Positions 1-64,000 of a DNA stretch of 64,000 nucleotides are shown here, piece by piece. Both the position numbers and the translations under genes were made by a program. The notes under the pieces were generated by a model. The model was not told where the DNA came from. It saw nothing but the letters and a program-made list of their open reading frames with translations, and did not search any database. Source of the stretch: Cyanidioschyzon merolae (Eukaryota); NCBI GenBank assembly GCA_000091205.1, contig AP006498.2. The stretch is one strand, 5' to 3'. Position 1 is the first letter of the stretch. The number at the start of each line of letters is the position of its first letter.

Positions 1-159
1 CCCCCCATTCCTCGGATCACATTGATTAGGTGATCTCAGTGCGGGAGCATCTATGACATCGGCGTCTTTTATTTCAATGGCGATAGGGTATTCTCCTCTG
101 ACGGTTTGATCTGGGCTCATACGCGTCTGGTATAGCGTCGTTTACTACATACCAAAGCT

Positions 160-3100
160 AATTGGAAATTACCACGGGCGCTTTGCTTTTTCTGGTTTAC
201 TGAACTTTTGCACTGACCAGACGGATTAAATCGCTTCTTTGATATTGGTTTCGAAAAAATCCTCTCTCATTCCGAACGATCCCTGTGCATTGCATTTCTT
301 TTTCTTACTCTCGGCCTTATTGGTCGTTTCACACTCTTATCCTACGCCGGATGCCTGCCGTATGCACCAGCCGTAATCTAGTTATCGCTGGTGCTGGTGC
401 ACTTAGGAAATACAGCAGCCTTGACAATCTACTGAGCGTGGCGGTGGAGGCTTGTTTCATGCAACGCGGAAGCATGGCTATTTATATTTCTTGGAGCCTC
501 CAAGCTGTACTATCAGCCTTCCTGCCTGGTAGTCGCGGTGCTTTGTATTGGAAGACCGCCACGCCAAAATTTATATTCAGATGCAGCATACTTGGTCATG
601 ATCCAACAATCAAATGCGTTCGACTGAGATGCTCAGGTGCGGTTCATCCCTCGCCACTGAAAAGTCACACGGAGGACAGGCCGGTTCGTTCTCGCGGCTC
701 GCACACCTCCCGCCTAATCTAACAGTGTGACCATACGCAAAAACTTCTCTCTTCAACGTTTCCGGTTGGTGGCGATAGTACTTGCTATTCCGTTTGTGTA
801 TATTGTTGTACTAGTTGGCATCTTCTATGTCGTGCGCCCTGGTGACGCATCGCGAAATCTGGCCGTCACCTCACACTACGTGCGTCTTGCCGATCAAAAG
901 AAACGTGTTAATGACCTCTTGTGGAGCGACTGCTGTATCGGGGCCACTTGTTTTTGCGATCGAATCGTATCAAATTGTAGTTTTGGCTTCAATAGCGTTT
1001 CAATCTTCAAGTAAATTTATTCAACTGATTTTCGCCTTTCAAAGCAGAAGCGTCCAATGAGTTTTTCTCCCAAATAAAATTGACTCATGTAAATCAAGGG
1101 GGTGGGGGGTACGGGGTGGCAGATGTGCCCGGATGTCAGAACGAAACGAGACATGCTGCCCAGCGAAGAGGGCCAGGAAAAAAGAAGAAGCAACATTTGG
1201 AGGCCTTAGATCGAAGGCTGCCATGGTGACGTCTGTACGACGAGATGGTGGTGGAATCCTATCTTCTCCAACATATCAATGATCCGTACGACTGATTGTT
1301 GCGAGACGCTATCAGAAAGCGTGTCGGTTCGTACGCCAGGTATGTTTGTACCTTCTCTTTAGGACGTTGGCATTTGGAGAGCGAGCTGCATCCGGAGGTA
1401 ACGCACATCGCAGAAGTGATGTTTCCGGAAGAAATTTTCCAAAAGACTTTCATCAACCACCTGATTGTTTTTAATGGGAAAACATCGAGGATAAATGAGC
1501 GAGTGCATGCCTTTCTCAAAAATTACGCCAAGTACCTCGTCATCGGTGCTGTACACAGGGGTGACGTAGATATTTACGAATACAGGGCAAAGAGGTGCCT
1601 CAGGAATGTGAGGAACCGTAGCATCGCAACCCTCGATTGTTTCATGATACGCGTCGTCTTTGCGCTGTACCCGGGCCTATTTCGCGAAGCGATGCTTGCA
1701 ATCATCGATGGTATGAAGAACGATCGCCAGCATGAACAGGAGATCAGATTCGTCGACAAGAGGACATCACGCCCGAGAAGGAATATTGCTTTTGTTATCC
1801 GCGCGACTATTCTAAAACATCGTTCACGCTTGGGGCTTGTCGACCCTAGAGAAAAACTGTCAGATATGATCAAAAAAGACGAAGAAAGATTTTAGTCCCT
1901 CATCCTGCCCTACTTCATTTTTCCGACCGAAAACTCGAACGCAAGGCTGACATGGAGCTGAGTTTGGAAAAATGACCGACGGGAGAACGGACGTTGAAGA
2001 GCTTCTCCAGATGCGCTTCGTTGTCGTCCGGTTACGCGAGTTCAAGTCACATGTTGTGAATATCGACTCTAGAGTCCTTTACGCCTTCATGAAAGAGTTC
2101 TATCCAGTGCTCGATATAAGCAACAAAGGGGCCACCGGCGAAGACCGGGACACCTACTGGAAGAAGCATTTCGATTCCAAGTGTCCCAAACCGGCCAAAA
2201 AAGGTATTCACGGGGACCATCGATAACGATGATGGATACATATGGGTACATTAGTAGCGGTTGTAAGTACTTCGTCCTATCTCGTCTTCGTTGTCGCCGT
2301 TGCCGATGCACGAACAGAAGAAGATGGGCGATGGAACGTATAATCGCCACGAAAACGACTTTGTCGTCGACCTTAACCCTAGGAACACGAATATCATAAC
2401 AATCGCAATACCCGAGTGTGCGGAAGATGGTACTGAATGTAACGTACGTCAGAGAGACATGCATCTTTTGAGGCTCTCGAGAGCGAGATACTATCGAGAA
2501 TCCTGTATAATGAATGCAAAAAAGAAAATTGCAGCATGGAATGAAGGAATGAAAGAGCATATGGAAGCTATGGGCGAGGTGACTAGCCGCGGAGCGGACT
2601 ATAAAGCTTTTCGGAAATTCATGGAAGTTCGCGTCGCTCATTGGGATGCGCTGTGGAAGGAGTATACAAAGCCCCGGTGGGCTCGTCTGCGAATAAATTT
2701 GTATTGCGGGAACCAGCGGGCGTTCGCCAACTTTTTCAATCAATTGGGTGCCTTGAAATAGGATGACAGTCAGAGGCTCGCAGTAGCGTATGGATCAGGG
2801 CGATGGAAGACCCAAAAGGGACTACTCCAGCTCTGTCGACAAGAACATACAATGTGTGTTAACGGCGTTTCGTCACGATACCTGTCGATGAGTTTCGAAC
2901 GTCCTATACACACCATGAACTGGGTTATACACTTCAGAGAGTGGAGGTAGAAAAGGGCCAGCGGAGCCCTGAGGATATAGAAAAGTACGGACCGCTGATG
3001 GAGGAGCAAATGGAAAGGCGAACGAAAGTCCGAGGGCTACTCGCATTGGTGAGTGCAACTTCCAATGGCAAGTTACGTATGGGGTTTGTGAACAGAGACT

Positions 3101-3317
3101 TTAATGCCGCTATCAAGATACGGAGGTGTGCGATGCTGGAGAACAGACCTCCAGAATAGACAAGAATGATCTTTGTTGGACAATATCCCAAAGTCGGATT
3201 ATATGAGAAAAAGTTTGAGCCAGTAGTAGGTGGCCGGTACAAAAAGACGGGGAGGCGTCTGCACGTTAGTTGGAGACGTCTTGTCTAGTGCGGGTTTCTC
3301 GCCACTACTGTACACTG
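160..3317 (+). mobile_element. Copy A of a TnpB/Fanzor-like element. The left boundary is uncertain and may reach the window start; the right end is at the conserved ...GCCACTACTGTACACTG.
   Basis: Nucleotide and peptide homology to copy B (21440..24635), traced by eye from about 160 to 3317 (about 60-75% identity). It contains a decayed Fanzor-like reading frame. Homology to copy B stops exactly after CACTG at 3317. Confidence 0.55.
1296..3288 (+). pseudogene. Decayed TnpB/Fanzor-like nuclease gene, copy A. Frameshifts and stops split it into ORFs 1296..1895, 1972..2226, 2291..2761 and 2941..3159.
   Basis: RuvC-I-like ENDFVVDLNPRNTNIITIAIPE. RuvC-III signature FVNRDFNAAIKI (D-x-N-A-A-x-N-I). 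A shared tail PVVGGRYKKTGRRLHVSW is followed by TAG at 3286..3288. The pieces lie in different frames, so the gene is not intact. Confidence 0.6.
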
Positions 3318-4034
3318 TTGTCGTTTGACTTAGAACGGCGTTGTTGGTGTCAGGGCTTCGATGCATAATATGTTTACGCTTTCGTGTCTTGTAATCTTCC
3401 GTTTTCGTGCTTTCCACTGCAGGAGTGGTAAAATTGTGCAACTGTAATCCACTTCTGCTTCACAGCCGTCTGGTGCCATTCTATATGATGTATCAGTGTC
3501 ACTTTCTTTTCGGTTTTTTTGAGACAATGTATTCCATCACTGATTCTGATATTTTTTCCTCGTATAAATTCCTGAATGCCTTACACCACCGCTTCGAGAG
3601 TCAAGCAACAGAGCAGACCGTTAACATCCACAAATGTGAAAACAGTCTGACGGAACGCCTCGCAGCTTGACAGCCTCCACGACATCTCCAAGCTTCGATG
3701 CATGTGTATCGCGGATCGACCTGTCTCAAGTGACCAACAGGACCTGCTATTTTCAGCCACGGCTCGATGATGCATCACATCTCGTTTCCATTCTATTGTC
3801 AATCCACAAATTTTGCGATCGCGTGGATCCATGGATGCAACCTCACCCATACATCTACAGGGCTCAGGTTCCATTCATGACCAACGTACCTTACAATATG
3901 CTGTTTGAAGCCTTCTTTGTTATAAATAACATGTTTTCATCACCGCTCGTTCATACATTTCAGACAGTAGGCGTAGCAGCTCATGATGGGGCTCACGTCC
4001 TGGTCGACCGTGGACTCTGCATCAGCTTCGCTGC

Positions 4035-6323
4035 TCAGCAGGCAGCAGCCACAACACTCACACGAGCCTCCTTCAAAATGCGCGCTGCTATCGTCCACAT
4101 GCGATACAACCCTTCTGCGTACGGCATGATACCGACCGTACTGTCTGTGCCGAGCATTGAACCCCATATGGTACGCAGCGCACCTACACGTGCAGGCCAT
4201 AGAACAGCATGCGCGACAACATGAGACGGATACGTTCCGTAGCAGCTCACGAGAATGCCGTCGACAACAAGACGCCCTGAGCGCGTCAGCGGTGCATAGA
4301 GGCCATCACGCGTAACAAGAGTGTCGATCGCGACTACCGGATCCGGGAGATCCGAGGCAACGTCCAGCAGAGCGTCGCCAATGCGGATATCTTCTGCGAA
4401 CGCTGCCTCAATGGCAGAGGTCTCAAGCTCAAGGCTCTTATGTATGCGCTGCTGCTGGTTCCGTAAATGACCTGTCGCAATAGTTATTATACTGCCATCC
4501 AGGACTCTTGAGTGTTCGTGCATCCGATACACCAGATGCTGCCTCGTCAAGCGTAGCTGCTTCCCAGAAAGCGTCTTGATCGCAAGGATCTCCACTACAG
4601 CACCAGGCTCGTTATGCAACCATCCCAGTACAGTATCCTCGACGAGCTGCCCACGTCCATTGACGCCAATCACCACCATACCCGGGCGCAACTCGCTCAT
4701 CAGCACCGTATTGCCTAGACGATCAACCATTACAGAGGCCTCCGCAGGGAAGCATACCGCGGAGCCTGTGCCTACTGGGACCTCTGTTACGTTCGTTGTT
4801 GCTGACATTGTCGCAGAGTACGACGCCGACACCGACACTGCCGGACTTGCTGTAGGCGTTATAGTTGGAGTTGGTGTAGGAGTAGGATACGGCGAAACGA
4901 ATACCTCCGATAGAGAAAAGACATCATTAAGTAACCCGGTGATAGGAACTGACCCATTTGCATAGCCAAAGCCGCCAAATAGAACTGGATCAAATGCCGC
5001 AAACGTCGCGTCATTTGATTGAGAGACCCATATAGTAGAGCCAAATCGACCACCCGGTTTGACTGAACTATTGGTCTCGTTAACGACTCCGTAGAAGCTC
5101 AAACTGTTCGGCATTGCACTACCGTTGATCCACGCCCATTGTCCAAGCTCCGGATCAAATACCCAGAGGTCATTCAAGCATCCGCTGAGGCTAGATGCAG
5201 CGGCCAGCCCGGCGCCACCAAATAGCTGAAGATTACCCAAAGAGTCCACAAAACTGACGCTACCTAACCGACTACCAGGCGTATTCATCGCAGAATACCC
5301 TCCAAAGACGTCGTAAACGCCGAAATTGTTTGAAGTCTTCCCTCCAGTGACATAGACCCAGATACCGGTGCTTATGTTGTACATCCATAGATCGTTGAGG
5401 TTGCCGTACTGCGTCGTGCTGTTCCCGTAGCCCCTACCACCAAACAGCCACAGATTACCATCAAGATCAACCCACGTGGACGCAGCGTGTCGTGCACCGG
5501 GAGCGTTTGAGGAGTTTCCAACACCAGGAGCGCTGTAATTACCGTACTCATTGCCAACTAGGCTACCTCCGACCCAACCCCATTCGGATGTAGTGGTGTT
5601 GAATACCCATAAGTCCGCACGATCACGAAATATGTGATCGGTACCACCAAAGAGCCACAGGTTATTATTCATATCAGTCCAAAAGGCAGCACCATCCCGA
5701 GCACTCGGACTAAAACTGCTGCTGAAGCTTCCTTTTTGTCCGCTAGCGCCAGGCGCGTCCACTGTGTCGTTCCCTGCGATCCAAGTCCAGTTTTCTGTAA
5801 ACGGATCGTACTGCCACAAGTCGTTCAAACGACCAATGTCTCCGTTCTTATCAAGACCGTATCCTCCAAAAAGGTAGAAGATGCCAGTAGATGTCTGCCA
5901 AAACGCGGCGTTTTCCCGAGCACCAGGCATATTAGACGAGTTCGCCTTCCCGAGCGTCCCATAGGTACCAGACTGGTCGGGAACCGATGACCCACCAATC
6001 CACGTCCACTCCAAGGATGATTTATTGAACACCCATAGGTCGTTCAGGTGTCCTATGCTTGCGTTTGCTTTCCCTTCACCACCGAATAAGTAGTGACCGT
6101 TCGGACCCGACCAACTAGCGGCGCCATGCCGCGCGCCTGGCGTGTTGCCCGTTGCTGGAAGACTCTTGTTGCCGTAGATTCCAGACCCGTCGGTACGCTG
6201 ATTGCCCCCTACCCAAGTCCAAGAAACCGTATTCACGGGAGTAGCTACGAGCGTGCGAACAGCAAAGCTCACAAACAGGTAAAGAAAGAAGCAAACAGTA
6301 GGTTTAACTCTGATTATAACCAT
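4035..6323 (-). CDS. Secreted Kelch-repeat beta-propeller protein with a C-terminal Hedgehog/intein-type Hint (Hog) autoprocessing domain.
   Basis: 762-aa ORF. N-terminal hydrophobic signal peptide (MVIIRVKPTVCFFLYLFVSFAV). About six repeats of the Kelch/galactose-oxidase pattern (LFGG...LNDLW...W.W..G). PT-rich linker (PTPTPTPTITPT). Then CFPAEASVMVDRLGNTVLMSELRPGMVVIG...TRQHLVY...LYAPLTRSGRLVVDGILVSCYG, which matches the Hedgehog Hint module (CFPG..V.L..G....DL.PGD.VLA...TAAHL...TxxGTxxVNxVLASCYA). Confidence 0.7.
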   Translation of the reverse strand: MVIIRVKPTVCFFLYLFVSFAVRTLVATPVNTVSWTWVGGNQRTDGSGIYGNKSLPATGNTPGARHGAASWSGPNGHYLFGGEGKANASIGHLNDLWVFNKSSLEWTWIGGSSVPDQSGTYGTLGKANSSNMPGARENAAFWQTSTGIFYLFGGYGLDKNGDIGRLNDLWQYDPFTENWTWIAGNDTVDAPGASGQKGSFSSSFSPSARDGAAFWTDMNNNLWLFGGTDHIFRDRADLWVFNTTTSEWGWVGGSLVGNEYGNYSAPGVGNSSNAPGARHAASTWVDLDGNLWLFGGRGYGNSTTQYGNLNDLWMYNISTGIWVYVTGGKTSNNFGVYDVFGGYSAMNTPGSRLGSVSFVDSLGNLQLFGGAGLAAASSLSGCLNDLWVFDPELGQWAWINGSAMPNSLSFYGVVNETNSSVKPGGRFGSTIWVSQSNDATFAAFDPVLFGGFGYANGSVPITGLLNDVFSLSEVFVSPYPTPTPTPTITPTASPAVSVSASYSATMSATTNVTEVPVGTGSAVCFPAEASVMVDRLGNTVLMSELRPGMVVIGVNGRGQLVEDTVLGWLHNEPGAVVEILAIKTLSGKQLRLTRQHLVYRMHEHSRVLDGSIITIATGHLRNQQQRIHKSLELETSAIEAAFAEDIRIGDALLDVASDLPDPVVAIDTLVTRDGLYAPLTRSGRLVVDGILVSCYGTYPSHVVAHAVLWPARVGALRTIWGSMLGTDSTVGIMPYAEGLYRMWTIAARILKEARVSVVAAAC

Positions 6324-8883
6324 AGGAGAGACTTAGTCGTGTTCCCTAAAACAGCACGCCGGGGAACAGGCTCTTCAAAAAGAGCGACAAAAACTTTAGT
6401 CACTTACCAGCAGCCTTTGTAAAAAACCTAGGCGGGACTCGCCTGAACGCGTATCTCCCGTGCGTAATCGTTGGGTTCCGCCATGTCGCCGCCGCGGCGA
6501 ACGCACACGTGGCAGAATGGTAGTTATGCCCATGTTTTCGTGACATAAAATTTGCCGTGACATCGATGCCCCATTGACGATTTCTAATAGCCCGGCCTCT
6601 CGAGGATATCCAAGGCACTTGCAGGTACTGCTCTTATTTCCGTGTCTTCTACGTACACGGATTTGTAGCGTTTAGGCATTAGCAAACGTTACGCAGCACA
6701 TGCCACCTCCGGCTTCGGAAACGAGACATATTTCTTCCGTCATTGCTGCTTTCTTTTGCTGATGCTGGAGACCTTATCAATGCGATTGCAAATAATTGGT
6801 TGTGTCCTCCGCGCAGGCCATATTAATTACGACCATTCCGGAGAGGAGACTGCGATTAAAGTCTATTCTGTGCCCTATGTTACCGATGGAGTCCGAACAT
6901 CACATTTGTATGATGTTAGATGGATGAATGCAGCAAAATCTTTCTGCGTACGTATGTTTCGACGAAGAACGTGAAAAAAAAACTTTGCCGTCAGGCACCT
7001 ACGCACTGGTGTAGTATGAGCCTCCAAAGTATTCATTTGTATAGAGATAAAAGACAGATCCAACAATCATCCCGCTATCAAGCAGCCTCAAAAGCTTGCT
7101 GCGACTCCGGATGCGCGAATGTCGCTGATACCCTACAGTGAACCAACTACTTCGCCATACAGCTGAGGCCGTTGGCCCGGAGCGTAGCACCCGCTGCGGG
7201 CTTGGGACTCTTCTTCTTTCTAGGACCCAGCAGGGCGCTGATACAGCCTTATTGCCGGCTCTGCGAAACAGTACGCTGGGAAACCACAGCGACCAGGGCG
7301 CCTATGAGACGCATGCCGCCGGTGGTAGTACCAGAAAAGCTGAACTAAAGTATTTTACTCTCAGCTCCCTTGTACGATCAAACCGGCACCGAATATGTGG
7401 GGTTCACGCTGACGCCTATGGCTGGTGGCGACTCGACCCGCTGCTTCTCGGACCACGCACCCCGACCTTCCTCTGGCAAGGACTACGCCTGTGACTGCTG
7501 TCGCCATGTGGCATCGAACTCGAATCCGTGGGCCGGGTCGACGCCCCGTGTTCCCGGTGAAGCGAGCAAGGGTAGAATTCGAAAGCTCACCAAGTGCGAA
7601 CGGGTTCGCCAACACTCGCTCATACAATATTTGAGCAAGAGTGCTGCTTTAGCCAACCTGTTACGCGCAATCGGTCATGTCCAGAATATTTTTTGCCCGT
7701 TGCGCTGCCCAGCCCGGGGCGAGCGCCGTGAATATATATTGCCTCGTGCACGAAAAAATAAACAATGCATACGGATAGGCACATTCTATGGGGCATATTC
7801 CTAGTAGGTGATTATGGGGAAGGTCAGTGAGACGACGGCAAATCCCGTTTGAATCGAGTAGCCAGAGAACGTGAACTTGCGCTTATACCAGACAATCTGC
7901 AGGGGACGGGCCGTCTTGCCCAGCGCATTGTGCGATACTTTCCAGTAATCTGACACCTCAGAAATAGCTCTAGTACAGCTGGGAATTTGATTCAGGGCAG
8001 GACCGTTGACCCTGAGCTCCATACAAGTGCGCCGAATCCAGAATCCAGCCCAAGCGCCACTCGCACACAAGATAGATCCCAATTGTTCAGAATTTTTACG
8101 CATACGTCCTGGTGGTACTCGGGTGTGCGCAGCCTCTGGATTCGTTGTCCATCCCGTAGTTGCCGTTACCTTTCTCTCTAGAATTTGATAGTGTGCGCGT
8201 CATGAGACCTCGCCCGCCGCTCTGTGTACTAACCTTCAAGCCCACGTCTTGGGCGTTACCGCTGCCAAGGAAATGAACAAAATACACGGAGAAGCATGTA
8301 CCATAAGCTTGTGTGAATTCTAGTTTCGTCCCTGGTACACCAGACTTCTAGTCGGGCCTTTTTCATTTTCGATGGTAAACGCAGTCGCCTAACACCTCGA
8401 TGGGCCGTTTATGGAGTAAAATATTTCGCAAGGCACCTCATACGTCACATCTGCTGCTGATGTGTGACCAAGAACGGGGAAACAATAGCTGAACACCCTT
8501 CCAAGTTGGTGCTGCGTCCAACTGCCCGCGTTTCCAACTACCTGCGCTTCAGTAGCCCAAGACTACTGCATCGCATGCAGACAGTAAGATTCCCGCTGAA
8601 TTTGCGGAGCACGGCATCACCTCGCGCTCAAGAACCCAAAGCCGCGAATGACGCCCCCGGTAGACAGCCGAGCCAGCGGGATGCGCAAGCACCGCCACGA
8701 AAAACCAGGGCACAACCACCATACGAGCAATGCTCTCCGGGTGCATGCCGATCCCGAGTCGATTTCGAAAACGTTTCTAACGCTGTACAGAAAAACGTTA
8801 TGCACGGACGTATGCGTATGACGGAAACAGACAGTACCGCTGTAACTCCCAGAACGAAGCATTGAGGATCACGCAAAGCTGCG

Positions 8884-10425
8884 CTACGCTTTGTTCGAGG
8901 CATGTAATCGACGCCAGCGCTCATGGGATTCGTTGACGGCAAAATCAGCGTCCGTAAATCGAGCTCGGAATCGTTCATCATCTTTCTCTCGTCGGCGACT
9001 CGAGGTGCGGTTCTTCTGCGAATCCACAGCTCTGATGCGCTGCTGCTGCTGTTGGGCGATTCGCTCTTGAATGCGCAAACGACGCCATTCCTCATACTCG
9101 GCGGGATTTATGGCCGATCGAGTCTTCCGATACAAGGAAAGTTCAATCAAAAACCCGTGCAGATGAGGAATTAAAGCATCAGATCCGAGGAGCGATTCCA
9201 GTCCCAGAGCGGAGAGTTCGTCTCGAGTCACAAACCGATAGTGGTCATAGATCGCCACGACCGAATCCTGCTGCGAAACCGTCGATTCCGCGAGTTCCTC
9301 TGTCAAATGTTCCAGATAGGCACACCATTTCGGAGCCGGGCCAAGTGCTGGTATAAAATAGCAATGAACAGGTCGATCTGAACAAGCTGCCATGACGAGT
9401 CCGGCGCCGCCGAATGAGGTCTCCAGCTGCTCGATATCAGCAGGAGTCTCGAAACTCAGAAAGGGTGCGTCCTCTAATCGGAGGTCACCGAAAATTTTCA
9501 CGCATTTTCTGTCCGCTGCAACTAGCCAGGAACGATTCGGCTCGTGTGCGCCAACGTGGATGCTGACCGACTGCACGGGGAGGCCAAAGCCGAGCGACCG
9601 TACCCCAAGTGGTCGTTCTGATCGAATATCATACAGCAGTAGTGTCCCGTCATCCAGCCCAACACCAAGATGTAGACCCTGAAACACGGAACAGGTCACA
9701 GTGCTGTTCCCGAGTTCTGTTGCATGCTTGGCAGGATTGAAGCAGCCCGCTCGCCGATGCGGTTCTTCGCGCGGATCGAACACTTCATAAAACCCCGAGT
9801 CACCGCCAGCTCCGAGCAAGTTAAATTCTTTGTTGAGCTGCAGAGTCTCGTTACTCGCGGAAAATGTTTCTAGGGGCGGCAAGAACCGACCCTCGTCAAG
9901 GTTCAAGCGATACACGCGAGACCCAGCCGCGGCAACGTACAAGTCACAGTTGCTCGGGTGATAGGCCAAGGCTCGCCCAGCATGCGGAATACGCACCTTC
10001 TCGTGCAAGCCGCCCTGCGAGTGCAACTCAATAAATCGATCGTTTCGTAGAATAGCCAGCTTTCGCCAGTCGTCTTCAAGAACGAGAAGATCCACAGGTG
10101 CAGCGTCAAAGTGGCGCACAAACTTGAGACCCAGCTCTGCAAACTCGAAAACTCGCAGCTGCGGTGGGTATGTCCCAACTGCAACCAAGTGCGTACCGGA
10201 AGGTGTCGAGCGAACTCGCACACACGATCCAGGAAACTCAAGGTCCTGCAGCAGTTGGATCTGTGCAGCGTGCGCGCCTGTCCTTGCACGAACGTCTCGA
10301 ACGTTTCGGCGCGACGCTTGCTTCGAGCCTTTGGTGACTTGCTCAAGCGGCGTTTCTGCAGGCGGAGAGGTAATGTGGTACACCGCAGCACCAGGAACCG
10401 CTTGGCGCTCAAAGGTGCGCACCAT
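8884..10425 (-). CDS. NOL10: Nucleolar protein 10 (NOL10/Enp2) homolog: WD40 plus a NUC153-like domain.
   Basis: 513-aa ORF that can be aligned along its length to remembered human NOL10, for example: RIPHAGRALAYHPSNCDLYVAAAGSRVYRLNLDEGRFLPPL; LLLYDIRSERPLGV; YFIPALGPAPKWCAYLEHLTEEL; YRFVTRDELSALGLESLLGS; HGFLIELSLYRK; NPAEYEEWR. Confidence 0.8.
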   Translation of the reverse strand: MVRTFERQAVPGAAVYHITSPPAETPLEQVTKGSKQASRRNVRDVRARTGAHAAQIQLLQDLEFPGSCVRVRSTPSGTHLVAVGTYPPQLRVFEFAELGLKFVRHFDAAPVDLLVLEDDWRKLAILRNDRFIELHSQGGLHEKVRIPHAGRALAYHPSNCDLYVAAAGSRVYRLNLDEGRFLPPLETFSASNETLQLNKEFNLLGAGGDSGFYEVFDPREEPHRRAGCFNPAKHATELGNSTVTCSVFQGLHLGVGLDDGTLLLYDIRSERPLGVRSLGFGLPVQSVSIHVGAHEPNRSWLVAADRKCVKIFGDLRLEDAPFLSFETPADIEQLETSFGGAGLVMAACSDRPVHCYFIPALGPAPKWCAYLEHLTEELAESTVSQQDSVVAIYDHYRFVTRDELSALGLESLLGSDALIPHLHGFLIELSLYRKTRSAINPAEYEEWRRLRIQERIAQQQQQRIRAVDSQKNRTSSRRREKDDERFRARFTDADFAVNESHERWRRLHASNKA

Positions 10426-10550
10426 TCCCCCCAGAACAGTACCAAAACGTCTCAGAAAAGAACAAGACAGCGGTGGACGTTGTTTTAGCGCATACTCTGG
10501 TACCTCGGTACGAGCGCCGCAACCAGTCCCCGTAGCACGAGCGCAGCAGG

Positions 10551-10560
10551 TCTATATATA
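10551..10560 (+). promoter_or_regulatory. TATA-like box (TCTATATATA) about 35-45 bp upstream of the permuted tRNA gene.
   Basis: tctatatata at 10551..10560, the only AT-pure decamer in an otherwise GC-rich intergenic stretch. Its position relative to 10595 fits an upstream Pol III TATA element as described for permuted tRNA genes. Confidence 0.4.
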
Positions 10561-10594
10561 TCAATTTTCAACCGAATTTATACGTCGCGCAGCG

Positions 10595-10690
10595 ATGAGA
10601 AGGTCATGGGTTCAATTCCCATCGAAGGCTCAGGACGCACAAAACGTGCTCCAGGCCTTCGTAGCTTAGTGGTAGAGCATCTCACTAGTA
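10595..10690 (+). tRNA. Circularly permuted tRNA-Thr (anticodon AGU). The 3' half (positions 38-73) is at 10595..10630, a 24-nt intervening sequence is at 10631..10654, and the 5' half (positions 1-37) is at 10655..10690.
   Basis: 3' half: A38, TGAGA (39-43), AGGTC (variable loop), ATGGG-TTCAATT-CCCAT (T arm), CGAAGGC (66-72), U73. 5' half: GCCTTCG (1-7), TA, GCTT-AGTGGTA-GAGC (D arm), A26, TCTCA (27-31), C-T-AGT-A (32-37). The acceptor stem pairs 7/7 and the anticodon stem 5/5 across the two halves. The T stem pairs 5/5. The anticodon loop CUAGUAA is identical to yeast tRNA-Thr(AGU). The gene is followed directly by TTTTTTT at 10694. Confidence 0.8.
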
Positions 10691-10693
10691 CCT

Positions 10694-10712
10694 ATTTTTT
10701 TCTCGGTTTTTT
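10694..10712 (+). terminator. Pol III-type oligo-T terminator (TTTTTTT then TTTTTT) immediately after the 5' half of the permuted tRNA.
   Basis: cc-ta-ttttttt-ctcgg-tttttt directly 3' of position 37 of the tRNA. Confidence 0.6.
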
Positions 10713-10727
10713 GGTCATCTCGACAAA

Positions 10728-11576
10728 ATGGTGTCAGAGTATACTACAAACGTTTTAGACTTAGTGTCTAGAACAAAAACACTCCAGGAGGCTGTGGAAG
10801 AGCTCGTTTCACACATCCACGGTGCGGCGCTCGCGCAAGCGCTGCACAGCTGGAGTCTGGACTTGGGAGCAGCGTCTCAAAACGCTACCGCAACACGAGA
10901 GCGAGCAATAGCCGCACTATGTAGCTGGCAAGTGCTCGACGCCCTCGACGCGGGAACCGCTCCAGCCGGCTGTGTGATATTTCGCGACATCACCGAAGCC
11001 GAGGCGCACCAGCTCCGGGAGCGATTCCTTAGCATAGGCTGGGCAGCGGAAGAGCCAGAACCAACAGTGAACGGCGCCCGGGTTCCTGAATCGCAAGATA
11101 CAGGCTCCAGCGAGCCGTCTGGGTTCTCTCTGCGCGCACTGAAGCCCAGTGACTCCGCTCACTTCGGAAAAGTCTTTCAGTTGCAGGATGCGACCGTCGC
11201 GACGGAGTACATCGACGACGAAGAGCTTATATCAAGCACCGAGCTTTCCGGGGCACAGAACTCCGAGCAAGCGAACGGAAAGACTTCTGGCTGTGGGACA
11301 TCCGGAGTGGCTTTGGCCAATCGCCAGCCATGTGCAAACTGCACATGTGGACGGCGAGACCAGCAAGATGCCGCAGTGAACGGTGGTTCTTTTTCAGAGA
11401 ATACCGCAAAGAGTGACCCAGCAGGGAAGACGCCAACTATGGAGACTGGCTCCTGTAACAGTTGTCATCTCGGAGATGCCTTTCGCTGCGCGAGCTGCCC
11501 CTACCTCGGCTTGCCGCCCTTCAAGCCTGGTGCCCCGCTCAAAATCGACGCCAAGCTTCTCGAAGGAGACCTCTGA
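10728..11576 (+). CDS. DRE2: Anamorsin/Dre2 (CIAPIN1) Fe-S cluster assembly protein.
   Basis: The C-terminal CIAPIN1 twin-cysteine motifs CANCTCG ... [28 protein letters not shown] are almost identical to the family consensus [28 protein letters not shown]. Confidence 0.8.
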
Positions 11577-12140
11577 AGCACCGTGTTCTGGATCACGCAG
11601 TAACAAGCCGTGTCCGTTTTTCGGTAAAGCACCAAAAGATATGTAAATCGGTGAGATTGGTGCCGCATAGCGTTTACGCGCGTGACGCTGCCTTTGAGGA
11701 GCATTCGGCCATGCCGCGCGTGGCGTAGGAATAGATCGCCACGAGTGAAAGCTGCCCGCAAGCCTCCCGAAACCTCACGCATAGGCAAATGAGGATACAA
11801 CGTGTTCGAGAATGCGTAGACGTAGCGCAGCAGGTCGCGCAAAGAAACCAGCATTCGCATCGCCTTGCAGCGTGATGCGCAACGTTCCCCCGTCGTTGCA
11901 CGCTGCCTCGTGCATTGGAAGCAGAGGAATCCCAGTGGCTGCATATCACTTGGTTGCTGTGTGAAGCGTTCTACAAAGCATGCGTTGCGCCTGCGTTGCT
12001 AAACATAATCCATAGTCGAGGCGCTTCGCTGTACACAGCAGAGAGTGATAAGAAAACACGACTCTGCGCCTTAGTTGAATCAAACATGGTACAGACAGAC
12101 TGGAGTGCCACGCGCGCGCAGTTTCCATGTGCAATGGATT

Positions 12141-13658
12141 CTAGGCCCGTAGACGGTACAGCGTTGCCTCCGAACTGGCGTCGCCCTCGTCATAAATGTC
12201 TGGAATACCATAAATCACGTCGAAAAGATCACGAACATGCATTTCTATGCTATGGACAAGGAGCGCGACGGCTTCATCACGGATGCCGGTAACAGCGTTG
12301 CGTGATGCGGACCGCGGCATCCCGTTAAACCCGAGTGGTACGCACTCGTACCCAAGCCAGACTTCGTTTCCCGTATTTGTGCTAGACATCTGCTCCACAG
12401 CTTCGAGCAGCTGCACGAGACGTCGCTTAAGTTTCAGGAAAATCTCAATATCCAAGCTGAGGCCTGGTGGAAGCGGCGAGAATGGTAGCGAAGGATACCC
12501 CACGCTACCGGGGTCTCCGCTTCCGTTCCCGCTGCTCCCGAGGCGGGCAGCTCGTCGCAACGGCATGCCCCGTTGCTTCGCCATTGCCACCGTCATTGCG
12601 TTCGCCACGGCCGGTGCGTCGAGGCGCTCCGATCGGCGCAAAAGCTCCCGTTGCCGAAGATCTGCTGTTGCCTGTTGGAATATGGCCTCATCACGATAGG
12701 ACGCGGTGCTCACAGTCCCAGTGGCATTAGATTCGCCTTGCAGACCCTTGCCAAGCGCGCCTCCTGCTTGGCGCTCAGCAACATGAAGGCGGGATCGCCG
12801 GTCCGTAGTAGCGGCATTTGCAGCGGCGCGAGTTCGAACGCGAGGACGAGTGCCCTTTTTGCGTACGGTAGCGACCAGTTCGGTATGGTGCGATGACACC
12901 TCAGCTGTTTCGGCGTCTCCGGCAGCATCAAGGTTTGCCACAGGTGTGGAGCCCTCACTGCGTCGTCGCTTCGCAGGTCGCCGCGCCGTACTTCGGCCGC
13001 GATGCTCCGCTCGGGCGAGTTGCTCGGCCTCTAAACTGCTGAAGGGTTTCAGCTGCAATAGATACTGCTGTCGCTGCCGCGATGATCGGTTGTGCTCCCA
13101 TACATTCGGCAGCGGCGGCACATTTGTATGTGCTCCGTGTAGGGCGCGGCTCTGCAGGTCACGCAGGAACATGTTATGCTCACGCAGTTCACTTGTCGAG
13201 AAGATTCCCTGAAGCGCATCTTGCAACTCCATCTTCGTAAGCTGCGCTTTGAAGAAGCCTCGAAGAAGCTGAAAATACTTCATTTCTTGGTCTGGTGCGA
13301 GTTCGAATCCGACGACCTTGAGGCGCTGCCGAAAACTCCCCATCGAGGACGCCCCTTGCATTCTGTTTCCCAGTGATGCATTTGGACTGCTGTCAGCGCG
13401 TGCACCGCCAGGCTCCGCTTCATGACCAGTGCTGGACATGCGCTGCTGGGAGTGCATGCCAATCCAGTGCGCATCAGTGGATACAGGGCCCTGCTCGGCT
13501 GGCGCATCGACGGTATCCATTGCTGGTGCGATACCCTGAGCAGCATGAGAAGCTTTTCCATGTCGTCCCGGGGGTGTCCCGTTCTGCTTCGAAACCATAT
13601 ATGCGATAGGTGGCCCTGCAACTCCATCGGTATCGGTAGCCGTTTCGAGTTTGGGCAT
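12141..13658 (-). CDS. Hypothetical nuclear protein, possibly a transcriptional adaptor 1 (SAGA-Tad1 domain) homolog.
   Basis: 505-aa ORF. The segment MKYFQLLRGFFKAQLTKMELQDALQGIFSTSELREHNMFLRDL resembles the Tad1 motif (KYW.L...F..GKLSR.ELD......L.....LHN.LI..IL). The rest is low-complexity. Confidence 0.4.
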   Translation of the reverse strand: MPKLETATDTDGVAGPPIAYMVSKQNGTPPGRHGKASHAAQGIAPAMDTVDAPAEQGPVSTDAHWIGMHSQQRMSSTGHEAEPGGARADSSPNASLGNRMQGASSMGSFRQRLKVVGFELAPDQEMKYFQLLRGFFKAQLTKMELQDALQGIFSTSELREHNMFLRDLQSRALHGAHTNVPPLPNVWEHNRSSRQRQQYLLQLKPFSSLEAEQLARAEHRGRSTARRPAKRRRSEGSTPVANLDAAGDAETAEVSSHHTELVATVRKKGTRPRVRTRAAANAATTDRRSRLHVAERQAGGALGKGLQGESNATGTVSTASYRDEAIFQQATADLRQRELLRRSERLDAPAVANAMTVAMAKQRGMPLRRAARLGSSGNGSGDPGSVGYPSLPFSPLPPGLSLDIEIFLKLKRRLVQLLEAVEQMSSTNTGNEVWLGYECVPLGFNGMPRSASRNAVTGIRDEAVALLVHSIEMHVRDLFDVIYGIPDIYDEGDASSEATLYRLRA

Positions 13659-14282
13659 CTCACACGGGAGCGTGTGCCGCGCGGAACGCCAGCCCTCACC
13701 GCCCCTGACCCGCCAGCGGGTTCCGTAACCTTCACCTGCTGTGAACGCTTCTCGAAACCGTCTTTACGACGAGCGCTCAGGGCAAAACGCAACAACTGGC
13801 CTGCTGCGAGCCCAGGTGCTCCCGCGCGACGGACCGGCGCAAGTCCGAGAAACGAACCTTGCCAGACAACCCGTCTGCCTCCTTCAACTGGGGCTTCGGG
13901 AGCCCACAACCCACCCGCCGACCTCAGAAACACTCCGGTCAGCAGCCCCCGAGGAGAGAGCGCTCTTTCGGCACGCAACGCGCTAGTCCTTTAGAGCACC
14001 TGTACTGGCGGGTTTGGCGGAGTACCCACCTCCGCCCTCGGTCACGTGACACGAGCCGCCGCGTCCACCGCCGCGGTATGCGCCTCCGGGCGCGCACGCG
14101 ACGCTGCGCGATGGCGCATCGCAGGCTGAAGAACGGTACACGCTTCGGATTGACGGCTTCGTAGCGTGCAGCGACTCCTGGCCAGCTTTGGCGTGTGCTT
14201 GGTGCTGCTGGTACAGCTGAGACGCCCTGTGGTAACAGAATTTTGTGCTGTATTGGTGATCATATAGGCAGGCTGTGGTAGC

Positions 14283-14921
14283 ATGCGTCACAACAACGCG
14301 ATACCGGCCAATCGGTTCCGGAAACACTGGCAGGAGCGCATCCGCACGTGGTTCGATCAGCCGGGGCGGAAGAAGCGACGAAGGCTGGCGCGGGCGCGCA
14401 AAGCGGAGAAACTAGGCAAGCGGCCGCTCGCTGGTCCGCTGCGTCCGGTGGTGCACTGCCCAACGCAACGGTACAACTGGCGCGTGCGTTGTGGTCGGGG
14501 GTTTACATTAGAAGAGCTACGCGCGGCGGGTATATCACCCAAGTTAGCACCGACGATAGGTATAGCCGTTGATCATCGACGGCGCAACAGGAGTGATGAG
14601 TCGCTTCAGTGTAATGTGGCTCGATTGAAGGAGTACATGTCCCGGTTGGTCGTCTTCCCCCGGAAGAAGAACCGCCCACGCAAGGGTGATGAGACGGATC
14701 CAACAATATTAGCCCAGGCGACAACGCTCAAGGATAAGGAAATTATCCCCATTCAAAAGAAACAAGGCGTGTTGTTGGGTACTCGAGCTATTACGGACGA
14801 GGAAAGACAATTCCAAGCGTACCGAGAGCTCCGCAAGTTACGAACACTGCAACGCTACGATGGTATTCGGAAGAAGCGCGCAATGGAAAAAGCTGCGCAA
14901 GAAGAGGAGAAGAAGAAGTAA
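14283..14921 (+). CDS. RPL13: 60S ribosomal protein eL13 (L13e).
   Basis: HWQERIRTWFDQPGRKKRRR ... GPLRPVVHCPTQRYNWRVRCGRGFTLEELRAAGI ... IGIAVDHRRRN ... LKEY ... LVVFPRK matches eL13 (KDWQRRVATWFNQPARK...[29 protein letters not shown]...IGISVDPRRRN). Confidence 0.9.
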   Translation: MRHNNAIPANRFRKHWQERIRTWFDQPGRKKRRRLARARKAEKLGKRPLAGPLRPVVHCPTQRYNWRVRCGRGFTLEELRAAGISPKLAPTIGIAVDHRRRNRSDESLQCNVARLKEYMSRLVVFPRKKNRPRKGDETDPTILAQATTLKDKEIIPIQKKQGVLLGTRAITDEERQFQAYRELRKLRTLQRYDGIRKKRAMEKAAQEEEKKK

Positions 14922-15422
14922 CGTTTTACAGGCGCATTACGTCTACGCTCGAATCCCATTATCAGAAAACTTGAACACCAAACTTTATGGCCATCAACGT
15001 GTATGCGCCAACCTTGTCGTGCACGCGTGCCTCTTGATCGTGCCCTGAGCGTTCGCCAGACCAAAGATATCGAACGGCTGGACGCCCCTTCGAGGCGTTC
15101 AAGGCAGTAAATCCTCTAAAATATCGCCTGTCGTATGTCGTTCGGCTGCTGAGTTTCCCTGTTACCATCGTAAATGGCAAAATCGCACAGCATGTAGTGC
15201 CGAGTCGCAGTCTGCAGTGCACTCTTGATTCTGGATTCCCGTCAGCGGCTATTACGGTTTGCTGGTCTTCTCGTTCATTCTCACAAGTATCAACCTGGCG
15301 CGGTCCAGTCGAAATCGAGTCGTAGACATAGCAAGTGGCGCAGTGGGCAACCTCGTGGCGAACCAGGGCGCACCAAGAGTGCACACCACAACAGATGCGC
15401 GTCTCCAACAAAATCGCTCGCC

Positions 15423-15848
15423 TCACCGATACGACTTCTGGAAGCGAGCACGAGCACCACGACCGCCAAACTTTTTCGGCTCGCAGCGCCGCGGATCTGC
15501 AACAAGCAGAGAGCGGTCGTAGCTGACAAGAATGTCTTTGATGGTTCGCTTGCTCGCCTCGTCAACGTACTTTTGGTAGTACGCAACGATTGCCTTCGAA
15601 ATAGCCTGTCGAATAGCATAGATCTGAGAGGTGACTCCTCCGCCCCGCACTCGAACTCGAACGTCCACGTTTGCAAAGGTTTCCTCACCGAGCAAAAGCA
15701 GCGGCTCGAAAACCTTTACACGGAGCAACTCGGGCTCCAGGAGATCCAGTGGAACGCCGTTCACTTTCATAATACCTCGACCTTCTTTGCAGTGAGCAAC
15801 TGCAACCGCGGTCTTTTTCCTGCCAAAAGTCTGGACAGCGTTCACCAT
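15423..15848 (-). CDS. RPS16: 40S ribosomal protein uS9 (S16). The ORF is open upstream to 16001, but homology begins at the internal ATG at 15848.
   Basis: [141 protein letters not shown] is near-identical to eukaryotic RPS16 over its whole length. Confidence 0.88.
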
Positions 15849-16150
15849 GGTGGCAAGTCGTATGTCTGTGCTCGTGGTACCCAAAGAGCCGCGTCTATAG
15901 TACGCAAGTCGTAAGTTGGACGCCTCGCCATCGCGGACTGCGCCGCCGATTGCATCAACCAAATGAGAAACTTTTTTAACTTTACGATCATAATGTGACA
16001 AATTTGAAGGTTGCGCCTAGCGTCCGCCCTGTGCCAAAGCTGGACGCAGCGCGCGGAAGCGGTCAGATGCTATCTGGTTACTGGGGCGCACGCGAGCACC
16101 GGATGGCACCCCTGTAAATGCACGTTCCACACAGAAGCAATCACCAGCGA

Positions 16151-16172
16151 CAGACAGACAGACAGACAGACA
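16151..16172. repeat. (CAGA)n / (GACA)n tetranucleotide microsatellite, about 5.5 units.
   Basis: cagacagacagacagacagaca. Confidence 0.9.
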
Positions 16173-16856
16173 AGTCATCTTCTGTATTAGTGTGCGTGAT
16201 CTTCGGCGCCTGAGACAATCACGCAACGGACCGAGCAAGACGAGCTTCGCGCGTCCCAGTCGCGACAGATGATATCCGACGCACGCGGTTGCGTGATTCT
16301 ATTCGCAGACGTCGCCTTGGACCACTTGGCATCCAATTGCGCTTTCCGGAATCGATAGCCGTCACGAATGATACATGCCTTCTATGACAAGCAGTCTGGA
16401 TTCCTATGTGCAACTGCCTTGCCGGGAGCGCGAGAGAACGCAATCCGCGAATCGCTCGAAATCTAGGGGATGTATTCGTTCTCGATTGCCTTTCGTCGAC
16501 GCCTCTTATATCCACCTGTAGGTTGTATGAGCATTGCCAGAAGTTTTCGGGCTCATGCTCGGTTCGAGTACCGCCCAGGATGCAGACGCAGAAAGCCAAC
16601 CTCGATGCTGAAAATCGGACGTCCGTCCAGGCAAGCCCCTTGCTGTGCGTACAGCCTTGACTCGCATTGTCCCTGATTCTCTGCTGCTGCAACAGCGGCT
16701 CCTCTACCAACTATCGAGTCATAAGCAAAGTGTCCAATTGCTGAGTTTGCTCATGGAAACGCCTCATAGGAAAGCGCCACCGCTGGATATCCCGCAGATG
16801 CGTGTCCAGCACGTATCGATTGCATGCGTGTCGCCGCGTTCTGACACAGCTGCGCG

Positions 16857-17285
16857 TTGGAAACGTTGCTTCTCTTTGGAGCAATGGCTGACGATAACTT
16901 GCCTGATCGTTTCGAGTCCATCGTCTTGCCGGAGGGTGTGAAGAAGCTACGATATGTTCCTGATACGAGGTTACCAAACTGTGCAAGCTTCGTGATTGAG
17001 CGCGAGGACCACACACTTGCGAACGCACTGCGGGCGCAGCTGTTGCGAGACCGGAACGTTCTCTTTGCTGCCTACCGCGTTCCTCATCCGCTTGAACACC
17101 ACGTGATCCTAAAAGTTCAGACTCGAAGATCAGAGTACACGCCGTTGGAAGCCCTGTGTGCGGCGCTTGTTGCGCTCAAGAACGAGATCCACGTCCTCGA
17201 GGACGAGTTCGCCAACGAGCTTCAGAACTGGGCAGCCGTGCGGAAGGCCGGCATAGACGCAGGAAACGCTGCCTGGCGGACATGA
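16857..17285 (+). CDS. RPB11: DNA-directed RNA polymerase II subunit RPB11. The start may be the internal Met at codon 9 (MADDNL).
   Basis: NCASFVIEREDHTLANALRAQLLRDRNVLFAAYRVPHPLEHHVILKVQT matches RPB11 ([49 protein letters not shown]). The HPLEH motif favours RPB11 over AC19 (HPSE). Confidence 0.75.
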   Translation: METLLLFGAMADDNLPDRFESIVLPEGVKKLRYVPDTRLPNCASFVIEREDHTLANALRAQLLRDRNVLFAAYRVPHPLEHHVILKVQTRRSEYTPLEALCAALVALKNEIHVLEDEFANELQNWAAVRKAGIDAGNAAWRT

Positions 17286-17448
17286 AGAGATTTCGGACCT
17301 GTGTCTTTTTGGAGGGTTTCTCTGCTGCCTTTTGAGATAGGTTTCTGTACGGGAAAGCTGGCCACGTTGGCCAAGTGGCGGGCGTGATACGCGCCTACGG
17401 TGGTGAGACGCACTCGCAGCCGCGTCCGATTACAGCAGTGAAGGTCCG

Positions 17449-18030
17449 TCACACCTTTTCGCTTTCGAGGACCTTGTCCAGTAAACGAGCAGCTTCGTTC
17501 TTTGTGAGCAACAGAGCGAGAGCGAAAGCATCAGAGAGAACAAACGACGAATGTCGATGCTGGGTGCCTGAAACGATGACTCTGGCTCCGTGCTCGAGTC
17601 GGTAGTGGCGCATGCAGTGGCATCTTGCGTGTCGGCGATTGTTGTAGCAGTTAACGCCACCGAGAGCACATTCTTCGAAAACCGCTATTGTTCGGCGGGA
17701 TTGGCAGTGAGCCGCTTGGGGACCGACACACAGCCGTTTCGGTGGAGTCTCACGTAAGGAGAGACGGTGTTTGCGACCAGTTTTTGGCAGTCCATGTCTC
17801 TGATAAAACTGAATGACTCCAAGGACGACCAGCTTTCGGTGCTTTGGTCTCAGGCTGGAAACGTCGCCGACTAGCGCTGGCTGTGCGAGGCACTCCGAGC
17901 TGGGGCAGAAAATTAGCCATGCGTCAACATGCGCTCGCAACCATGCACGCCTCAATACCTGATTCGGTTTACAACAACTATAGAGCGCTGGATTCTTCGG
18001 AGCTTGAATTTCCGCTCGAATCGCTCGCAT
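17449..18030 (-). CDS. Hypothetical Cys/His-rich protein. Its 5' end overlaps the stop of the next gene by 53 bp, so the true start may differ.
   Basis: 193-aa ORF with several CxxC-like and C/H clusters (CCKPNQ, FCPSSEC, CHCMRHYRLEH). I do not recognise a family. Confidence 0.35.
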   Translation of the reverse strand: MRAIRAEIQAPKNPALYSCCKPNQVLRRAWLRAHVDAWLIFCPSSECLAQPALVGDVSSLRPKHRKLVVLGVIQFYQRHGLPKTGRKHRLSLRETPPKRLCVGPQAAHCQSRRTIAVFEECALGGVNCYNNRRHARCHCMRHYRLEHGARVIVSGTQHRHSSFVLSDAFALALLLTKNEAARLLDKVLESEKV

Positions 18031-21000
18031 CCGGTGAAGATGAGCTCGTTGTGGACGTACTGGAGGTCGTGTCGGCCACGGAGGCTACCTCTTCATCTGC
18101 TGTCTGCGCCTGTACGTGAACTGGTCGCTCCCGAATGATCCTTCGCAACTTGGAGACTGGTTGCTGCGGCTGCGGCTGCCCAGAGAATGATACCGACTGC
18201 GCAAATGCCATGATAAGCTCGAGGCGGCCTTCGAGGCGGACGAGTGCCTCCCGCAGGCGACGCTGCTCCTCAATGGCGTAATACAGCGCGACCATCGCCT
18301 CGCGAACAGATTGCAAATTCGCACCGTGCTGCGGCAAGCGAGCATCACGCTGACTGAGCAAAAAAGGAGCGTGACATCGAATAACTGCTCGAATCCACAA
18401 TGATAATGCCGGTGCACGAACAGAATGTGAACAAAAACGCGCCACCAACGCTCCAAGTAACGAGAGGATCGCGCGCGCGGGCAGTTTCCGCACAGTGCGA
18501 GATGCGCCAGCTGCGGTCTGGACTGCAGCGAGTGCCCTGTCCAACAACTGGTTATCGTTTGCATCCAACGCTTGAACAATCAAGGTTGCGACGGTGTCCA
18601 CTGCCAGCGGGCGCTCTCCGGAACTCTTGTTGAACAGCTCGGGTGCCGATGCAACACTCGCCTGCTGCTGCACATACGAAAGTTGCTCGGCTAGCGATAA
18701 GAGCTCGTTCCCAGCCATAATGTTCGCAGAAGACGCTGCTGGATCTACGGGCTCTGGCAAGAGCGCGGTTTTCTGGTGCGATGCCGCCTCAACAGCGTTC
18801 AGCTTCATGCCAACATTCGCTGCCGCTCCGTGCTCGTCATTCCCAGGAATCCGCTGTATACTGGTGCATACGCCATCCGCACCATCTGCGACGACGCTGG
18901 AAGTCAGCGACAGGCTCGGCGGCATGGTTTGCGTATCCAGCGCGTGTTTCTTTCGCTCTGAATCCGAAGGTGCCGATGCTTCAACGGGCAGCTGCGCGTA
19001 CCCCAGGATGCCACCCGAGTGATTCGCTCGAGCCCCGTTCAAGACCGGAGTATTTTCGTTGGTATGCACACTGTCGGATGAGATCGGGTTGCTGTTCGCA
19101 CGTGCGACGTTCGACGATCGCTGGTGCTCGACTTTTGATAGCGCATCGTTTTGGAGACTGATGACGGGCGCCGCACCGCTCTCGCTACCGTTCATTGTCG
19201 GCGCGTCCTGCGACCACAGCTTCCGCGGCACAAACACAATTTTTGGTTGCTGAAGGCTTCCGTAAAACAAGGCAAAGCCAAGCTGCTGCTCGCCGGCATT
19301 GTTCACCCAGCGCATAACTGAAGCACCACTAAAGCAAGGCTCCTGTGGCTGCAATATCAACAGCGGATGGAGCACAGTCGAGCGCTTCTCGCCAGCTTTC
19401 ATCGCCGACACCTGGCCAGGTGTTGATAGGCGCTCTTTCACCCCGAATAGCTGTGCACTGCCGTCCCCGAGCACGGCCAGCAGAAACGTTTCGGGGCTGG
19501 CATCCATCGCAATGCGAGCAGAGTCCGCATCGGCGGCGTTTGACGCTCTAGGAGATACCGCATCTCGACCAACTGGGTGCTCATCCAGGGCGTGGTCCGT
19601 CGCTGTACCCGACGAGCAGATACCGTTCGTCGTGCGGGAAGTGTCGGCAGCACGCTTCATCGATGGCAAGCGCGCCTCTGGCGAGTGCTCCGCAGCCACC
19701 AGCTGGACGACTGATGCAGGCGCACTGTTCACCGCATGGCAGAGCACAGAACGCCAGGGCGGGCTCTCGATAAAATTGGCATTTTCTGAGTGAAGAGCCG
19801 AACTATTCTCTTGATCCAGTCTCCAGAGTGAAATCAGAGTATCGCCGAGCGCTGCACTCGCCAGCAGCACAGGTCCTGCGAATGCAAGACAGCATATGGT
19901 ACTCGAGTGCCCCGTGAAGCGCCATATTCGCTCAACTTCTACGTCCCGGGACGCACCGGGCTCCCGTGCGTCCGCACACCATCGCGGAAGCTCGTAAGCG
20001 CTAAGGCACTCACCCGCAGCGACAGCAAGGTAGCGATCTGTGGGGGAAATCGCCAAGGCCTGCAATGAAGTTCCGCGTGTGTGCATGATGCGCAACCTTC
20101 GATGGTGCTGTGTATCACTCCAGCAATAGACGGCATTGCACTGGCCATCCACAGTTCTGTCTGAGGAGCGTCGCACTTGCAATGCCCAAACAATCGGGTC
20201 GCTGTCGCGACATACCGCGTATACATGCTGGAGGCAACCGCCTCGCAAATATTCCTCCTGTCGCGGGGAATGTGCCGATACCACCAAGGATTCGATCCGG
20301 CCTGGCAAGCGGCAGACGTCACAAAGTTCAAGTGTTAGCGCCAAGTCGATCTCGCTTCCTGTCTTCGTTTGACGACGCTGGGAAGCGTTCAAATCTACGC
20401 ATCGACTGATATCAACAGTGAAGAGACGCAGGGCACCGCTCTCGTAGCCGACGACGATCAAGAGCCTCGTACGCGCTTGCGGGTATCCTTGCTCCGGGGC
20501 GGCGGGAAAGCGATTCAGCTGCTCCGCGTTGGCTGCAGGACTTGGGTCTACGACATGACTGCGCTGCCGTTTCGCGGGCTCAAACTCGTTCGACTCGTCA
20601 AAAGAACACTGCAGCGCCGTGATCCTTCCTAAAAACGGCCCCGCACCAAGCTGATTCATTGCCGCTAGCGAGAGATCCGGCGACAGCGACGGATCGTCTC
20701 GCCACTTTCCCACTAAGATGCATCCAGGGCTTTCGGACAGGCTAGCCCCATCCCCGTTGCCTTCAACAGAAGGCACACGATCATGTGCATAGACAATAAG
20801 CCTTCCGTCCGACCAGGCCATGCAGGTGCACGCAGCTGGCCAGTGGGGTATAGACGCTTCCGAGGTCGCTTCGCTCTCGCGTCTTCGCTTCGAGTTCCTC
20901 AAACTCAGGTTTCTCGCGGGCTCCTCAACTGCAGGAGTACGAAGCGCAATAACTTGGACGTACTGACCCTGACGCAGGTTGTTCAAAGTACCGCAAGGCC

Positions 21001-21196
21001 CGACGCGGTGTGGAAGCGGTGCGGCGGACACAAACGCTCCTTTGCCACTGCGAGATTCCAACCTAGCCTTCGATCGTGCATGCTGATATACACTGGAATC
21101 GTTTCTCAAATCTTTCGCCTGAACGCGTTCGAGCATTGTGGACGCTCGACACGCTCTTCCGGAAACGAATGGCGCCTGACGCCACCGCCAGTTCAC
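17978..21196 (-). CDS. WD40-repeat protein with a C-terminal Utp12-like helical domain (small-subunit processome component, UTP5/WDR43-like).
   Basis: 1072-aa ORF. WD-like blades (LAISPTDRYLAVAAGECLSAYEL; HSSTICCLAFAGPVLLASAALGDTLISLWRL). The C-terminal segment LVIQALDANDNQLLDRALAAVQ...RKLPARAILSLLGALVARF...ALSLWIRAVIRCHAPFLLS...LQSVREAMVALYYAIEEQRRL...LEGRLELI has the spacing of the Utp12 domain. The N-terminal 150 aa are S/A/T-rich low complexity. Confidence 0.55.
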   Translation of the reverse strand: MNWRWRQAPFVSGRACRASTMLERVQAKDLRNDSSVYQHARSKARLESRSGKGAFVSAAPLPHRVGPCGTLNNLRQGQYVQVIALRTPAVEEPARNLSLRNSKRRRESEATSEASIPHWPAACTCMAWSDGRLIVYAHDRVPSVEGNGDGASLSESPGCILVGKWRDDPSLSPDLSLAAMNQLGAGPFLGRITALQCSFDESNEFEPAKRQRSHVVDPSPAANAEQLNRFPAAPEQGYPQARTRLLIVVGYESGALRLFTVDISRCVDLNASQRRQTKTGSEIDLALTLELCDVCRLPGRIESLVVSAHSPRQEEYLRGGCLQHVYAVCRDSDPIVWALQVRRSSDRTVDGQCNAVYCWSDTQHHRRLRIMHTRGTSLQALAISPTDRYLAVAAGECLSAYELPRWCADAREPGASRDVEVERIWRFTGHSSTICCLAFAGPVLLASAALGDTLISLWRLDQENSSALHSENANFIESPPWRSVLCHAVNSAPASVVQLVAAEHSPEARLPSMKRAADTSRTTNGICSSGTATDHALDEHPVGRDAVSPRASNAADADSARIAMDASPETFLLAVLGDGSAQLFGVKERLSTPGQVSAMKAGEKRSTVLHPLLILQPQEPCFSGASVMRWVNNAGEQQLGFALFYGSLQQPKIVFVPRKLWSQDAPTMNGSESGAAPVISLQNDALSKVEHQRSSNVARANSNPISSDSVHTNENTPVLNGARANHSGGILGYAQLPVEASAPSDSERKKHALDTQTMPPSLSLTSSVVADGADGVCTSIQRIPGNDEHGAAANVGMKLNAVEAASHQKTALLPEPVDPAASSANIMAGNELLSLAEQLSYVQQQASVASAPELFNKSSGERPLAVDTVATLIVQALDANDNQLLDRALAAVQTAAGASRTVRKLPARAILSLLGALVARFCSHSVRAPALSLWIRAVIRCHAPFLLSQRDARLPQHGANLQSVREAMVALYYAIEEQRRLREALVRLEGRLELIMAFAQSVSFSGQPQPQQPVSKLRRIIRERPVHVQAQTADEEVASVADTTSSTSTTSSSSPDASDSSGNSSSEESSAL

Positions 21197-21439
21197 GAGT
21201 AGATCAGATGGCTCCCAAGAGCAGGAGTCCTTCCTAGAATCGACTCACGTTGTTTCAGGTTCTAAAAGAGAAAAAGGACACAACACACACTAGAGCGCTT
21301 CACCACGAGAGCTCGTTCTACAGATCCCTCTGTTAGCGCAAGCAGTAGCACGGCGATACCGTAGTCCGTAGCAGGCACGCTGGCAGGGCCGACGTCGTGC
21401 CCTCCGGCACGCACCACGACTCCGGGTGTCCGTCGATCG

Positions 21440-24400
21440 CCGGCGGCGGCGGCAGCGGGTGCAATTCGTTTTGTTTTCGATGACAGAAGGCGTTTCCATG
21501 GATCAGGGGATCCCAGATTGCCGGATGGACGGGTATTGGCATTCGGGAATGCGTCCAGGATGCTGCAGCCTATCTCCAAGTTCCATTGCTTGTACTTTCT
21601 CTCGGAAATACTGGTTGTTCTGTGGGTTCTATCGTGAACAGAGTGCCTGCGTCGCTGCTCCCGCCGTAGCGTCTATATCGCTGGAGTGGATGCAGCACGG
21701 AGATAGAGCTGTGCTTTGTCGTACCACTGAGGGTATCTGTTCGAGGAACGCTTCACCTGAAACGGTGTCGGGATACATAGTGAGTTTGGGAGCCAGAAAT
21801 CTGTCCAGACAAGCCTAGTGCCTGCGACAGCTCGAATTGATATTCTGGGCGTCCACTGCGACCCGGGCGACGCCCAGATGCAGCGGAACTGCCCCGAGTC
21901 TCAGAGTCAACTGCGTTGCGTACGAGTTGCTCAGATCTCGCTAGAGCACCGGGCACGGAGGAGAGCATGGAGCACGAGCCTGGCAGACTCGCGCGGCTTG
22001 CAGGATCTGCCACCTATACGGTAAACTGTCGACAATATGGAGACATTTTCCCGCTTTTAACGTTTATCTCAGAGGACGAAAGAAATCGTTGTATCGTTGC
22101 TAGTTGGTGAATCGTTTTTGCTCTTTGTTTGCATAGCGCGGTCGATACGCGCACCTCCATATCTGGTAGTCACGAGATGCGCCTTGCATGTGGCAGTTGA
22201 AGGGAAACGCGAGACTGACCATTTTTTGACGTTTTGTTTTACTGTACAAGTCGCATTTGCGTTGAGCGCATAGCAAATTATAGTGTTTCATCTCAGTTGT
22301 GTTTTTACCTCCAAGCAAGTCTATTCAAGTGATTTTTTTGCGGTTTATAACTCAAGCGTTCAATGAGCGTTTTTTTTCAAAAATTAAAAAAAAAAAAGCA
22401 AGTATGGAGAAGGATGGTGAGGATCCTGGAGGCCTGGTATCACCGCTTGGCAGAAAAAAAAGCGAAAAACAGCGCCAAACAAAGAGGAACAGGAGAAGAC
22501 GAAAGAGCAGACGGTGGAGGCGTGACGTCATAAGCTGCGAGAAAGATGACAGTGCGACGAGATGGTAGTGAAAGCCTGCCTCCTTGGTCATATCAAGGAA
22601 CCGTACAGGCAAAAGTTGCTAGAGCCCATCAGAAATCATGTCAATTCGTAGTCCGCGAGCATTACAAAAGCCTTCTTCACGACTGAGGTACTTGGAAAAA
22701 TAGATGCATCGCGACGTTACATACATCGAAGCAGTCGAGGATACGGAAAAAGCTTTGAGCAAGGCCTTCATCCACCACTTCACGATTGGCACGGAGACAA
22801 TGTCGGGGAGCAATGAGCGAGTTCACGTCCTCCGGGAAAATTACGCCAAATATCGCTTCAACGGTACTCGATACAGGTGTGATGCGGATATTTGCACCTA
22901 CGGGGCGATCAAGTACCTCACGAGCCTGAAGAACCAAAGGACCATCAACCTCGAACATTTCATGGTGCGCTCCATCTTTACACTCCACCAGGGGCCTGTC
23001 TGGAAAAGAGAGCTAGGCTATTATAGATGGCATCACGAACGATCCCCATCATGAAGATGAGATCGAATTTGTCGACATGAAGACATCACGCATGAGAAAG
23101 AGTGAGGCTTCTGCGATCCGTACGGCAGCACCGGAGCACTGTTCGGTTCTGGGGCTGGCGAATCCAGCAGAAAACTGATCAAATGTTAAAAAAGATGTAG
23201 AAAGATGTTATCCCCGTATCAAGCGGTATTTCGTGTTCCTAAATCGAGAACTCGACCGTAAGGCCGAAAACAGCTGAATATGGAAAAAATGAAGAGTCGG
23301 AGAGACGCAAGGCTGTCCTGATGGGGAAGCGCTTCAATATCGTCACGTTGTGCAATATCAAGTCACATCTTGTGACAATCGACTCCAGAATCCTTTACGG
23401 CATCATGAAGGAGATCAGTCCATAGTTCGATGTAAGGAAGATATGGTTCACCTGCGAAAACCGAGAGACGCACCGGAAGAGTATCTTCGACTTCAAACGT
23501 CTCAAACGAGGAAGGAAAAGCCATCCATGGGGACGATCGAAAGCGATGGGGTAGCCATGTATGTACACTATCGGCGGTTGGAGGCGGATCGTTCTGTTCT
23601 GTCCTCGGGTTCGCCCTCTGCGAAATATGAACATTAGAAGGAGGTGGATCCCGCGACGCAGAAAGTGCATGAGAACGACTTTGTCTTTGGTGCGAACCCC
23701 GGGGGTACGAATATCATAACGATCGCAGTACCCAAGCGTGCGGAAGATGGTGTTGACGGCGATTTACGTCAGAGAGACATGCGTGTTTCGAGGTTCTCGA
23801 GAGCAATATACTATCGAGAATCCGGTAAAATGAATGCGAGGAAGAAAATTGAGACACGGAATGCAGGAGTGAAAGAGCACCTGGATGCTTTGAGCGAGGT
23901 GACGAGCCGCGGAGCGGACTGGCAAGCTTTTCGGGAGTTCATGGAAGTTCGCGTTGCTCGCTGGGAGGCGCTGTGGGAGGAGTGTACAAAGCCCCGATGG
24001 GCTCGTTTGCGTATGAATTTGTAGTATGGGACACAGCGCGCGTTCGCGAACTTTTTGAATGAGTTGAGAGCCCTGAAGGAGGATGAAAATCAGAGGCTCG
24101 TATTAGCGTACGGAGCAGAGCGATGGACATCGAGAAAAGGATGTATGCCAGCTCCAACGACAACAACGTACAAGGAGTGTGCGCGGCGTTTCATTACGAT
24201 ACATGTAGATGAGTTCCGAACGTCCTATACACACCATGAACTGGGGTGTACACTTCAGAGGGTCGAGATGGAAAAGTGCCAGCGGAGCCCTGAGGATATC
24301 AAAGAGTACGGAGTGCTGACGGAAGAGCAAATGGAAATGAAGGCGAAAGTTCGAGGGTTACTTGCACTAGTGAGTACAACTACCAACGGCAAGAAACGGA

Positions 24401-24635
24401 TGGAGTTTGTGAATCGTGAATTTAATGCTGCTATCAATAAAAGATGTGCGGTGATCGAGAAAAGACCTCCAGAGTTGACACGAAGGAATTTTGTTGGACA
24501 ACCTCTTGAGGTGGGATTATATGAGAAAAAGTTGAAACCAGTAGTAGGTGGCCGGTCCAAAAAGACTGAGAGGCATCTGTACATCAGTTCGAGACGTTTT
24601 ATCTAGTGCGGGCCGTTCGCCTCCCCTGTGCACTG
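21440..24635 (+). mobile_element. Copy B of the TnpB/Fanzor-like element, about 3.2 kb and the most complete copy. The right end is at CACTG, 24631..24635.
   Basis: Collinear homology to copy A across the whole length: a non-coding left part (21440..22400), a basic NLS-like ORF, then N-terminal, middle and RuvC regions. The 29 nt after the stop codon are conserved with copies A, C and D. Confidence 0.6.
22400..24606 (+). pseudogene. Decayed TnpB/Fanzor-like RuvC nuclease gene, copy B. The RuvC half (23644..24606) is in one frame broken by a single in-frame TAG at 24022; there are upstream frameshifts near 22568/22704 and 23054.
   Basis: Basic N-terminus MEKDGEDPGG...GRKKSEKQRQTKRNRRRRKSRRWRR. 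RuvC-I-like [23 protein letters not shown], in which the catalytic Asp is replaced. ...HVDEFRTSYTHHELGC... and the RuvC-III signature EFVNREFNAAINK. The tail KLKPVVGGRSKKTERHLYISSRRFI is followed by TAG at 24604..24606. Confidence 0.65.
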
Positions 24636-24953
24636 CCGGCGGCAGCGTGTCCATCTCACCAGTGTTCCTTCACCGCGCACTGAAAAACAAACAAAAAAGA
24701 GAAAAAAAAGCGCACAGATGGAGAACGCTGGCCTATGGAAACGATTTGTCCATTAATTACCAGACCGCATTCGTTTATTCTGTATGAATTCATACATAAA
24801 TGTACTAAAAGGACAGTGCGCGGCGTGACTGCCGTCGCGCACGCAGCTCTACGTGCAGCGCATTGGCACACAACTGCAGTTCCCCTAGTTGTACGATACG
24901 GCCTGTTGCCGCTGGACCCCGCAGCTTGCACAGCACACTGGTGACACGTCGAA

Positions 24954-25385
24954 ATGCCTGATACCAGGATCACGCTCCGAAAGAGAAGACCATACGCGAC
25001 GAAATCGAATAAGATTCGGAAAGTGAAGACTCCAGGTGGGATCCTCAGAGTGCACTACCTGAAGAAGCGAACCAAAGCACCGCGTTGCGGCGATACCGGA
25101 ACAAAGCTGAACGGAGTTCCCGTGCGGAGGCCGCGTGAACTTGCACGCCTCTCAAAACCGAAGAAAAGCGTATCTCGCGCATATGGAGGAGTACTCTGCG
25201 GTAATGCTGTGCGGGATAGGATTCATCGAGCGTTTTTAATCGAAGAGTCGAGAGCCGTGAAGCAAAGGCTTCGGCAACAGGAAGCGATCGCCCGGCAAAC
25301 CAAAACAGCGGCTGAACGGGAAGAATCCCGGAAGAAAAAGTCGAAGAAGAGCGGAGCAAGTGCAAGCACTGTCAAAAAGGCATAG
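24954..25385 (+). CDS. RPL34: 60S ribosomal protein eL34 (L34e).
   Basis: RITLRKRRPYATKSNKIRKVKTPGG ... KAPRCGDTG ... LNGVP...RPREL.RLSKPKKSVSRAYGGVLCGNAVRDRIHRAFLIEE matches eL34 ([26 protein letters not shown]...KAPKSACG...[40 protein letters not shown]). Confidence 0.9.
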   Translation: MPDTRITLRKRRPYATKSNKIRKVKTPGGILRVHYLKKRTKAPRCGDTGTKLNGVPVRRPRELARLSKPKKSVSRAYGGVLCGNAVRDRIHRAFLIEESRAVKQRLRQQEAIARQTKTAAEREESRKKKSKKSGASASTVKKA

Positions 25386-25390
25386 GGCCC

Positions 25391-26431
25391 TCAAGCAGCT
25401 GACGAAGAGGACGCGCTTGACTCGCGTTGGAGCCGTCGAGCCTCGCGTCGGGCCGCGACTCGCTCTTTGAGCTGGTCACCGCCGAATACCATGACCGAGG
25501 TCAAGTACACGCTGAGACCGATCCGTGGCGTCACACCCCGATAGAAACCACGGATCCCGTTCCGTTGATAAATCCACCGTGCAACGCTCCACATATTTAC
25601 CGGGCGATTCTGTGGCCAGTCTTCCCTTTTCATGGCAGATTGCATCTCCACGCGAATCACCTCGATTGGTTGATTCCAGCAGGCCAGCGCTCCACCTATG
25701 ACACTGCTTGCCAGACGTTCTGAGGTAGTCAGCGCTCGCTCTGGATCGTTGCGGCGAAAAATCCACTCGGTGGCCCTGCTGAGGCCGAAGCGACTGCCCC
25801 AGTTCGTGAGTTGACGAAGCGCTACGGCATTCACCCCTCGGTACATGCCCGCGATGCCGTCACGTTTGAGAATGTCAAAAGCGACTTGCCAGGTGCTCAT
25901 GTCCTTGCCAGGCCCTGAGCGCGATCGCGTTACTTCCACGGTCTTCATGAAGGTACAAAATCCCATGGTCGTGTAGGCCTGGCAAACACCTCCGGCCATA
26001 CCGCCAACAGCAGCTGACCAGCCCGGCGACAGGCCCATAACATGTTGCGCGTAAAACGTTGTCTCGGTCTGGGTCAAGAGCAGAACAGCACCTTTTGTTG
26101 CTGCCTCGATCCAGGCCCACGGAACGAGTCCCGTCCAAAAAGCAGCAAGTCCGCCTCTAGCGTACAGTTTCCGAACCGCCTCTAACAACGTGTCGTTCCG
26201 ATTTGCAGCGAGGTGGGTTTTAATGACTTCAAACGGTTGCCCCAGAGTCGTCACCTCGAAAAGCTGCAGCGCGGCGCCCAGACCGAGGTTTGTCCAGTCG
26301 ATGGGCTTTCGGCTGGGCTTCCTTGATTCCAGCCTCGATTCCTCGGCTGCCTTGGTGCCAACAACCTGCAGAGAACTGAGATCAGGCATCACGTTGCCCG
26401 CGGGGCGCACCGCCTCTGCTGCTCCGAGCAC
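25391..26431 (-). CDS. Mitochondrial carrier family (SLC25-like) protein.
   Basis: Three tandem carrier repeats with PFEVIKTHL (Px[DE]xx[KR]) and basic-G motifs (GMYRGVNAVALRQ; GFYRGVTPRIGLSV). 346 aa. Its stop codon lies 5 bp from the RPL34 stop on the opposite strand. Confidence 0.75.
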   Translation of the reverse strand: MLGAAEAVRPAGNVMPDLSSLQVVGTKAAEESRLESRKPSRKPIDWTNLGLGAALQLFEVTTLGQPFEVIKTHLAANRNDTLLEAVRKLYARGGLAAFWTGLVPWAWIEAATKGAVLLLTQTETTFYAQHVMGLSPGWSAAVGGMAGGVCQAYTTMGFCTFMKTVEVTRSRSGPGKDMSTWQVAFDILKRDGIAGMYRGVNAVALRQLTNWGSRFGLSRATEWIFRRNDPERALTTSERLASSVIGGALACWNQPIEVIRVEMQSAMKREDWPQNRPVNMWSVARWIYQRNGIRGFYRGVTPRIGLSVYLTSVMVFGGDQLKERVAARREARRLQRESSASSSSAA

Positions 26432-27904
26432 GATCGCAACGCCTACTGGTTACCGACCCCAGTGCGCACGAACGAAAAGCGGGTCCGTTCAACTCGGCGA
26501 AACACGTTGCTGACCCCGAGGCTCTGTTACTCCAGCTAACTGCTAACGACAGCAGCGGTTACCTACGCTGTCCCCAGGTGCCGAAAACACGACTCTTCTT
26601 GCAGCCTGCCGCTGTATAGCCAGCGTTTGGCATTCCATCTATGCTCTCATCGATGGCAATCGACGGTGGCTGGTGCAGCGTCGGGAACGCGCCTGGTAGT
26701 GCCCGCGCTGCGCTTTCCTCCTGAACGTGTGCGGTTTCGACGCACGACTATCCCGAGACTCGTTTGGTCGTGCGGCAAGTCTCTGCAACCAGAGCGCCTA
26801 GCCATGTGAAGCTTTAAGGATCGCTTTTTGCTATAACCTGGTAGATGTTGCGCGCCGTAGGATGGCCTTCATCGGGAGACTGCTGCCCGGCACAGACAGG
26901 AAGCGCAAATTCATGAACAGCTGCATGAGCCGAATTCCGAGCTCCATTCACCTCGTTTGTACGCTGTACAGTTGGTATATTCAATCGGCACCCGCCTGCT
27001 CCAGATTCACAAAAGTTATCGCGTAGTATACAAGAGACCTCAGTCACTCTGGATACGATTCTGCGTTTTTGTGGTCTCCAGAGCACTCTGTCTTTGTGGA
27101 AACCATTCTACAGTCATTTTAAAACACAATGGAACTCGCTTTTTTTGCGACTATTTGATTATCCTCTCATACCTCCGACGCTTACAACGGCGGTCGTTTC
27201 TTTCCATCTGCTTCCATTGCCAACCTTCAACGGGTGTTGATTGCAGCGGTCAACTCCCAAATGCGCTGCTTTCGCTTGGTTTCAACGCATTTCATGCATA
27301 TGTGAAAGCCAGAATCTACGCTCTTTTTGCAATTTTCATATTCTTTATATACATATTCAGTGCGTCTTCCGCAACGCTGACACATAGCACGGGTCAAGTG
27401 TTTCTATACGATCATCACATTTGCTCTACCGAGGGCTGCTCTGTGCCGCGTCGAGGCTTGCTCCACTGCCGCGCCCTCGAATGGCCATGAAACAGGACAA
27501 TAGAAAAATTGGAGCATGTGTGATTTGAGTGTGCCAAATCCAAGGAAAGGCGAAGGGCGGAGGTTTCCACTTATGAAGCTCATAATGATATCGGTCATTT
27601 TACGAAACCCCCTTCGCGGGCATTGCGACTCATCCTAATTTCGGGAATGTAACGAATTCTAGAGGCAAGGCGTCGAACGGGCCCTTTTGAAACGACAACA
27701 CGGAATCCTATACTCAGGCATGAATCCGTAAGCCGTTATTGCTGCATGTTGAATATCGACGCTGTACATCTCAGTAAACGCTCGGAAAATATCGCAAGAC
27801 AGGAACAGCGCTTACAGTTCAGTGTTTCATTTTAACCTGACGCGAGTGTTGGTCCAGCGGTGTTTTCGGCGCTGAGCCAATGCTGGGCATTTACTGCCAC
27901 TCTG

Positions 27905-27958
27905 GATACATTGCTTTTGTTATTGTTATTGTTATTGTTATTGTTGTTGCTGCTGCTG
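27905..27958. repeat. (TTG/TTA)n then (TGC)n trinucleotide microsatellite.
   Basis: tttgttattgttattgttattgttattgttgttgctgctgctgc. Confidence 0.85.
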
Positions 27959-28577
27959 CAGATGTCACAGACACGCAGAACGGTATGGCATCGCTTTGAT
28001 GGGCATCGGCCCTGGGAACACATCTCTAATGAATATGCAGCCTGCAACAGAGGTTCTCCTGCGCAAACAGACGCACCTTTACCGAGGCCGCTCTCGCTAT
28101 CTCCCGGCGCTGAAGCCGTGTGACAATCACCGATCGCAACTACAGACCAGTGAGAGTCACACCAGCGATGCTGACGCCAAGCGTGCTTTACCTAGACATG
28201 ATGCGCTTTGAGCGGCAAAACTCTATGCAGTGAAGTTGCCGCTTTTGGTCGTCTGTCCAGTCGTGTAGGCACATTCGCCAGCGAAAGGCTGCACAGGTCG
28301 ATGCACGTTCTAGCGCTGCCCGTGCAATTCACGGTGCCCTGACCCAGCAGCGTACTTAGCGCCATGCCCACAGTGTTCATGTACGGAGGTGTGCAAGCTC
28401 TTGTCCCAAAGTGTCATGTGAGCGACCCGGGCATTCGAATCAAATGCGGAACACATGGTGCCAGCACCTGTCCAAGGCTAAAGAAGATGGCGTCGAGTAC
28501 ATTCCGGGCCCAGTTCCAGGGAACAGCAGTGCCCAAAAGGAAGAGTTTGCGTGTGACGCGCATTCCGGCTTTTTTAT

Positions 28578-29627
28578 TCACACATCCACTTCATCTGAGG
28601 ATGTGTCCAATTCGACGCTGATGGGGATGATCTCTCCGTCTTCCTCGGCATCGGTGCGCTCCTCGGAGTGAAAGTCTTCACTGAAAAGCGATGCCTCAGC
28701 GCCGGGCTCTAGGTCCCATTCACTATCATCCGGAAAGACGGATGCATCATTTTCGCCTTCCCTTGTTGCTCCTGTTGGAAGCGGTTTTGATGTCCCTGGC
28801 GACGTTCTCGCATCCAGCTGCTGTGCGCCAAGTACTCGGTCCACGTCGACAGCCTCGCCACGGCCCCAGAGGGTATCCATGTCGTAGTAGGAACGCGCCT
28901 CTGGCGACATAATATTCACAATAACCTCACCGTAATCTATGGTGACCCAACCGCTCTGACCGGGGGGTGAAGCGTTCACTCCCCGGAACGATGCAGAAAG
29001 TGGCTTGCGAGAGAGGACCTCCGCGACCCGCTCCTCAATGCGACGGGCTATGGCCGAGATCTGGGTGCGACTCAGACCAGTCGCAAACACAAAGAAACTC
29101 GTGACATACGTGAGATGGCTCACACGTATCGCAGTGAGCTCCTGTGCTTTGCGCTCATCCGCTGCCTCCAGACATACCCTTACGAGCGGCATACTGGGGT
29201 CCTCGTACACCGACGTTCGGTTACGTTCTGGAACAGTCCGCGACACAGCGTGCGAAGCGAGGCGCCGCCGCATCCTGCGGCCGCTCGCTGGACGCTCCTC
29301 ACTAGAGTTTGACAGTAACGTCGCCAGGGCTGGTGCCTCATTCCGGGGCCGCCTTCGGACAGAGACCCGGCCGACTGGAAGCCTCGTCGTGTGCACAAAG
29401 CCTCCGACGCTGACCTGGGGCGGCCACCAACTCTGCCCGCTCGCAGTGGCTTTCGCCTGCTCTCCCAAAGCCGGACTCGTTGCCGTTCGGGAACCTCGCG
29501 AAGTGTTGAACACCCCGAACCCACCGAATGTAACGTGATGCTCCGACCCACAAACGCCCTCGTTGATGATCCTTCTCCGTGCGTCACGGTTTGTCGCACT
29601 CCAGCACGACGCTTTAACAAAGGCCAT
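28578..29627 (-). CDS. Iojap/RsfS (DUF143) ribosomal silencing factor homolog with an N-terminal presequence and an acidic C-terminal tail. It is probably targeted to an organelle.
   Basis: VCLEAADERKAQELTAIRVSHLTYVTSFFVFATGLSRTQISAIARRIEERV ... GWVTIDYGEVIVNIMSPEARSYYDMDTLWG matches the RsfS core (LEAAD.KKA.DI..LDV......DYFVIATG.S.RQV.AIAD.IEE......EG...WVLLDYGDVVVHVF..E.RE.YDLE.LW). Confidence 0.78.
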   Translation of the reverse strand: MAFVKASCWSATNRDARRRIINEGVCGSEHHVTFGGFGVFNTSRGSRTATSPALGEQAKATASGQSWWPPQVSVGGFVHTTRLPVGRVSVRRRPRNEAPALATLLSNSSEERPASGRRMRRRLASHAVSRTVPERNRTSVYEDPSMPLVRVCLEAADERKAQELTAIRVSHLTYVTSFFVFATGLSRTQISAIARRIEERVAEVLSRKPLSASFRGVNASPPGQSGWVTIDYGEVIVNIMSPEARSYYDMDTLWGRGEAVDVDRVLGAQQLDARTSPGTSKPLPTGATREGENDASVFPDDSEWDLEPGAEASLFSEDFHSEERTDAEEDGEIIPISVELDTSSDEVDV

Positions 29628-29659
29628 TTTCAGTACAGCCGCATGAAACTACAGCCTGC

Positions 29660-29930
29660 AAGTCAGCGAGAGGTGCCAGCAACAACGACCGTGCACGCAC
29701 GCGCTCTCACGCGGTAGCAAGTGAGGGTACGTGTTCACACAGATTCCAACGGATCCACAGGTACGCTTTATGGGGGAAAACGGCAGCGGGAGGCAAGTCG
29801 CTGCTGCTCCAAAAGAGTCACTTCGATGCCCTTAAGCAGAAATGACAATTAGATGCAAGTCGCCACTACTGTAACTGATTCACTGCGACGTCCTACGCGG
29901 AAACGACAGTTAGTAGCAAGTCGATACTGC
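29660..29930. repeat. Degenerate direct repeats of roughly 55-75 bp, each containing (A/T)GCAAGT(C/G), five times, in the promoter region of the Iojap gene. One unit carries an 18-mer matching the transposon right end.
   Basis: ctgcaagtcagcg (29666), tagcaagtgaggg (29727), ggcaagtcgctgctgctcc (29803), tgcaagtcgccactactgtaactg (29857), agcaagtcgatactgctac (29913). Confidence 0.5.
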
Positions 29931-30789
29931 TACAACACCGTCACTATACTGTTCTATGCAGTACCGATGAACGCAGATAGATTCCCGCGGCGAGTATAGG
30001 CGCCGCCAAGCGCCTGCGACGCAAGCGGCGCTCCCTCGCCGCCGCCCTCTGAATGGAAGCAGCAGGCGCGCGTCGGCGTCTGTCATGCTGGATGCGGCAG
30101 TCGTGCGATATAAAAAGTTACTCAACGCGATCGAGTGTATCCAGTGGCGCAAGGGGCGTCGTCGAATCGTGTCGAACACAACTGCAGCTCTGCCAGAGAG
30201 ACCGATGCACTATCGTGGTGATTCGTCGCACAAAGGATCGAAAAGCGCTTTGTCTGAGCAACAAACCTTCATTCCCATAGAGTACACGAGCCGCTCAGCC
30301 GTCGCCGCGCGAGGATTCCGCCACAATCATCCATCGTATTAAACTGAGACAATACGCACAATTATAGACTTCCGCTGGCGTCTCGGCTACGGCCCTGCGC
30401 ACCGTTTCGTGTGGCGCCTTCGCTGAGCGACCGCCAATGCTGCAGACCCAGACTAGCGTGTTTGCTGAAGGACTAGCGTATCCTGTTCGCACAGGAAAGC
30501 AGGCTGCTTCGGGTGCAGAAGCGACCGGGACAAGCATCGCTTCAACGGGTGTTCATGTAGCTGGCAGTAACGTGTCGCTTAGATTGAATGCTTGCGAGGA
30601 CGCAGGGATGCGGCATTCAACAGCCTCATGGAGTACGCTGTTGTCGTGCAGGCCAAACGCGTCGCACCGTGCAACGAGCATAATGGAACTGGGCTCGGAT
30701 TTCGATCGCTGCTGCATCGGTTCGGCTGCGCTCGGGGAGTTGTTAACGGACTTAGGGAGGCGGGCACGCCTTCGTATGCCACACATCCA

Positions 30790-31195
30790 ATATCGTTATG
30801 ACTTTGAAACCAGGTATCGGTACACCTATGAATTCAGAGCACAAGCTCAATGCAGTTCAGACAGGCGTGCTTCCGATATCATTCATACTTTCGACGCAAG
30901 TATCAGTACACCAGTGGCTTCAATGCACATGCTCAATGCAGTTCAGACAGGCGTGCTTCCGATATCATTCATACTTTCGACGCAAGTATCAGTACACCAG
31001 TGGCTTCAATGCACATGCTCAATGCAGCTCAGACAGGCGTGCTTCCGATATCATTCATACTTTCGACGCAAGTATCGGTACACCAGTGGCTTCAATGCAC
31101 AAGCTCAATGCAGCTCAGACAGGCGTGCTTCCGATATCATTCATACTTTCGACGCAAGTATCGGTACACCAGTGGCTTCAATGCACATGCTGAAC
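30790..31195. repeat. 86-bp tandem minisatellite: about 4 full units plus degenerate partial units at each end.
   Basis: The unit gctcaatgcagttcagacaggcgtgcttccgatatcattcatactttcgacgcaagtatcagtacaccagtggcttcaatgcacat starts at 30845, 30931, 31017 and 31103, an exact 86-bp period. The period is not a multiple of 3. The same peptide appears in three ORF frames (30437..31327, 30798..31193, 30850..31623), so these ORFs are artefacts of the repeat. Confidence 0.9.
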
Positions 31196-31777
31196 GCATC
31201 TCGGGTATGCCAGGGATCCAGGGGGAATCCAGAGTCTTCACTGTTGCTTGCGAACAATGCTTTTATCCGGCTTTTCAGACGATGCCAGCACCCAAGTTCA
31301 GAGCCCAGTGTCAACTACCGCAACTGAAGACTCCGCAAGCACAAGTCCTGCATCCTCCGACGGGTTGCGTTTCTTGTAACGCCCTTGAAGCCTCCGGAGG
31401 TGAGACGTCAGCAGACCTGGCGTCGACGGCGCACAGACCTGCGGATACTCGACAGCGATACGCTCGGCTGCTCAGCAGTTCGGATTTGAGGCGAGCGCCA
31501 ACTGGACTGGATCGTTCTACGCTTCTAGCTTGCGACGAGTCAACGGACATTGTCTACTTAGTCGACACTATACCAAAACGTGAGCTGAACGGCTTTTCGC
31601 TGCCCGCAGAGCTTTGGCGCTGAGGGCACTGACGGTGCGTCGCGTGCAGCGAGCCTACAGCTTGAACGCGGAGGTACTGCAGCTGGCGAACAGAGTCGCC
31701 GGGCCAAGGAAGCTCGCTGGTCGAAACACAGGCCTCAGCTCACGGATTTACTGCTTAGTAGTGGTCTCGTTGGCGCC

Positions 31778-34700
31778 ATGAACTTGTCGGACGAGTCGAC
31801 CTGCAGAGAGAGCAGCGGAGTCTCGGACTCAAAAACGCCGGTTACTGCGGATGAGCGGCTGTCCTCCAAGAGTACGGTTTACTCTATCTTCGGTTTGCGC
31901 CCGCAGTCGCTAGAGGAACCAAACGAGCAACGCTTTTCTTCAGACGTACTGGTTCAGAGTCAGGAACGTGGAAAGAACGACCAGGAAGCGAGTCTGCCGG
32001 TTACTAGGCAAGCGGCTGCCGCTGGTTGTGGCGCGCAGTCCTGCGATTCCATCGCTACCGTACCGCAGTTAACTGGAACGTCTCTCCAATCGCGAAACAG
32101 CGAACCCGGGTTGAGCAATCCGAAAGAGGCTGCCAATAGCTTCGAACCTGCTTCGTCGTCGTCGTCTTTGTCGTCGTCATCTGCTCCTTACGCGAAACCC
32201 TTGGATACAAGTTGTGCTCCAGCGCCCACGGGTATATTCCAAACGCGACATGCGCAGCTGAAACTAGATCGTGGTGAGCTCTGGAAGCTGCGAAGCGTCT
32301 TTGAAGCTCATGACCCACAACATCGGGGTCTGGAACTGCCAGACTTTTACGAGCTGGTGCACGAGTACTTCCCCCAAGCAAGCCTGAATGATGTCGCTTT
32401 CATCTTTCGGTTGTTCGATGTCGAACAGAACGGTCGTTTGTCTCTGCGTGACTTCATGTGTGGCTACGCAATCATATGTCATGCGACGGCCGAGGAACGC
32501 CTTCGCCTCTGCTTTGCCATGGTGGACCGCGACGCCTGCGGCCACCTGGACGAGCGACAGGTTGCACAAGCGCTGCACCTGCTCAGCAGTTATGCTGACC
32601 TGCTCGTACAGTTTAGTTCTGTAGGTGACCACGAAAATACCGGGGATCATGATGTAGACGCAGATGCTTTGCTAGAGATGGCGCGACTTATGGTAGAAAC
32701 GGCGACAAAGGAGCGCCTCAAGGGCACCCTAGGTAGCGCTCGGCAGAGTCGCTCAGTGTGTCCCATCGCAACAGAGCATGCTGAGTCTGAAGTGAACACA
32801 CACAAAATTGCGTTCGACGAGTTTCTTGAAATCGCCTTGAGGAATCCGCACATCCAGCACTGGTTGGCGGACATCGGTAGCGCTGTGGGCGCTGTGCATC
32901 CATCGCTACGAGATCAGAAGGAGGTCGAAATGATTGTTCTCGAGATTGAGCGACTGGGTTTCATTCGGACAGAGGCTTGTGCGAACGCTGCAGCACTCCC
33001 GCTCGAGAGTCGTCCGTCGACCAGTGAAGCGAGCATGGCGAGTTCCGCTCCAGTAGCGCGTTCGCTGTCGAGTTCGCTGGAAGAGACGGCACCGTCCAGC
33101 CAAGAGTACCTGCAACTGATACATCGTGGACGCTCACGTGAATCCAGCCAGCGTGGAGGATCTCTTTACTTGTCACAGTCGTTTTCCACAGTTCACCTTG
33201 CCGAGCAGGGCGGACAGCGACAGCTGTCGTTGCCTCAAACACCGGAGCTTCATCAAAATGAAGCGCGTGCTTCCATCCCACGCCTTCACGAGTTTAGCGA
33301 TGCGGAATTGCGCTTCGGATCCAGCCCAATGCGGATGGAGCGCAGATATGGATCGTTTCTGAGGGCCAGTCGCAGTGTTCTGTCGCATGAGCGTGCCTCG
33401 GCGCCGGACTCGCCGCCTGTTACCCGAAATGCCGGGGAAGGCCGGGCGCTTGCCACCGTAGCAGACATGAATGAGGAGGACCAGGCCAACCTGGACAATG
33501 ACGGTGAGCAGTCCCTTCAAGAGCATCCGTCAAAGCGACTCGAGGAGCACCCCGAGCTATTGTCGAATGAACCCGCTGCGCCGACGATGATGACGACGAC
33601 GACGAGTGCAGAAAACTTGCGCTCCAGTGACCAGGCAGCCATTGCCAAGATGACTTCGTTCCTGCTGCACTCGCCTTTTGTCATCGAGTACACGGCGCTT
33701 CGGTTTGAGCGCAAAATCGGTGAAGGCAGCTTCTCTGAGGTCTGGTCCGGCGAGTGGCTCCATCTGCCGGTCGCCATCAAGGTATTTAAGCGCTTTGATC
33801 CGAGCATGACCGGCACCTGGCCAATGCTGCGCGACGCAGGAGCCTCGCTAACCGGGACTTGCGAGCCACCCGGTATCGACGATCAAACAGTTGGCACCGC
33901 AGCTGCTTCCGCGAAAACCGCAACCCGCCCGGAATGCAGCACTGCAGCAACAATCGATCATGGGTTGGCTTCTTCGAGCTCCTCGGACTCGGAATCCTCC
34001 GTCGAAGCGATGACCTTCGAGACGGACGTCCAAGGGCACAGCGCCGGTGCCAGGCTTGATGAGGCGCTCTTCGCAGCGGACGCGGCAGCGGGGCTCAGCA
34101 TGTACGGTATCGACAAATCGCAAACGCATTACAATGGCCAGCAGCAGCAGCAGCAGCGAAAACATCCACGTCCTGGAATGCACCTCCTCGATGAGACACC
34201 GCGACGTCTCGATGAATTCAACCTCGTCTCTTTCGTTCGAGAGGTGGAGCTTCTGTCGCAGCTGCGTCATCCGAACGTGCTTCTCTATATGGGCGCCACT
34301 GCAGACCCCCGAAAACCGCTCTGTATCGTGAGCGAACTCTTTCCGGGTGGCTCGGTCCACGATTTGCTCTTCAAGCGACGGAAGCGCTTGAGCAAGCATC
34401 AAAAGCTGCGCATCGCTATTGCCGTGGCTCGTGGGATGCTCTACCTGCACTCCTGCAAACCGCAGATCCTCCATCGAGACCTCAAGTCGAGCAACGTGCT
34501 CGTCGACGAGTCACTGAACCGCATCGCGATCTGTGACTTTGGTTTATCCGCCCTGCGGCGTGCCGGTGCAGGTGAGTCGAGCAACTACGGGAGCGCCTGC
34601 GATGCCGATACCATGGGCACTCCCTACACCCTAGCACCCGAGGTCATGGGCGGAGAACCCTACACCGACAAGGCCGACGTCTACTCCTATAGCATTGTGC

Positions 34701-35803
34701 TGTGGGAGCTGCTGACGCGCAAAAAACCCTTCGAGAACCTCATGCCCGTCCAGCTGATGTACAAGGTGTACGCCCAGAACGCACGGCCGCCGCTGGGCGA
34801 GGTATATGCCGAATTCCAGGCGCTGCTCTCCCGGTGCTGGGAGCGAGATCCGCAATCTCGCCCCGACTTTGGGACGATACTAGATATTCTGGAAGACATC
34901 AGCCTCGAACTTGCGACGAACGCAGAGGATGCCTCTAGGTCATCCTCTGACGACGATACCGATAACACTGGCGTTGGTGGCGGCAGCGGCAGCAGCGGTG
35001 GCGGTAACGTTGGTGCAGACGCCCACGAGCGCGCAGCAGCACCCAGCCAGACCAAGCAGTTGCAGCTCATGAACGCAGTGGTGCAGAATGATCTTGCGCG
35101 GGTGAAGCGCCTCCTCGAACGTGGTGTCTCGCCTTGTTTCTGTGACTATGATCGGCGTACGCCGTTGCACGTTGCCGCTGCCGAAGGTTTTGTGGATATC
35201 GCGGTGTGCCTGCTGGAGCATGGTGCAGAGGTGAATGCACGCGATCGCTGGGGCTCGACACCCCTGAGCGAAGCGATACGCTTCCGTCATGAGCACTGTG
35301 CACAGGTGTTACGTGACCAGTACGGGGGCAGGATTTTCGATCAGAAGAGTCATTTCGAGCTTATCGATGCAGTTGCACGCGGTGATATTGCGGCGGTTCG
35401 CTCATTCATTGGCGAGGGCGTCGATGTGCGCCAGGCGGACTATGATCGACGTACCGCTTTACACTTGGCGGCTGCCGAGGGATACACTGAGGTGGCGAAA
35501 CTGCTCGTAGAGGCCGGTGCCGATGTCATGGCGACGGATCGTTGGGGCAGCACACCACTGCAGGAGGCGATTCGCTTCAAACATCCGGAAACTGCTGTCT
35601 ATATCGAATCGGTGATGGGTGCCCAGTTACGACAGCGTGCTCGCGGTTTAAGGCGGGATATCGGCGGGTCATCATCGAACGGTGCTGCCTCGCCACAGCG
35701 TTCGTTGCTGCGAACGAACACACCAGAGTCGGATCAGTTCGGACGGGGTCGATCGTCGCCGGCACCGCAGTCTCCGGGTAATGTCGATTACTATGGTGAC
35801 TAG
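31778..35803 (+). CDS. Multidomain signalling protein: N-terminal EF-hand pair, TKL-type Ser/Thr protein kinase domain with a roughly 500-aa low-complexity insert, and C-terminal ankyrin repeats.
   Basis: EF-hand loop DVEQNGRLSLRDF. Kinase motifs GEGSFSEVW, VAIKVF (VAIK), a long insert, then LRHPNVLLYMGA, HRDLKSSNVLVD, ICDFGLS, GTPYTLAPEV, DVYSYSIVLWELLT. Ankyrin repeats (RRTPLHVAAAEGFVDIAVCLLEHGAEVNARDRWGSTPLSEA, x3-4). Confidence 0.8.
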   Translation: MNLSDESTCRESSGVSDSKTPVTADERLSSKSTVYSIFGLRPQSLEEPNEQRFSSDVLVQSQERGKNDQEASLPVTRQAAAAGCGAQSCDSIATVPQLTGTSLQSRNSEPGLSNPKEAANSFEPASSSSSLSSSSAPYAKPLDTSCAPAPTGIFQTRHAQLKLDRGELWKLRSVFEAHDPQHRGLELPDFYELVHEYFPQASLNDVAFIFRLFDVEQNGRLSLRDFMCGYAIICHATAEERLRLCFAMVDRDACGHLDERQVAQALHLLSSYADLLVQFSSVGDHENTGDHDVDADALLEMARLMVETATKERLKGTLGSARQSRSVCPIATEHAESEVNTHKIAFDEFLEIALRNPHIQHWLADIGSAVGAVHPSLRDQKEVEMIVLEIERLGFIRTEACANAAALPLESRPSTSEASMASSAPVARSLSSSLEETAPSSQEYLQLIHRGRSRESSQRGGSLYLSQSFSTVHLAEQGGQRQLSLPQTPELHQNEARASIPRLHEFSDAELRFGSSPMRMERRYGSFLRASRSVLSHERASAPDSPPVTRNAGEGRALATVADMNEEDQANLDNDGEQSLQEHPSKRLEEHPELLSNEPAAPTMMTTTTSAENLRSSDQAAIAKMTSFLLHSPFVIEYTALRFERKIGEGSFSEVWSGEWLHLPVAIKVFKRFDPSMTGTWPMLRDAGASLTGTCEPPGIDDQTVGTAAASAKTATRPECSTAATIDHGLASSSSSDSESSVEAMTFETDVQGHSAGARLDEALFAADAAAGLSMYGIDKSQTHYNGQQQQQQRKHPRPGMHLLDETPRRLDEFNLVSFVREVELLSQLRHPNVLLYMGATADPRKPLCIVSELFPGGSVHDLLFKRRKRLSKHQKLRIAIAVARGMLYLHSCKPQILHRDLKSSNVLVDESLNRIAICDFGLSALRRAGAGESSNYGSACDADTMGTPYTLAPEVMGGEPYTDKADVYSYSIVLWELLTRKKPFENLMPVQLMYKVYAQNARPPLGEVYAEFQALLSRCWERDPQSRPDFGTILDILEDISLELATNAEDASRSSSDDDTDNTGVGGGSGSSGGGNVGADAHERAAAPSQTKQLQLMNAVVQNDLARVKRLLERGVSPCFCDYDRRTPLHVAAAEGFVDIAVCLLEHGAEVNARDRWGSTPLSEAIRFRHEHCAQVLRDQYGGRIFDQKSHFELIDAVARGDIAAVRSFIGEGVDVRQADYDRRTALHLAAAEGYTEVAKLLVEAGADVMATDRWGSTPLQEAIRFKHPETAVYIESVMGAQLRQRARGLRRDIGGSSSNGAASPQRSLLRTNTPESDQFGRGRSSPAPQSPGNVDYYGD

Positions 35804-35999
35804 TGTCGACGGGAGCACTGCGAATAAACGAGTTCGGGTTTACTTGAAGCAAAGTTTGTTCGGGCGACGAAGACGAGTGCGGCTTCATGCGCTGCAAATG
35901 AAAGCATTCGGGTTCACCAGAAACGCTGGTTTATCCTGTTTCCAGCACCGCCGGCTGCGTGTGCAGGCGCCCCGGCAGCGCCAGCACATGAACGCAGGC

Positions 36000-36155
36000 C
36001 ATGCACGAACCCGTACGGTAGAGAATGAACTGCTTCGGAGACCTCAGCTTCTTGAGTTGTACTGTTCGCCATGGGATACAGGCCGTGCACGAACCCGTAC
36101 GGCAGAGAATGAACTGCTTCGGAGACCTCAGCGTCTTGAGTTGTACTGTTCGCCA
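36000..36155. repeat. Two tandem copies of a 77-78-bp unit, about 200 bp downstream of the kinase gene stop.
   Basis: catgcacgaacccgtacggtagagaatgaactgcttcggagacctcagcttcttgagttgtactgttcgccatgggat is repeated with 3 substitutions. Confidence 0.85.
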
Positions 36156-36733
36156 TGGGATGCGTTGTTTCGTGCAGCTCTCAAGCTTCCAGGGAGCGCG
36201 AACGAGCTGGGTAGCCCCAGCGGCACCTAAGGCACCAGAATATCCAGGTGATTTCGAACGCTTTGGCCAAGTGCCAACCTATACCGAACGTGAAGCCTTG
36301 GGTTGCGTGGGAAATTCTTTGGGTTCCGCTCCAGAGATCGACGATGCGTACCAGGAAGACGCTATGCGCTGAAACGCATTCATATGCACAGCAGGATGGC
36401 ATTCGATTCGCACGGAAACCCGAGGCCGTCGTATCTGGCACCGGGCGATAGATAAAGACCGTAAAGCAACGTTCAAGGAGAGCGTCGATGCACCAGACGA
36501 GTGATAAACGGGATCAACATCAGCAGAGGTGTATGCGCTCCGCCCCAGCAACCTAGCTGGAAGCGAGTACGCTCGGTACGACTCGTCGCAAGAGCGAGGT
36601 ACCCGACGCGGCACCAGAAAGCAGGGAAACGCGCTCTGTCGTCGTAACGCTCCGTCGACATGCACCGACACGCGGGGCACACATCCGATACTGCGACAAT
36701 ACCCTACTGCTCGGAGGTGAGACGGGAATTCGT

Positions 36734-38950
36734 TCAGGTGAATGCACGCCGCCGCAACACCAGCACGAGCACCACCATGCTTGCGAGCGTGAGCGTGTCT
36801 ACAGTCACAAGTTTTCGCAGCCATCGCCACCACTGTGCAGACAGCGTACCCACAGGTCGCCAAGCGCTTCCCGAGGTCAATGCTCGGAGAAAACGCCGAA
36901 CGACATCGATACAGAGCACCAGATGCAGACCAATGATCATTCTGGGCGTGTTGGGCGAGCGCCTAGCACAAAATAAGTTCCGCCACCAGTACCAGGAGGT
37001 TCGCAAGTGCCAGCAACTCTCGAGTGCGGGCTGGCGTTCCAGACTGGACGTCGCGGCGGTTTCGCGCGGAGTACACCTTTCCGGAGTGCCAGCAAAACCA
37101 GTGCACGGGAACTGCGGAAGCGAAGCGCGCTCCGATGCTGGAGTGAATGCAGCATCCGCACACACGTTTTCTGGCGCTGCTGCTGGTGCTGCACTCGTCG
37201 ATGTTGCAGTCGATGTCGTTGGACTATCTCTCCTGCCGCCGATGATACCGTACAGAGAGCAATTAAGCAGCAGAAACTGACAGAGACTCGTGCTGAGCGA
37301 CCACCAAACAGAGCAGCAAAAAGTTCGTGAGCAACCGGCTTCAGCTAGTCTGATTCCGAGAAGCAAGAGCCGTGCGCTATCGTACCAGTCCCAAGCACGG
37401 AAGAGCGCGCTTTGCCGAACGCACGAAACCAGCAGCCGACAGGAACTTGTCGCGAAAGGTCCTCGAACTTGTGCAGCTTCTATTGAGTGCTGGGAAAGCG
37501 TCCGTTGAGACGATGCGATGGCGTGACGTGGTTGCGGTGTAGCTGGCATAAACGTACCAGCACACTTAGATGATGATGATGATGATATGGCGCCTCGTCT
37601 CTGACGAGGTGGGCACGTAGAGTGCGACTCCGGCGTGGGCGGAGCAGACGGCGCCATAGCGCTCTTCGCCTTGCCTCCAGATGACAGATGTAGTCGCTGC
37701 GAAAGCGCGACTGCTAGCTGCCCGTCGAATGTTTCAGGAGCATGGACTTTTTGCGCTGCAACAGACGCCCTGAAGAGCTGCTTGCACTTGCACAACAGCC
37801 AGCGTGACATTACGCAAGCCAGGAGCACACTGATCGTCCATGCTATGATGCAGAGATCGCCCCGTCGCCAGACAAGTGCCATGTTGCATGGCATGAGGCG
37901 CCGCCCGCTTTGGATCAGGGGTTCACAAAAACGCCATGCGACACGTGAAAAACAGATCCCAGCTATTGCCTTGGATTGTGCAGCAGATGTCGCAAGCAAC
38001 AGCTTCTCGCCAAAGGGCCAGAAGCAACCGAAACGGCGCCCTCGAGCAGCGAAGACACTTGCCAGGGTAAGGCCTGACATGAACGCAATGATCCATTTCA
38101 CGAAACGCTTCGGAAGCAGCTTGACTGGTACAAACCGCGGATATGCGGTTATCATGGTAGAAGGTGAATTCGCTCGCAACTGAACTGTGGCAGGTTCATC
38201 TTGCGTACGGCTTGGTTGCGGTCCCAAAAGTGCTCTCTGGGACGGTCTTTCGCGCTTGCCTAGCACGCCGTCAAGACGTTCTCGTAGTGATGCCTCTAGA
38301 CGCCTGGCGATGTACCATTTCCGCACGGCTGCCTCTACCTGCTCGAGCTGCCGCTCAACAGCCTCCTTGCAGCGTGGACAGAGTGCATACGCAGCATCGA
38401 TAGCCTGGAGCTCTCGATCGTACTGCTCGAAATGGGGAGTTCCCACGCCCCGCAGCGCTGCCTTTCCGCGCTGACGCGTTGCAGGCAGAGGCTGGCCCGG
38501 TTCCAGGAGCGCCGCCCTCGCTAGTCTCCAGCGTTCCAGTGTATCCAGGCAGGTTGCGCAGAACACGTGCATCGGACAAGGCACGTCAAGCGGATCCGTG
38601 GCCTTCAATGAGCCTCCGAGGGGCCGGCTATCGGGAGAGGCAACCTCCTGTGCGCTCAGTGTCAAAGTGTGGCGGGTCGATGCCGGCAAAGGAGTGAGCG
38701 CTGGACTCGGACGCCCACATCGAGCCGCGTAGAACGCAGGCCAGTGCTCGTCGTATCCAGACTCGCTTTGGGGGTCAAAACCATTGTAGGCGTCGCAGTG
38801 AGCGCAGATCAGGTGCGATATCGGTGCAGAGCCTTGCCCAGACTGTGAGCTGAAGAACGCGTGTCGTATCCAGCGCCGTAAACGCTGCACAAGTGTTGTC
38901 CCTGGGAGAAGCGCACCGCAAAAGTGACAGTGGTGCGTCCAAACCTGCAT
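36734..38950 (-). CDS. Ima1/Samp1 (TMEM201/NET5)-like inner nuclear membrane protein.
   Basis: The N-terminal Ima1_N zinc-finger pattern CHFCG...TLVQRLRR...CAHCDAYNGFD matches TMEM201 (CWFCNQ...CPHCEQYNGF). The downstream CPRCKEAVERQLEQVEAAVRKW resembles the CRPCQAAVEYYIKHQNRQLR motif of TMEM201. Several hydrophobic TM segments follow (LTLASVFAA; ISVLLACVMSRWLLC). Confidence 0.55.
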   Translation of the reverse strand: MQVWTHHCHFCGALLPGTTLVQRLRRWIRHAFFSSQSGQGSAPISHLICAHCDAYNGFDPQSESGYDEHWPAFYAARCGRPSPALTPLPASTRHTLTLSAQEVASPDSRPLGGSLKATDPLDVPCPMHVFCATCLDTLERWRLARAALLEPGQPLPATRQRGKAALRGVGTPHFEQYDRELQAIDAAYALCPRCKEAVERQLEQVEAAVRKWYIARRLEASLRERLDGVLGKRERPSQRALLGPQPSRTQDEPATVQLRANSPSTMITAYPRFVPVKLLPKRFVKWIIAFMSGLTLASVFAARGRRFGCFWPFGEKLLLATSAAQSKAIAGICFSRVAWRFCEPLIQSGRRLMPCNMALVWRRGDLCIIAWTISVLLACVMSRWLLCKCKQLFRASVAAQKVHAPETFDGQLAVALSQRLHLSSGGKAKSAMAPSAPPTPESHSTCPPRQRRGAISSSSSSKCAGTFMPATPQPRHAIASSQRTLSQHSIEAAQVRGPFATSSCRLLVSCVRQSALFRAWDWYDSARLLLLGIRLAEAGCSRTFCCSVWWSLSTSLCQFLLLNCSLYGIIGGRRDSPTTSTATSTSAAPAAAPENVCADAAFTPASERASLPQFPCTGFAGTPERCTPRETAATSSLERQPALESCWHLRTSWYWWRNLFCARRSPNTPRMIIGLHLVLCIDVVRRFLRALTSGSAWRPVGTLSAQWWRWLRKLVTVDTLTLASMVVLVLVLRRRAFT

Positions 38951-40589
38951 CTAGTTTCAGGGACAACTGGAGGAAGCGCTACTTCCCAGCGAACGCGAAA
39001 CCTGGCCCGGGGTTTGCTAAAAGATGATATTTGGCTTCGAGCTCGATATCCAAAAGCGCTTGCCGGGTGTTAGGTTGCCGTCTCGACGAGAGCAGGGGCC
39101 CGTCGTCCAAACTATGATCAAACCGCGAGTGATAAGCAGAAGATAAAGGTATCAGTGAGCTAGATGCTAGTTAAGAGAAGCAGCTCTTTTCTAGCGTTCA
39201 ATACAACTCGTTGTGATCACTATACGGTAAAGCTATTTTGCGGGCTACCGACAGAACACCAGAGACAGCTTCTTCAAAGCGTCCAGCACGCCATGTCGGG
39301 TGGAGTACGAGACACACCTACTGGTGAACTAGATGACGTATATCTGAGGCAGCTGTTCCCTTGCGTTTGTGCTGTGGTTACTGGTCATCTACCGACGGGC
39401 TCTCTAGTGACAACACCCAGTCGCATAGCAATTCGCCACGGCGCTACGCTCAAGGTAATCGTCGATGGATTCAGGTTTGTTGCTCCCCCTGCAGAGGGTA
39501 ATTCGATGCTACTTTGCGGCGGATAGCAGGAGATCGACATCAACAAGTAATTTTCCATATAGATCACAGGCGAACTACCAGTAGGATAGATGCTTCATTG
39601 TGCAGTGCAGTGAAGACTGCAATCCTTCTTCAGGTAAGTAATACTATAGTACTCAGATGCATGAGGGACACTGAAAGAAAGATGTGTACGAGCACTGCGC
39701 CAAAAACCGGTATTCTTAAAGACTGCTTGCTCTCAACGTTATGAAAACGACCCGATGATCATCCGACGAAAAGCAAAAGCGACGATCGTAGCCGCCAAGG
39801 CCTCTCTGTTTCTTAATAGCTTGTTCGCGTTGTCTTGAAAACACTGGTGTACAATCGCAAAAAAAGTCCTAGTTCAAGAAAGGACCTCTTCTACCGAAAT
39901 CGCATCTGCTATAGCTTTTCTGGGACTCAGCAATCGTTATTCAGTACAAGAAGGTCGGCTTGTTTTTCAGTCGACGAGACGTCCTTTGCACGAAACGGTC
40001 TGAACTTGGATGGGTATTCCGAGAGGGGCAGCCCGCTGCATGTGCGATTGAACTCGAGGAGAACGGCTGAATCACCTATTCTAGATGGAGTGGATTCATT
40101 TAGCGGCCTCACATTTGCTCGTAGAGAAGGTCCGGACAGCAGCACCAACCCTTTGTCGAATCACTGAATACTTTTCCCCTGACGTCTGGCGACGGTCTTC
40201 CATTCGAAAACGCGGTATTTCATCGTTCCCCATGCGTTCACGCTTCTGCGGATCCTCTCGGATAGAGCTACTTTTCGATCCTCCGTACGCTGTGTGGTTC
40301 AGTCGCATCGAAGGATTATTTTCTACTGTGAAACCTAATGATCGCTCCACTGGGCGAGTCGCTAGATCCTTCAGCACATGATGACACACCGGTGCACGTG
40401 TCGTGTTTCGTCCGCAAGTCCTTCTCGCTCCATGAAGGCGCTCGCCTATGGGCACAAAGAAGCTCTTTTGCTTCTAAAAATAAAAAATCTACGGGAAATG
40501 TTTGAACATGCGAGTTTAGGATCCAAAAAAGCCATCACCGCCGGGTTCGACAAAAAACCAGAGAGCAAATCCTCTTCTCGCCGACCACG

Positions 40590-40930
40590 CAGCGAAGAAG
40601 AGCAAATGACGAAGAAGAGGAGAGATAGGCGAGGAAACTGTTTGCCTGATGTGGTGATGACGAGTCTGTAATGGAGCATCGGGCACGAGTTCTAGAAATC
40701 CTTGCACTGCTGAGTTCAACCAGCGGCAACATAAGTATGGATTTTGTCAGCCGAGAGTTCAACACCGACATGCATATCACACGGTATGCGGTGCTGAAGA
40801 AGAGACCCAAGTAGCTTACGCAATCAAACTTCGTGGACCAGCCTCTGATGCTTGACATGTGATTCGATAAACTGAGACCGATACCAGGCGGCCGGTCCAA
40901 AGAGGCAGGGAGGCGACTGCGCGAAAGTAG
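40590..40930 (+). pseudogene. Short 3'-terminal fragment (copy E) of the TnpB/Fanzor-like element (RuvC-III region only).
   Basis: It translates to ...EEEQMTKKRR...RVLEILALLSSTSGNISMDFVSREFNTDMHITRYAVLKKRPK.LTQSNFVDQPL...PIPGGRSKEAGRRLRE, collinear with the RGLLALVSTTTNGKKRMEFVNREFNAAINIRRCAVLE...NFVGQPL...PVVGGRSKKTERHL tail of copies A-D. Nucleotide similarity ends at 40925. Confidence 0.55.
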
Positions 40931-42120
40931 ATATATATACCATCCATCGACGTGCAACGTTATTCGTTTTAGAGAGTATACATTCGATACTGGACGCTCG
41001 CGACTGATGATTCGTTCACAAGGTCATGCCGAAAGCTCACAGAACTTGCCGCGTCAAATATTCGATTCCGTTAGAAAGACAACTGATATGCATTTTGTGA
41101 CGATTGACGAAATCGAGCACGCCAGCAGGATATTACCGCTCACGGGATATGCCCACAGAACCTGTGTCTCTTCCGTTTCCGCGGAAAAGAGTCTTGGACT
41201 CCGACATCAGTCATCTCAGCGATCGCTTCCAGCAGGGCATGCGACAGCGCAGCATGCGAAAGGGGGAATCGACGGACTGGAATTTCATGACTTGGCCTCC
41301 AGTCTGGAATTTCCCTCCAGTGCGTGCATTATCATGGACAATATTGCGTCCAACAAATCCTCTGTCAAATGGAACATCGTGCTCTTGCGTGTGCAGCGGA
41401 CAGCGTACTCGCCGAGGGCACCGCCCAGAAGAAGCCCGTGATTATCGGGTAGGCAACGAGCGGGGAAACGGAGGTCGACCTCGAGTGGCGCCCTCTCTAC
41501 CCGTAGACGACAGGTACCGAGCGATGAACCAGGCTTTAACGCGACACAGGGCGCCCTCTTGGTGAAGAGCGTGCGTTGGATATACGGGAACACCTGACTG
41601 CATACAAGTGTCAGCGCTGCGAAGGCCGCTCCGAGGCTTCACAGAAGAAGAAGCTGAAAATTGCAAGCAAAGCGTAGAAGTAACGTTCGCATATGCATGA
41701 AATGCTTCGAGACCAAGCGGAAGCGGGAAAAGCGGTACTTTATCGCTGCCACCAACATCCTTCGACTGCCTGCATCGGAGCTAGATAGACAGGGCAGACC
41801 GGGGTCCATCAACCAGGAGCTACGGGAGTCCCGACAAAAGCCTTCACAGACCAAAGCCGCATATGCCACTGCTGACGACACCGAGAAGGAACCGAAACTT
41901 TAGTTTGTACGCCCGAGTTAGAGGAGTCGCTCCATTTGATTCTGACGCGGCTGTAAAGCCACCTGAGAGAATCAACGAAGAGCAGCACCGTTCCCAAAGA
42001 TTGATCCGATTGGCAACCCGGACGCGAAGTACATACCCCATTCCGCATGAGCTGGGGTTTTGGCTGTCGTTGCAGGCGCTTTTGCGCAGAGCCAGAGGCT
42101 CCATATGCTACGAAGCGGTC

Positions 42121-43218
42121 ATGCGGTATTCGCGAAGAGAAGCACAACACGCAGGCTCGTGGTACCAGAGTGACACCGAAAGGCTTAGCCAGGCGCTGGA
42201 ACAGTGGCTGAGACGTGTTCCATCGCAGCTGACGCCTCTAAGGCCAGCCGATGACGCGATACTGTTTCGGAACCTGTGGGGTAAACGGGACCACTTTCTG
42301 GATGACAGCAATGTCGAAGCATCGCTCTCCTCTGAGCAAAATCCGCAACAAGTTCAGACCCAGACACAAGTTCAAGGCCGCGGAACCCTCGAGATCCTGG
42401 TGGTGCCGCACGCTGGTTACGCTTACTCGGGTGAAACCGCTGCATTCGCCTACGCTCAAGTGGATCCAGCGCGCTTTGATCGTGTGGTGATTATCGGGCC
42501 CTCACACCACGTGTACATGCAGAAGTGCGGCTTATCGGGAGCGGAGCGGTTGGCGACTCCCCTGGGCGACTTGCTGGTAGACACCGCACTGGTCCAATCT
42601 TGGAGTCAGCTCTATCCGGAGCTTTTCGAGATACTGTCCAAGAGTACTGACGAGGACGAGCACTCAATTGAAATGCAGCTACCCTTCTTGGCGAAGGTGT
42701 TTCAGGGACGCTTACAACAGGTTCGCTTTGTGCCGATCATGTGTGGAGCGTTGTCGCCATCCAAGGAGAAGGCATGCGGGCGTTTCTGCGCAGAGCAGGT
42801 GTTGCAGCCCCGGACACTGCTCGTGGTATCTACCGACTTTTGTCACTGGGGTCAACGTTTTGGTTATACACCCGGCTGCAAGGACAAACTTGCTCAAGAA
42901 CGCCAACGCCTTGGTGTAGGCCTCTCCGACTATATTCGTGCGCTCGACTCGATGGGCATGTACTTGATTTCCCTGAAAGATGCCGAGGGCTTCCGCGCTT
43001 ACCTCCAGAAGACTGGCAATACGATCTGCGGCAGACATCCTCTGGCGGTGATGCTCTGGGCAGTGCATTTCGCGGAACCTTCTGCCTGGCGACTTGTGTT
43101 CCTGCGATATGCGCAGTCCTCAGCTTGTGTGGATGCGCACGATAGCTCCGTGAGCTATGTGGCTGGCGCTGGCTACAGGGTTTACGAAGAACCCAGAGAG
43201 ACGAAATCCCTGAGGTAG
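42121..43218 (+). CDS. MEMO1: MEMO1 (mediator of cell motility 1 / AmmeMemoRadiSam system protein B family). The start is at the internal ATG at 42121; the ORF is open upstream to 41863.
   Basis: EAQHAGSWYQSD...LVVPHAGYAYSGETAAFAYAQVDPARFDRVVIIGPSHHVYMQKCGLSG...TPLGDLLVD...TDEDEHSIEMQLPFLAKVF...VRFVPIMCGALSPSKEKACGRF...LLVVSTDFCHWGQRFGYTP...NTICGRHPL...YAQSS is collinear with human MEMO1 (ASHAGSWY...[37 protein letters not shown]...TDEDEHSIEMHLPY...SSDFCHWGQRF...NTICGRHPI...YAQSS). Confidence 0.88.
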   Translation: MRYSRREAQHAGSWYQSDTERLSQALEQWLRRVPSQLTPLRPADDAILFRNLWGKRDHFLDDSNVEASLSSEQNPQQVQTQTQVQGRGTLEILVVPHAGYAYSGETAAFAYAQVDPARFDRVVIIGPSHHVYMQKCGLSGAERLATPLGDLLVDTALVQSWSQLYPELFEILSKSTDEDEHSIEMQLPFLAKVFQGRLQQVRFVPIMCGALSPSKEKACGRFCAEQVLQPRTLLVVSTDFCHWGQRFGYTPGCKDKLAQERQRLGVGLSDYIRALDSMGMYLISLKDAEGFRAYLQKTGNTICGRHPLAVMLWAVHFAEPSAWRLVFLRYAQSSACVDAHDSSVSYVAGAGYRVYEEPRETKSLR

Positions 43219-43806
43219 GGTTACAACGAAAAGCCAAGATGAGCGTCGATGGAAACTGCTTGTTTGGAGCGGCGCAATGAAGGCATGATGCGGATTTTCT
43301 CGTGGCTCGCTTCGTTACCGCCGTTTGAGGTGCCCGGTTTCACTGCATCACTGGTATTTTGTCAGGACGCGCACGCTTACTTTGCTTGCAGTGCTTCGAT
43401 GCGACGAGAGCATGTGTATCCTGCTCACACCGTTGGCATTTATAGTGCCGATCATCCCACAACGAACGAAGTGCTCTACTTGTTGCGGTGTTTGCCCCGC
43501 GGCACTGAGCGTGCCTCGTATTCTTTCTCCGAAGCGCGCATCACGAAACGCTTCCTCTTTGCGTCAGTCTAGAAGCAGATACCTCGATGTAGACGCACGG
43601 AACGCAAAGAAGAGATGCTAGCTCGTAAAAGTAGCAATGCTGTTTACCGAGCTCTAGCGCTCGTTCCAAGCCTCACAGCGCGTACACCTCGCTACTGGCA
43701 GTGAATTCCAGGGCAGGCGGCCACCAAGAGCGAGCCAGTGACCCTATGCCAATTCGGATTCAAGAAAAAGGCGCGCAGACCTCAAACGGCGTACTGCCTG
43801 CGTTGT

Positions 43807-44949
43807 TTAGCGAGAACACAAACGCGTTCGAAAGCGATAGTGCGCAACGAACCATTCGTCACCTCCTTGATAGGACCAGAGTTCTGCACATGCCATGAAG
43901 AAGGTTCGCCAGTAGGCCTCCCATCGGATCGCCTCCCTTTCGCTTCCATAGACTTGCCGAAAGAGTTTTCTAACCGCTTCACGATTGCGGTCCATGTTGC
44001 TCAACCAGTGCTCCGCGGTGTTCGCGTAGTGCATGCCGTTGACACTCCATTTGCGCTCCAGTAACAAGTGCTCTTGGAAACGATACAGCAATCTATCGCT
44101 TGGCATGGTACCGCCTGTAAAGAAATACCGAGCCATCCAGTCCGCTTCACTGGTCGCCTCGAAGTGGTACGGCACAGCACGGTGAACAAAGATATGGATG
44201 AAGAGCTTGCCCTGTCCGTCCGGCTTTAACCAACCCGCGATCTTTGCCAACAGTCTATCGTACTGCTTCATATGCTCAAACATTTCGACGCTCACGATGC
44301 GATCGAAAGCGGCACCCGCCGACACATTGCTGGGGCCGTCCCAGTCGTTGATGTCCGCAGTAAGCACCTGGATTCGCGGGTTCGATTCACCTTTGGTAGT
44401 CCAACCGGCGCTCTCAAGGCGGTTCTCAATAAAAGCCCGTTGTGACTTGGAGTTGCTCACTGCAACGATGCGCATATTCGGATAGCGCTCGGCGAGGTAG
44501 AGACTGAGCGAGCCCCATCCACACCCCAGGTCCATAACATACTGACCATCAGCGAGCTCAGCGCGTTCACATGTGAGCGCCAACATAGCCTCCTCTGCTT
44601 CAGCCAGAGATCCGGTGCCGCGGCACGCAAAGTACCCGCAGGAGTACTTGAGGCGTGGTCCGAGCACGAGTTCAAAGAACGCACTGGGTACCTCGTAGTG
44701 CTGCTCGTTCGCAGCAGTCGTGTGCTCTGCGATGGAACTGCGTCTATGCAAGTCCTCAAGAAACAACTCTTCTTTGTCGGCGATAATCGTTACGAGAGAA
44801 GTTTCAGGCTCCGATCCAGGACGAACGCCTGGGAGTGGACTGTACAGCTCCGCGAGCCGTTCACGGAGGAGTTTGCGTATGCCTGCTCGAATCACCCAGT
44901 CGGGCAGGAGGTTGCGCTCCAGCAACCTTTGCGCCACGCTCAAGAGCAT
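43807..44949 (-). CDS. Cyclopropane-fatty-acyl-phospholipid synthase (CFA synthase)-like SAM-dependent methyltransferase.
   Basis: 380 aa. YVMDLGCGWGSLSLYLAERYPNMRIVAVSNSKSQ (SAM motif I), FDRIVSVEMFEHM, LKPDGQGKLFIHIF and the length all match the Cfa/mycolic-acid cyclopropane synthase family. Confidence 0.78.
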   Translation of the reverse strand: MLLSVAQRLLERNLLPDWVIRAGIRKLLRERLAELYSPLPGVRPGSEPETSLVTIIADKEELFLEDLHRRSSIAEHTTAANEQHYEVPSAFFELVLGPRLKYSCGYFACRGTGSLAEAEEAMLALTCERAELADGQYVMDLGCGWGSLSLYLAERYPNMRIVAVSNSKSQRAFIENRLESAGWTTKGESNPRIQVLTADINDWDGPSNVSAGAAFDRIVSVEMFEHMKQYDRLLAKIAGWLKPDGQGKLFIHIFVHRAVPYHFEATSEADWMARYFFTGGTMPSDRLLYRFQEHLLLERKWSVNGMHYANTAEHWLSNMDRNREAVRKLFRQVYGSEREAIRWEAYWRTFFMACAELWSYQGGDEWFVAHYRFRTRLCSR

Positions 44950-45129
44950 TGTTGGAGTCAGTCCAGCTCTTGATACGAACGTGAAACAAAGTGAACGACT
45001 TGCAAGGAGTGCCTCCTGTTTGAACGCGGATAACAGCGTAACAAATAGTTATGAAGCGCTTTGGATCGTCGCACGGGGTATTGACGCGCAGCCTTTTGTG
45101 ATTTATTGTGCTGGATAGAAAACGTACAT

Positions 45130-45748
45130 TGACCATTCATCGTTGATTCCGTGATTAGATATTGGCATTCGGTGAACGCATCCATCATGGTGCACGCTAC
45201 CTTCAAGTTCCATGACTTGTACTTTTTATCGGATGTACTGGTTATTTCGTACGTTCTATTGTGCACCGAGGCTGCCTTGATGGTCAGCAAAAGTGCCTGT
45301 ACCGATGATTCGAATGCTGCGCAGAGACTGCGAGGCATTGCCATATGACTGAGGACGTCAGCTGGAGGTATCGTTCACCCGACACGGCATCGGGATTCAT
45401 GATCATTCTGGAAGCTGGAAAGCCGTGCAGAAAGGCCTGCTGCCTACTGCCTGCGGCAGCGCGAAGCGGTATGCTCGGAGACGATCGGGTCTCGGGCGAT
45501 GTCTAGATGCATCCTGTTCGCTGCTCTTCTCAGCGTAATCTTCGTTGCAGACGTTCTGCTCAGATCTCTCTTCAGCACCCGACACTATAGATGCCTACAA
45601 AGTACAATCACCGTTGACTCGTCCGTCTCTAGGGCGCTTCCGCTTTGGCGATAAACTTTCGTAAATACGGAGAACGTTTCCCTGTTAAAATGGCTACCGT
45701 AGATTGCCAGAGGGATTCTCTTATCTGGTTGCTCGTTGGTGGTTCGAT
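45130..45748. repeat. Left arm of a near-identical (>99%) inverted repeat of about 616-620 bp.
   Basis: Reverse complement of 46624..47258. Compared windows (45130..45200 vs 47190..47258; 45700..45748 vs 46624..46700) differ by a single base. The ORF pairs 45585..45878(-)/46612..46803(+), 45403..45585(-)/46803..46985(+) and 44958..45344(-)/47044..(+) encode identical peptides. Confidence 0.9.
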
Positions 45749-46623
45749 TCCGTTCTCTTTTGAATTTATTATGTAAGGAAAACGCCCGCTCATCTCCGAG
45801 TTCTACCGCTCTCCATGATAGAATGCTCTGCAGCTGAGACGCTTCTATATGTTGTCGAAAACACGTGGTGTCTCGCATTCATTTACGACAATGCAAGACG
45901 GCAGCAACCGTTGCAGAAATCGCCAAACAAGCATATCTCTCTGCTGGAAGGAATGAGTCCGATTCCTCGTTCGCTGCACGAGTTCAGGCTCAGATCGCAT
46001 CTCACTTGAAAGACAGCACGGGACTGTGACAGCCACTCGTGAAATGCCTGCACAGCAGTGCAGTGTTGTGCCATGATTTTTCTGATAGGCCAGGATGTCC
46101 ATAGGTACTCGTCACAGCGTGGATGTTCTCTTCTGGTTTGCCTGATGCATGAGCCCGACACAAGGATGCACAGACGGAGCGCGCTCGGCCGAAGCAGCGA
46201 ACCTCTGATTGACCCGAAAAGAAGCTAGCAAGACATGCGATTACATGCACACAGTCGCATTTTTGTGCATGTTCTTCGAGGCGCTCAGCGCAAGTCGCGG
46301 GCAGGGAGATGTTCGCACTCTTGAAAGTCGGGCCCGTACATGGTGAGGTTTTTGGTCGTGCCCTGGCGGCCCGCACTTGAAAGGCATCTCTCGGATGGGC
46401 GATTAAGTCTCGCATGAGCGCCGGTGCCGAAACGATCAGGTTTTCGTCTGCGGGTCCCATCGCTAAAGCAAAAAGGAAACTCTCTGGAATTGTATCAATC
46501 TACAATATACTGTTCATTTAAGAATCTATCCAACTTCTGAACACGCCATTGCCGAAACAAATAGGTTCTTCAGCTGGCGAGTGCAGTGCGTAGAAGCGAA
46601 TCCGGTCAACAATGAATGCGGAA

Positions 46624-47258
46624 CGCATAGAAGAACGGAATCGAACCACCAACGAGCAACCAGATAAGAGAATCCCTCTGGCAATCTACGGTAGCCATTT
46701 TAACAGGGAAACGTTCTCCGTATTTACGAAAGTTTATCGCCAAAGCGGAAGCGCCCTAGAGACGGACGAGTCAACGGTGATTGTACTTCGTAGGCATCTA
46801 TAGTGCCGGGTGCTGAAGAGAGATCTGAGCAGAACGTCTGCAACGAAGATTACGCTGAGAAGAGCAGCGAACAGGATGCATCTAGACATCGCCCGAGACC
46901 CGATCGTCTCCGAGCATACCGCTTCGCGTTGCCGCAGGCAGTAGGCAGCAGGCCTTTCTGCACGGCTTTCCAGCTTCCAGAATGATCATGAATCCCGATG
47001 CCGTGTCGGGTGAACGATACCTCCAGCTGACGTCCTCAGTCATATGGCAATGCCTCGCAGTCTCTGCGCAGCATTCGAATCATCGGTACAGGCACTTTTG
47101 CTGACCATCAAGGCAGCCTCGGTGCACAATAGAACGTACGAAATAACCAGTACATCCGATAAAAAGTACAAGTCATGGAACTTGAAGGTAGCGTGCACCA
47201 TGATGGATGCGTTCACCGAATGCCAATATCTAATCACGGAATCAACGATGAATGGCCA
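46624..47258. repeat. Right arm of the same inverted repeat. The arms are separated by an ~870-bp unique spacer (45749..46623).
   Basis: See the left arm. Arm identity breaks at 45748/46624 on the inner side and 45130/47258 on the outer side. Confidence 0.9.
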
Positions 47259-47927
47259 ATCTATACGCTTTGTCAAACAAAAAACAATAGAAATGAATCC
47301 GCTTACAGCGAGGATCCAGCGCAGACGCGTCGCCCTACCGCCATCATATTCCACAATTGTGTATCATTGTCCAAGATACCGAGCAGCCGGAACAGAGGCC
47401 TCCTCCCGAGCCTTTCGCACCGCCTTGGCGCGACGGCTTTTTGAAGACCAGTATTCCAGCCGCAGCACCTGCTGCGTTTGCCCAGAGAGCAGCAGCCGTT
47501 CCGTGTGTGTGCCCTTTCTGGTTTCGAACGCTGTATTGAAGCACATTTTACGCACTCCACAGGGAAACAAGTGTCAAAAGCGCGTGTTGCACTATCAAGT
47601 ACGGTTCGTTGCCTGCGACGCAACGCTAGGTACAACGCTGCGCCTTTGCTCCGTGGCGCAGTGTGCAGCCTGCGAGCCTGTGCGCCTTGTGCACAGTCTG
47701 TGCACTCGTTTCGAGACTATCCAAGCGCGTGCTCAGCTGAGCGTAGAAGGAAGAATAAGTTTTCGTGGCATAGGTAGCGCATTTCAAAGGTTTGGCGCGG
47801 AACCGAAAGACGCACGGGGCAATCGCCGCCTCTGCTGGCCGGAAAACCGTCATGAAAAGCAGGTTGTGCTGCGGGAACGGCGAATCAGAAATAAGTTGGG
47901 TTCCACTTCGAGCTCCGTGGTGCGAAT

Positions 47928-49857
47928 ATGTCGCGTCCCAGATACCTCACGAGCGAGGAGCCAAGCCCGCATGCATCGCCAGTGCAGCCGGCTAGGGTAC
48001 GAAAGGCGCAGTTATCGTCGCCGCTTTGGGAGCACGCGTGCCCGCAGGCATTGCCCGAAGAGTCGATGCTGTCTCTTGGCCAAAAGCGAGCTCTTGGGGA
48101 TCGACACGCTTACCATCGAGCTTTTGACGATGCTTGGCAGCGTCCCGGTCCCCGAGAGCGATCGACTTCAGAGCCGCTGCTCATGGGAGTCGACGCCTTT
48201 GTCTCGGGCGACTTGAAATTCAGCACTGCTGCGGAGGTTCCGCTGGACAGGTCTGCCGCCCATTGGAACCCGGACTCGACACCACTCCCGGGTCGATCGT
48301 TTGATGGGGCGTGCCTCCAGCAGACGGACTTTTCCAACTGGTACGCTGATGAGCCGAACTCATCCCTGATGATTCACGATGAATGCTTTGACACATCCGC
48401 AATCGATGGAGAAACGTATTCGGACTCGACATCGGGCGGGGTAGACGTGCGTCCGGAGCGGCCACCTTTCGCTTCTCCGCTGAGCGAAACCGACGATACG
48501 ACGGAGGATAGGCCGCTGGTACACCCAATTAGGGAGTCGACGAGCGCTTGCCTGTGCCAGTATCGCATAGAATTCATGTGTGAGGCGTGCGTCTCTCGCG
48601 CTGGGAATGCGGACGGGGTAGTATCCGCCAGCCCGAGTGATTCCGAAAACGACCACTGCAGATTGCCAGAGCAATGCCCAATAGAACGGCCTGATGCCTG
48701 CTGTGGTCTCGGAACAACTGAAGCAGCAGGCAGCAGTAATGATCAAACACAGGTATCGACTGCGCAGCATGCGTCGGGCAATGCAGAGCGCTCCTCATCT
48801 GACACTCAACACGAGCGGCGATGTGAGGTATGCACATCATGCACCATGCAACGAGCGAGTCAGTGTGCGCACCATGCACAGTCAAGCGTCGTATGCCCTC
48901 TTTCCACTGGGGAACGTAGTTCACGGGATTCCGGGCTCAGTTCACTAAGGAATGTTCCCGCAGCGTCCGGCGATGCGCCTCCTCTTCGGAGCAGTGTCGC
49001 GGATGCAAGTGCGTACGACGCACGTCCGGAGGATCGAGATGCAGCTTGCATGGCGCTGCTTCCAGGTTATGGAGGCACGAACTCCGCGGCACAAGAACAA
49101 ACCCGAAACGGATTTCCACTAGATAGGCATCTGGACTGCACTGCAGCGGAGACGCTGGTTGGCTCTGGGCGGCGTCGTAGTCTTGCTGCGGCAAACGCGT
49201 TCCGATCCCTGCTTCAAGGTCGGCAGCTGCCCAGCCGAACAACGCAGCGATGCAGCGCGGCACATGAGCCGTCCGATCTCATGGACACCGAGTCGGGTTG
49301 TGATGACTCGACATCCAACGCATCGTCACCGCCATCGTCGTCGATAGTCGCGAGAGGCAGCATGTTCTCATCAGACGCGAGTACCTTTCCTGCGGATGAT
49401 GGTGCGAAACGCTCGCATCATTTGCCTTCAGCGAACTCGCCACCCGGCTCGTGTTCATCGAGTGACTCCATTGGGGCGCTACGCTCAGCGCCCATGCGAG
49501 ACGCTTCTGCTGAAAGAGCACAGCAGAGCGCCCGGCGACAACGGGAGCCGCGTGGACCTCCAGATGAGCAAGCAGCAGGTGCATTGGTGACTTGTGCACA
49601 CCTGTCGCAAATCGACACAACGCAGGCCTGGTCGGCGCCAATCGGCGAGTCCGGATGCGCCCTAGTCAAGTCAGCGACGCCGTTGTGTACGCACGACCTT
49701 GCGCCGGTAGACGGCGCTTGTGGTGTCGATGCTGCACACGAGAAACCAGCGCCTCTGCTGCACCTTGTTGACTCGAAGCAAACTGCAGCGTACTCGAGCG
49801 GTGCCTGGGATTCATCTGCTTCCTATGATGTGAGCAAAGACGACGACAACGACGACG

Positions 49858-49888
<31 letters not shown>

Positions 49889-52406
49889 AATGCGCTGGAC
49901 GCTGGAGCACCATCAGCGGATGCAGCAAACGGCGCTGTCGCCTTCTGCGGCCGTTCTGGACCACACCACGTCCATTGAGCTGCGTCTTGCGTTGGAGCAG
50001 GACGTTCCAGTCTCCGGACGGGCGCAGGTCAACAACGCAGATCGCGGTGATGCACCAGTATCCAGGTGTGGGCTACGCGGTGTCGGCGCTTGGCACGCTG
50101 TGGACACGACCGCCTGCAAAGCAACCTTTCCAAGTGTCCACGAACCTGCTTTTCCGCGTACAGATCAACCCTCAGACTCGGAGGATGCGTCGGGTCCACG
50201 TTCGCTCAAATGGTGCCGTACCACCACCATTGCGGATCCCGGTGATGGGAGTGGTTTGCGAGCGGACTCGCGCAGCGCCTCGAATGCGCCTACGCTACTA
50301 GTTGAAGGTGACACGAGCCACGTGACTGCCGGCTCGGGCAAAGTACCCTGTTCGGCTGCAGTCGCTCCAGGAATCGCGGACTGCTTGGCACCGACAAAGT
50401 CCTCGGAGACGCTCCCAGAGCATCGCCGAGATCGCAAGCATGCGCTACGAAAAGGCCAAAGCGTCTGGAGGCGGACCAGGTCTGCAGTAGCTCGTTCGTT
50501 CGAACACGCCGTTCAGAGTGTGCAAAGAGCAGCAAAACGCGCTTCGGGCCCCGGCGCTTGTACCCATCCGAGCGGAGCAAGACCCCAGGCCGCGGATCGG
50601 TGCCCAGAGAGCGTCTCCGTCGCCAGCAACACGGCCGTGAAACAGACTGCGCAGGGGTTTACGGATCTGTCGCTGGAACAGTCTTTGTATGATCGCTTGG
50701 CAGCGGACTTGGAGCGGACCATCGAACGGCTCAAGGCTCCTGTGGTGGCAAATGCGGTAGCTGCGGATCGACCGCTAGCCAAGGCCCCAAAACAGCATGC
50801 ACACCATTTTGGTTTGCACATGTTCGAGCAACTTCGCGGACACTCGTTCGCTTGCCGACGACGAAAAGCCGCGACACGTCCTGGTCCCAGCGAGACTGCT
50901 GCAGATGCTGGGGCTGCAAGCGCATGCCTGCCGGCCGCAGATGCCACGGACTTGTTTCGAGCAGCGGACTGGGACAACGACGCTGTGCCAGCAGCAGCAG
51001 CAGCAGCATCACAGACGGAAGCCTTATTCGCGGTAGCAACGTGTGCGGATGGATTCGCGGTATCCTTCAGGGCACTTGACAGGCGCCTGGAGCGCGAGGG
51101 CCTAGCCGCAGGCGCAACCTCGGATGCAGCGCGACTACCATGCAACTGGGTCAAGAATCGCTACGCTGATATTCTCCCTTTCGATCGGACGCGGGTTCGC
51201 TTGCTGGAGGTGCAGTCCGCGGCCGCTGGTGGGCCGCCCTGGCTCCCCGCCACCGACTACATCAACGCCAGCTGGATACGGGGAGCGATCCCCGAGAGTC
51301 GGCGCTTCGCCTACATCGCAACGCAGGCACCGCGTGCCAACCATGAAAGCGAACGAGACTTTTGGCACATGATCGCCGAACAACGAGTGCCCTGTATCGT
51401 GATGCTTACGCGCACCATGGAACAGGGGCGAGAGAAATGCGCTCCATACATGCGAACCGGGGTATTCGGGGCCTATCAGCTGCGAATCGTTCGGGAGTAC
51501 CACTGGCGTGTGGAGGGCGCGTGCTCAGCCTGGTGCCTGCAACCGCCGTGTGCTTCAGTGCAAAGCGATGCGAACGCTGCGGTATTGGCGGCTATACGCG
51601 ACGCGGAAACGACGACACCGTTGATTGTTCGCGTGATAGAGCTTCAACGCGTGCGACCGCTCAACCAGAAGCGGGATGCAGCTAGCACCCAGAGCACCGT
51701 CTCGCTGCCGCTGGAGCGCATCGGGGATCGATGGCGACTCGTCCAGCTGCAGTATACGGCGTGGCCGGATCACGGGGTCCCGCAGTCGGTGGTGCCGCTC
51801 CTGCAGCTCGTCGATCTCGTGAACGATGCCCGGACGCTCTACGGAGCTAGCCAGGCGGCCATGTTGGATCGACTCCGTGGCAACCTCGACGCCAGAGAGC
51901 GTTTGTTAACGGTTAGCTTGCAGGAGCGGGGCACAGCGATGGGGCCGTGTTCGCAAGCAGCAGCGGCAGCAGCTGGTGCTGGTGCTGGACCAGTCGGAGA
52001 CTCAGCGCCGCTGGTACGCTCGGCCAGCCGGACTCGATACGGCCCTGTCGTGGTACACTGCAGTGCAGGTATTGGCCGCACGGGTACATGGATCGCGCTC
52101 CATTTGCTTCTGGAGAAACTGAAACACGGTGATGGGCCGGCACCCGGCGAAACCTTCGCTGACTTTACAGCCCAGACGGTGCTGCAGTTGCGTGCACAGC
52201 GCATGGGTATGGTTCAGACCGCAGCCCAGTATCGTCTGCTGCACGAAGCGTGCTTGCTGGGCTTGCGGCGTGACTCGCAGCCGTTGATCAAACTGCCACC
52301 GGATGAGGACTTGTTTGCGGAGGCATCGACGAGGTCTCAGATGACTGCAGCAGATCGGGCGGGCGCGTTCCCTGCTCCGCAACATGACGACAGTGTCAGT
52401 CGCTGA
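47928..52406 (+). CDS. Large protein with a C-terminal classical protein tyrosine phosphatase (PTP) domain and an ~1100-aa low-complexity N-terminal region.
   Basis: PTP motifs in order: NRYADILPFDRTRVRL (NRYxDIxPxDxxRV), WPDHGVP (WPD loop), VVHCSAGIGRTGTWIAL (the HCx5R active site), and QTAAQYRLL (Q loop). The N-terminal 1100 aa are S/A-rich with poly-Ala. Confidence 0.8.
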
Positions 52407-52515
52407 ACGGATGCTTTGCGTATAAAACATGGAGCGTTCAGGTGAGGAAACATAGAGACTTGTACGTTTACGGGTTGCCAGCTGCAGATCACGGGTACAC
52501 GCTCTTCGAGCAAAC

Positions 52516-53073
52516 TCAACGACGCCGTGGGTCATACTCACCAACAAAATCATCCCCGTCATCCTGCTTCGAAGACCAGCTAATGAAGAGTACCAGCATC
52601 GTGATGAAGACACCGAGCAGCACGATGAGCAGACGTGAGTCGTCGATTCCAAGCGGCTCACCGGTGCCGTCGGTGGCCCAGGCGGCAGACCCCAGGGTCA
52701 TCCATGAGGTTAGCGTGGTCACAGCGCTAACGGGCACTGCCTGCCAGCCTGCCGGCAGCCGTGCGCGCTCTTGTTTCGTACTATGCAGCGCACACTGAAG
52801 ACGCGCGGGAACTCGCCTTGCCGCCACAGCAAGCTTAAGCGTTGTGCCGCTGGTGCTAGTGCCCGCTGAAACCGGTCCCCGAACGAGACCCAGCGGAGAA
52901 ACGAAAGCACAGTTGACCATGGATAGTATATAGCGAAAAACTCGAGAAGGGCTTGTTCTTGTAACTGGACTAGGTGTGCTTAGGCACGTTCCAAAGGCAA
53001 GCACACGAGCAACACGTGCTCCGTGTTGAAACTGTACCGATGCGTGCTCTCCGACGATCGCCGCCGAGCTCAC
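52516..53073 (-). CDS. Hypothetical protein with a single C-terminal transmembrane helix (tail-anchored topology).
   Basis: 185-aa ORF. The hydrophobic stretch LLIVLLGVFITMLVLFISW lies near the C-terminus, followed by acidic KQDDGDDFVGEYD. No family was recognised. Confidence 0.3.
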   Translation of the reverse strand: MSSAAIVGEHASVQFQHGARVARVLAFGTCLSTPSPVTRTSPSRVFRYILSMVNCAFVSPLGLVRGPVSAGTSTSGTTLKLAVAARRVPARLQCALHSTKQERARLPAGWQAVPVSAVTTLTSWMTLGSAAWATDGTGEPLGIDDSRLLIVLLGVFITMLVLFISWSSKQDDGDDFVGEYDPRRR

Positions 53074-53213
53074 GATCGAGGCGCAGGAGGCCGCACACTG
53101 GGATGCGTAAAACGCTCAATTACATGTGCCTGCGGATAGCGCGCCCGCTCCTGACGAGATCGCGTTCCGGCGGCGGGCGTCGTCGTCGCGCACCGTTGGA
53201 TGCCACACGCCGT

Positions 53214-54075
53214 GCTATCGGCATGATTATGGGTAATTTTATATACACAATTGGTCTATACGGTCGTGCGTAGCAGAAGACATCCAGGGTCGCATCCGAT
53301 GCACAGAAGCGCTATCGGCATGATTATGGGTAATTTTATATACACAATTGGTCTATACGGTCGTGCGTAGCAGAAGACATCCAGGGTCGCATCCGATGCA
53401 CAGAAGCGCTATCGACATGATTATGGGTAATTTTATATACACAATTGGTCTATACGGTCGTGCGTAGCAGAAGACATCCAGGGTCGCATCCGATGCACAG
53501 AAGCGCTATCGGCATGATTATGGGTAATTTTATATACACAATTGGTCTATACGGTCGTGCGTAGCAGAAGACATCCAGGGTCGCATCCGATGCACAGAAG
53601 CGCTATCGGCATGATTATGGGTAATTTTATATACATAATTGGTCTATACGGTCGTGCGTAGCAGAAGACATCCAGGGTCGCATCCGATGCACAGAAGCGC
53701 TATCGGCATGATTATGGGTAATTTTATATACATAATTGGTCTATACGGTCGTGCGTAGCAGAAGACATCCAGGGTCGCATCCGATGCACAGAAGCGCTAT
53801 CGGCATGATTATGGGTAATTTTATATACATAATTGGTCTATACGGTCGTGCGTAGCAGAAGACATCCAGGGTCGCATCCGATGCACAGAAGCGCTATCGA
53901 CATGATTATGGGTAATTTTATATACATAATTGGTCTATACGGTCGTGTGTAGCAGATGGCATCCAGGGTCGCATCCGATGCACAGAAGCGCTATCGACAT
54001 GATTATAGGTAATTTTATATACATAATTGGTCTATACGGTCGTGCGTAGCAGAAGACATCCAGGGTCGCAGCGTC
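53214..54075. repeat. 97-bp tandem minisatellite, about 8.9 units, directly upstream of the histidine-kinase ORF.
   Basis: Unit gctatcggcatgattatgggtaattttatatacacaattggtctatacggtcgtgcgtagcagaagacatccagggtcgcatccgatgcacagaagc. Unit starts are at 53214, 53311, 53408, 53505, 53602, 53699, 53796, 53893 and 53990, an exact 97-bp period. Units differ only by cac/cat and ggca/gaca variants. Each unit carries TTTTATATACA and the palindrome GCATCCGATGC. Confidence 0.92.
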
Positions 54076-54209
54076 CACCAGGTAGGAACGCCAGCCAGAC
54101 GCCACTCACATCGCTGCGACGCTAGAGCGCCCGTGGGATCTGCAAAGAAAAACCCTGTCGTGGCGCTTGGTATGCGTACTGGGATCAACGCCCACGTAGA
54201 TAAAGCCTG

Positions 54210-55847
54210 ATGGACGTTGCCTGCGCACCATACAGAACACAGTCGCTTGGATGGGGCATCCTAGCGACGCCTGCACTTGGCGAAAAACCTCGCTGTGTCA
54301 AACTGCGGCGCGAAACCACGCCTTGGCCGTCCCTGCGTAGACACTGGCCTGGCTGTCTGCGACACGGCACGAAGCCGCTGTCGAGGGACATCGGTCTGCT
54401 GGATGCGGTGCATTTGTACCTTAGATCGAATGTACAGCTGCGTGGAGGCGCTGCCGCTGGGGGTCCGTCCAGCTGTTGCATGAGCGCAGACTCGCCAGCA
54501 CAGCACCAGCGACGGTGGAAGCGCCCTGGGCAAACGTCCGGAAAGCGTCGCCCGCGCAAGTCTTTGACTTCACCAGACAGCGAGCGTGCTACAAACGAGG
54601 AGGAGCAGTCAACACCGAGGCAAGCGGACACAACGCGAAAATCGCCCTCTGGTAGTGCAGCACTAGCGGTAAAGTCGCAGCCACCGACAGCGACGACGGA
54701 GAGCACCATTCCGCAGTGCTCGCGCGAGTTCATCGAACTCTGTCGCGTACAGTTCGAAGTACTTGCGAGTGTCCTCGGCGTAACTCGTTGTGCACTGTGC
54801 GTACGGCGCGAAGCACCCGACGGTGCCCTAGAGTTTGTGCCGCTCTGTGTATATCCCGAGTCGCAGTGTGTCTGGGTGGTTGGCGCAGCGCCTGGCTCTC
54901 GTCCGCCGGTAGGCCCAGCGGCACTGCCGGGTGGCGTCGCCGCTGGACGACTGCTCCCCGAGTACCCTTTTATTGACCTGAACGCTGACACTGCAATGCC
55001 CTTGACTGACGGGGGATTATCGGCGCCACTCCTTGATGGGAATACCGTGCTCGGAATCTTGGTCGTTTGGCGCGATCACGGAACCGATTCAACGCCGAAG
55101 CCACGAATACTGCCCGAAGAACCCTCGCACTGGACCATGGACGAGCGTGTGCGACTCGTTTCAATTGCGAAGACGCTTGCACTAGCGCTCGTACTGGACC
55201 AGCGTCATCGGCACAAGGCGTCTGGTGCATCACAGGCGTCAACGCGAGCTGTGGTGTCATCATCACCGACGAATGACGGTGACATGCAAGAGGTAGGCTC
55301 CAGATGCGAGCCCCGTGCCTCAGCCGAAGCGCCACCGCATTCGCATGCCGACCCGTTGGCTCCAGCGTCAGCGCGAGAACCGAAGGCCCCGACAGGTGAG
55401 CGAACGTCGCTGAAGCGCAACCGCCGGAAGCGCACGGAGAACAGCGCCCAGCTGCCTGCGTCGGAAACGCTTGCGCACTGGGTTGACACGCGAGTACTGT
55501 CCAGTCATGAGCGCCAAACTTGGGGCTCTGCGCAGGCTCGGGAGAGCGCCATGATCGCACAAATTCGCGACGTACTCAGCAATATCCTGCACCAAGCGAA
55601 AAGCCCAATCACGGCTTTGCGCACCTTTGGAAAGTTACTTCTGCGTCGACTGCCCCCCGGTGATGTGAATCGAGACCTGGCCCGTGATATCATTGTACAG
55701 TGTGAGCGACTGAATGAACTCTTATCGCCGTTGGACACTGTGACCTTGCAGGTTGCCCAGTTGCCACCAGCGAAGGATATCGATCGTGTTTCGCCAGCTG
55801 CGGCCTCAAAGAACGCACGCCCGTGGCCAAGGTCGATGCCGCACCCG

Positions 55848-55883
<36 letters not shown>

Positions 55884-56945
55884 GCGGCAACGTATGCGCT
55901 ACCAGGCAGGATGTTGCCACCGCCGCCACGCTCCTTGCTGCTCCCGGCACCAGGAACAAATGCACAGGACGCAGTAGTGACACCAAGCAATACCAATGAT
56001 GATGATGATGATGAGCTACTCCATAGTAGGAGTAGCGCCCTCGAGAACGGCAGACTACACCTCTGTTGGATGAACGACATCGTGCGCCCGCTGCTCGGTA
56101 CTGCAACTGCGCTGGCCATGGAGCACGGCGTTGAGCTGCGCGCGCGCCTTGATCAGGTACCTGCGATTCTCGCCGATGCCTTTGCGCTTCGTGAGGCAAT
56201 CAGTAACGTGCTCGAGAACGCTATCAAGTATACGGGCACGGTACAACCTGGCGCTCGGGGTCGCCTTGTCCTCCTCTGGATCCAACTCGTATCCCTGAAT
56301 GCAGGCAGAGATCGCAGCGCGGGTGAAATCACGGAACTGCGCCCCCTGGAAGCAGTGCCTGGTGGTACCTTCGATGCAGAGGAGCCGCAGGCACACGACG
56401 ATCTTGCAGTGGCCCTGTTCGTCGGGGATACCGGTCCGGGTATCCCTCGTGGTGAACTGGAACGAATTTGGGAGCGCGGTTATCGAGGACGTCGCGCTCG
56501 GCAGGACAGCGCTGCAGAGCGCGCGAGTTTGGAAGCAGGCTCCGCTGGAGCAGAGAATCGCGAGAACTCGCCTATCTCGTTACCGTCAACATCGAGACGG
56601 ATGCAGTCGGGCGCATCCGACACTGACTCAGCGCAGCATGGATTAGGACTCTACTTGACGCGCCAGCTCGTAGAGCGTATGGGCGGTATGGTCATTCTAC
56701 AGAGTCCGTGGCCGCAATCAGAGCGAGCGCGTTCACCACCCGGTATCAGTGGGACCACAAACGATGCCCAGTGGGCGACACACATCCTTCCGCAGAACGC
56801 ACCGCCCCTTGAGGAGATGCACGTCTACGTCAACGCACCGGCAGCGGATTCAACGACTCGAACGGGGCAGCGAGCACATCGTCGAGGGACCCTCGTTGGT
56901 ATTGTGTTTCAGCGAGCAATATCGGCTGGAACGCCCGCTTCATAG
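54210..56945 (+). CDS. Nuclear-encoded sensor histidine kinase with an N-terminal GAF-like region, an H-box and a HATPase_c domain (cyanobacterial Hik2 / chloroplast sensor kinase-like).
   Basis: H box ILHQAKSPITALRTFGKLL (compare sHELRTPL). N box ISNVLENAIKYTG. G1 LFVGDTGPGIPRGELERIWERGYRG. G2 HGLGLYLTRQLVERMGGMVILQS. The GAF-like segment is ELCRVQFEVLASVLGVTRCALCVRREAPDGALEFVPLCVYPE. The ORF also has poly-Thr (T x13) and poly-Asp runs and a long basic N-terminal presequence. Confidence 0.72.
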
Positions 56946-57098
56946 TATATATTCCCGGGGCTATGAGCTCGCGCAAGCGATGTGCTGGTTCGCGAGCACC
57001 TGCGCTGGTGCCAGTCGTGCTGGTGCGCACGCGTCTCGACTGGTAGCGAGTCAGCGGTGCGGGTGCGGCTTCTGGGGAACCGCGGGCGCGCTCCAAAC

Positions 57099-57160
57099 GT
57101 ACACACACAAACACACACAGGCATACACAAACAGAGAGAGACAGACATACATACACACAG
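57099..57160. repeat. CA/GA-rich compound microsatellite.
   Basis: acacacacaaacacacacaggcatacacaaacagagagagacagacatacatacacacag. Confidence 0.8.
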
Positions 57161-57406
57161 GGCGTGTTTCGCGGCTGTCGTCCCAGAGAGGAATCCTGGC
57201 CCCGTGACGTATGCATCGTCGGCTGTTTGTTGGTGACACGGGGGTTTGGTGCTCCCCCGAATAAACAGCAGGCTGTTGTTTACGATACATGGCGAGTTCT
57301 CGAGTCTGCAGGTAACGAAAGGGGTTCCTGCGACGGGCACCCGGGTTGATCAAGCGCGAGCTTCGATACTGATAAACGGCCCGCTCGTTGTGTATGCGTC
57401 GTCTAT

Positions 57407-59743
57407 CTAGTGACCGGACGACGTCGGTGCACCATTACCCGCATGATGATCATCTTCTTCATCAAAATCATCATCATCATGAGTATCCGTTTGTCTGGTT
57501 TGCTGTGCTGCCTGGTAGAATGTAAACGTTTGGAGAACTTGCCGCTGAAAAACAGCCTTTGTCTGTAGTCCTGTCACCTTGTCATGCTTTTTCAAGATCT
57601 TTTCGAAGCCGGTTGCATTCAGTTCGATAAAATTCACCAGTTCCATGATTTCGACGTAGTGCTCTCGATACCGTTGACGGAGGAGCGCGAGTCGCTGCTG
57701 GTCTTGACGTCGCAGGGAGGCCTCGGCATCGACGGCGAGCGCTTGCGAGATGCGCTCGAGCTCTCGCTCCATGGCGCAAAAGAAAGCGTCTACCTTGACA
57801 GCTTCGATATGGAGGCGCTCGAAGAAGCGACGTTCCATTCGCCAAAAGGCCTCCCGATGCGATTGAGCCCATTGCTCGCTCGACATGAGCGGTGTGCTGG
57901 GTAGCGCACCGTTCCAAGGCTGCGCTCTCATCGTCGGGTTCCGAGACGCAAGTGTGGATCGTTGCGGCACTGCGACTACGGGCGCTGCGAGCGGGCTCGA
58001 GTATGCCAGTGTATGAGTCGTCTCGGCGGTTTGAAAACGAGACGGTGGCCTCTTATTGCAGCAAGCTCCCGGAGGCGTCTCGTTACGATCCTGTGCAGGA
58101 GGTGTTCTGGGTGGAATGATTTCCCCCAGGAGCGGGGTGCGCTCGTGCACGGGCTTGCTCCGTACAGCCGATGCTGGGTAGCACGCTGGCGACGCCCTGT
58201 CAGAGCCAACAGACGTTCGCGGACTCGTGCCTGGTGCATCGCGTCTAGCGGAAGCGTCTTCTCGCAGTGCGGCGCCCGGAAGCGGCCTCGCGAGTTGCAG
58301 CGGTGGCGGTGCTGCGGACGAGCAGGCATTGGCGGACCGCTCAGGCGCCGCCGCAAAATAGTCGCTGGGTGCATGACGCGGTGCACCGTGCTCTAGTTCG
58401 TAGAGCACATTCGCACTGGCCGTTTTCCGGAGCGCTGGAGCCAGTCGAGCGCTACGACTCTCGCGACGCTCGATCGCAGCAGCGCTGGTGTCCCCCGTGC
58501 TGGCCAATGGCGATGCTAACGGTCGTGGATAAGTATCCGTATGCATCGCTGGCGTTAGATTCAACGCAGTAACGTGTGCATCTGCTGCTCGTGCTGTTCC
58601 CGCTGCGTGAGCATCTTGATGAACACTCGGCGACGCAGCCTCGTCTTCCGCAGGTGCCGTCTGCGCACCATTCAGAGGTACGCGTGCGGCTGGGCACGGT
58701 GCGTCGCGGTGCCCTGCATTTTCTCCAGCGCTCGGGAAACCTCTCAGAGAATCAGGTACGCATCCCGTAACCGAGAAGCTGTGCTGTGAACGCAACGCGT
58801 TGCCACCCGGGTCACCAATGTGGTCGTCGTCGTCGTCGTCGTCGTCATCGCTTTCATCATCATCATCATCATGATCGTCATTATCGTTATCGTTCTTGGT
58901 AACGGTGTTGCGGTTGCGAGTCCTGCTGTCATTTGCGGCGCTAGCGCCCCCGGAGGATGCCATGTCCGCGACCCGCAAACGTTCCGCGTGATCCTCCACC
59001 CATCCAGGCGATTCTGAGACCTGCGATACCCCCGAGGGCATTCTGGTTGCTCCCCGTGCAGATTCGCTGCAATCGCCCGGTGAAGCAGACCGAGGTTCCA
59101 CTGCGGTGCTCGCTTGCGCAGATATCCCGCCCGACACCTGTTTCTCGTTTCCAATGGCGTGCATCCACACACTAGCCCGCGTGCGCTGCTCGATATCCTC
59201 CGAGCCAGCAGAGATAACCGACACGCGGGCCAGACGGGCTCGCTCCTGCTCTGTCGCGTGGTGTTCGAGTCCTGTGCTTGGCGCGCTGGCCGCGTCTGAA
59301 GGAAGACGCTCGAATTTAGCGTCCGTCTGAGCATGGGGTGCAGCACCAGCGCCATCAGCTGTTTCTGGTGCTAATGCTACTGCCTCCGCACCCCAGGAAC
59401 CGTGTTCCACAGGGGAACGGAGCGGGGCTATTCTTGCTGTCGCTCTCGCATGTAGCGTATCCACTTCAATTTCCTCCTCTGGGGGCGGACTCGACACCGA
59501 AGCAGTGGAAGACGAAGCACCCCGTCCACAGACCGCGTCTCCACGAATCCATATAGCTAGCGTAACTTCACGAAGCGGTGAACAGCTCATGGCGGGATCA
59601 CCGGCCCCGTACTTGCGGAGCTGCTGTCGCACACTGCCCAGTCGGGAGATATATTTTTTCAACTCGCTATAATCAAGATAGTGCTCCCGCCACTCTGCAA
59701 CTGCATTGTACATGAGCTGCTTTGAGAACTTCATGGTACTCAA
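57407..59743 (-). CDS. SPX-domain protein whose SPX domain is split by a ~550-aa low-complexity insert including a poly-Asp run.
   Basis: The N-terminus MKFSKQLMYNAVAEWREHYLDYSELKKYI is the canonical SPX start (MKFgk.L.......W...YidYk.LKk.I). The C-terminal SPX segments are ...FERLHIEAVKVDAFF...YREHYVEIMELVNFIELNATGFEKILKKHDK. The insert contains DDHDDDDDESDDDDDDDDD. Confidence 0.72.
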   Translation of the reverse strand: MSTMKFSKQLMYNAVAEWREHYLDYSELKKYISRLGSVRQQLRKYGAGDPAMSCSPLREVTLAIWIRGDAVCGRGASSSTASVSSPPPEEEIEVDTLHARATARIAPLRSPVEHGSWGAEAVALAPETADGAGAAPHAQTDAKFERLPSDAASAPSTGLEHHATEQERARLARVSVISAGSEDIEQRTRASVWMHAIGNEKQVSGGISAQASTAVEPRSASPGDCSESARGATRMPSGVSQVSESPGWVEDHAERLRVADMASSGGASAANDSRTRNRNTVTKNDNDNDDHDDDDDESDDDDDDDDDHIGDPGGNALRSQHSFSVTGCVPDSLRGFPSAGENAGHRDAPCPAARVPLNGAQTAPAEDEAASPSVHQDAHAAGTARAADAHVTALNLTPAMHTDTYPRPLASPLASTGDTSAAAIERRESRSARLAPALRKTASANVLYELEHGAPRHAPSDYFAAAPERSANACSSAAPPPLQLARPLPGAALREDASARRDAPGTSPRTSVGSDRASPACYPASAVRSKPVHERTPLLGEIIPPRTPPAQDRNETPPGACCNKRPPSRFQTAETTHTLAYSSPLAAPVVAVPQRSTLASRNPTMRAQPWNGALPSTPLMSSEQWAQSHREAFWRMERRFFERLHIEAVKVDAFFCAMERELERISQALAVDAEASLRRQDQQRLALLRQRYREHYVEIMELVNFIELNATGFEKILKKHDKVTGLQTKAVFQRQVLQTFTFYQAAQQTRQTDTHDDDDFDEEDDHHAGNGAPTSSGH

Positions 59744-59960
59744 ACGTAAATCGTCTGTTGCATACTATGCTCAAGATCAGCAAGAAAATAGTGGTTCAAC
59801 GCACAGCGCGTTCGTGCTCCTGCACGCTCTCCAAGTCGAGCGCTCTGAACGAGGCGGCACCTCCGGCTCGCTCGTGATGCGCGTTAACGTTCGAGCGGCG
59901 GTTTCGTGCACGCCCGACACCGCACCATCAACGCCGCTCTAAAGTCGAACGACTTCGGGC

Positions 59961-61100
59961 GTGTACAGTAGTGGCGGCAACCGTGCCCTAGACTTAAAGT
60001 CTCCAACTGAAGTGCAGACGCTTCCTAGGCTTTCTGGACCGGGCACTCACTACTGCTTCCAACTTGTTCTCATATAGTTCGAATTTGAGAGATTGTCCAA
60101 TAAAGTTCATTCTTGTCCGCTCTGGAGGTCTCGTCTCCAGCGCTGCACATCTGCTTATATTGATAGCGGCATTAAAGTCGCGATTCACGAATTCCATGCG
60201 TTTCGTGCCATCATTGGTTGTACTTACCAATGCAAGGAGTCCACGAACTTTCGCCCTCCTTTCCATTTGCTCCTCCGTCAGCGGTCCATACTTTTTTATA
60301 TCTTCAGGGCTCCGCTGTCACTTTTCCATCTCCACTCTCTGAAGTGTACACCCCAGTTCATGCTGTGTATAGGACGTTCGGAACACATCTATCGGTATCG
60401 TGACGAAACGCCGTGCACACTCTTTGTACGTTCTTGTCGTTGGAGCTGGTGTACACCCTTTTTGGGTCTTCCATCGCCCTGCTCCGTACGCGACTACGAG
60501 CGTCTGACTGTCATCCTCCTTCAAGGCGCTCAACTCATTGAAAAAGTTCGCGAACGCCCGCTGTTTCCCACAGTATAGATTCATGCGCAGACGAGCCGGC
60601 CGGGGCTTTGTATATTCTTCCCACAGCGCATCCCAATGCGCAAACCGATCTTCTATGAATTTCCGAAAAGCTGTAAAGCCCGCTCCTCGGCTCGTCACCT
60701 CGCTCATAGCTTCCAGGTGATCTTTCATTCCTGAATTCCACGTACAAATTTTCTTCCTCGCATTCATTATACCGGATCCTCGATAGCATCTTGCTCTCGA
60801 GAACCTCAAAAAGACGCATATCTTTCTGACGTAAGTTACCATCAGTCCCATCTTCCGCACACTTTGGTACAGCGATGGTTATGATATTCGTATTCCCAGG
60901 GTCCACGCCAACGACAAAGTCGTTATCCTGCACCTCCTGCATCGCAGGATCCCCATCATTCTCATCTACATCCTTCGCCGAGCCGTCTACAAGGTTGTAC
61001 TTTTCCACTTCCTGCGTCACAGAATCCGCGTCCTTCTCGTCTATATTCTTCGCCACGGGCGAAGCCGAAGACGGACCAGGAGACGGGCCCAACGGCGCTG
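59961..61100 (-). pseudogene. TnpB/Fanzor-like RuvC fragment, copy C. It is 5'-truncated just upstream of RuvC-I and lies head-to-head with copy D.
   Basis: Minus-strand ORFs 60535..61092, 60318..60860 and 59994..60266: ...[26 protein letters not shown] (RuvC-I with Asp) ... VDVFRTSYTQHELGCTLQRVEMEK ... RGLLALVSTTNDGTKRMEFVNRDFNAAINISRCAALE (RuvC-III). The stop at 59994 is followed 31 nt later by the conserved right end (+ strand gtgtacagtagtggc at 59961..59975). Confidence 0.65.
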
Positions 61101-62050
61101 GAGGCGCAGAAGAACGCGTTTGCCGTTGGCATGGATCCCGGGAACACCCACATCGTTACCATCGCAGCACCCAAGCGTGAGGAAGATGGCTCTGACGGCA
61201 ACTTACGTCAGAAAGACATAAGTCTGTTGAAGCTCTCATGAGCGAGATATTACCGAGAATCCGGTATAATGAATGCAAGGAATAAAAGTGAGACATCGAA
61301 TTCAGGAGTGAAGGGAATTTGGAAGCGATCAGCCGGGTGACGAGCCGCGGAGCCGACATGGAAGCGTTTCGAGAGGCCATGAGCATTCACGCAGCTCATG
61401 ACGAAAGCCTTTGGAAAGAATGCACAAAGTTCAGGTGGGCTCGTCTGCGTATGAACCTGTACTGTTGGAAACAGCGAGCATACGCCAGCTTTTTCAATCA
61501 GTTGAGCGCCCTCAAGGAGGACATGAGCCAAAGGCTCGTAGTAGCATACGGGGCAGGTCGATGGATGCCCCAAAAAGGGTGTACACCAGCTCCAACGACA
61601 AGAACGTACAAGGAGTGCGCACATGGTTATGTCGAAATACCTTTAGATGAGTTTCGAACATCTTCTACACACCACGAGCTGTGTTGTACACTTCAGAGGG
61701 TCGCGATGGAGAAAAGCCAGCGGCTCGCTGACGGAAATGCAAATGGCAAGGAGGGCGAAACTTCGAGGACTACTCGCATTGGTTACTACAACTACTGATG
61801 GCAAGAAACGAATAGAGTTCGTGAATTGAGACTTTAACGCCGCCATCAGTGTAAGGAGGTGTGCAGTACTGGAAAGAAGACCCCCGGAGTTGGCGAGAGC
61901 CAACTTTGCGAGGCAACCTCCCAAAATGGAGTGATACCAGAAGAAGTTGAAACCAGTAGTAGGTGGCCAGTTGCTGAACGCCAGCACAGTCGTCTGCACA
62001 TCGATGGGTAGACATTCGGTCTACGGCGGACGGTGTGAGAAGCGCCACTC
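61100..62050 (+). pseudogene. TnpB/Fanzor-like RuvC fragment, copy D, on the plus strand and heavily decayed. It abuts copy C head-to-head.
   Basis: NAFAVGMDPGNTHIVTIAAPKREEDGSDGNLRQKD..., then ORF 61319..61798 (RWARLRMNLYCWKQRAYASFFNQLSALKED...DEFRTSSTHHELCCTLQRV), then RGLLALVTTTTDGKKRIEFVN.DFNAAISV ... KLKPVVGG. It ends with gccactcttgtacactg at 62034..62050, which matches the family right end. Confidence 0.6.
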
Positions 62051-62330
62051 TTGTACACTGGCTTTCCAGCGTTTCTCTTTTGCAAGGCGTTTGGTGGTGT
62101 TTCCAGAGACGAATTGTTTATCAAAAACGTCTTCTGTCGATCTTCGAAACCAACGTGCTGCTTCCTCTGTGCGGCACGGGGCGTACGCTATGCGCTTTTC
62201 TGCTGATTGACAGCGGAAGCGACAAGTCCGGTTACTGCCTTGAAGACTTAGACGCTTTGGAGAGACCATCATATCGATGGTTTCAGTTTTCTGACCTCCT
62301 CCTAACCACCACGCTCGGATCTCTGTTGCA

Positions 62331-62738
62331 ATGGCACGCGCAGCAGCTCTCATGGCAGCCAAAGCTGAACCCGGGCATCGAGAGAGTGGAAAGCTGCATC
62401 AAAGGTGGCGCAAAGCCAAGGAAGCCGGTCATCTGAGCAAGCTTGCATCGCCTGCAGAGCTGCGAGCACTCGTCCATGCGAAACTGACACCCGAGGAGCA
62501 AGTGCTTTCTGGGATGCAGTGTGCAGGGCTGGCAGCCAAGGCACTTGAGGTACTCGACAAGTCGCGTACATCTTTAGAGCAAGACATAGAGTACGAGTCG
62601 TGTGACTGGGAAATAGAATCGGACGATGCCATGGACCGTGTTGCGAGACGATTCCTTGCCGATCTCGAACAGCTAAAGCAGACTGGCAGCACGCGTCGAC
62701 TCACCCAACTCAGTATTTGGCGTCGCATCAGTCGCTAG
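62331..62738 (+). CDS. Hypothetical protein. It may be the 5' part of a single gene that continues in 62791..63243 after a frame change.
   Basis: 135-aa ORF with ordinary, non-repetitive composition. No family was recognised. Confidence 0.25.
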   Translation: MARAAALMAAKAEPGHRESGKLHQRWRKAKEAGHLSKLASPAELRALVHAKLTPEEQVLSGMQCAGLAAKALEVLDKSRTSLEQDIEYESCDWEIESDDAMDRVARRFLADLEQLKQTGSTRRLTQLSIWRRISR

Positions 62739-62790
62739 GTCGTACTGGCGGAAAGGCGAGCATGAACTGCAGGCTGAAGGCAGTCCTTTT

Positions 62791-63243
62791 GTGAGGCAAG
62801 TCGCGAAGATCGCGGACCAGGCATCCAAGACTCCGGGATACCGCCAGGTCGTTGCCTGGGAGCATCTGGAAGAGCTCGCAGATGCGGCAACTGCAGATGG
62901 TGTATTCGGTTCGCAGTCGCGGTCGATGTCACGTATCTTACGTCGCCCAGAAAGTCGGTTTCGACTCTTGCTCACGAAACTAGAGCTTGGTGAGGAGCTC
63001 TGCACACGCGACGAGCGGCGTTTGATGCTGGCATTGGATACCTCTGATGCGAGATTTGAACCCGAACGCATGCGCTCGAGGAAGAGGGCACCTGGTGGAG
63101 CGCAGGATGGCGCCTCTGCAAAGCGCGACCACGGGAGGTCTGCATCCGTTTCGTCGTCGTCGTCGTCGTCGTCGTTAGAGCCAGAGCACGAGGACGACGT
63201 GCACCGAGCGGCCAAGAACGCGTCTTCTGCGAGAAAGAAATGA
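62791..63243 (+). CDS. Hypothetical Ser-rich protein.
   Basis: 150-aa ORF with a poly-Ser run (SSSSSSSS) and a basic C-terminus. No family was recognised. Confidence 0.25.
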   Translation: MRQVAKIADQASKTPGYRQVVAWEHLEELADAATADGVFGSQSRSMSRILRRPESRFRLLLTKLELGEELCTRDERRLMLALDTSDARFEPERMRSRKRAPGGAQDGASAKRDHGRSASVSSSSSSSSLEPEHEDDVHRAAKNASSARKK

Positions 63244-64000
63244 CCACATCATCGGCGACGATCATCCAACAAAAACGAAACCCTGGAGAATCCTCAGTGA
63301 GCCAGCATTTGAGCGAGATTGCCGCTGAATCATCGCCGTGCCCTGGCCCTGTGGATATCGCATGATGCATCGTTTACAGCGTTTCACCCATGATACTGGG
63401 TGGTGATTATCGCCGCCGGAATACCTCAGGACTAGATCGCGGATCGTTGGAAGCTACGCTCGCGTCCATCGCGTGTACCATGTGCTGCAAAAGTGGTGCT
63501 TGTCTGCAGCTCCACAAAGAGCACATGATCGCGTGCTGTGCTGCGAGCACCACGCCGCCGGCCTCTGTCGGCAAACGCGCTCAAAGGCGTACTCGCGACA
63601 AGCATGAATTCAGCAGGAGTATTGGCGCTGGTTGAGGCACTACGACTGACTATCGAGAGACCAATCTCAGCAACCGCAGCATGCGTCGATCACTGGGGCG
63701 CAGCTTAAACTCCAGCAGCGATGCGGCCGCGTCAGAGCCAGACCTGCAGACTAGTGGACAGAGCGCAGCATGCCTCATTCTGGATTTCGCACAAGTACCC
63801 GCCAGAGACGCTTCTCAGGGTAGCCAGTGGCGGATCGCGTCTATTTCGCTACCGGGAATTCGGACGGATTCCGCGTCCAGTCGACCGGGGACGGTTCACG
63901 CTCTCCACTCGGACGTCAACGCGTTTCACTTTGGCGATGAAGGTGCTGCATTCATCCACCGACCAGTCTGCATGACGATTCGACGAACATCGGGCGGAAC

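Follow-up and report, generated by a model that had tools for sequence, protein, structure and literature searches.

Fanzor proteins are the eukaryotic homologues of TnpB and have been shown to be RNA-guided endonucleases in other organisms. A CCCC zinc finger is present both in the Fanzor protein SpuFz1 and in the TnpB of ISDra2. In the Fanzor signature, the catalytic glutamate of RuvC-II occupies an alternative position (Ealt) just upstream of the zinc-finger position (PMC10711439, PMC10530073), and a C4 zinc finger (CxxC…CxxC) between Ealt and the RD of RuvC-III is the motif given by Bao and Jurka (PMC3627910). For the red alga Cyanidioschyzon merolae, the 3169-bp consensus DNA of the element CMe-1A and its 734-aa protein CMe-1 were published in the supplement of the same work (Bao & Jurka 2013, Mobile DNA 4:12; PMC3627910), and these authors, who defined Fanzor1, listed CMe-1 as one of its members. 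According to their account, the C. merolae genome holds about 150 copies of CMe-1A that are about 80% identical to the consensus and have no TIRs and no TSDs, some copies still encode intact proteins, and positions 1..635 of the consensus are 95% identical to a separate element, TE-N2_CMe (PMC3627910).

In this study, a window (i.e., the whole stretch of 64,000 nucleotides that was analysed) was examined for such elements. According to the original prediction, an extremophilic red alga carries several decayed copies of a transposon family with a TnpB/Fanzor-like RuvC nuclease, and this is supported by the published family, the sequence profile, the fold, and the catalytic residues. Its implied novelty, that of a lineage-specific family worth reconstructing, does not hold, as the consensus DNA and the 734-aa protein have been available since 2013. 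The window RPL34 protein is identical to that of C. merolae 10D (BAM81685.1 / XP_005537721.1). Judged from this single protein, the host is C. merolae 10D or a strain nearly identical to it, as very close strains may share the same sequence.

CMe-1A copies in the window

The published CMe-1A consensus aligns at five places in the window, namely:

199..3332, + strand: copy A, near full-length, consensus about 6..3148 plus the extension TTGTTGGTG, 74% identical
21475..24657, + strand: copy B, full-length CMe-1A, consensus 1..3161 (3153 bp aligned), 82.9% identical
40686..40975, + strand: fragment E, last ~320 bp of the element, consensus 2847..3167, 65% identical
59923..61081, − strand: copy C, 5'-truncated, consensus about 2093/2118..3169 plus the extension TTGATGGTG, 88% identical
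61044..62100, + strand: copy D, 5'-truncated, consensus 2106..3169 plus TTTGGTG, 78.5% identical

The loci belong to CMe-1A, a family described in 2013, and constitute no new family. They are very probably decayed insertions of a non-autonomous DNA transposon of about 3.2 kb, whose sole gene encodes a 734-aa Fanzor1, i.e., a eukaryotic TnpB homologue. Five homologous loci had been predicted, and blastn/tblastx together with the consensus alignment recovered them at nearly the same coordinates (B had been placed at 21440..24635); the peptides quoted for them are present in the translations. The consensus-aligned parts span 199..3323 in copy A, 59932..60981 (− strand) in copy C, which has one further repeat unit reaching 61081, and 61044..62093 in copy D. 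Pairwise DNA identities (blastn/tblastx) are 72% for A-B, 73% for B-D, and 81% for B-C. Copies C and D are arranged head-to-head; a recent inverted duplication was considered for this pair and rejected, as complementarity between the arms is no higher than 76-80%. The published CMe-1 protein is recovered almost residue for residue from the consensus of the window copies, with an ancestral length of 734 aa where about 700 aa had been estimated.

Every copy had been described as interrupted, and the alignment to the consensus bears this out. The open reading frame (ORF) of copy A has five frameshifts and 11 stops and has lost its start codon, that of copy B has six frameshifts and nine in-frame stops, copy C has two frameshifts and two stops, and copy D has four frameshifts, three stops, and a 26-bp deletion. 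Catalytic positions are affected as well: DEF has become DVF in copy C, i.e., V at the alternative glutamate, and the R of RD is a stop in copy D. The RuvC-I Asp, which had been assigned to A, C, and D, is retained in C and D; copy A, like copy B, has Asn at this position (VVDLNPRN in A). None of the five window copies can yield an active protein. Pfam scans of the individual window ORFs gave no relevant match, and Rfam and tRNA scans of the window were empty.

Copy B

The features of copy B are as follows:

21478..22124, + strand: 5' module, corresponding to consensus 1..635
22404..24606, + strand: remnant of the Fanzor1 ORF (734 aa), consensus 906..3110, with ATG at 22404 and the native stop at 24604..24606
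23695..23697, + strand: RuvC-I catalytic position, Asn in GANPG (reads GANPGG) replacing the Asp of DPG
24022..24024, + strand: TAG stop, replacing the Tyr of consensus NLYCGKQR
24211..24213, + strand: alternative RuvC-II glutamate (VDEFRTS), retained
24415..24420, + strand: RuvC-III, RE replacing RD (FVNREFNAAINK)
24532..24666, + strand: 3' terminal region, homologous to the predicted ωRNA-like structured end, with a degenerate structure (fold z = +0.6)

Copy B had been singled out as the most complete, which is not simply so, although no other copy is complete at both its 5' and its 3' end. Its RuvC half (23644..24606) lies in one frame with a single TAG, as predicted. However, the changes Asp to Asn and RD to RE accompany this stop, and since two catalytic residues are substituted, reverting the TAG would not restore activity. 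The TAG is polymorphic: an orthologous metagenome copy (L001) lacks it and reads NLYYGTQR.

A basic N-terminus of copy B had been taken for a Fanzor-like NLS. The Arg-rich peptide in question, GRKKSEKQRQTKRNRRRRKSRRWRR, is a frameshift artefact: a 2-bp insertion at about 22461 precedes it and shifts it out of the frame of the ancestral protein. In the true frame, the N-terminus of copy B reads KKKRKTAPNKEEQEKTKEQTVEA followed by a stop, where the consensus N-terminus reads GKKRKTVPSPEEQEKTKKQKREARRQR. The latter (GKKRKT…KTKKQKREARRQR) is basic, Lys-rich, and disordered in the AlphaFold2 model, so that a putative NLS-like function may still be assigned to the ancestral protein.

CMe-1 as a member of Fanzor1

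Both the sequence profile and the fold place CMe-1 in Fanzor1. PDB searches with phmmer of the consensus and with an HMM of a shallow five-sequence alignment gave no match. The profile of the 61-sequence family (HMM of alignment A4) reached only the solved Fanzor1 proteins PpFz1 (5.9e-23), SpuFz1 (4.3e-17), and GtFz1 (3e-13) in the PDB, and no unrelated family. The match of CMe-1 to Volvox and Chlorella Fanzor1 proteins in phmmer was significant. Among Pfam families, Cas12f1-like_TNB was matched by 19 of the 61 clade members, and the window consensus gave a weak match to PF07282 (E 0.046), with relatives reaching down to 2e-8; PF26935 (DUF8286), precomputed on many relatives, gave no score in the Pfam search performed here.

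An earlier AlphaFold model made from close relatives only was poor (pLDDT 57) and was discarded. The AlphaFold2 model of CMe-1 is confident (pLDDT 82.9, pTM 0.80) and has the WED, REC, split RuvC, and NUC parts folded as in solved Fanzor1 proteins. In Foldseek, Fanzor1 structures take all of the top seven places (E 1e-16 to 9e-14, probability 1.00, target-normalised TM 0.49-0.72), with whole-length matches to SpuFz, PpFz, and GtFz at E about 1e-16 and target-normalised TM 0.70-0.72.

The catalytic motifs agree with this assignment. For RuvC-I, the family consensus has GADPG, with D invariant in 61 of 61 relatives and DPG present in 58. The alternative RuvC-II glutamate (E of VDEFRTS) is invariant among the 61 relatives and aligns with IDEFRTS / LDEYKTS of PpFz1 and SpuFz1. 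For RuvC-III, the consensus reads NRDFNAAINI, in which all of the 61 relatives keep R, N, A, and N and at least 90% keep D; the predicted identity of the DxNAAxNI segment with RuvC-III stands, as it aligns to RuvC-III of the solved Fanzor1 proteins. By these residues, the active site of CMe-1 is of the Fanzor type, with the Asp of DPG, the relocated Glu in DEFRT, and the RD.

Absence of the canonical zinc finger

A point against the proposed reading is the sequence of CMe-1 in the region from Ealt to RD, TSYTHHELGCTLQRVEMEKCQ…LLALVSTTSDGKKRMEFVNRD, which has no CxxC. In a sample of the best matches, the first CxxC is absent in 60 of 61 clade members and the second in all 61, and the lineage is treated here as a candidate zinc-finger-less Fanzor1 variant. 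At E < 1e-3 it comprises 3700 representatives at 50% identity, 476 of them with E < 1e-30. An unlikely but broader proposal is that CMe-1 is part of a large Fanzor1 lineage in which the finger was lost in nearly every sampled member while the D-E-D triad stayed invariant, with a strongly structured 3' RNA predicted for the CMe-1A family itself; intact members of the lineage, if active, would be zinc-finger-less RNA-guided nucleases. If true, C. merolae would hold zinc-finger-less versions adapted to about 45 °C. No statement on zinc-finger loss in this lineage was found in the literature within reach of the search.

The 5' module and the 3' end

Two stand-alone elements in the window confirm that the 5' ~635 bp of CMe-1A are shared with TE-N2_CMe:

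45119..45756, + strand: TE-N2_CMe-like element, matching only CMe-1A consensus 8..634, 73% identical
46631..47275, − strand: second TE-N2_CMe-like element, inverted relative to the first, consensus 4..635, 73% identical

TE-N2_CMe has the 5' end of CMe-1A and not its 3' end, where an ωRNA would lie. At the 3' side, copies end at a common terminus at 53 unrelated insertion sites, with only random similarity beyond it. In the sense orientation, the majority 3' sequence of these 53 independent sites (135 nt) folds into a long closed stem and, after it, a terminal hairpin. Its fold energy is -66.2 kcal/mol (z = -5.4), a stability reached by 0 of 200 shuffles, and the antisense strand folds at -41.8 kcal/mol (z = -2.1). 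The reconstructed ancestral 3' end is thereby predicted to be strongly structured and ωRNA-like. As just 59 nt follow the CMe-1A stop codon, any ωRNA of the element must overlap the ORF. The structure has no Rfam match, and its compensatory covariation is weak (15 cells, compared with 2-11 when the controls were slid), biased by construction, with the structure derived from the same sequences on which it was tested, and is not counted as support. Two 3' subfamilies exist, as the majority sequence ends in …TCGTTCGACTTTCGAACGGCG where the published consensus has …CAGCGTTTTTCTTTTGAAAGGCG. The published end (hairpin GCCGCCA…TGGCGGC plus a T-run) was considered as a terminator-like signal and dropped, as it represents a minority subfamily in the 53-site alignment.

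The element encodes no transposase and has no TIRs and no detectable TSD; the four 5' ends compared all have T-rich flanks, and their small number does not allow a TAM or TSD to be defined. Transposition of CMe-1A would have to be supplied in trans. The protein of an intact master copy would reach the nucleus via its Lys-rich N-terminus and would bind a sense-strand ωRNA from the last ~135 nt of the element (ORF end and 3' UTR). With flanking sequence as guide, element-free alleles would be cut, which by analogy would favour retention or homing of the element. Such a role of guide-directed cutting has been established elsewhere for TnpB with its ωRNA. The 5'-only sharing with TE-N2_CMe is left unexplained by a homing model based simply on an ωRNA.

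Selection, activity, and mode of movement

Mismatches to the consensus in 52 copies fall on codon positions 1/2/3 as 1354 / 960 / 2884. The 80 metagenome loci are best protein matches, a choice that inflates the codon-position signal; the third-position excess is also seen in the window copies, whose choice did not depend on protein similarity. This excess indicates past selection on the CMe-1 protein. It would also suit a host multigene family of cellular paralogues, as would the long protein-coding similarity among copies. Such a family is extremely improbable here: stops and frameshifts run through every window copy, C, D, and E are truncated to varying extents at the 5' end, ~900 bp of 5' sequence are non-coding and common with another repeat, and about 150 genomic copies have been reported (PMC3627910). 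It is refuted by the terminus analysis, with one defined 3' end at 53 unrelated sites and random sequence beyond; the copies do not share flanks as segmental duplications would. The CMe-1A family might still be active in the species, with only dead copies in the window and intact masters elsewhere making a working RNA-guided nuclease. This is conceivable, though unlikely. The reported intact proteins (PMC3627910), the selection signal, the polymorphic TAG of copy B, and a near-complete 752-aa ORF in a metagenomic copy (P0121) from hot-spring samples holding C. merolae DNA speak for it. Against it, the native start and some 35 aa at the C-terminal end are missing from P0121, all window copies examined have lost catalytic residues or frame, and no insertion polymorphism was seen. 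Insertion B is common to the window and the metagenomes at 99% identity and is therefore old and fixed.

A Helitron-like, rolling-circle non-autonomous element might have captured the Fanzor1 gene when reading through the 3' end of TE-N2_CMe, in which case the 3' hairpin would be a DNA transposition signal and not an ωRNA. The missing TIRs and TSDs, the 5' 635 bp that form a separate element, and a 7-12-bp terminal hairpin (CGTTCGA-CTT-TCGAACG) a few nt from the 3' end are in line with this, as is the resemblance of the TE-N2_CMe-like 3' end (…GTTGCTCGTTGGTGGTT) to the CMe-1A 3' extension (…GCGTTGTTGGTG); a passage of PMC3627910 describes Fanzor1 genes carried by Chlamydomonas Helitrons. However, the CMe-1A termini are not the Helitron 5'-TC … CTRR-3', no Rep/helicase was found, and the comparison rests on four 5' ends only. 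Folding is much more stable for the sense than for the antisense strand (-66 vs -42 kcal/mol), which points to G·U pairs and an RNA rather than a DNA structure. Capture of this kind is decidedly unlikely; it concerns the mode of movement and is compatible with the gene being a Fanzor1.

Implications and comparison with known systems

With the CMe-1A assignment, about 9 kb of the window are now annotated as dead copies, plus two TE-N2_CMe elements, and copy B is corrected as being more than one mutation from function. Beyond published work, the analysis adds the predicted ωRNA-like structured 3' end of the reconstructed ancestor and the third-codon-position substitution excess. A candidate zinc-finger-less clade with a conserved triad, the ωRNA-like 3' structure, the selection signature, and a slightly longer 3' terminus may be of interest for thermotolerant Fanzors; these side observations are increments on a known system.

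The window copies agree with published CMe-1A, the same family, in copy divergence, absence of TIRs, and the TE-N2_CMe-like 5' module, whereas 3' conservation at the 53 insertion sites runs beyond the published end by TT and ~7 G/T-rich nt. The solved Fanzor1 nucleases SpuFz1 (8GKH), PpFz1 (9CF0), and GtFz1 (9CER) resemble CMe-1 in whole-length fold (E 1e-16 to 9e-14) and share the TDG strand of the WED domain, DPG, dEFrTs, and nRDxNAaxNI. They differ in having only 12-15% sequence identity to it and in the two CxxC pairs of the NUC/TNB zinc finger, both of which are missing from CMe-1 and its clade. In SpuFz1 elements, inverted repeats of 30 nt are present and the ωRNA lies downstream of the ORF, whereas CMe-1A has no TIRs and 59 nt past the stop. 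In bacterial TnpB, the ωRNA overlaps the ORF, as any ωRNA of CMe-1A would. The TnpB/ωRNA systems of IS200/IS605 (e.g., ISDra2) and Cas12f have the RuvC fold and RD-NAA-NI in common with CMe-1, and IS200/IS605 elements, like CMe-1A, have no TIRs or TSDs and a structured 3' end overlapping the gene. Foldseek matches of CMe-1 to bacterial TnpB/Cas12f are partial only (E about 2e-2); unlike bacterial TnpB, CMe-1 has its glutamate in the alternative position and a long helical N-terminal half, and unlike IS200/IS605, CMe-1A has no TnpA partner and resides in a eukaryotic host.

Identity of the repeat family

When the window was compared with itself, copy B (~22474..24642) matched 1158..3324 at 72% DNA identity, minus-strand 59985..60982 at 81% and 61093..61971 at 73%, as well as, at the protein level, a short segment near 40670..40928. 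A majority consensus built from the four longer copies is open throughout a 323-aa C-terminal half, which fits the descent of decayed copies from one coding ancestor. A database search with this consensus returned hundreds of JGI metagenome proteins at 66-88% identity; C. merolae's own DNA is also present in at least some of those samples. The peptides quoted in the original prediction were found in the window ORF lists.

A Fanzor1 family, CMe-1A, has already been described in C. merolae (Bao & Jurka 2013, PMC3627910), with about 150 copies, each ~80% identical to a roughly 3-kb consensus, without TIRs, with undetermined TSDs, and with 95% identity between its first 635 bp (5' end) and the separate repeat TE-N2_CMe. 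The supplement of that paper contains the 3169-bp consensus and its 734-aa protein (CMe-1). All five window copies align to it:

Copies aligned to the CMe-1A consensus
199..3323, copy A, consensus ~6..3148, 74% identity
21475..24657, copy B, consensus 1..3161, 82.9% identity
60981..59932, minus strand, copy C, consensus 2118..3169, 88% identity
61044..62093, copy D, consensus 2106..3169, 78.5% identity
40686..40975, copy E, consensus 2847..3167, 65% identity

The window repeat family, its consensus and its protein were thus already published in 2013, and the self-comparison and consensus alignment agree on the dispersed multi-copy repeat that had been predicted.

Copy B occupies most of the intergenic region (21197..24953) between two divergently oriented genes:

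17978..21196, minus strand, 1072-aa ORF
24954..25385, plus strand, RPL34e

The identity of the RPL34 protein, whose gene lies 300 bp downstream of copy B, to BAM81685.1 marks the host as C. merolae 10D or a near-identical strain. Four metagenome contigs contain this locus as well, copy B included (99.1-99.5% identity), and since the insertion is common to all four at 99% identity, it appears fixed.

Membership in Fanzor1

Single-sequence tests were nearly blind to the Fanzor relationship, and deeper sampling was decisive: with a single sequence, Pfam returned nothing better than E = 0.046 (Cas12f1-like_TNB), and no PDB entry was matched by sequence at that level. Searching with the full consensus brought up intact relatives sharing 31-43% identity (P0136-P0139), and a profile of these, run against 1.84 billion cluster representatives, retrieved 3700 relatives, including 476 below 1e-30. 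When 61 diverse members were aligned, the invariant columns included D of DPG, E of DEFRT, and R, N, A and N of RD-NAA-NI; the signature published for Fanzors (PMC10711439, PMC10530073) is DPG combined with a glutamate relocated beside the zinc-finger position. PF07282 was matched by 19 of the 61 (best 2e-8). Against the PDB, the 61-sequence profile retrieved exactly three proteins, all Fanzor1, namely PpFz1 (5.9e-23), SpuFz1 (4.3e-17) and GtFz1 (3e-13); DEFRT aligns to their RuvC-II' and RD-NAA-NI to their RuvC-III, the assignment originally proposed for the DxNAAxNI segment.

With the 61-member alignment as input, AlphaFold produced the confident model of the consensus protein that had been called for (pLDDT 82.9, pTM 0.80). 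Its seven best Foldseek matches were all to Fanzor1 structures, with E-values of 1e-16 to 9e-14 and a target-normalised TM reaching 0.72, whereas those to Cas12, TnpB, Fanzor2 and Cas12f were far weaker. CMe-1 also shows direct similarity to the Fanzor1 proteins that the 2013 paper reported from Volvox and Chlorella. Profile, fold, signature residues and the published CMe-1A match all support a TnpB/Fanzor-like RuvC nuclease family; the observation was real and its interpretation correct.

Decay and selection

The CMe-1A copies in the window are dead, in line with the decay noted at the outset:

Damage in the window copies
Copy A: 5 frameshifts, 11 in-frame stops, start codon lost, RuvC-I Asp to Asn
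Copy B: 6 frameshifts, 9 in-frame stops, RuvC-I Asp to Asn (GANPG), RuvC-III RD to RE
Copy C: 2 frameshifts, 2 in-frame stops, DEF to DVF
Copy D: 4 frameshifts, 3 in-frame stops, 26-bp deletion, R of RD to stop

As predicted, the RuvC half of copy B stays in one frame, interrupted by one TAG (24022..24024). This TAG is polymorphic, being absent from a metagenomic orthologue, which is dead too because it retains both catalytic substitutions. The arginine-rich peptide of copy B that had been proposed as an NLS did not hold up: it is translated downstream of a 2-bp insertion near 22461, and the ancestral frame reads KKKRKTAPNKEEQEKTKEQTVEA*. An NLS is nevertheless plausible in another sequence, since the N-terminus of the consensus (GKKRKT…KTKKQKREARRQR) remains basic and the AlphaFold model shows it as disordered.

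In the RuvC half of 52 distinct copies, mismatches to the consensus at codon positions 1/2/3 numbered 1354/960/2884, or 0.089/0.063/0.190 substitutions per site (consensus 2200..3110), a signal inflated by the selection of the fetched loci for protein similarity. The window copies, which were not so picked, show the same third-position excess (C 23/23/55, D 42/34/77). Judged from codon positions, this excess implies that much of the between-copy divergence arose under purifying selection on the protein, which agrees with the unusually long-lasting coding capacity noted by Bao & Jurka (PMC3627910). One metagenomic copy has a near-intact 752-aa ORF.

Modules and truncations

Two stand-alone TE-N2_CMe-like elements form an inverted pair with ~875 bp between them:

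45119..45756, plus strand, element 1, only consensus 4..635, 73% identical
46631..47275, minus strand, element 2, only consensus 4..635, 73% identical

Both are matched at 67% by the upstream portion of copy B (21534..21956). A possible further old fragment is 7150..7336, which aligns weakly (66%) to consensus 224..416, in the TE-N2-like 5' module. Copies C and D form a large imperfect palindrome in head-to-head orientation (59932..62093, symmetry centre near 61018), with arms only 76-80% complementary; both are truncated at almost the same consensus position (2106-2118), within the ORF tandem-repeat region, and may stem either from an old inverted duplication or from two truncated insertions that happened independently. 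In that region, just upstream of RuvC-I (consensus about 2117..2196), a ~75-bp (25-aa) unit, KHEEKKEADPATQEVQDNDFVVGA, is tandemly repeated 1 to 5 times among copies (P0121, P0003, P0125, others; L085 5221..5376), and the model has pLDDT below 50.

The 3' end and mode of movement

Eighty further copies, picked from metagenomes by protein similarity, represented 53 distinct insertion sites. Their 3' ends are conserved to the published terminus and continue with TT (33/40 and 37/40) and ~7 G/T-rich nucleotides, the sequence being random by +12. The extension is TTTGGTG or TTGWTGGTG (L005-L084; window 3324..3332, 59923..59931, 62094..62100), and the TE-N2_CMe 3' end carries a similar GTTGGTGG motif. 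There are two 3'-end subfamilies, the majority …CGTTCGACTTTCGAACGGCG and the published …CAGCGTTTTTCTTTTGAAAGGCG. Four 5' flanks were available, and every one is T-rich. The last 135 nt of the majority sequence have a predicted fold of -66.2 kcal/mol (z = -5.4; 0/200 shuffles equally stable), in which a long stem, closed by CAGUAGUAGGUGG and CCGCCACUACUG, joins the ORF end to the 3' UTR and a terminal hairpin of 12 bp comes after it. The antisense strand reaches only -41.8 (z = -2.1), an asymmetry that favours structure at the RNA level. In the window copies the structure is largely lost (z = -0.6, +0.6, -2.6). Since compensatory covariation was weak, in a test biased by construction, and an Rfam scan gave no match, an ωRNA of CMe-1A is inferred from the predicted fold.

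By homology, an intact CMe-1A copy would encode an RNA-guided endonuclease; with one gene and no transposase, the element is non-autonomous for movement. That the copies are instead a host gene family, rather than a repeat, is excluded by their common terminus at unrelated sites, their 5' truncations and their pseudogene state. As to how the element moves, a Helitron-like capture model is an alternative of low probability, favoured by the lack of TIRs and TSDs, the subterminal 3' hairpin and a 5' module that is another element; the 3' end of that other element (…GTTGGTGG) is similar to the CMe-1A terminus. Against the model, CMe-1A does not have TC…CTRR termini, and its asymmetry of folding points to RNA.

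Comparison with known systems

The clade holding CMe-1 is a large Fanzor1-like group (3700 representatives at 50% identity, 61 sampled). The CCCC zinc finger found in SpuFz1 and ISDra2 TnpB (PMC10432273), a defining feature of these proteins, is absent from CMe-1 and essentially all 61 sampled members: between DEFRT and RD, both CxxC pairs are missing in nearly all, and the only common Cys is the single one in an RGLLWC motif. D, E and RD are invariant or nearly so in these same proteins. No mention of this loss was found in the literature searched. Many relatives (P0010, P0014, P0121, others) have weak precomputed matches to PF26935 (DUF8286), which had no score in a local Pfam scan; Pfam apparently includes a domain of unknown function that overlaps this Fanzor1 protein. 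Points left for specialists are the clade without the zinc finger, the ωRNA-like end and the 3' terminus that reaches slightly beyond the published one. CMe-1 differs from SpuFz1 and ISDra2 TnpB in lacking the zinc finger, and the 3' structure of CMe-1A is consistent with a putative ωRNA that would overlap the gene end, as in bacterial TnpB.

What the first reader, a model, noticed from the sequence alone, without database searches (positions are those of the whole stretch)
45130..47258. Near-perfect 616-bp inverted repeat with an 870-bp spacer, filling the divergent promoter region between the CFA-synthase-like gene (minus) and the PTP gene (plus)
The arms 45130..45748 and 46624..47258 are reverse complements. 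I found only one mismatch in the stretches compared. Identity ends sharply at both the inner and the outer edges.

The structure is 2.1 kb in total. It sits exactly between two divergently transcribed genes (start codons at 44949 and 47928). Neither arm nor spacer encodes a recognisable protein; the spacer ORF 46002..46460 is orphan.

Near-identity implies either a very recent duplication/insertion or ongoing gene conversion between arms. The possibilities are a foldback-type mobile element, a palindromic bidirectional regulatory module, or a hairpin-forming fragile site. The arms contain a GGTTCGATTCC tRNA-T-loop-like motif but no cloverleaf.
Basis: seen in the sequence. Interest (0 to 1): 0.6.

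Follow-up and report, generated by a model that had tools for sequence, protein, structure and literature searches.

The report
Two inverted copies of known repeat

Summary
The window is the left end of chromosome 16 of Cyanidioschyzon merolae 10D. The inverted repeat is confirmed: 45125-45756 against 46632-47263, 627/632 identical, with an 875-bp spacer.

Each arm aligns end to end with positions 4/8-635 of the published consensus of CMe-1A. That is exactly the 635-bp 5' module which Bao & Jurka (2013) describe as the separate repeat TE-N2_CMe (about 70 copies, no terminal inverted repeats, class unknown).

More copies exist. There are diverged ones in the window (21478-24648, 194-3329, fragments) and a 97-98% copy beside the CMP036C orthologue. 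The arms are non-coding, not tRNA-like and not unusually structured. The spacer is unique DNA with an orphan, frameshift-prone ORF.

So this is not a foldback element. It is two stand-alone repeat units, 5' ends outward and 3' ends inward. The left unit has its own flanking 17/18-bp direct repeat.

The near-identity is better explained by gene conversion than by recent insertion. The outermost 14-22 nt differ in the same way in 10D and in wild relatives, while interior differences are lineage-specific. A second pair of family copies shows a clear 720-bp conversion patch.

Metagenome contigs show both spacer orientations, but short-read graphs cannot decide that. The finding is ordinary and of low novelty.

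The parts
45111..45756 (+). Left arm: a complete TE-N2-type unit (the 5' module of the CMe-1A family), 5' end outward. The near-identical core is 45125-45756. The diverged 5' terminus is 45111-45124.
   Evidence: Aligns to CMe-1A consensus positions 8-634 (45119-45756, 73%, E 2e-100). nhmmer with a family profile places it at 8-643. The 5' end is placed at about 45111-45113 by alignment to the consensus.
46632..47278 (-). Right arm: the same unit in inverted orientation, 5' end outward. The near-identical core is 46632-47263. The diverged 5' terminus is 47264-47278.
   Evidence: Aligns to consensus positions 4-635 (47275-46631, 73%, E 6e-101). The profile match runs 4-646. The terminal 16 nt match the consensus at 11/16 but differ from the left arm (hand count from the alignments). 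The same terminus is seen in the wild-relative contig L012.
45757..46631 (.). Spacer of 875 bp: unique intergenic DNA. It contains the orphan ORF 46002-46460 (-).
   Evidence: No similarity to CMe-1A or to anything else in the window. The ORF has no Pfam hit. Among 1.84 billion representative proteins it matches only its own orthologue cluster plus one weak hit, and that orthologue has a frameshifted C-terminus. It differs at 2/875 sites between 10D and the ENA contigs.
45093..45110 (+). Candidate target-site duplication of the left unit, 5' copy (CTTTTGTGATTTATTGTG).
   Evidence: It lies directly next to the unit. It matches 45757-45773 at 15 identical positions, with one gap and two mismatches. 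4 of 2000 shuffles score as well. With gaps the match extends into 45111-45124 (1 of 3000 shuffles). The test was chosen after seeing the sequence, so it is tentative.
45757..45773 (+). Candidate target-site duplication of the left unit, 3' copy (CTTTTGAATTTATTATG). It is the first bases of the spacer.
21478..24648 (+). Reference full-length, decayed CMe-1A copy in the same window. Its first about 650 nt are the diverged homologue of the arms. 21490-22210 is a gene-conversion patch shared with another copy.
   Evidence: 82% identical to the 3169-bp consensus over 1-3152. The arm aligns along its whole length to 21482-22128. Against the DUF179-adjacent copy in L009, identity is about 98% up to consensus position ~730 and 58-76% beyond it.

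Best explanation
The arms are two separate copies of a known non-coding dispersed repeat of C. merolae. This is the ~635-bp unit catalogued as TE-N2_CMe, which is also the 5' module of the ~3.2-kb Fanzor1-bearing element CMe-1A.

The two units lie tail-to-tail, with 5' ends outward and 3' ends inward, 875 bp apart. They sit in what was an ordinary ~1.7-kb intergenic region between the CMAS-family methyltransferase gene and the PTP gene. The spacer is simply the original intergenic DNA between the two insertion sites.

Shown:
- Homology to the family consensus, with unit boundaries at consensus positions ~1-8 and 635.
- Other copies elsewhere.
- No coding signal, no tRNA and no unusual RNA structure.

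Inferred:
- Both insertions are old, since they predate the split of strain 10D from its Yellowstone and other wild relatives.
- The 99.2% identity of the arms is maintained by gene conversion between the copies, including a third copy next to CMP036C.
- The extreme 5' termini and the flanking duplication have drifted.

No function is needed to explain the structure. Expected side effects are recombination between the arms, which could invert the spacer, and assembly breaks.
For: Source and literature:
- The source is C. merolae 10D chromosome 16, left end.
- Bao & Jurka 2013 (PMC3627910) state that the 5' 635 bp of CMe-1A is 95% identical to the entire TE-N2_CMe, that TE-N2_CMe has about 70 copies, that neither element has TIRs, and that their class is unknown.
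- Nozaki 2007 (PMC1955436) report 253 copies of a 3.2-kb interspersed element.

Family membership:
- The consensus taken from the paper's supplement aligns to the arms at positions 8-634 and 4-635 (profile search).
- It aligns to full copies at 21478-24648 and 290-3323.
- The arm aligns along its full length to 21482-22128.
- A third copy, 97-98% identical, lies in another gene context.

Nature of the arms and spacer:
- No codon periodicity.
- No tRNA or Rfam match, even at E <= 10.
- RNA fold z-score -0.57.
- The left unit has its own flanking direct repeat.
- There is no duplication around the composite and no TIR within an arm.
- The spacer is unrelated to the family.

Gene conversion:
- Thirteen differences lie within 45105-45132, seven of them inside the unit (45111-45124) and two more just inside the core (45127, 45132), against 3 in the remaining ~620 nt. 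The right-arm terminal states recur in the PTP-side contig L012 and the left-arm states in the CFA-side contigs of the wild relatives.
- Interior arm-to-arm differences are lineage-specific. In 10D they are 45459, 45582 and 45599. In the relatives they are 45346, 45412, 45681 and 45710.
- Position 45299 is G in both 10D arms and A in every copy from the relatives.
- An independent pair of family copies shows a sharp ~720-bp block of 98% identity inside elements that are otherwise 58-76% alike.
Against: - The arms are only 73% identical to the CMe-1A consensus. Typical copies are about 80%. The TE-N2_CMe consensus itself was not available to me, so assignment to TE-N2 rather than to a 3'-truncated CMe-1A rests on the end point at 635.
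- The right arm's profile match runs a few nt past 635 (to 646), and it has no detectable flanking duplication. It may therefore be a truncated CMe-1A head rather than a TE-N2 unit.
- The lineage comparison uses short-read metagenome contigs assembled through a repeat, and some of them are demonstrably joined arbitrarily. Individual SNP phases may be chimeric.
- The 3' ends of the arms show no terminal drift, unlike the 5' ends.
- I could not confirm the Fanzor/TnpB nature of the CMe-1 ORF with Pfam or PDB. That part rests on the paper.
Confidence: 0.85

Rival explanations
1. Two very recent, independent transpositions from one active master copy. The near-identity reflects youth, not gene conversion.
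For: The arms are 99.2% identical. A third copy at 97-98% shares the left arm's 5' terminus exactly. This looks like a young subfamily of at least three copies on one chromosome arm.
Against: - Both arms, with their different 5' termini, are already present in relatives whose unique DNA differs from 10D by 0.5-0.7%.
- Differences are grossly non-uniform: seven between 45111 and 45124 inside the unit, plus 45127 and 45132 just inside the core, against 3 in the other ~620 nt.
- Interior differences are lineage-specific, and 45299 changed in both arms of one lineage.
- The left unit's flanking duplication is already imperfect, at 15 of 17-18 positions.
- A clear conversion patch exists in a sister pair.
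Confidence: 0.08
2. A single foldback-type or composite transposon (arm-spacer-arm) that moves as one 2.1-kb unit.
For: Long terminal inverted repeats make up 60% of the structure. One metagenome contig (L034) joins the spacer plus an arm to a different flank, the CMP036C side.
Against: - There is no direct repeat flanking the composite.
- The left arm alone is flanked by a direct repeat that includes the first bases of the spacer.
- The arm boundaries coincide with the ends of a stand-alone 635-bp family unit.
- The spacer has no other copy in the window.
- The L034 join runs through a 98%-identical repeat that the same assemblies demonstrably traverse in arbitrary ways.
Confidence: 0.03
3. 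A functional invertible or palindromic regulatory module. The arms mediate flip-flop inversion of an 875-bp promoter-bearing segment shared by the two divergent genes.
For: The structure lies between two divergently transcribed genes. Contigs L001 and L002 carry an identical spacer in opposite orientations relative to the CFA flank. 632-bp inverted repeats are a good substrate for homologous recombination. From my own knowledge, C. merolae supports efficient gene targeting by homologous recombination.
Against: - In a de Bruijn graph with k=141 the two arms collapse and both traversals are equally valid.
- Both contigs have the form flank-arm-spacer-partial arm, so the orientation is arbitrary and gives no evidence.
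- The arms are generic repeat copies.
- The spacer shows no special conservation, structure or RNA-family match.
- No recombinase gene is adjacent.
Confidence: 0.03
4. An assembly artefact or a non-transposon inverted segmental duplication.
For: Near-perfect inverted repeats are error-prone in assemblies.
Against: - 10D is a finished telomere-to-telomere sequence.
- The same three junction types are recovered in many independent metagenome assemblies.
- The boundaries coincide with family-unit ends, which a random duplication would not do.
Confidence: 0.01

Closest known systems
TE-N2_CMe and the 5' 635 bp of CMe-1A (Repbase families described by Bao & Jurka 2013, Mob DNA 4:12, PMC3627910). 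CMe-1A appears to be the same as the '253-copy, 3.2-kb novel interspersed repetitive element' of Nozaki et al. 2007, PMC1955436; that equation is my inference from matching size and dispersal, and no tool result or paper states it.
   Same: Same organism. Homologous along the whole unit, starting at consensus positions ~1-8 and ending at 635. Non-coding, without terminal inverted repeats, and dispersed in many copies. The same unit heads the full-length CMe-1A copies in this window.
   Different: The arms are 73% identical to the CMe-1A consensus, so they are a divergent sub-lineage. They are 97-99% identical to each other and to one further copy. The inverted pairing is not mentioned in the two papers I read. 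A candidate 17/18-bp flanking duplication is seen here, whereas the paper could not determine TSDs.
Foldback elements (such as Drosophila FB) and other long-TIR non-autonomous DNA transposons
   Same: Two long inverted arms around a short unique middle, with no coding capacity.
   Different: Here each arm is a complete unit of a repeat that also occurs singly. There is no duplication around the whole structure, and the middle segment is not repeated elsewhere in the data I could search.
Concerted evolution of inverted or dispersed repeats by gene conversion (plastid inverted repeats, primate Y-chromosome palindromes, Ty/LTR ectopic conversion in yeast). These comparisons are recalled from my own knowledge.
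   Same: The interior of the repeats is homogenised while the flanks and edges diverge. Lineage-specific changes are shared by both arms. There are sharp-edged patches of high identity between otherwise diverged paralogues.
   Different: The repeats are short (0.63 kb) transposon relics. Only the 5' edge shows drift. The direction and frequency of conversion are unknown.
tRNA genes and tRNA-derived SINEs (including the permuted tRNA genes known in C. merolae)
   Same: An 11-nt match to the T-loop / B-box consensus, GGTTCGATTCC, at 45741-45751.
   Different: No cloverleaf or partial tRNA match by ARAGORN or Rfam. The motif is GAATCGTTTTT in the 21-kb copy and GGTTAGTCTCT in the consensus. It lies at the 3' end of the unit, not the 5' end.

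Membership tests
TE-N2_CMe / 5' module of CMe-1A | Sequence homology to the first 635 bp of the CMe-1A consensus | tested here: met
   blastn with the consensus from the supplement of PMC3627910: 45119-45756 matches consensus 8-634 and 47275-46631 matches 4-635, 73%, E about 1e-100. A family profile gives E 2e-93 for each arm.
TE-N2_CMe / 5' module of CMe-1A | The unit ends at consensus position 635 and lacks the Fanzor-coding remainder | tested here: met
   The arm-to-arm identity and the match to the consensus both stop at 45756 / 46632, which is position 634-635. The spacer has no similarity to consensus 636-3169. Caveat: the right arm's profile match reaches 646.
TE-N2_CMe / 5' module of CMe-1A | Identity to the TE-N2_CMe consensus itself | not testable with these tools
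   The TE-N2_CMe consensus is held in Repbase and is not in the supplement. Only its stated 95% identity to CMe-1A positions 1-635 is available. By that route the arms would be roughly 70-75% identical to it.
TE-N2_CMe / 5' module of CMe-1A | No terminal inverted repeats within the unit | tested here: met
   The first 50 nt against the reverse complement of the last 50 nt score no better than shuffles (1782 of 2000 shuffles score as well).
TE-N2_CMe / 5' module of CMe-1A | Dispersed, multi-copy | tested here: met
   Window copies at 21482-22128, 156-716 and 7123-7371. A 97-98% copy lies next to the CMP036C orthologue. Genome-wide counts of about 70 and about 150 come from the paper only.
Fanzor1 (TnpB-like) element, as the parent family CMe-1A | ORF with a TnpB/RuvC-like nuclease domain | tested here: inconclusive
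   The consensus ORF (734 aa) gives only a faint Pfam hit to Cas12f1-like_TNB (E 0.51) and no PDB match by sequence. The classification rests on Bao & Jurka 2013. The arms themselves contain no part of this ORF.
Foldback / composite transposon | Target-site duplication flanking the whole arm-spacer-arm unit | tested here: not met
   The left flank against the right flank scores no better than shuffles (1712 of 2000 and 176 of 2000 shuffles score as well).
Foldback / composite transposon | Further copies of the complete unit, including the middle segment | tested here: inconclusive
   There is no second spacer in the window. The rest of the 10D genome was not searchable. The one ambiguous contig, L034, is most simply an assembly join through the repeat.
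tRNA gene or tRNA-derived SINE | Cloverleaf or a match to a tRNA covariance model; conserved A/B boxes | tested here: not met
   ARAGORN finds 0 genes. Rfam finds nothing at gathering threshold or at E <= 10. The motif is not conserved in the family.
Invertible DNA switch | Both orientations present in molecules that span both arms | not testable with these tools
   Contigs with both orientations exist (L001 against L002 and L026). All come from short-read graphs that cannot span 632 nt.

The most novel reading that the evidence does not exclude
The near-identity may not be passive. The 5' module of CMe-1A/TE-N2 may undergo break-induced, homing-like gene conversion that starts at a fixed site about 12-16 nt inside its 5' end.

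Two independent near-identical pairs begin their high-identity block at the same consensus position. These are the arms, and 21490-22210 against the DUF179-adjacent copy. The left arm's flanking direct repeat ends at that same position.

If the break were made by the element's own Fanzor1 RNA-guided nuclease, this locus would show a natural 'copy-repair' role of Fanzor in a eukaryotic genome.
Probability: 0.06. Interest if true: 0.65.

Novelty: already known. Interest (0 to 1): 0.17.

Why it matters
There is little at stake for the locus itself. It removes a candidate 'foldback element / regulatory palindrome' from the list by assigning it to a repeat family catalogued in 2007 and 2013.

Three modest points remain useful:
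- This very repeat-poor, recombination-proficient alga (the recombination proficiency is recalled from my own knowledge) shows clear signs of ectopic gene conversion between old transposon relics. These signs are the arms and the 720-bp patch at 21490-22210. Sequence identity therefore cannot be used to date insertions in this family.
- The left arm offers a candidate ~17-bp target duplication for a family whose insertion mechanism and class are still unknown.
- 632-bp near-identical repeats make short-read assemblies join this region arbitrarily. Four different joins were seen. Orientation or rearrangement calls here need long reads.

Tried and rejected
- tRNA, permuted tRNA or SINE origin of the T-loop-like motif. 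Rejected: ARAGORN and Rfam are negative, and the motif is absent from the other copies and the consensus.
- Arms as decayed coding sequence. Rejected: mismatches against the 21-kb copy are evenly spread over codon positions (0.335, 0.370, 0.367), and six-frame hits occur in all frames.
- Arms as a structured RNA. No support: z-score -0.57.
- Spacer as a remnant of the CMe-1A body or of another cargo. No similarity by a family profile or by sensitive blastn. A weak 25-nt resemblance of the right-arm 3' flank to consensus 692-713 (51 of 3000 shuffles) was not pursued.
- Spacer ORF as a gene. It matches only its own orthologue cluster plus one weak hit, and the C-terminus is frameshifted in relatives.
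- Inverted-repeat centromere of the Komagataella type (a lead from memory). Not pursued. The arms are generic repeat copies, GC is 0.52-0.53 and so not AT-rich, and no CENH3 data are at hand.
- Spacer inversion. L001 is flipped relative to L002, L026 and the window at the junction level. I judged this uninformative because of graph symmetry.
- Fetching the 10D sequence around CMP036C to see the third copy whole. The gene is not in the position index. Metagenome contigs all break inside the copy.
- A target duplication for the right arm and for the full copy at 21478-24648. None found.
- Independent confirmation of the Fanzor fold of CMe-1 by PDB or Pfam sequence search. Negative or faint.
Full report
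**Observation.**
The inverted repeat is real. The repeat finder reports a single large inverted pair in 44000-48500, with 875 nt between the arms. BLAST of the left arm against the reverse complement of the right gives 627/632 identities without gaps, for 45125-45756 against 47263-46632.

The five mismatches are at 45127, 45132, 45459, 45582 and 45599.

The inner edges are sharp. The outer edges are not, because weaker but real homology continues for about 14-22 nt. No other near-identical arm copy lies in the window.

**Source.**
Exact protein look-ups identify the window as Cyanidioschyzon merolae strain 10D, on a 908,485-bp record. The locus tags (CMP005C, CMP016C) indicate chromosome 16. 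The methyltransferase is BAM81691.1 and the PTP is BAM81692.1. The window opens with the telomere unit CCCCCCATT, which agrees with Nozaki 2007. The locus is therefore about 45 kb from the left telomere of a finished genome.

**What the arms are.**
A sensitive self-search shows that the arm is a dispersed unit. A full-length copy of about 67% identity lies at 21482-22128, and further copies lie at 156-716 and about 7150-7370. In the window these units are the heads of ~3.2-kb repeats: 1158-3317 resembles 22474-24635, and there are partial copies at 59.9-62.1 kb.

The literature explains them:
- Nozaki et al. 2007 reported 253 copies of a 3.2-kb interspersed element.
- Bao & Jurka 2013 named the Fanzor1-bearing element CMe-1A (3169 bp, about 150 copies).
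- They also state that its 5' 635 bp is 95% identical to the entire TE-N2_CMe. TE-N2_CMe has about 70 copies, neither element has TIRs, their class is unknown, and TSDs were undetermined.

I took the CMe-1A consensus from their supplement and aligned it to the window:
- It covers 21478-24648 at 82% and 290-3323 at 74%.
- It matches the two arms at consensus 8-634 (45119-45756) and 4-635 (47275-46631), 73%, E about 1e-100.
- A profile built from three full copies gives the same limits.

Each arm therefore begins at the family's 5' end and stops at position 635, which is the end of the TE-N2 unit. That explains the sharp inner edges. The 5' ends face outward and the 3' ends face inward.

**Negative tests on other readings.**
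- Arms as coding sequence: there is no codon periodicity against the diverged copy.
- tRNA-like origin: ARAGORN and Rfam find nothing, even at E <= 10.
- The GGTTCGATTCC motif is GAATCGTTTTT in the 21-kb copy and GGTTAGTCTCT in the consensus.
- The arm does not fold better than shuffled sequence (z = -0.57).
- The spacer has no similarity to CMe-1A.
- The spacer's 152-aa ORF has no Pfam hit. Among 1.84 billion representatives it finds only its own orthologue cluster plus one weak hit, and that orthologue is frameshifted at the C-terminus.

**One element or two?**
The evidence favours two separate units:
- There is no direct repeat around the composite and no TIR within a unit.
- The left unit has its own direct repeat lying directly against it: CTTTTGTGATTTATTGTG (45093-45110) and CTTTTGAATTTATTATG (45757-45773). 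4 of 2000 shuffles score as well, and 1 of 3000 when the match is extended with gaps.
- This repeat pairs the CFA-side flank with the first bases of the spacer. It implies that the left unit inserted on its own into continuous intergenic DNA.
- The right unit has no detectable duplication, and its profile match runs slightly past 635. It may be a truncated CMe-1A head.

Removing both units leaves about 1.7 kb of intergenic DNA.

**Independent confirmation and other copies.**
Contigs from metagenomes reproduce the structure. They come from JGI 3300005861, 3300005573, 3300009503, 3300002182 and the 33000503xx series, from ENA ERZ272472xx, and from Logan. They are 99.3-99.6% identical to the window.
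- The CFA flank with the left-type terminus is seen in L003-L006 and L013-L022.
- The PTP flank with the right-type terminus is seen in L012.
- The spacer bounded by both inner arm ends is seen in L001, L002, L023 and L026-L033.

A scan for an arm 26-mer found a third context (L007). This is a 97-98% copy about 450 nt downstream of the orthologue of CMP036C, a GYF-domain gene on the same chromosome. It shares the left arm's 5' terminus.

**Why the arms are so alike.**
Differences are grossly non-uniform. Thirteen variable positions lie within 45105-45132, seven of them inside the unit (45111-45124) and two more just inside the core, while the remaining ~620 nt differ at 3 sites.

The terminal differences are old, because L012 carries the right-type states and all CFA-side contigs carry the left-type states.

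Interior differences are lineage-specific. In 10D the arms differ at 45459, 45582 and 45599. In the relatives, proximal L026 and distal L027 differ at 45346, 45412, 45681 and 45710. Position 45299 is G in both 10D arms and A in every copy from the relatives.

This is the pattern of concerted evolution, with one caveat: contigs through repeats can be chimeric.

An independent pair makes the process explicit. The window's CMe-1A copy and the copy next to the DUF179 gene (L009) are about 98% identical from consensus ~12 to ~730 (21490-22210). They are 58-76% identical beyond that point. Their first 12 nt are again diverged. That block does not end at 635, so it is a conversion tract and not a TE-N2 insertion.

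I therefore favour old insertions homogenised by gene conversion over very recent transposition.

**Spacer orientation.**
L001 carries the spacer flipped relative to the window, L002 and L026. The spacer sequence is identical in all of them. L034 joins the spacer plus an arm to the CMP036C flank.

With k=141 and 632-nt arms, the arms collapse into one graph node and every such traversal is equally valid. All of these contigs have the form flank-arm-spacer-partial arm. They are no evidence for or against real inversion or rearrangement.

**Mechanism and function.**
The most likely account is neutral: two relics of a known repeat, tail-to-tail, exchanging sequence by homologous recombination. 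In CMe-1A the module lies upstream of the ORF and reads in the same direction (ORF start at 906). Any promoter activity in the arms would therefore point into the spacer, not towards the two genes (inference). The 875-bp spacer should make hairpin or cruciform extrusion unlikely compared with short-spacer palindromes; this is general knowledge and was not tested here.

**Unexplained.**
Both near-identical pairs start their high-identity block at about consensus position 12-16, and the left arm's direct repeat ends there too (note). A fixed break or initiation site is conceivable but unproven.

I could not verify the Fanzor assignment of the CMe-1 ORF by Pfam or PDB sequence search.

**Verdict.**
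It is wrong on the foldback and regulatory-palindrome readings. The repeat family is already described, so the finding is ordinary.

Noticed in passing
window 1-9: The window starts with CCCCCCATT, the reverse complement of the C. merolae telomere unit AATGGGGGG. The window is therefore the extreme left end of chromosome 16. Nozaki 2007 list 16L among the ends with no homology to other ends.
   Followed up: partly
window 194-3329 and 21478-24648: Two full-length but decayed copies of the ~3.2-kb CMe-1A element (74% and 82% identical to the consensus). The ORFs are broken into pieces. One copy lies directly next to the telomere.
   Followed up: partly
window 59956-60981 (-) and 61030-62089 (+): A second inverted pair of the same family, this time head-to-head. 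Both are 3' parts of CMe-1A, truncated at nearly the same consensus position (~2100-2125). They are 73-80% complementary and their matches overlap at the centre (60978-61081). It looks like an old spacer-less palindromic duplication rather than two independent insertions.
   Followed up: partly
window 21490-22210 vs L009 about 690-1399: A sharp ~720-bp block of ~98% identity between two CMe-1A copies at different loci that are only 58-76% identical further on. This is a gene-conversion tract. Its 5' limit is at consensus ~12, the same place where the identity between the arms begins.
   Followed up: partly
L034 1-9399 (JGI 3300009503): This contig joins 83 nt of arm, the spacer and a full arm to the CMP036C/DUF179 region instead of the CFA gene. 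It is either an assembly join through the 98%-identical repeat or a real recombinant or inversion between the left arm and the third copy.
   Followed up: partly
window 53214-54070: A 97-bp tandem array of 8.8 copies at 98% identity, between the PTP gene and the histidine-kinase-like gene. The wild-relative contig L012 carries far fewer copies (its alignment to the window jumps from 53391 to 53893), so copy number is polymorphic.
   Followed up: no
window 30814-31202 and 35995-36161: An 86-bp x 4.5 tandem repeat lies inside overlapping ORFs at 30437-31623. An 84-bp x 2 repeat lies downstream of the kinase/ankyrin gene. Metagenome contigs differ in copy number at the second repeat.
   Followed up: no
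L009 5197-5514, L010 4351-4512, L034 5131-5448: A short ORF with a weak DDE_3 transposase hit lies between the DUF179 and GYF (CMP036C) genes. It is possibly one of the eight 'bacterial-like' class II relics mentioned by Nozaki 2007.
   Followed up: no
window 7123-7371 and 40671-40928 (also 40465-40617, weak): Small fragments of the same repeat family, matching consensus ~200-395 and 2839-3099, in other intergenic regions.
   Followed up: no
window 47044-48216 (+): A 390-aa ORF starts inside the right arm and overlaps the annotated PTP start. Its orthologue is called as a 322-aa gene on metagenome contig L012. It is almost certainly spurious and an example of a repeat-seeded false gene call.
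   Followed up: no
window 3329, 59956, 62089 (3' ends of CMe-1A copies): Three copies share about 10 more nt (GGCG|TTGTTGGTG-like) beyond the last base of the published consensus. The true 3' end of the element is therefore probably a little longer than catalogued.
   Followed up: no
window 27232-27383 vs 41608-41760: A 150-nt inverted similarity at 71% identity between two distant intergenic stretches. It is not related to CMe-1A in my searches.
   Followed up: no

What the first reader, a model, noticed from the sequence alone, without database searches (positions are those of the whole stretch)
54210..56945. Nuclear gene for a GAF-containing sensor histidine kinase with an intact H-box (Hik2 / chloroplast-sensor-kinase-like) and a long basic presequence
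Canonical two-component histidine kinases are rare in algal nuclear genomes. Those that occur are usually of cyanobacterial (plastid-endosymbiont) origin and plastid-targeted.

This ORF has all the catalytic boxes: H (HQAKSPITAL), N, G1 and G2. It also has a GAF-like N-terminal sensor and an Arg/Ser-rich N-terminal extension typical of organelle transit peptides. The conserved His is retained, unlike in land-plant CSK.

If the genome is red-algal, this kinase would coexist with the plastid-encoded ycf26-type kinase. That would give two redox/sensor kinases of separate ancestry.
Basis: partly seen in the sequence, partly recalled or inferred. Interest (0 to 1): 0.5.

Follow-up and report, generated by a model that had tools for sequence, protein, structure and literature searches.

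The report
Known red-algal chloroplast sensor kinase gene

Summary
The 911-codon ORF at 54210..56945 (+) is real. It encodes an N-terminal extension, a GAF domain, a DHp/HisKA domain with an intact His, and an HATPase_c domain with N, G1, F and G2 boxes. It has no receiver domain and no membrane segment.

The window is Cyanidioschyzon merolae 10D nuclear DNA: the neighbouring ORF is an exact match to BAM81692.1.

The closest prokaryotic relatives are all cyanobacterial proteins of about 440 aa. They start exactly where the algal GAF domain starts and carry the published landmarks of Synechocystis Hik2. In a kinase-core tree, the algal and cyanobacterial proteins separate from 29 generic kinases with bootstrap 97.

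The literature already describes this gene as the only histidine kinase of C. merolae (CmHIK, CmeroHK1, C. merolae CSK) and notes its oversized ATP lid.

Published plastid-genome surveys report ycf26 absent from C. merolae; ycf27 and ycf29 are present.

Plastid targeting and redox sensing are inferred, not shown.

Verdict: correct identification, already known, low interest.

Side observations: a 97-bp x 8.8 tandem array lies just upstream, and a PsbW gene lies divergently next to it.

The parts
54210..56945 (+). Complete CSK/CmHIK coding sequence, 911 codons plus stop, with no intron needed
   Evidence: ORF list. 99% identical to metagenome protein P0001 and 57% identical to the Cyanidiococcus orthologue. 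Synteny is conserved in Cyanidiococcus.
54210..54707 (+). N-terminal extension, residues 1-166. It is basic and Ser/Thr-rich, and is a putative plastid presequence plus a disordered spacer.
   Evidence: Absent from all cyanobacterial orthologues, which start at the S-x-E-F-x-x-L-C motif. pI 10.5. Only 16-20% identical among Cyanidiales, although the first residues M-x-x-x-C-x-x-(Y/A)-(R/W)-(T/S) line up with the Cyanidiococcus start codon. Targeting itself was not tested.
54708..55220 (+). GAF sensor domain, residues 167-337
54741..54743 (+). Codon for Cys178, the counterpart of Synechocystis Hik2 Cys19 (the Fe-S cluster ligand)
   Evidence: Cys178 lies in the motif EFIELC-RVQ and is nearly invariant in alignments A1 and A2. 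The Hik2 C19S primer spells L-I-S-L-C-Q-S-Q-V. C19S lowers both Fe and S content in Hik2 (PMC6949291).
54789..54791 (+). Codon for Cys194, the counterpart of Hik2 Cys35. The spacing of 16 residues from Cys178 equals the C19-C35 spacing.
   Evidence: Alignment A2. The C35S primer spells V-D-W-C-G-V-Y-L. The third Hik2 cysteine, C153 (LAVAC-LLDQ), is Leu327 here.
55221..55526 (+). Lineage-specific low-complexity linker between GAF and DHp, residues 338-439
   Evidence: No counterpart in cyanobacterial or stramenopile-type orthologues. 5-20% identity among Cyanidiales.
55527..55772 (+). DHp / HisKA dimerisation and phosphoacceptor domain, residues 440-521
   Evidence: Pfam HisKA E=1.6e-5. Modelled as a helical hairpin with pLDDT up to 92. 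85-87% identical to Cyanidiococcus. The motif LHQxxxPxxALRTFGKLLL is shared with cyanobacterial Hik2-type proteins.
55590..55592 (+). Codon for His461, the predicted autophosphorylation site and counterpart of Hik2 His185
   Evidence: Invariant in A1 and A2. The cyanobacterial orthologues have this His at position 163-268, most at 183-198. His185 is the published Hik2 site (PMC4751278).
55773..56042 (+). Disordered insertion between DHp and CA, residues 522-611. It includes a poly-Thr run (ACA x12, 55848..55883) and a poly-Asp run (55996..56014).
   Evidence: Tandem repeat finder. pLDDT about 30. The run lengths differ between the window and the 99% relative P0001.
56043..56942 (+). Catalytic ATP-binding (CA, HATPase_c) domain, residues 612-911, interrupted by lineage-specific loops. 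Box coordinates: N 56202..56234, G1 56427..56444, F 56466..56489, G2 56640..56657.
   Evidence: Pfam HATPase_c E=5.1e-11. Motif positions. Conserved parts are modelled at pLDDT above 80. Foldseek matches DHp-CA kinases.
56499..56618 (+). Insertion of about 40 residues in the ATP lid, between the F and G2 boxes (residues 764-803)
   Evidence: Present only in the Cyanidiales-type orthologues. Low pLDDT. Already noted in the literature as an unusually large ATP lid in C. merolae CSK (PMC5054060).
56700..56876 (+). C-terminal insertion between G2 and the last beta-strand, residues 831-889. It is moderately conserved among Cyanidiales.
   Evidence: 51-56% identical to Cyanidiococcus, higher than the other insertions. 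It expands the short 'SPxxxx' loop of cyanobacterial Hik2-type proteins.

Best explanation
The ORF is the nuclear gene for the Cyanidioschyzon merolae chloroplast sensor kinase, known as CSK, CmHIK or CmeroHK1. It is the red-algal orthologue of cyanobacterial histidine kinase 2 (Hik2).

**Shown here.** The protein is a soluble, non-hybrid class-I histidine kinase with a GAF domain, a DHp domain and a CA domain. All catalytic motifs are intact. It aligns collinearly with cyanobacterial Hik2-type proteins from their first residue. It carries an added N-terminal extension of 166 residues. About 320 further residues are disordered, lineage-specific insertions.

**Inferred from work on Hik2 and on Arabidopsis and Phaeodactylum CSK.**
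1. After import into the plastid, the GAF domain holds a redox-active [3Fe-4S] cluster, ligated in part by Cys178 (the counterpart of Hik2 Cys19).
2. [quoted passage not shown]
3. Reduced plastoquinone suppresses autophosphorylation on His461.
4. The phosphoryl group passes to the plastid-encoded response regulator Ycf29 (the Rre1 homologue) and perhaps to Ycf27.
5. These regulators then adjust transcription of plastid photosynthesis and phycobilisome genes.
For: **Organism and nuclear context.** The neighbouring ORF is an exact match to C. merolae 10D BAM81692.1 / XP_005537728.1 on a 908,485-bp contig. The neighbours are a Y_phosphatase protein and an SPX protein. The order PTP, PsbW, HK, SPX is conserved in Cyanidiococcus.

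**Domains.**

**Cyanobacterial origin.**
- Of 206 confirmed loci in the scan of one genome per species (185,579 bacterial and archaeal species), the best 80 are kept. 75 are titled as cyanobacteria and 5 only as 'uncultured bacterium'. Matches span query residues 170-850.
- Those proteins are 414-623 aa long. They begin at the S-x-E-F-x-x-L-C motif, and most have the His at 183-198. This fits published Hik2: 49 kDa, C19, C35, C153, H185 (PMC4751278, PMC6949291).
- The Hik2 mutagenesis primers spell the same local motifs.

**Separation from other kinases.**
- A family profile scores members at 209 bits or more and generic kinases at 119 bits or less.
- A neighbour-joining tree of the kinase core puts the algal and cyanobacterial proteins in one clade against 29 generic or hybrid kinases, with bootstrap 97.

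**Purifying selection on the functional parts.** Identity to the Cyanidiococcus proteins is 71-73% in GAF, 85-87% in DHp and 78-87% in the CA blocks. In most insertions it is 12-23%; CA insert 1 (36-48%) and the C-terminal insertion (51-56%) are higher.

**Literature.**
- This is the single HK of C. merolae and it belongs to the CSK group (PMC6324907, PMC3539659, PMC2677595, PMC3012001).
- ycf27 and ycf29 are encoded in the C. merolae plastid genome (PMC2677595, PMC8504449).
- Hik2 transfers phosphate preferentially to Rre1 and RppA (PMC4751278).
- CSK and Hik2 bind a [3Fe-4S] cluster (PMC6949291).
Against: - Nothing here shows plastid localisation, Fe-S binding, kinase activity or the identity of the response regulator in C. 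merolae. All of these are transferred from Synechocystis, Phaeodactylum and Arabidopsis.
- The 166-residue extension is much longer than a usual transit peptide. Its first residues lack the Phe seen near the start of the neighbouring PsbW presequence (MVNCAFVS).
- The third Hik2 cysteine, C153, is Leu here.
- The ATP lid carries an insertion of about 40 residues that could alter catalysis.
- The HisKA and GAF Pfam scores are below the curated cut-offs.
- My tree is a simple distance tree. It contains no plant CSK or ycf26 sequences.
- In vitro, Hik2 did not favour RpaB, the Ycf27 homologue (PMC4751278).
Confidence: 0.9

Rival explanations
1. The protein is a Hik2-derived kinase that no longer acts through His-Asp phosphotransfer. 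Instead it works as plant CSK does, phosphorylating or binding non-response-regulator partners such as sigma factors to control the plastid RNA polymerase.
For: Plant CSK interacts with SIG1 and PTK rather than with a response regulator (PMC3012001). The Cyanidiales proteins carry a greatly enlarged ATP lid and other insertions, making up about 53% of the residues, which could signal rewired function.
Against: The phosphoacceptor His and the whole H-box are invariant across algal and cyanobacterial members. The loss of His in the green lineage goes together with the loss of ycf29, whereas C. merolae keeps ycf29 and ycf27 in its plastid genome and lacks PTK (PMC3012001 table 1). The DHp domain is the most conserved part of the protein, at 85-87%.
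Confidence: 0.07
2. The kinase is not plastid-targeted. It acts in the cytosol or nucleus, and the basic N-terminal region is simply disordered sequence or a different targeting or regulatory signal.
For: The extension is 166 residues long and poorly conserved, at 16-20% identity. It has no Phe near the N-terminus, unlike the adjacent PsbW presequence. No localisation prediction or experimental data could be obtained here.
Against: The only response regulators reported in C. merolae are plastid-encoded (PMC3539659, PMC2677595), so a cytosolic kinase would have no partner. Every eukaryotic orthologue has an N-terminal extension, while cyanobacterial ones have none. The more distant Cyanidiales-type orthologue P0004 begins MERAMDGAWAFVTVSG, which resembles the PsbW presequence motif AFVS. 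CSK is chloroplast-located in other lineages (PMC2677595, PMC6949291).
Confidence: 0.03

Closest known systems
Cyanidioschyzon merolae CSK (also called CmHIK or CmeroHK1), as described in PMC2677595, PMC3012001, PMC3539659, PMC6324907 and PMC5054060
   Same: Same organism, shown by the exact match of the neighbouring gene to strain 10D. It is the only histidine kinase reported in that genome. Same features as published: an N-terminal GAF domain, a retained His, nuclear location and an unusually long G1-G2 ATP lid.
   Different: Nothing substantive differs. The exact 911-aa product and an 821-aa product starting at Met91 were not found by exact look-up in the protein collection. I therefore could not confirm the deposited gene model or the locus tag.
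Cyanobacterial Hik2 (Synechocystis slr1147 and its orthologues across cyanobacteria)
   Same: The GAF-DHp-CA architecture is collinear from the first residue of the bacterial protein. The motifs S-x-E-F-x-x-L-C (the Fe-S ligand Cys) and LHQxxxPxxALRTFGKLL (H-box), and the N, G1, F and G2 boxes, are shared. Neither has membrane segments or a receiver domain.
   Different: Pairwise identity over the aligned core is only about 26-36%. The algal protein is about twice as long: 424 of 911 residues align. It has a 166-residue N-terminal extension and five or more disordered insertions. Hik2 Cys153 is Leu here. The gene sits in a eukaryotic nucleus.
Land-plant and green-algal CSK (Arabidopsis At1g67840)
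   Same: Same evolutionary family according to published phylogenies (PMC3012001, PMC6324907). Both are nuclear-encoded GAF-containing kinases thought to sense plastoquinone redox state.
   Different: Green-lineage CSK has lost the phosphoacceptor His and its response-regulator partner. This protein keeps His461, and its genome keeps plastid ycf29 and ycf27. I made no direct sequence comparison with plant CSK here.
Plastid-encoded ycf26 (Tsg1 / DspA / Hik33-type kinase) of other red algae
   Same: Both are bacterial-type histidine kinases proposed to regulate plastid genes through Ycf27 or Ycf29.
   Different: This protein shows no HAMP or PAS domain and no membrane segment, and it is nuclear-encoded. 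ycf26 is reported absent from the C. merolae plastid genome (PMC2677595, PMC1885438), so the two do not coexist in this organism.

Membership tests
CSK / Hik2 sensor kinases | N-terminal GAF sensor domain | tested here: met
CSK / Hik2 sensor kinases | Conserved GAF cysteine equivalent to Hik2 Cys19, the Fe-S ligand | tested here: met
   Cys178 lies in EFIELC, is nearly invariant in A1 and A2, and matches the L-I-S-L-C-Q-S-Q-V context of the Hik2 C19S primer.
CSK / Hik2 sensor kinases | Binds a redox-active [3Fe-4S] cluster and responds to plastoquinone | not testable with these tools
   Known for Synechocystis, Phaeodactylum and Arabidopsis proteins (PMC6949291). No data exist for the C. merolae protein.
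CSK / Hik2 sensor kinases | DHp/HisKA domain with the phosphoacceptor His (canonical form found in cyanobacteria and non-green algae) | tested here: met
   HisKA E=1.6e-5, 25.3 bits against a cut-off of 26.9. His461 is invariant and the LHQ...ALRTFGKLLL motif is shared with cyanobacterial orthologues. A helical hairpin is modelled.
CSK / Hik2 sensor kinases | HATPase_c domain with N, G1, F and G2 boxes | tested here: met
   HATPase_c E=5.1e-11, above the cut-off. Boxes located. Fold matches DHp-CA kinases.
CSK / Hik2 sensor kinases | Soluble: no transmembrane helices | tested here: met
   The maximum 19-residue Kyte-Doolittle mean is 1.6, and it falls inside a confidently modelled GAF helix. 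This is a crude test only.
CSK / Hik2 sensor kinases | Groups with cyanobacterial Hik2 to the exclusion of other histidine kinases | tested here: met
   Of the 80 best prokaryotic loci, 75 are titled as cyanobacteria and 5 only as 'uncultured bacterium'. Profile score gap of 209 bits or more against 119 or less. NJ bootstrap 97 against 29 generic kinases. Plant CSK and ycf26 were not in the tree.
CSK / Hik2 sensor kinases | Located in the plastid (for eukaryotic members) | not testable with these tools
   Evidence is indirect only: the N-terminal extension is absent from cyanobacterial orthologues, it is basic in composition, and the response regulators are plastid-encoded (literature).
CSK / Hik2 sensor kinases | Cognate response regulator Ycf29 (Rre1) present in the same organism | not tested
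   The plastid genome is not in the window. The literature reports ycf27 and ycf29 in the C. merolae plastid genome (PMC2677595, PMC3012001, PMC8504449).
ycf26 / Hik33-type plastid kinases | Membrane anchor plus HAMP and PAS domains; plastid-encoded | tested here: not met
   No HAMP or PAS hit at E up to 1. No hydrophobic segment. The gene lies between eukaryotic nuclear genes.
Eukaryotic hybrid histidine kinases | C-terminal receiver (Response_reg) domain fused to the kinase | tested here: not met
   No Response_reg hit. The protein ends 21 residues after the last CA strand. It separates from hybrid kinases in the core tree.

The most novel reading that the evidence does not exclude
About half of the protein consists of Cyanidiales-specific insertions. 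These might not be mere disordered filler. The candidates are the moderately conserved 59-residue insertion after the G2 box and the enlarged ATP lid. They could form a lineage-specific regulatory or docking module that changes how the kinase is controlled. Separately, the 97-bp x 8.8 tandem array in the spacer shared with the divergently oriented PsbW gene could be a regulatory element that couples expression of a photosystem II subunit to that of the plastid redox sensor.
Probability: 0.1. Interest if true: 0.35.

Novelty: already known. Interest (0 to 1): 0.12.

Why it matters
The gene matters as the simplest eukaryotic example of a complete, ancestral chloroplast two-component system: one nuclear kinase and two plastid-encoded regulators, in a genetically tractable alga. 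That point is already in the literature. This analysis adds independent confirmation of the assignment and a residue-level map: Cys178, Cys194, His461, the catalytic boxes and the insertions. It also corrects the idea that the kinase coexists with ycf26 in this species. Localisation, the Fe-S cluster, phosphotransfer partners and the knockout phenotype do not appear in the papers I could search, so those experiments may still be worth doing.

Tried and rejected
**Searches that gave nothing useful.**
- Exact-sequence look-ups of the 911-aa product, of an 821-aa product starting at Met91, and of the neighbouring phosphatase in the contig index all returned nothing. I therefore could not recover the deposited gene model or locus tag. 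Only the cluster look-up of the phosphatase worked.
- The profile search with alignment A2 returned no cyanobacterial or plant proteins. I think this is because the list of 8000 word-sharing candidates was filled by other sequences. It still showed a clear score gap between the family and generic kinases.
- NCBIfam gave only fragmentary hits to generic kinase equivalogs (CreC, PhoR and others), far below their cut-offs. No Hik2-specific model matched.
- The PDB sequence search gave only weak partial matches.
- The original CSK paper (PMC2474565) is not held. The supplements of PMC6324907 are not held.
- The alignment figure of PMC6949291 is an image. Its primer table, however, gave the Hik2 sequence context around C19, C35 and C153.

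**Ideas considered and rejected.**
- Bacterial contaminant or recent horizontal transfer: rejected because of the eukaryotic neighbours, the synteny conserved across genera and the composition matching the window.
- Hybrid kinase: rejected because there is no receiver domain.
- ycf26-type kinase: rejected because there is no HAMP, PAS or membrane segment.
- Antisense ORFs overlapping the gene: these are the usual by-product of GC-rich coding sequence and have no support.
- No tRNA or Rfam family occurs anywhere in the window.
Full report
**1. What is in the sequence**

A single uninterrupted ORF runs from 54210 to 56945 on the + strand and encodes 911 aa. An in-frame TAA lies two codons upstream of the ATG, so the reading frame cannot be extended 5'.

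Pfam results:
- HATPase_c: E=5.1e-11, above the curated cut-off.
- HisKA: E=1.6e-5, 25.3 bits, just below the cut-off of 26.9.
- GAF: E=0.028, a weak match.
- No receiver, HAMP or PAS domain at E up to 1.

The H-box HQAKSPITAL starts at His461. The N box is at 665-675, G1 (DTGPGI) at 740-745, F at 753-760 and G2 (GLGLYL) at 811-816.

A model of residues 440-911 has a confident DHp helical hairpin and CA domain, interrupted by low-confidence loops. It matches solved DHp-CA kinases such as ZraS, CckA and HK853.

No membrane segment is evident.

**2. Which genome this is**

The ORF immediately upstream (47928..52403) is identical to C. merolae strain 10D protein BAM81692.1 / XP_005537728.1, on a 908,485-bp contig. 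It is a protein tyrosine phosphatase. The downstream gene on the opposite strand is an SPX-domain protein.

The kinase itself is 99% identical to proteins from JGI metagenomes. It is 57% identical to Cyanidiococcus yangmingshanensis proteins KAK4530825.1 and KAF6003740.1.

In Cyanidiococcus the gene order phosphatase (+), PsbW (-), kinase (+), SPX (-) is the same. The gene is therefore a resident nuclear gene of Cyanidioschyzon merolae, not a contaminant.

**3. Family assignment**

The 12 homologues from the first search all share a conserved block that starts at residue 167 or so (S-x-E-F-x-x-L-C). All have unrelated N-terminal extensions of various lengths.

I scanned one genome for each of 185,579 bacterial and archaeal species with patterns from this alignment. 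This gave 206 confirmed relatives. Of the 80 best, 75 are titled as cyanobacteria and 5 only as 'uncultured bacterium'. Matches span query residues 170-850.

The cyanobacterial proteins are 414-623 aa long (most 440-480). They begin directly at the S-x-E-F-x-x-L-C motif, and most have their H-box His at position 183-198. These are the published landmarks of Synechocystis Hik2: 49 kDa, Cys19, Cys35, Cys153 and His185 (PMC4751278, PMC6949291).

The site-directed mutagenesis primers in the supplement of PMC6949291 spell out the local Hik2 sequence. Aligned to the window protein, they give:

| Hik2 residue | Primer context | Window context | Window residue |
|---|---|---|---|
| Cys19 | L-I-S-L-C19-Q-S-Q-V | EFIELC178RVQF | Cys178 |
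| Cys35 | V-D-W-C35-G-V-Y-L | VTRC194ALCV | Cys194 |
| Cys153 | L-A-V-A-C153-L-L-D-Q | LALAL327VLDQ | Leu327 |

So Cys178 corresponds to the one cysteine whose replacement lowers both Fe and S in Hik2. Cys194 corresponds to Cys35. Cys153 is not conserved.

A profile of the family scores members at 209 bits or more and unrelated kinases at 119 bits or less.

A neighbour-joining tree of the kinase core used 231 columns, 28 family members and 29 generic or hybrid kinases. It recovers these splits:
- algal plus cyanobacterial clade, bootstrap 97;
- eukaryotic subclade, bootstrap 97;
- Cyanidiales-type subclade, bootstrap 91.

Neither is met.

**4. Anatomy beyond the conserved core**

Only 424 of the 911 residues align with cyanobacterial Hik2-type proteins. 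The rest breaks down as follows:

| Segment | Residues |
|---|---|
| N-terminal extension | 1-166 |
| Linker between GAF and DHp | 338-439 |
| Insertion between DHp and CA, with poly-Thr and poly-Asp runs | 522-611 |
| Two loops in the CA domain, the second inside the ATP lid | 680-729 and 764-803 |
| Insertion before the last strand | 831-889 |

These assignments rest.

Identity to the Cyanidiococcus proteins is 71-73% in GAF, 85-87% in DHp and 78-87% in the CA blocks. It is 12-23% in most insertions, 36-48% in the first CA loop and 51-56% in the C-terminal insertion. Selection is thus acting on the kinase and sensor parts.

The N-terminal extension is basic: pI 10.5, 27 K+R against 13 D+E, and 32 S+T in 165 residues. 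It is poorly conserved. Its first residues nevertheless line up with the annotated start of the Cyanidiococcus protein, which supports Met1 as the start.

**5. How it most likely works**

The architecture, the motifs and the cyanobacterial ancestry are shown here. The remaining steps are inferred from experiments on homologues:
- Hik2 autophosphorylates on His185 and transfers phosphate preferentially to Rre1 and RppA (PMC4751278).
- Hik2 and the Phaeodactylum and Arabidopsis CSKs hold a redox-responsive [3Fe-4S] cluster in the GAF region. Reduced plastoquinone suppresses autokinase activity (PMC6949291).
- In C. merolae the only reported response regulators are the plastid-encoded Ycf27 and Ycf29 (PMC3539659, PMC2677595, PMC8504449). 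Ycf29 is the Rre1 homologue (PMC4751278, PMC3012001).

The most likely mechanism has five steps:
1. The protein is imported into the plastid by means of the N-terminal extension.
2. The GAF domain, with its Fe-S cluster, senses the plastoquinone redox state.
3. The kinase autophosphorylates on His461.
4. The phosphate is transferred to Ycf29 and possibly to Ycf27.
5. These regulators adjust transcription of plastid photosynthesis genes.

Localisation, cofactor binding, activity and partner choice were not testable here. I found no paper reporting them for the C. merolae protein.

**6. Comparison with what is known, and novelty**

The gene is already in the literature:
- It is the single histidine kinase of C. 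merolae (CmHIK, PMC3539659; CmeroHK1 in the CSK group, PMC6324907).
- It is the red-algal CSK in published CSK phylogenies, with a retained His and nuclear location (PMC2677595, PMC3012001).
- It has an unusually large region between G1 and G2 (PMC5054060).
- Its transcript is reported to rise transiently after a shift to high light (cited in PMC2677595).

ycf26 is reported absent from the C. merolae plastid genome, and CSK is proposed to have taken its place (PMC2677595, PMC1885438).

The finding is therefore a correct identification of an already known gene.

**7. Rival readings**

- *A plant-like, response-regulator-independent mode of action.* This is unlikely because the His and the DHp domain are the most conserved parts, and ycf29 is retained.
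- *A non-plastid location.* This cannot be excluded with these tools. It would, however, leave the kinase without any known partner.
- *Contamination or recent transfer.* This is excluded by the genomic context and the conserved synteny.

**8. Things seen in passing**

- A near-perfect tandem array of a 97-bp unit (8.8 copies, 98% matches) occupies 53214..54070 and ends 140 bp upstream of the start codon.
- The array lies in the spacer between the kinase gene and a divergently oriented PsbW gene at 52516..52920 on the minus strand.
- A 99% identical metagenome contig begins inside the last repeat unit, as expected if assembly broke at the array.
- The Cyanidiococcus spacer has an unrelated 64-bp x 2.6 repeat.
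- The poly-Thr and poly-Asp runs differ in length between the window and the metagenome relative.

Noticed in passing
window 53214..54070: A tandem array of a 97-bp unit, 8.8 copies with 98% matches, ends 140 bp upstream of the kinase start codon. The unit occurs nowhere else in the window. A 99%-identical metagenome contig (L081) starts inside the last unit, which suggests assembly broke at the array in a related strain. The Cyanidiococcus spacer (L082 5704..5873) has an unrelated 64-bp x 2.6 repeat at the same place. Function is unknown; it may be a promoter or spacer element.
   Followed up: partly
window 52516..52920 (-), within ORF 52516..53073: A PsbW-like photosystem II subunit gene (Pfam PsbW E=2.7e-9) is oriented divergently from the kinase gene. 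It is 57% identical to the 132-aa Cyanidiococcus gene at the syntenic position. Its presequence starts MVNCAFVS, with the Phe-containing motif I recall as typical of red-algal transit peptides. A photosystem subunit gene and the plastid redox-sensor kinase gene thus share one spacer in both genera.
   Followed up: partly
window 55848..55883 and 55996..56014: Codon repeats inside the kinase gene: ACA x12 (poly-Thr) and GAT x6 (poly-Asp). The run lengths differ between the window and the 99% relative P0001, which has fewer Thr and one more Asp. These are polymorphic microsatellites within a disordered insertion.
   Followed up: partly
window 56700..56876 (residues 831-889): The C-terminal insertion between the G2 box and the last strand is 51-56% identical between Cyanidioschyzon and Cyanidiococcus, against 12-23% for most other insertions. 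A short version (SPLPQ...) occurs in another algal orthologue (P0014) and as 'SPxxxx' in cyanobacterial Hik2-type proteins. It may be more than filler.
   Followed up: no
window 47928..52406 (+) and 57407..59743 (-): The flanking genes are a 1492-aa protein with a C-terminal tyrosine-phosphatase domain, annotated only as 'hypothetical protein, conserved' in strain 10D, and an SPX-domain protein with long acidic and low-complexity inserts. As with the kinase, large parts of both are low-complexity sequence.
   Followed up: no
window 54210..56942: Neither the 911-aa product nor an 821-aa product starting at Met91 is present by exact match in the protein collection, although the neighbouring strain 10D protein is. 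The deposited gene model for this kinase may differ in its start codon or in repeat length.
   Followed up: partly
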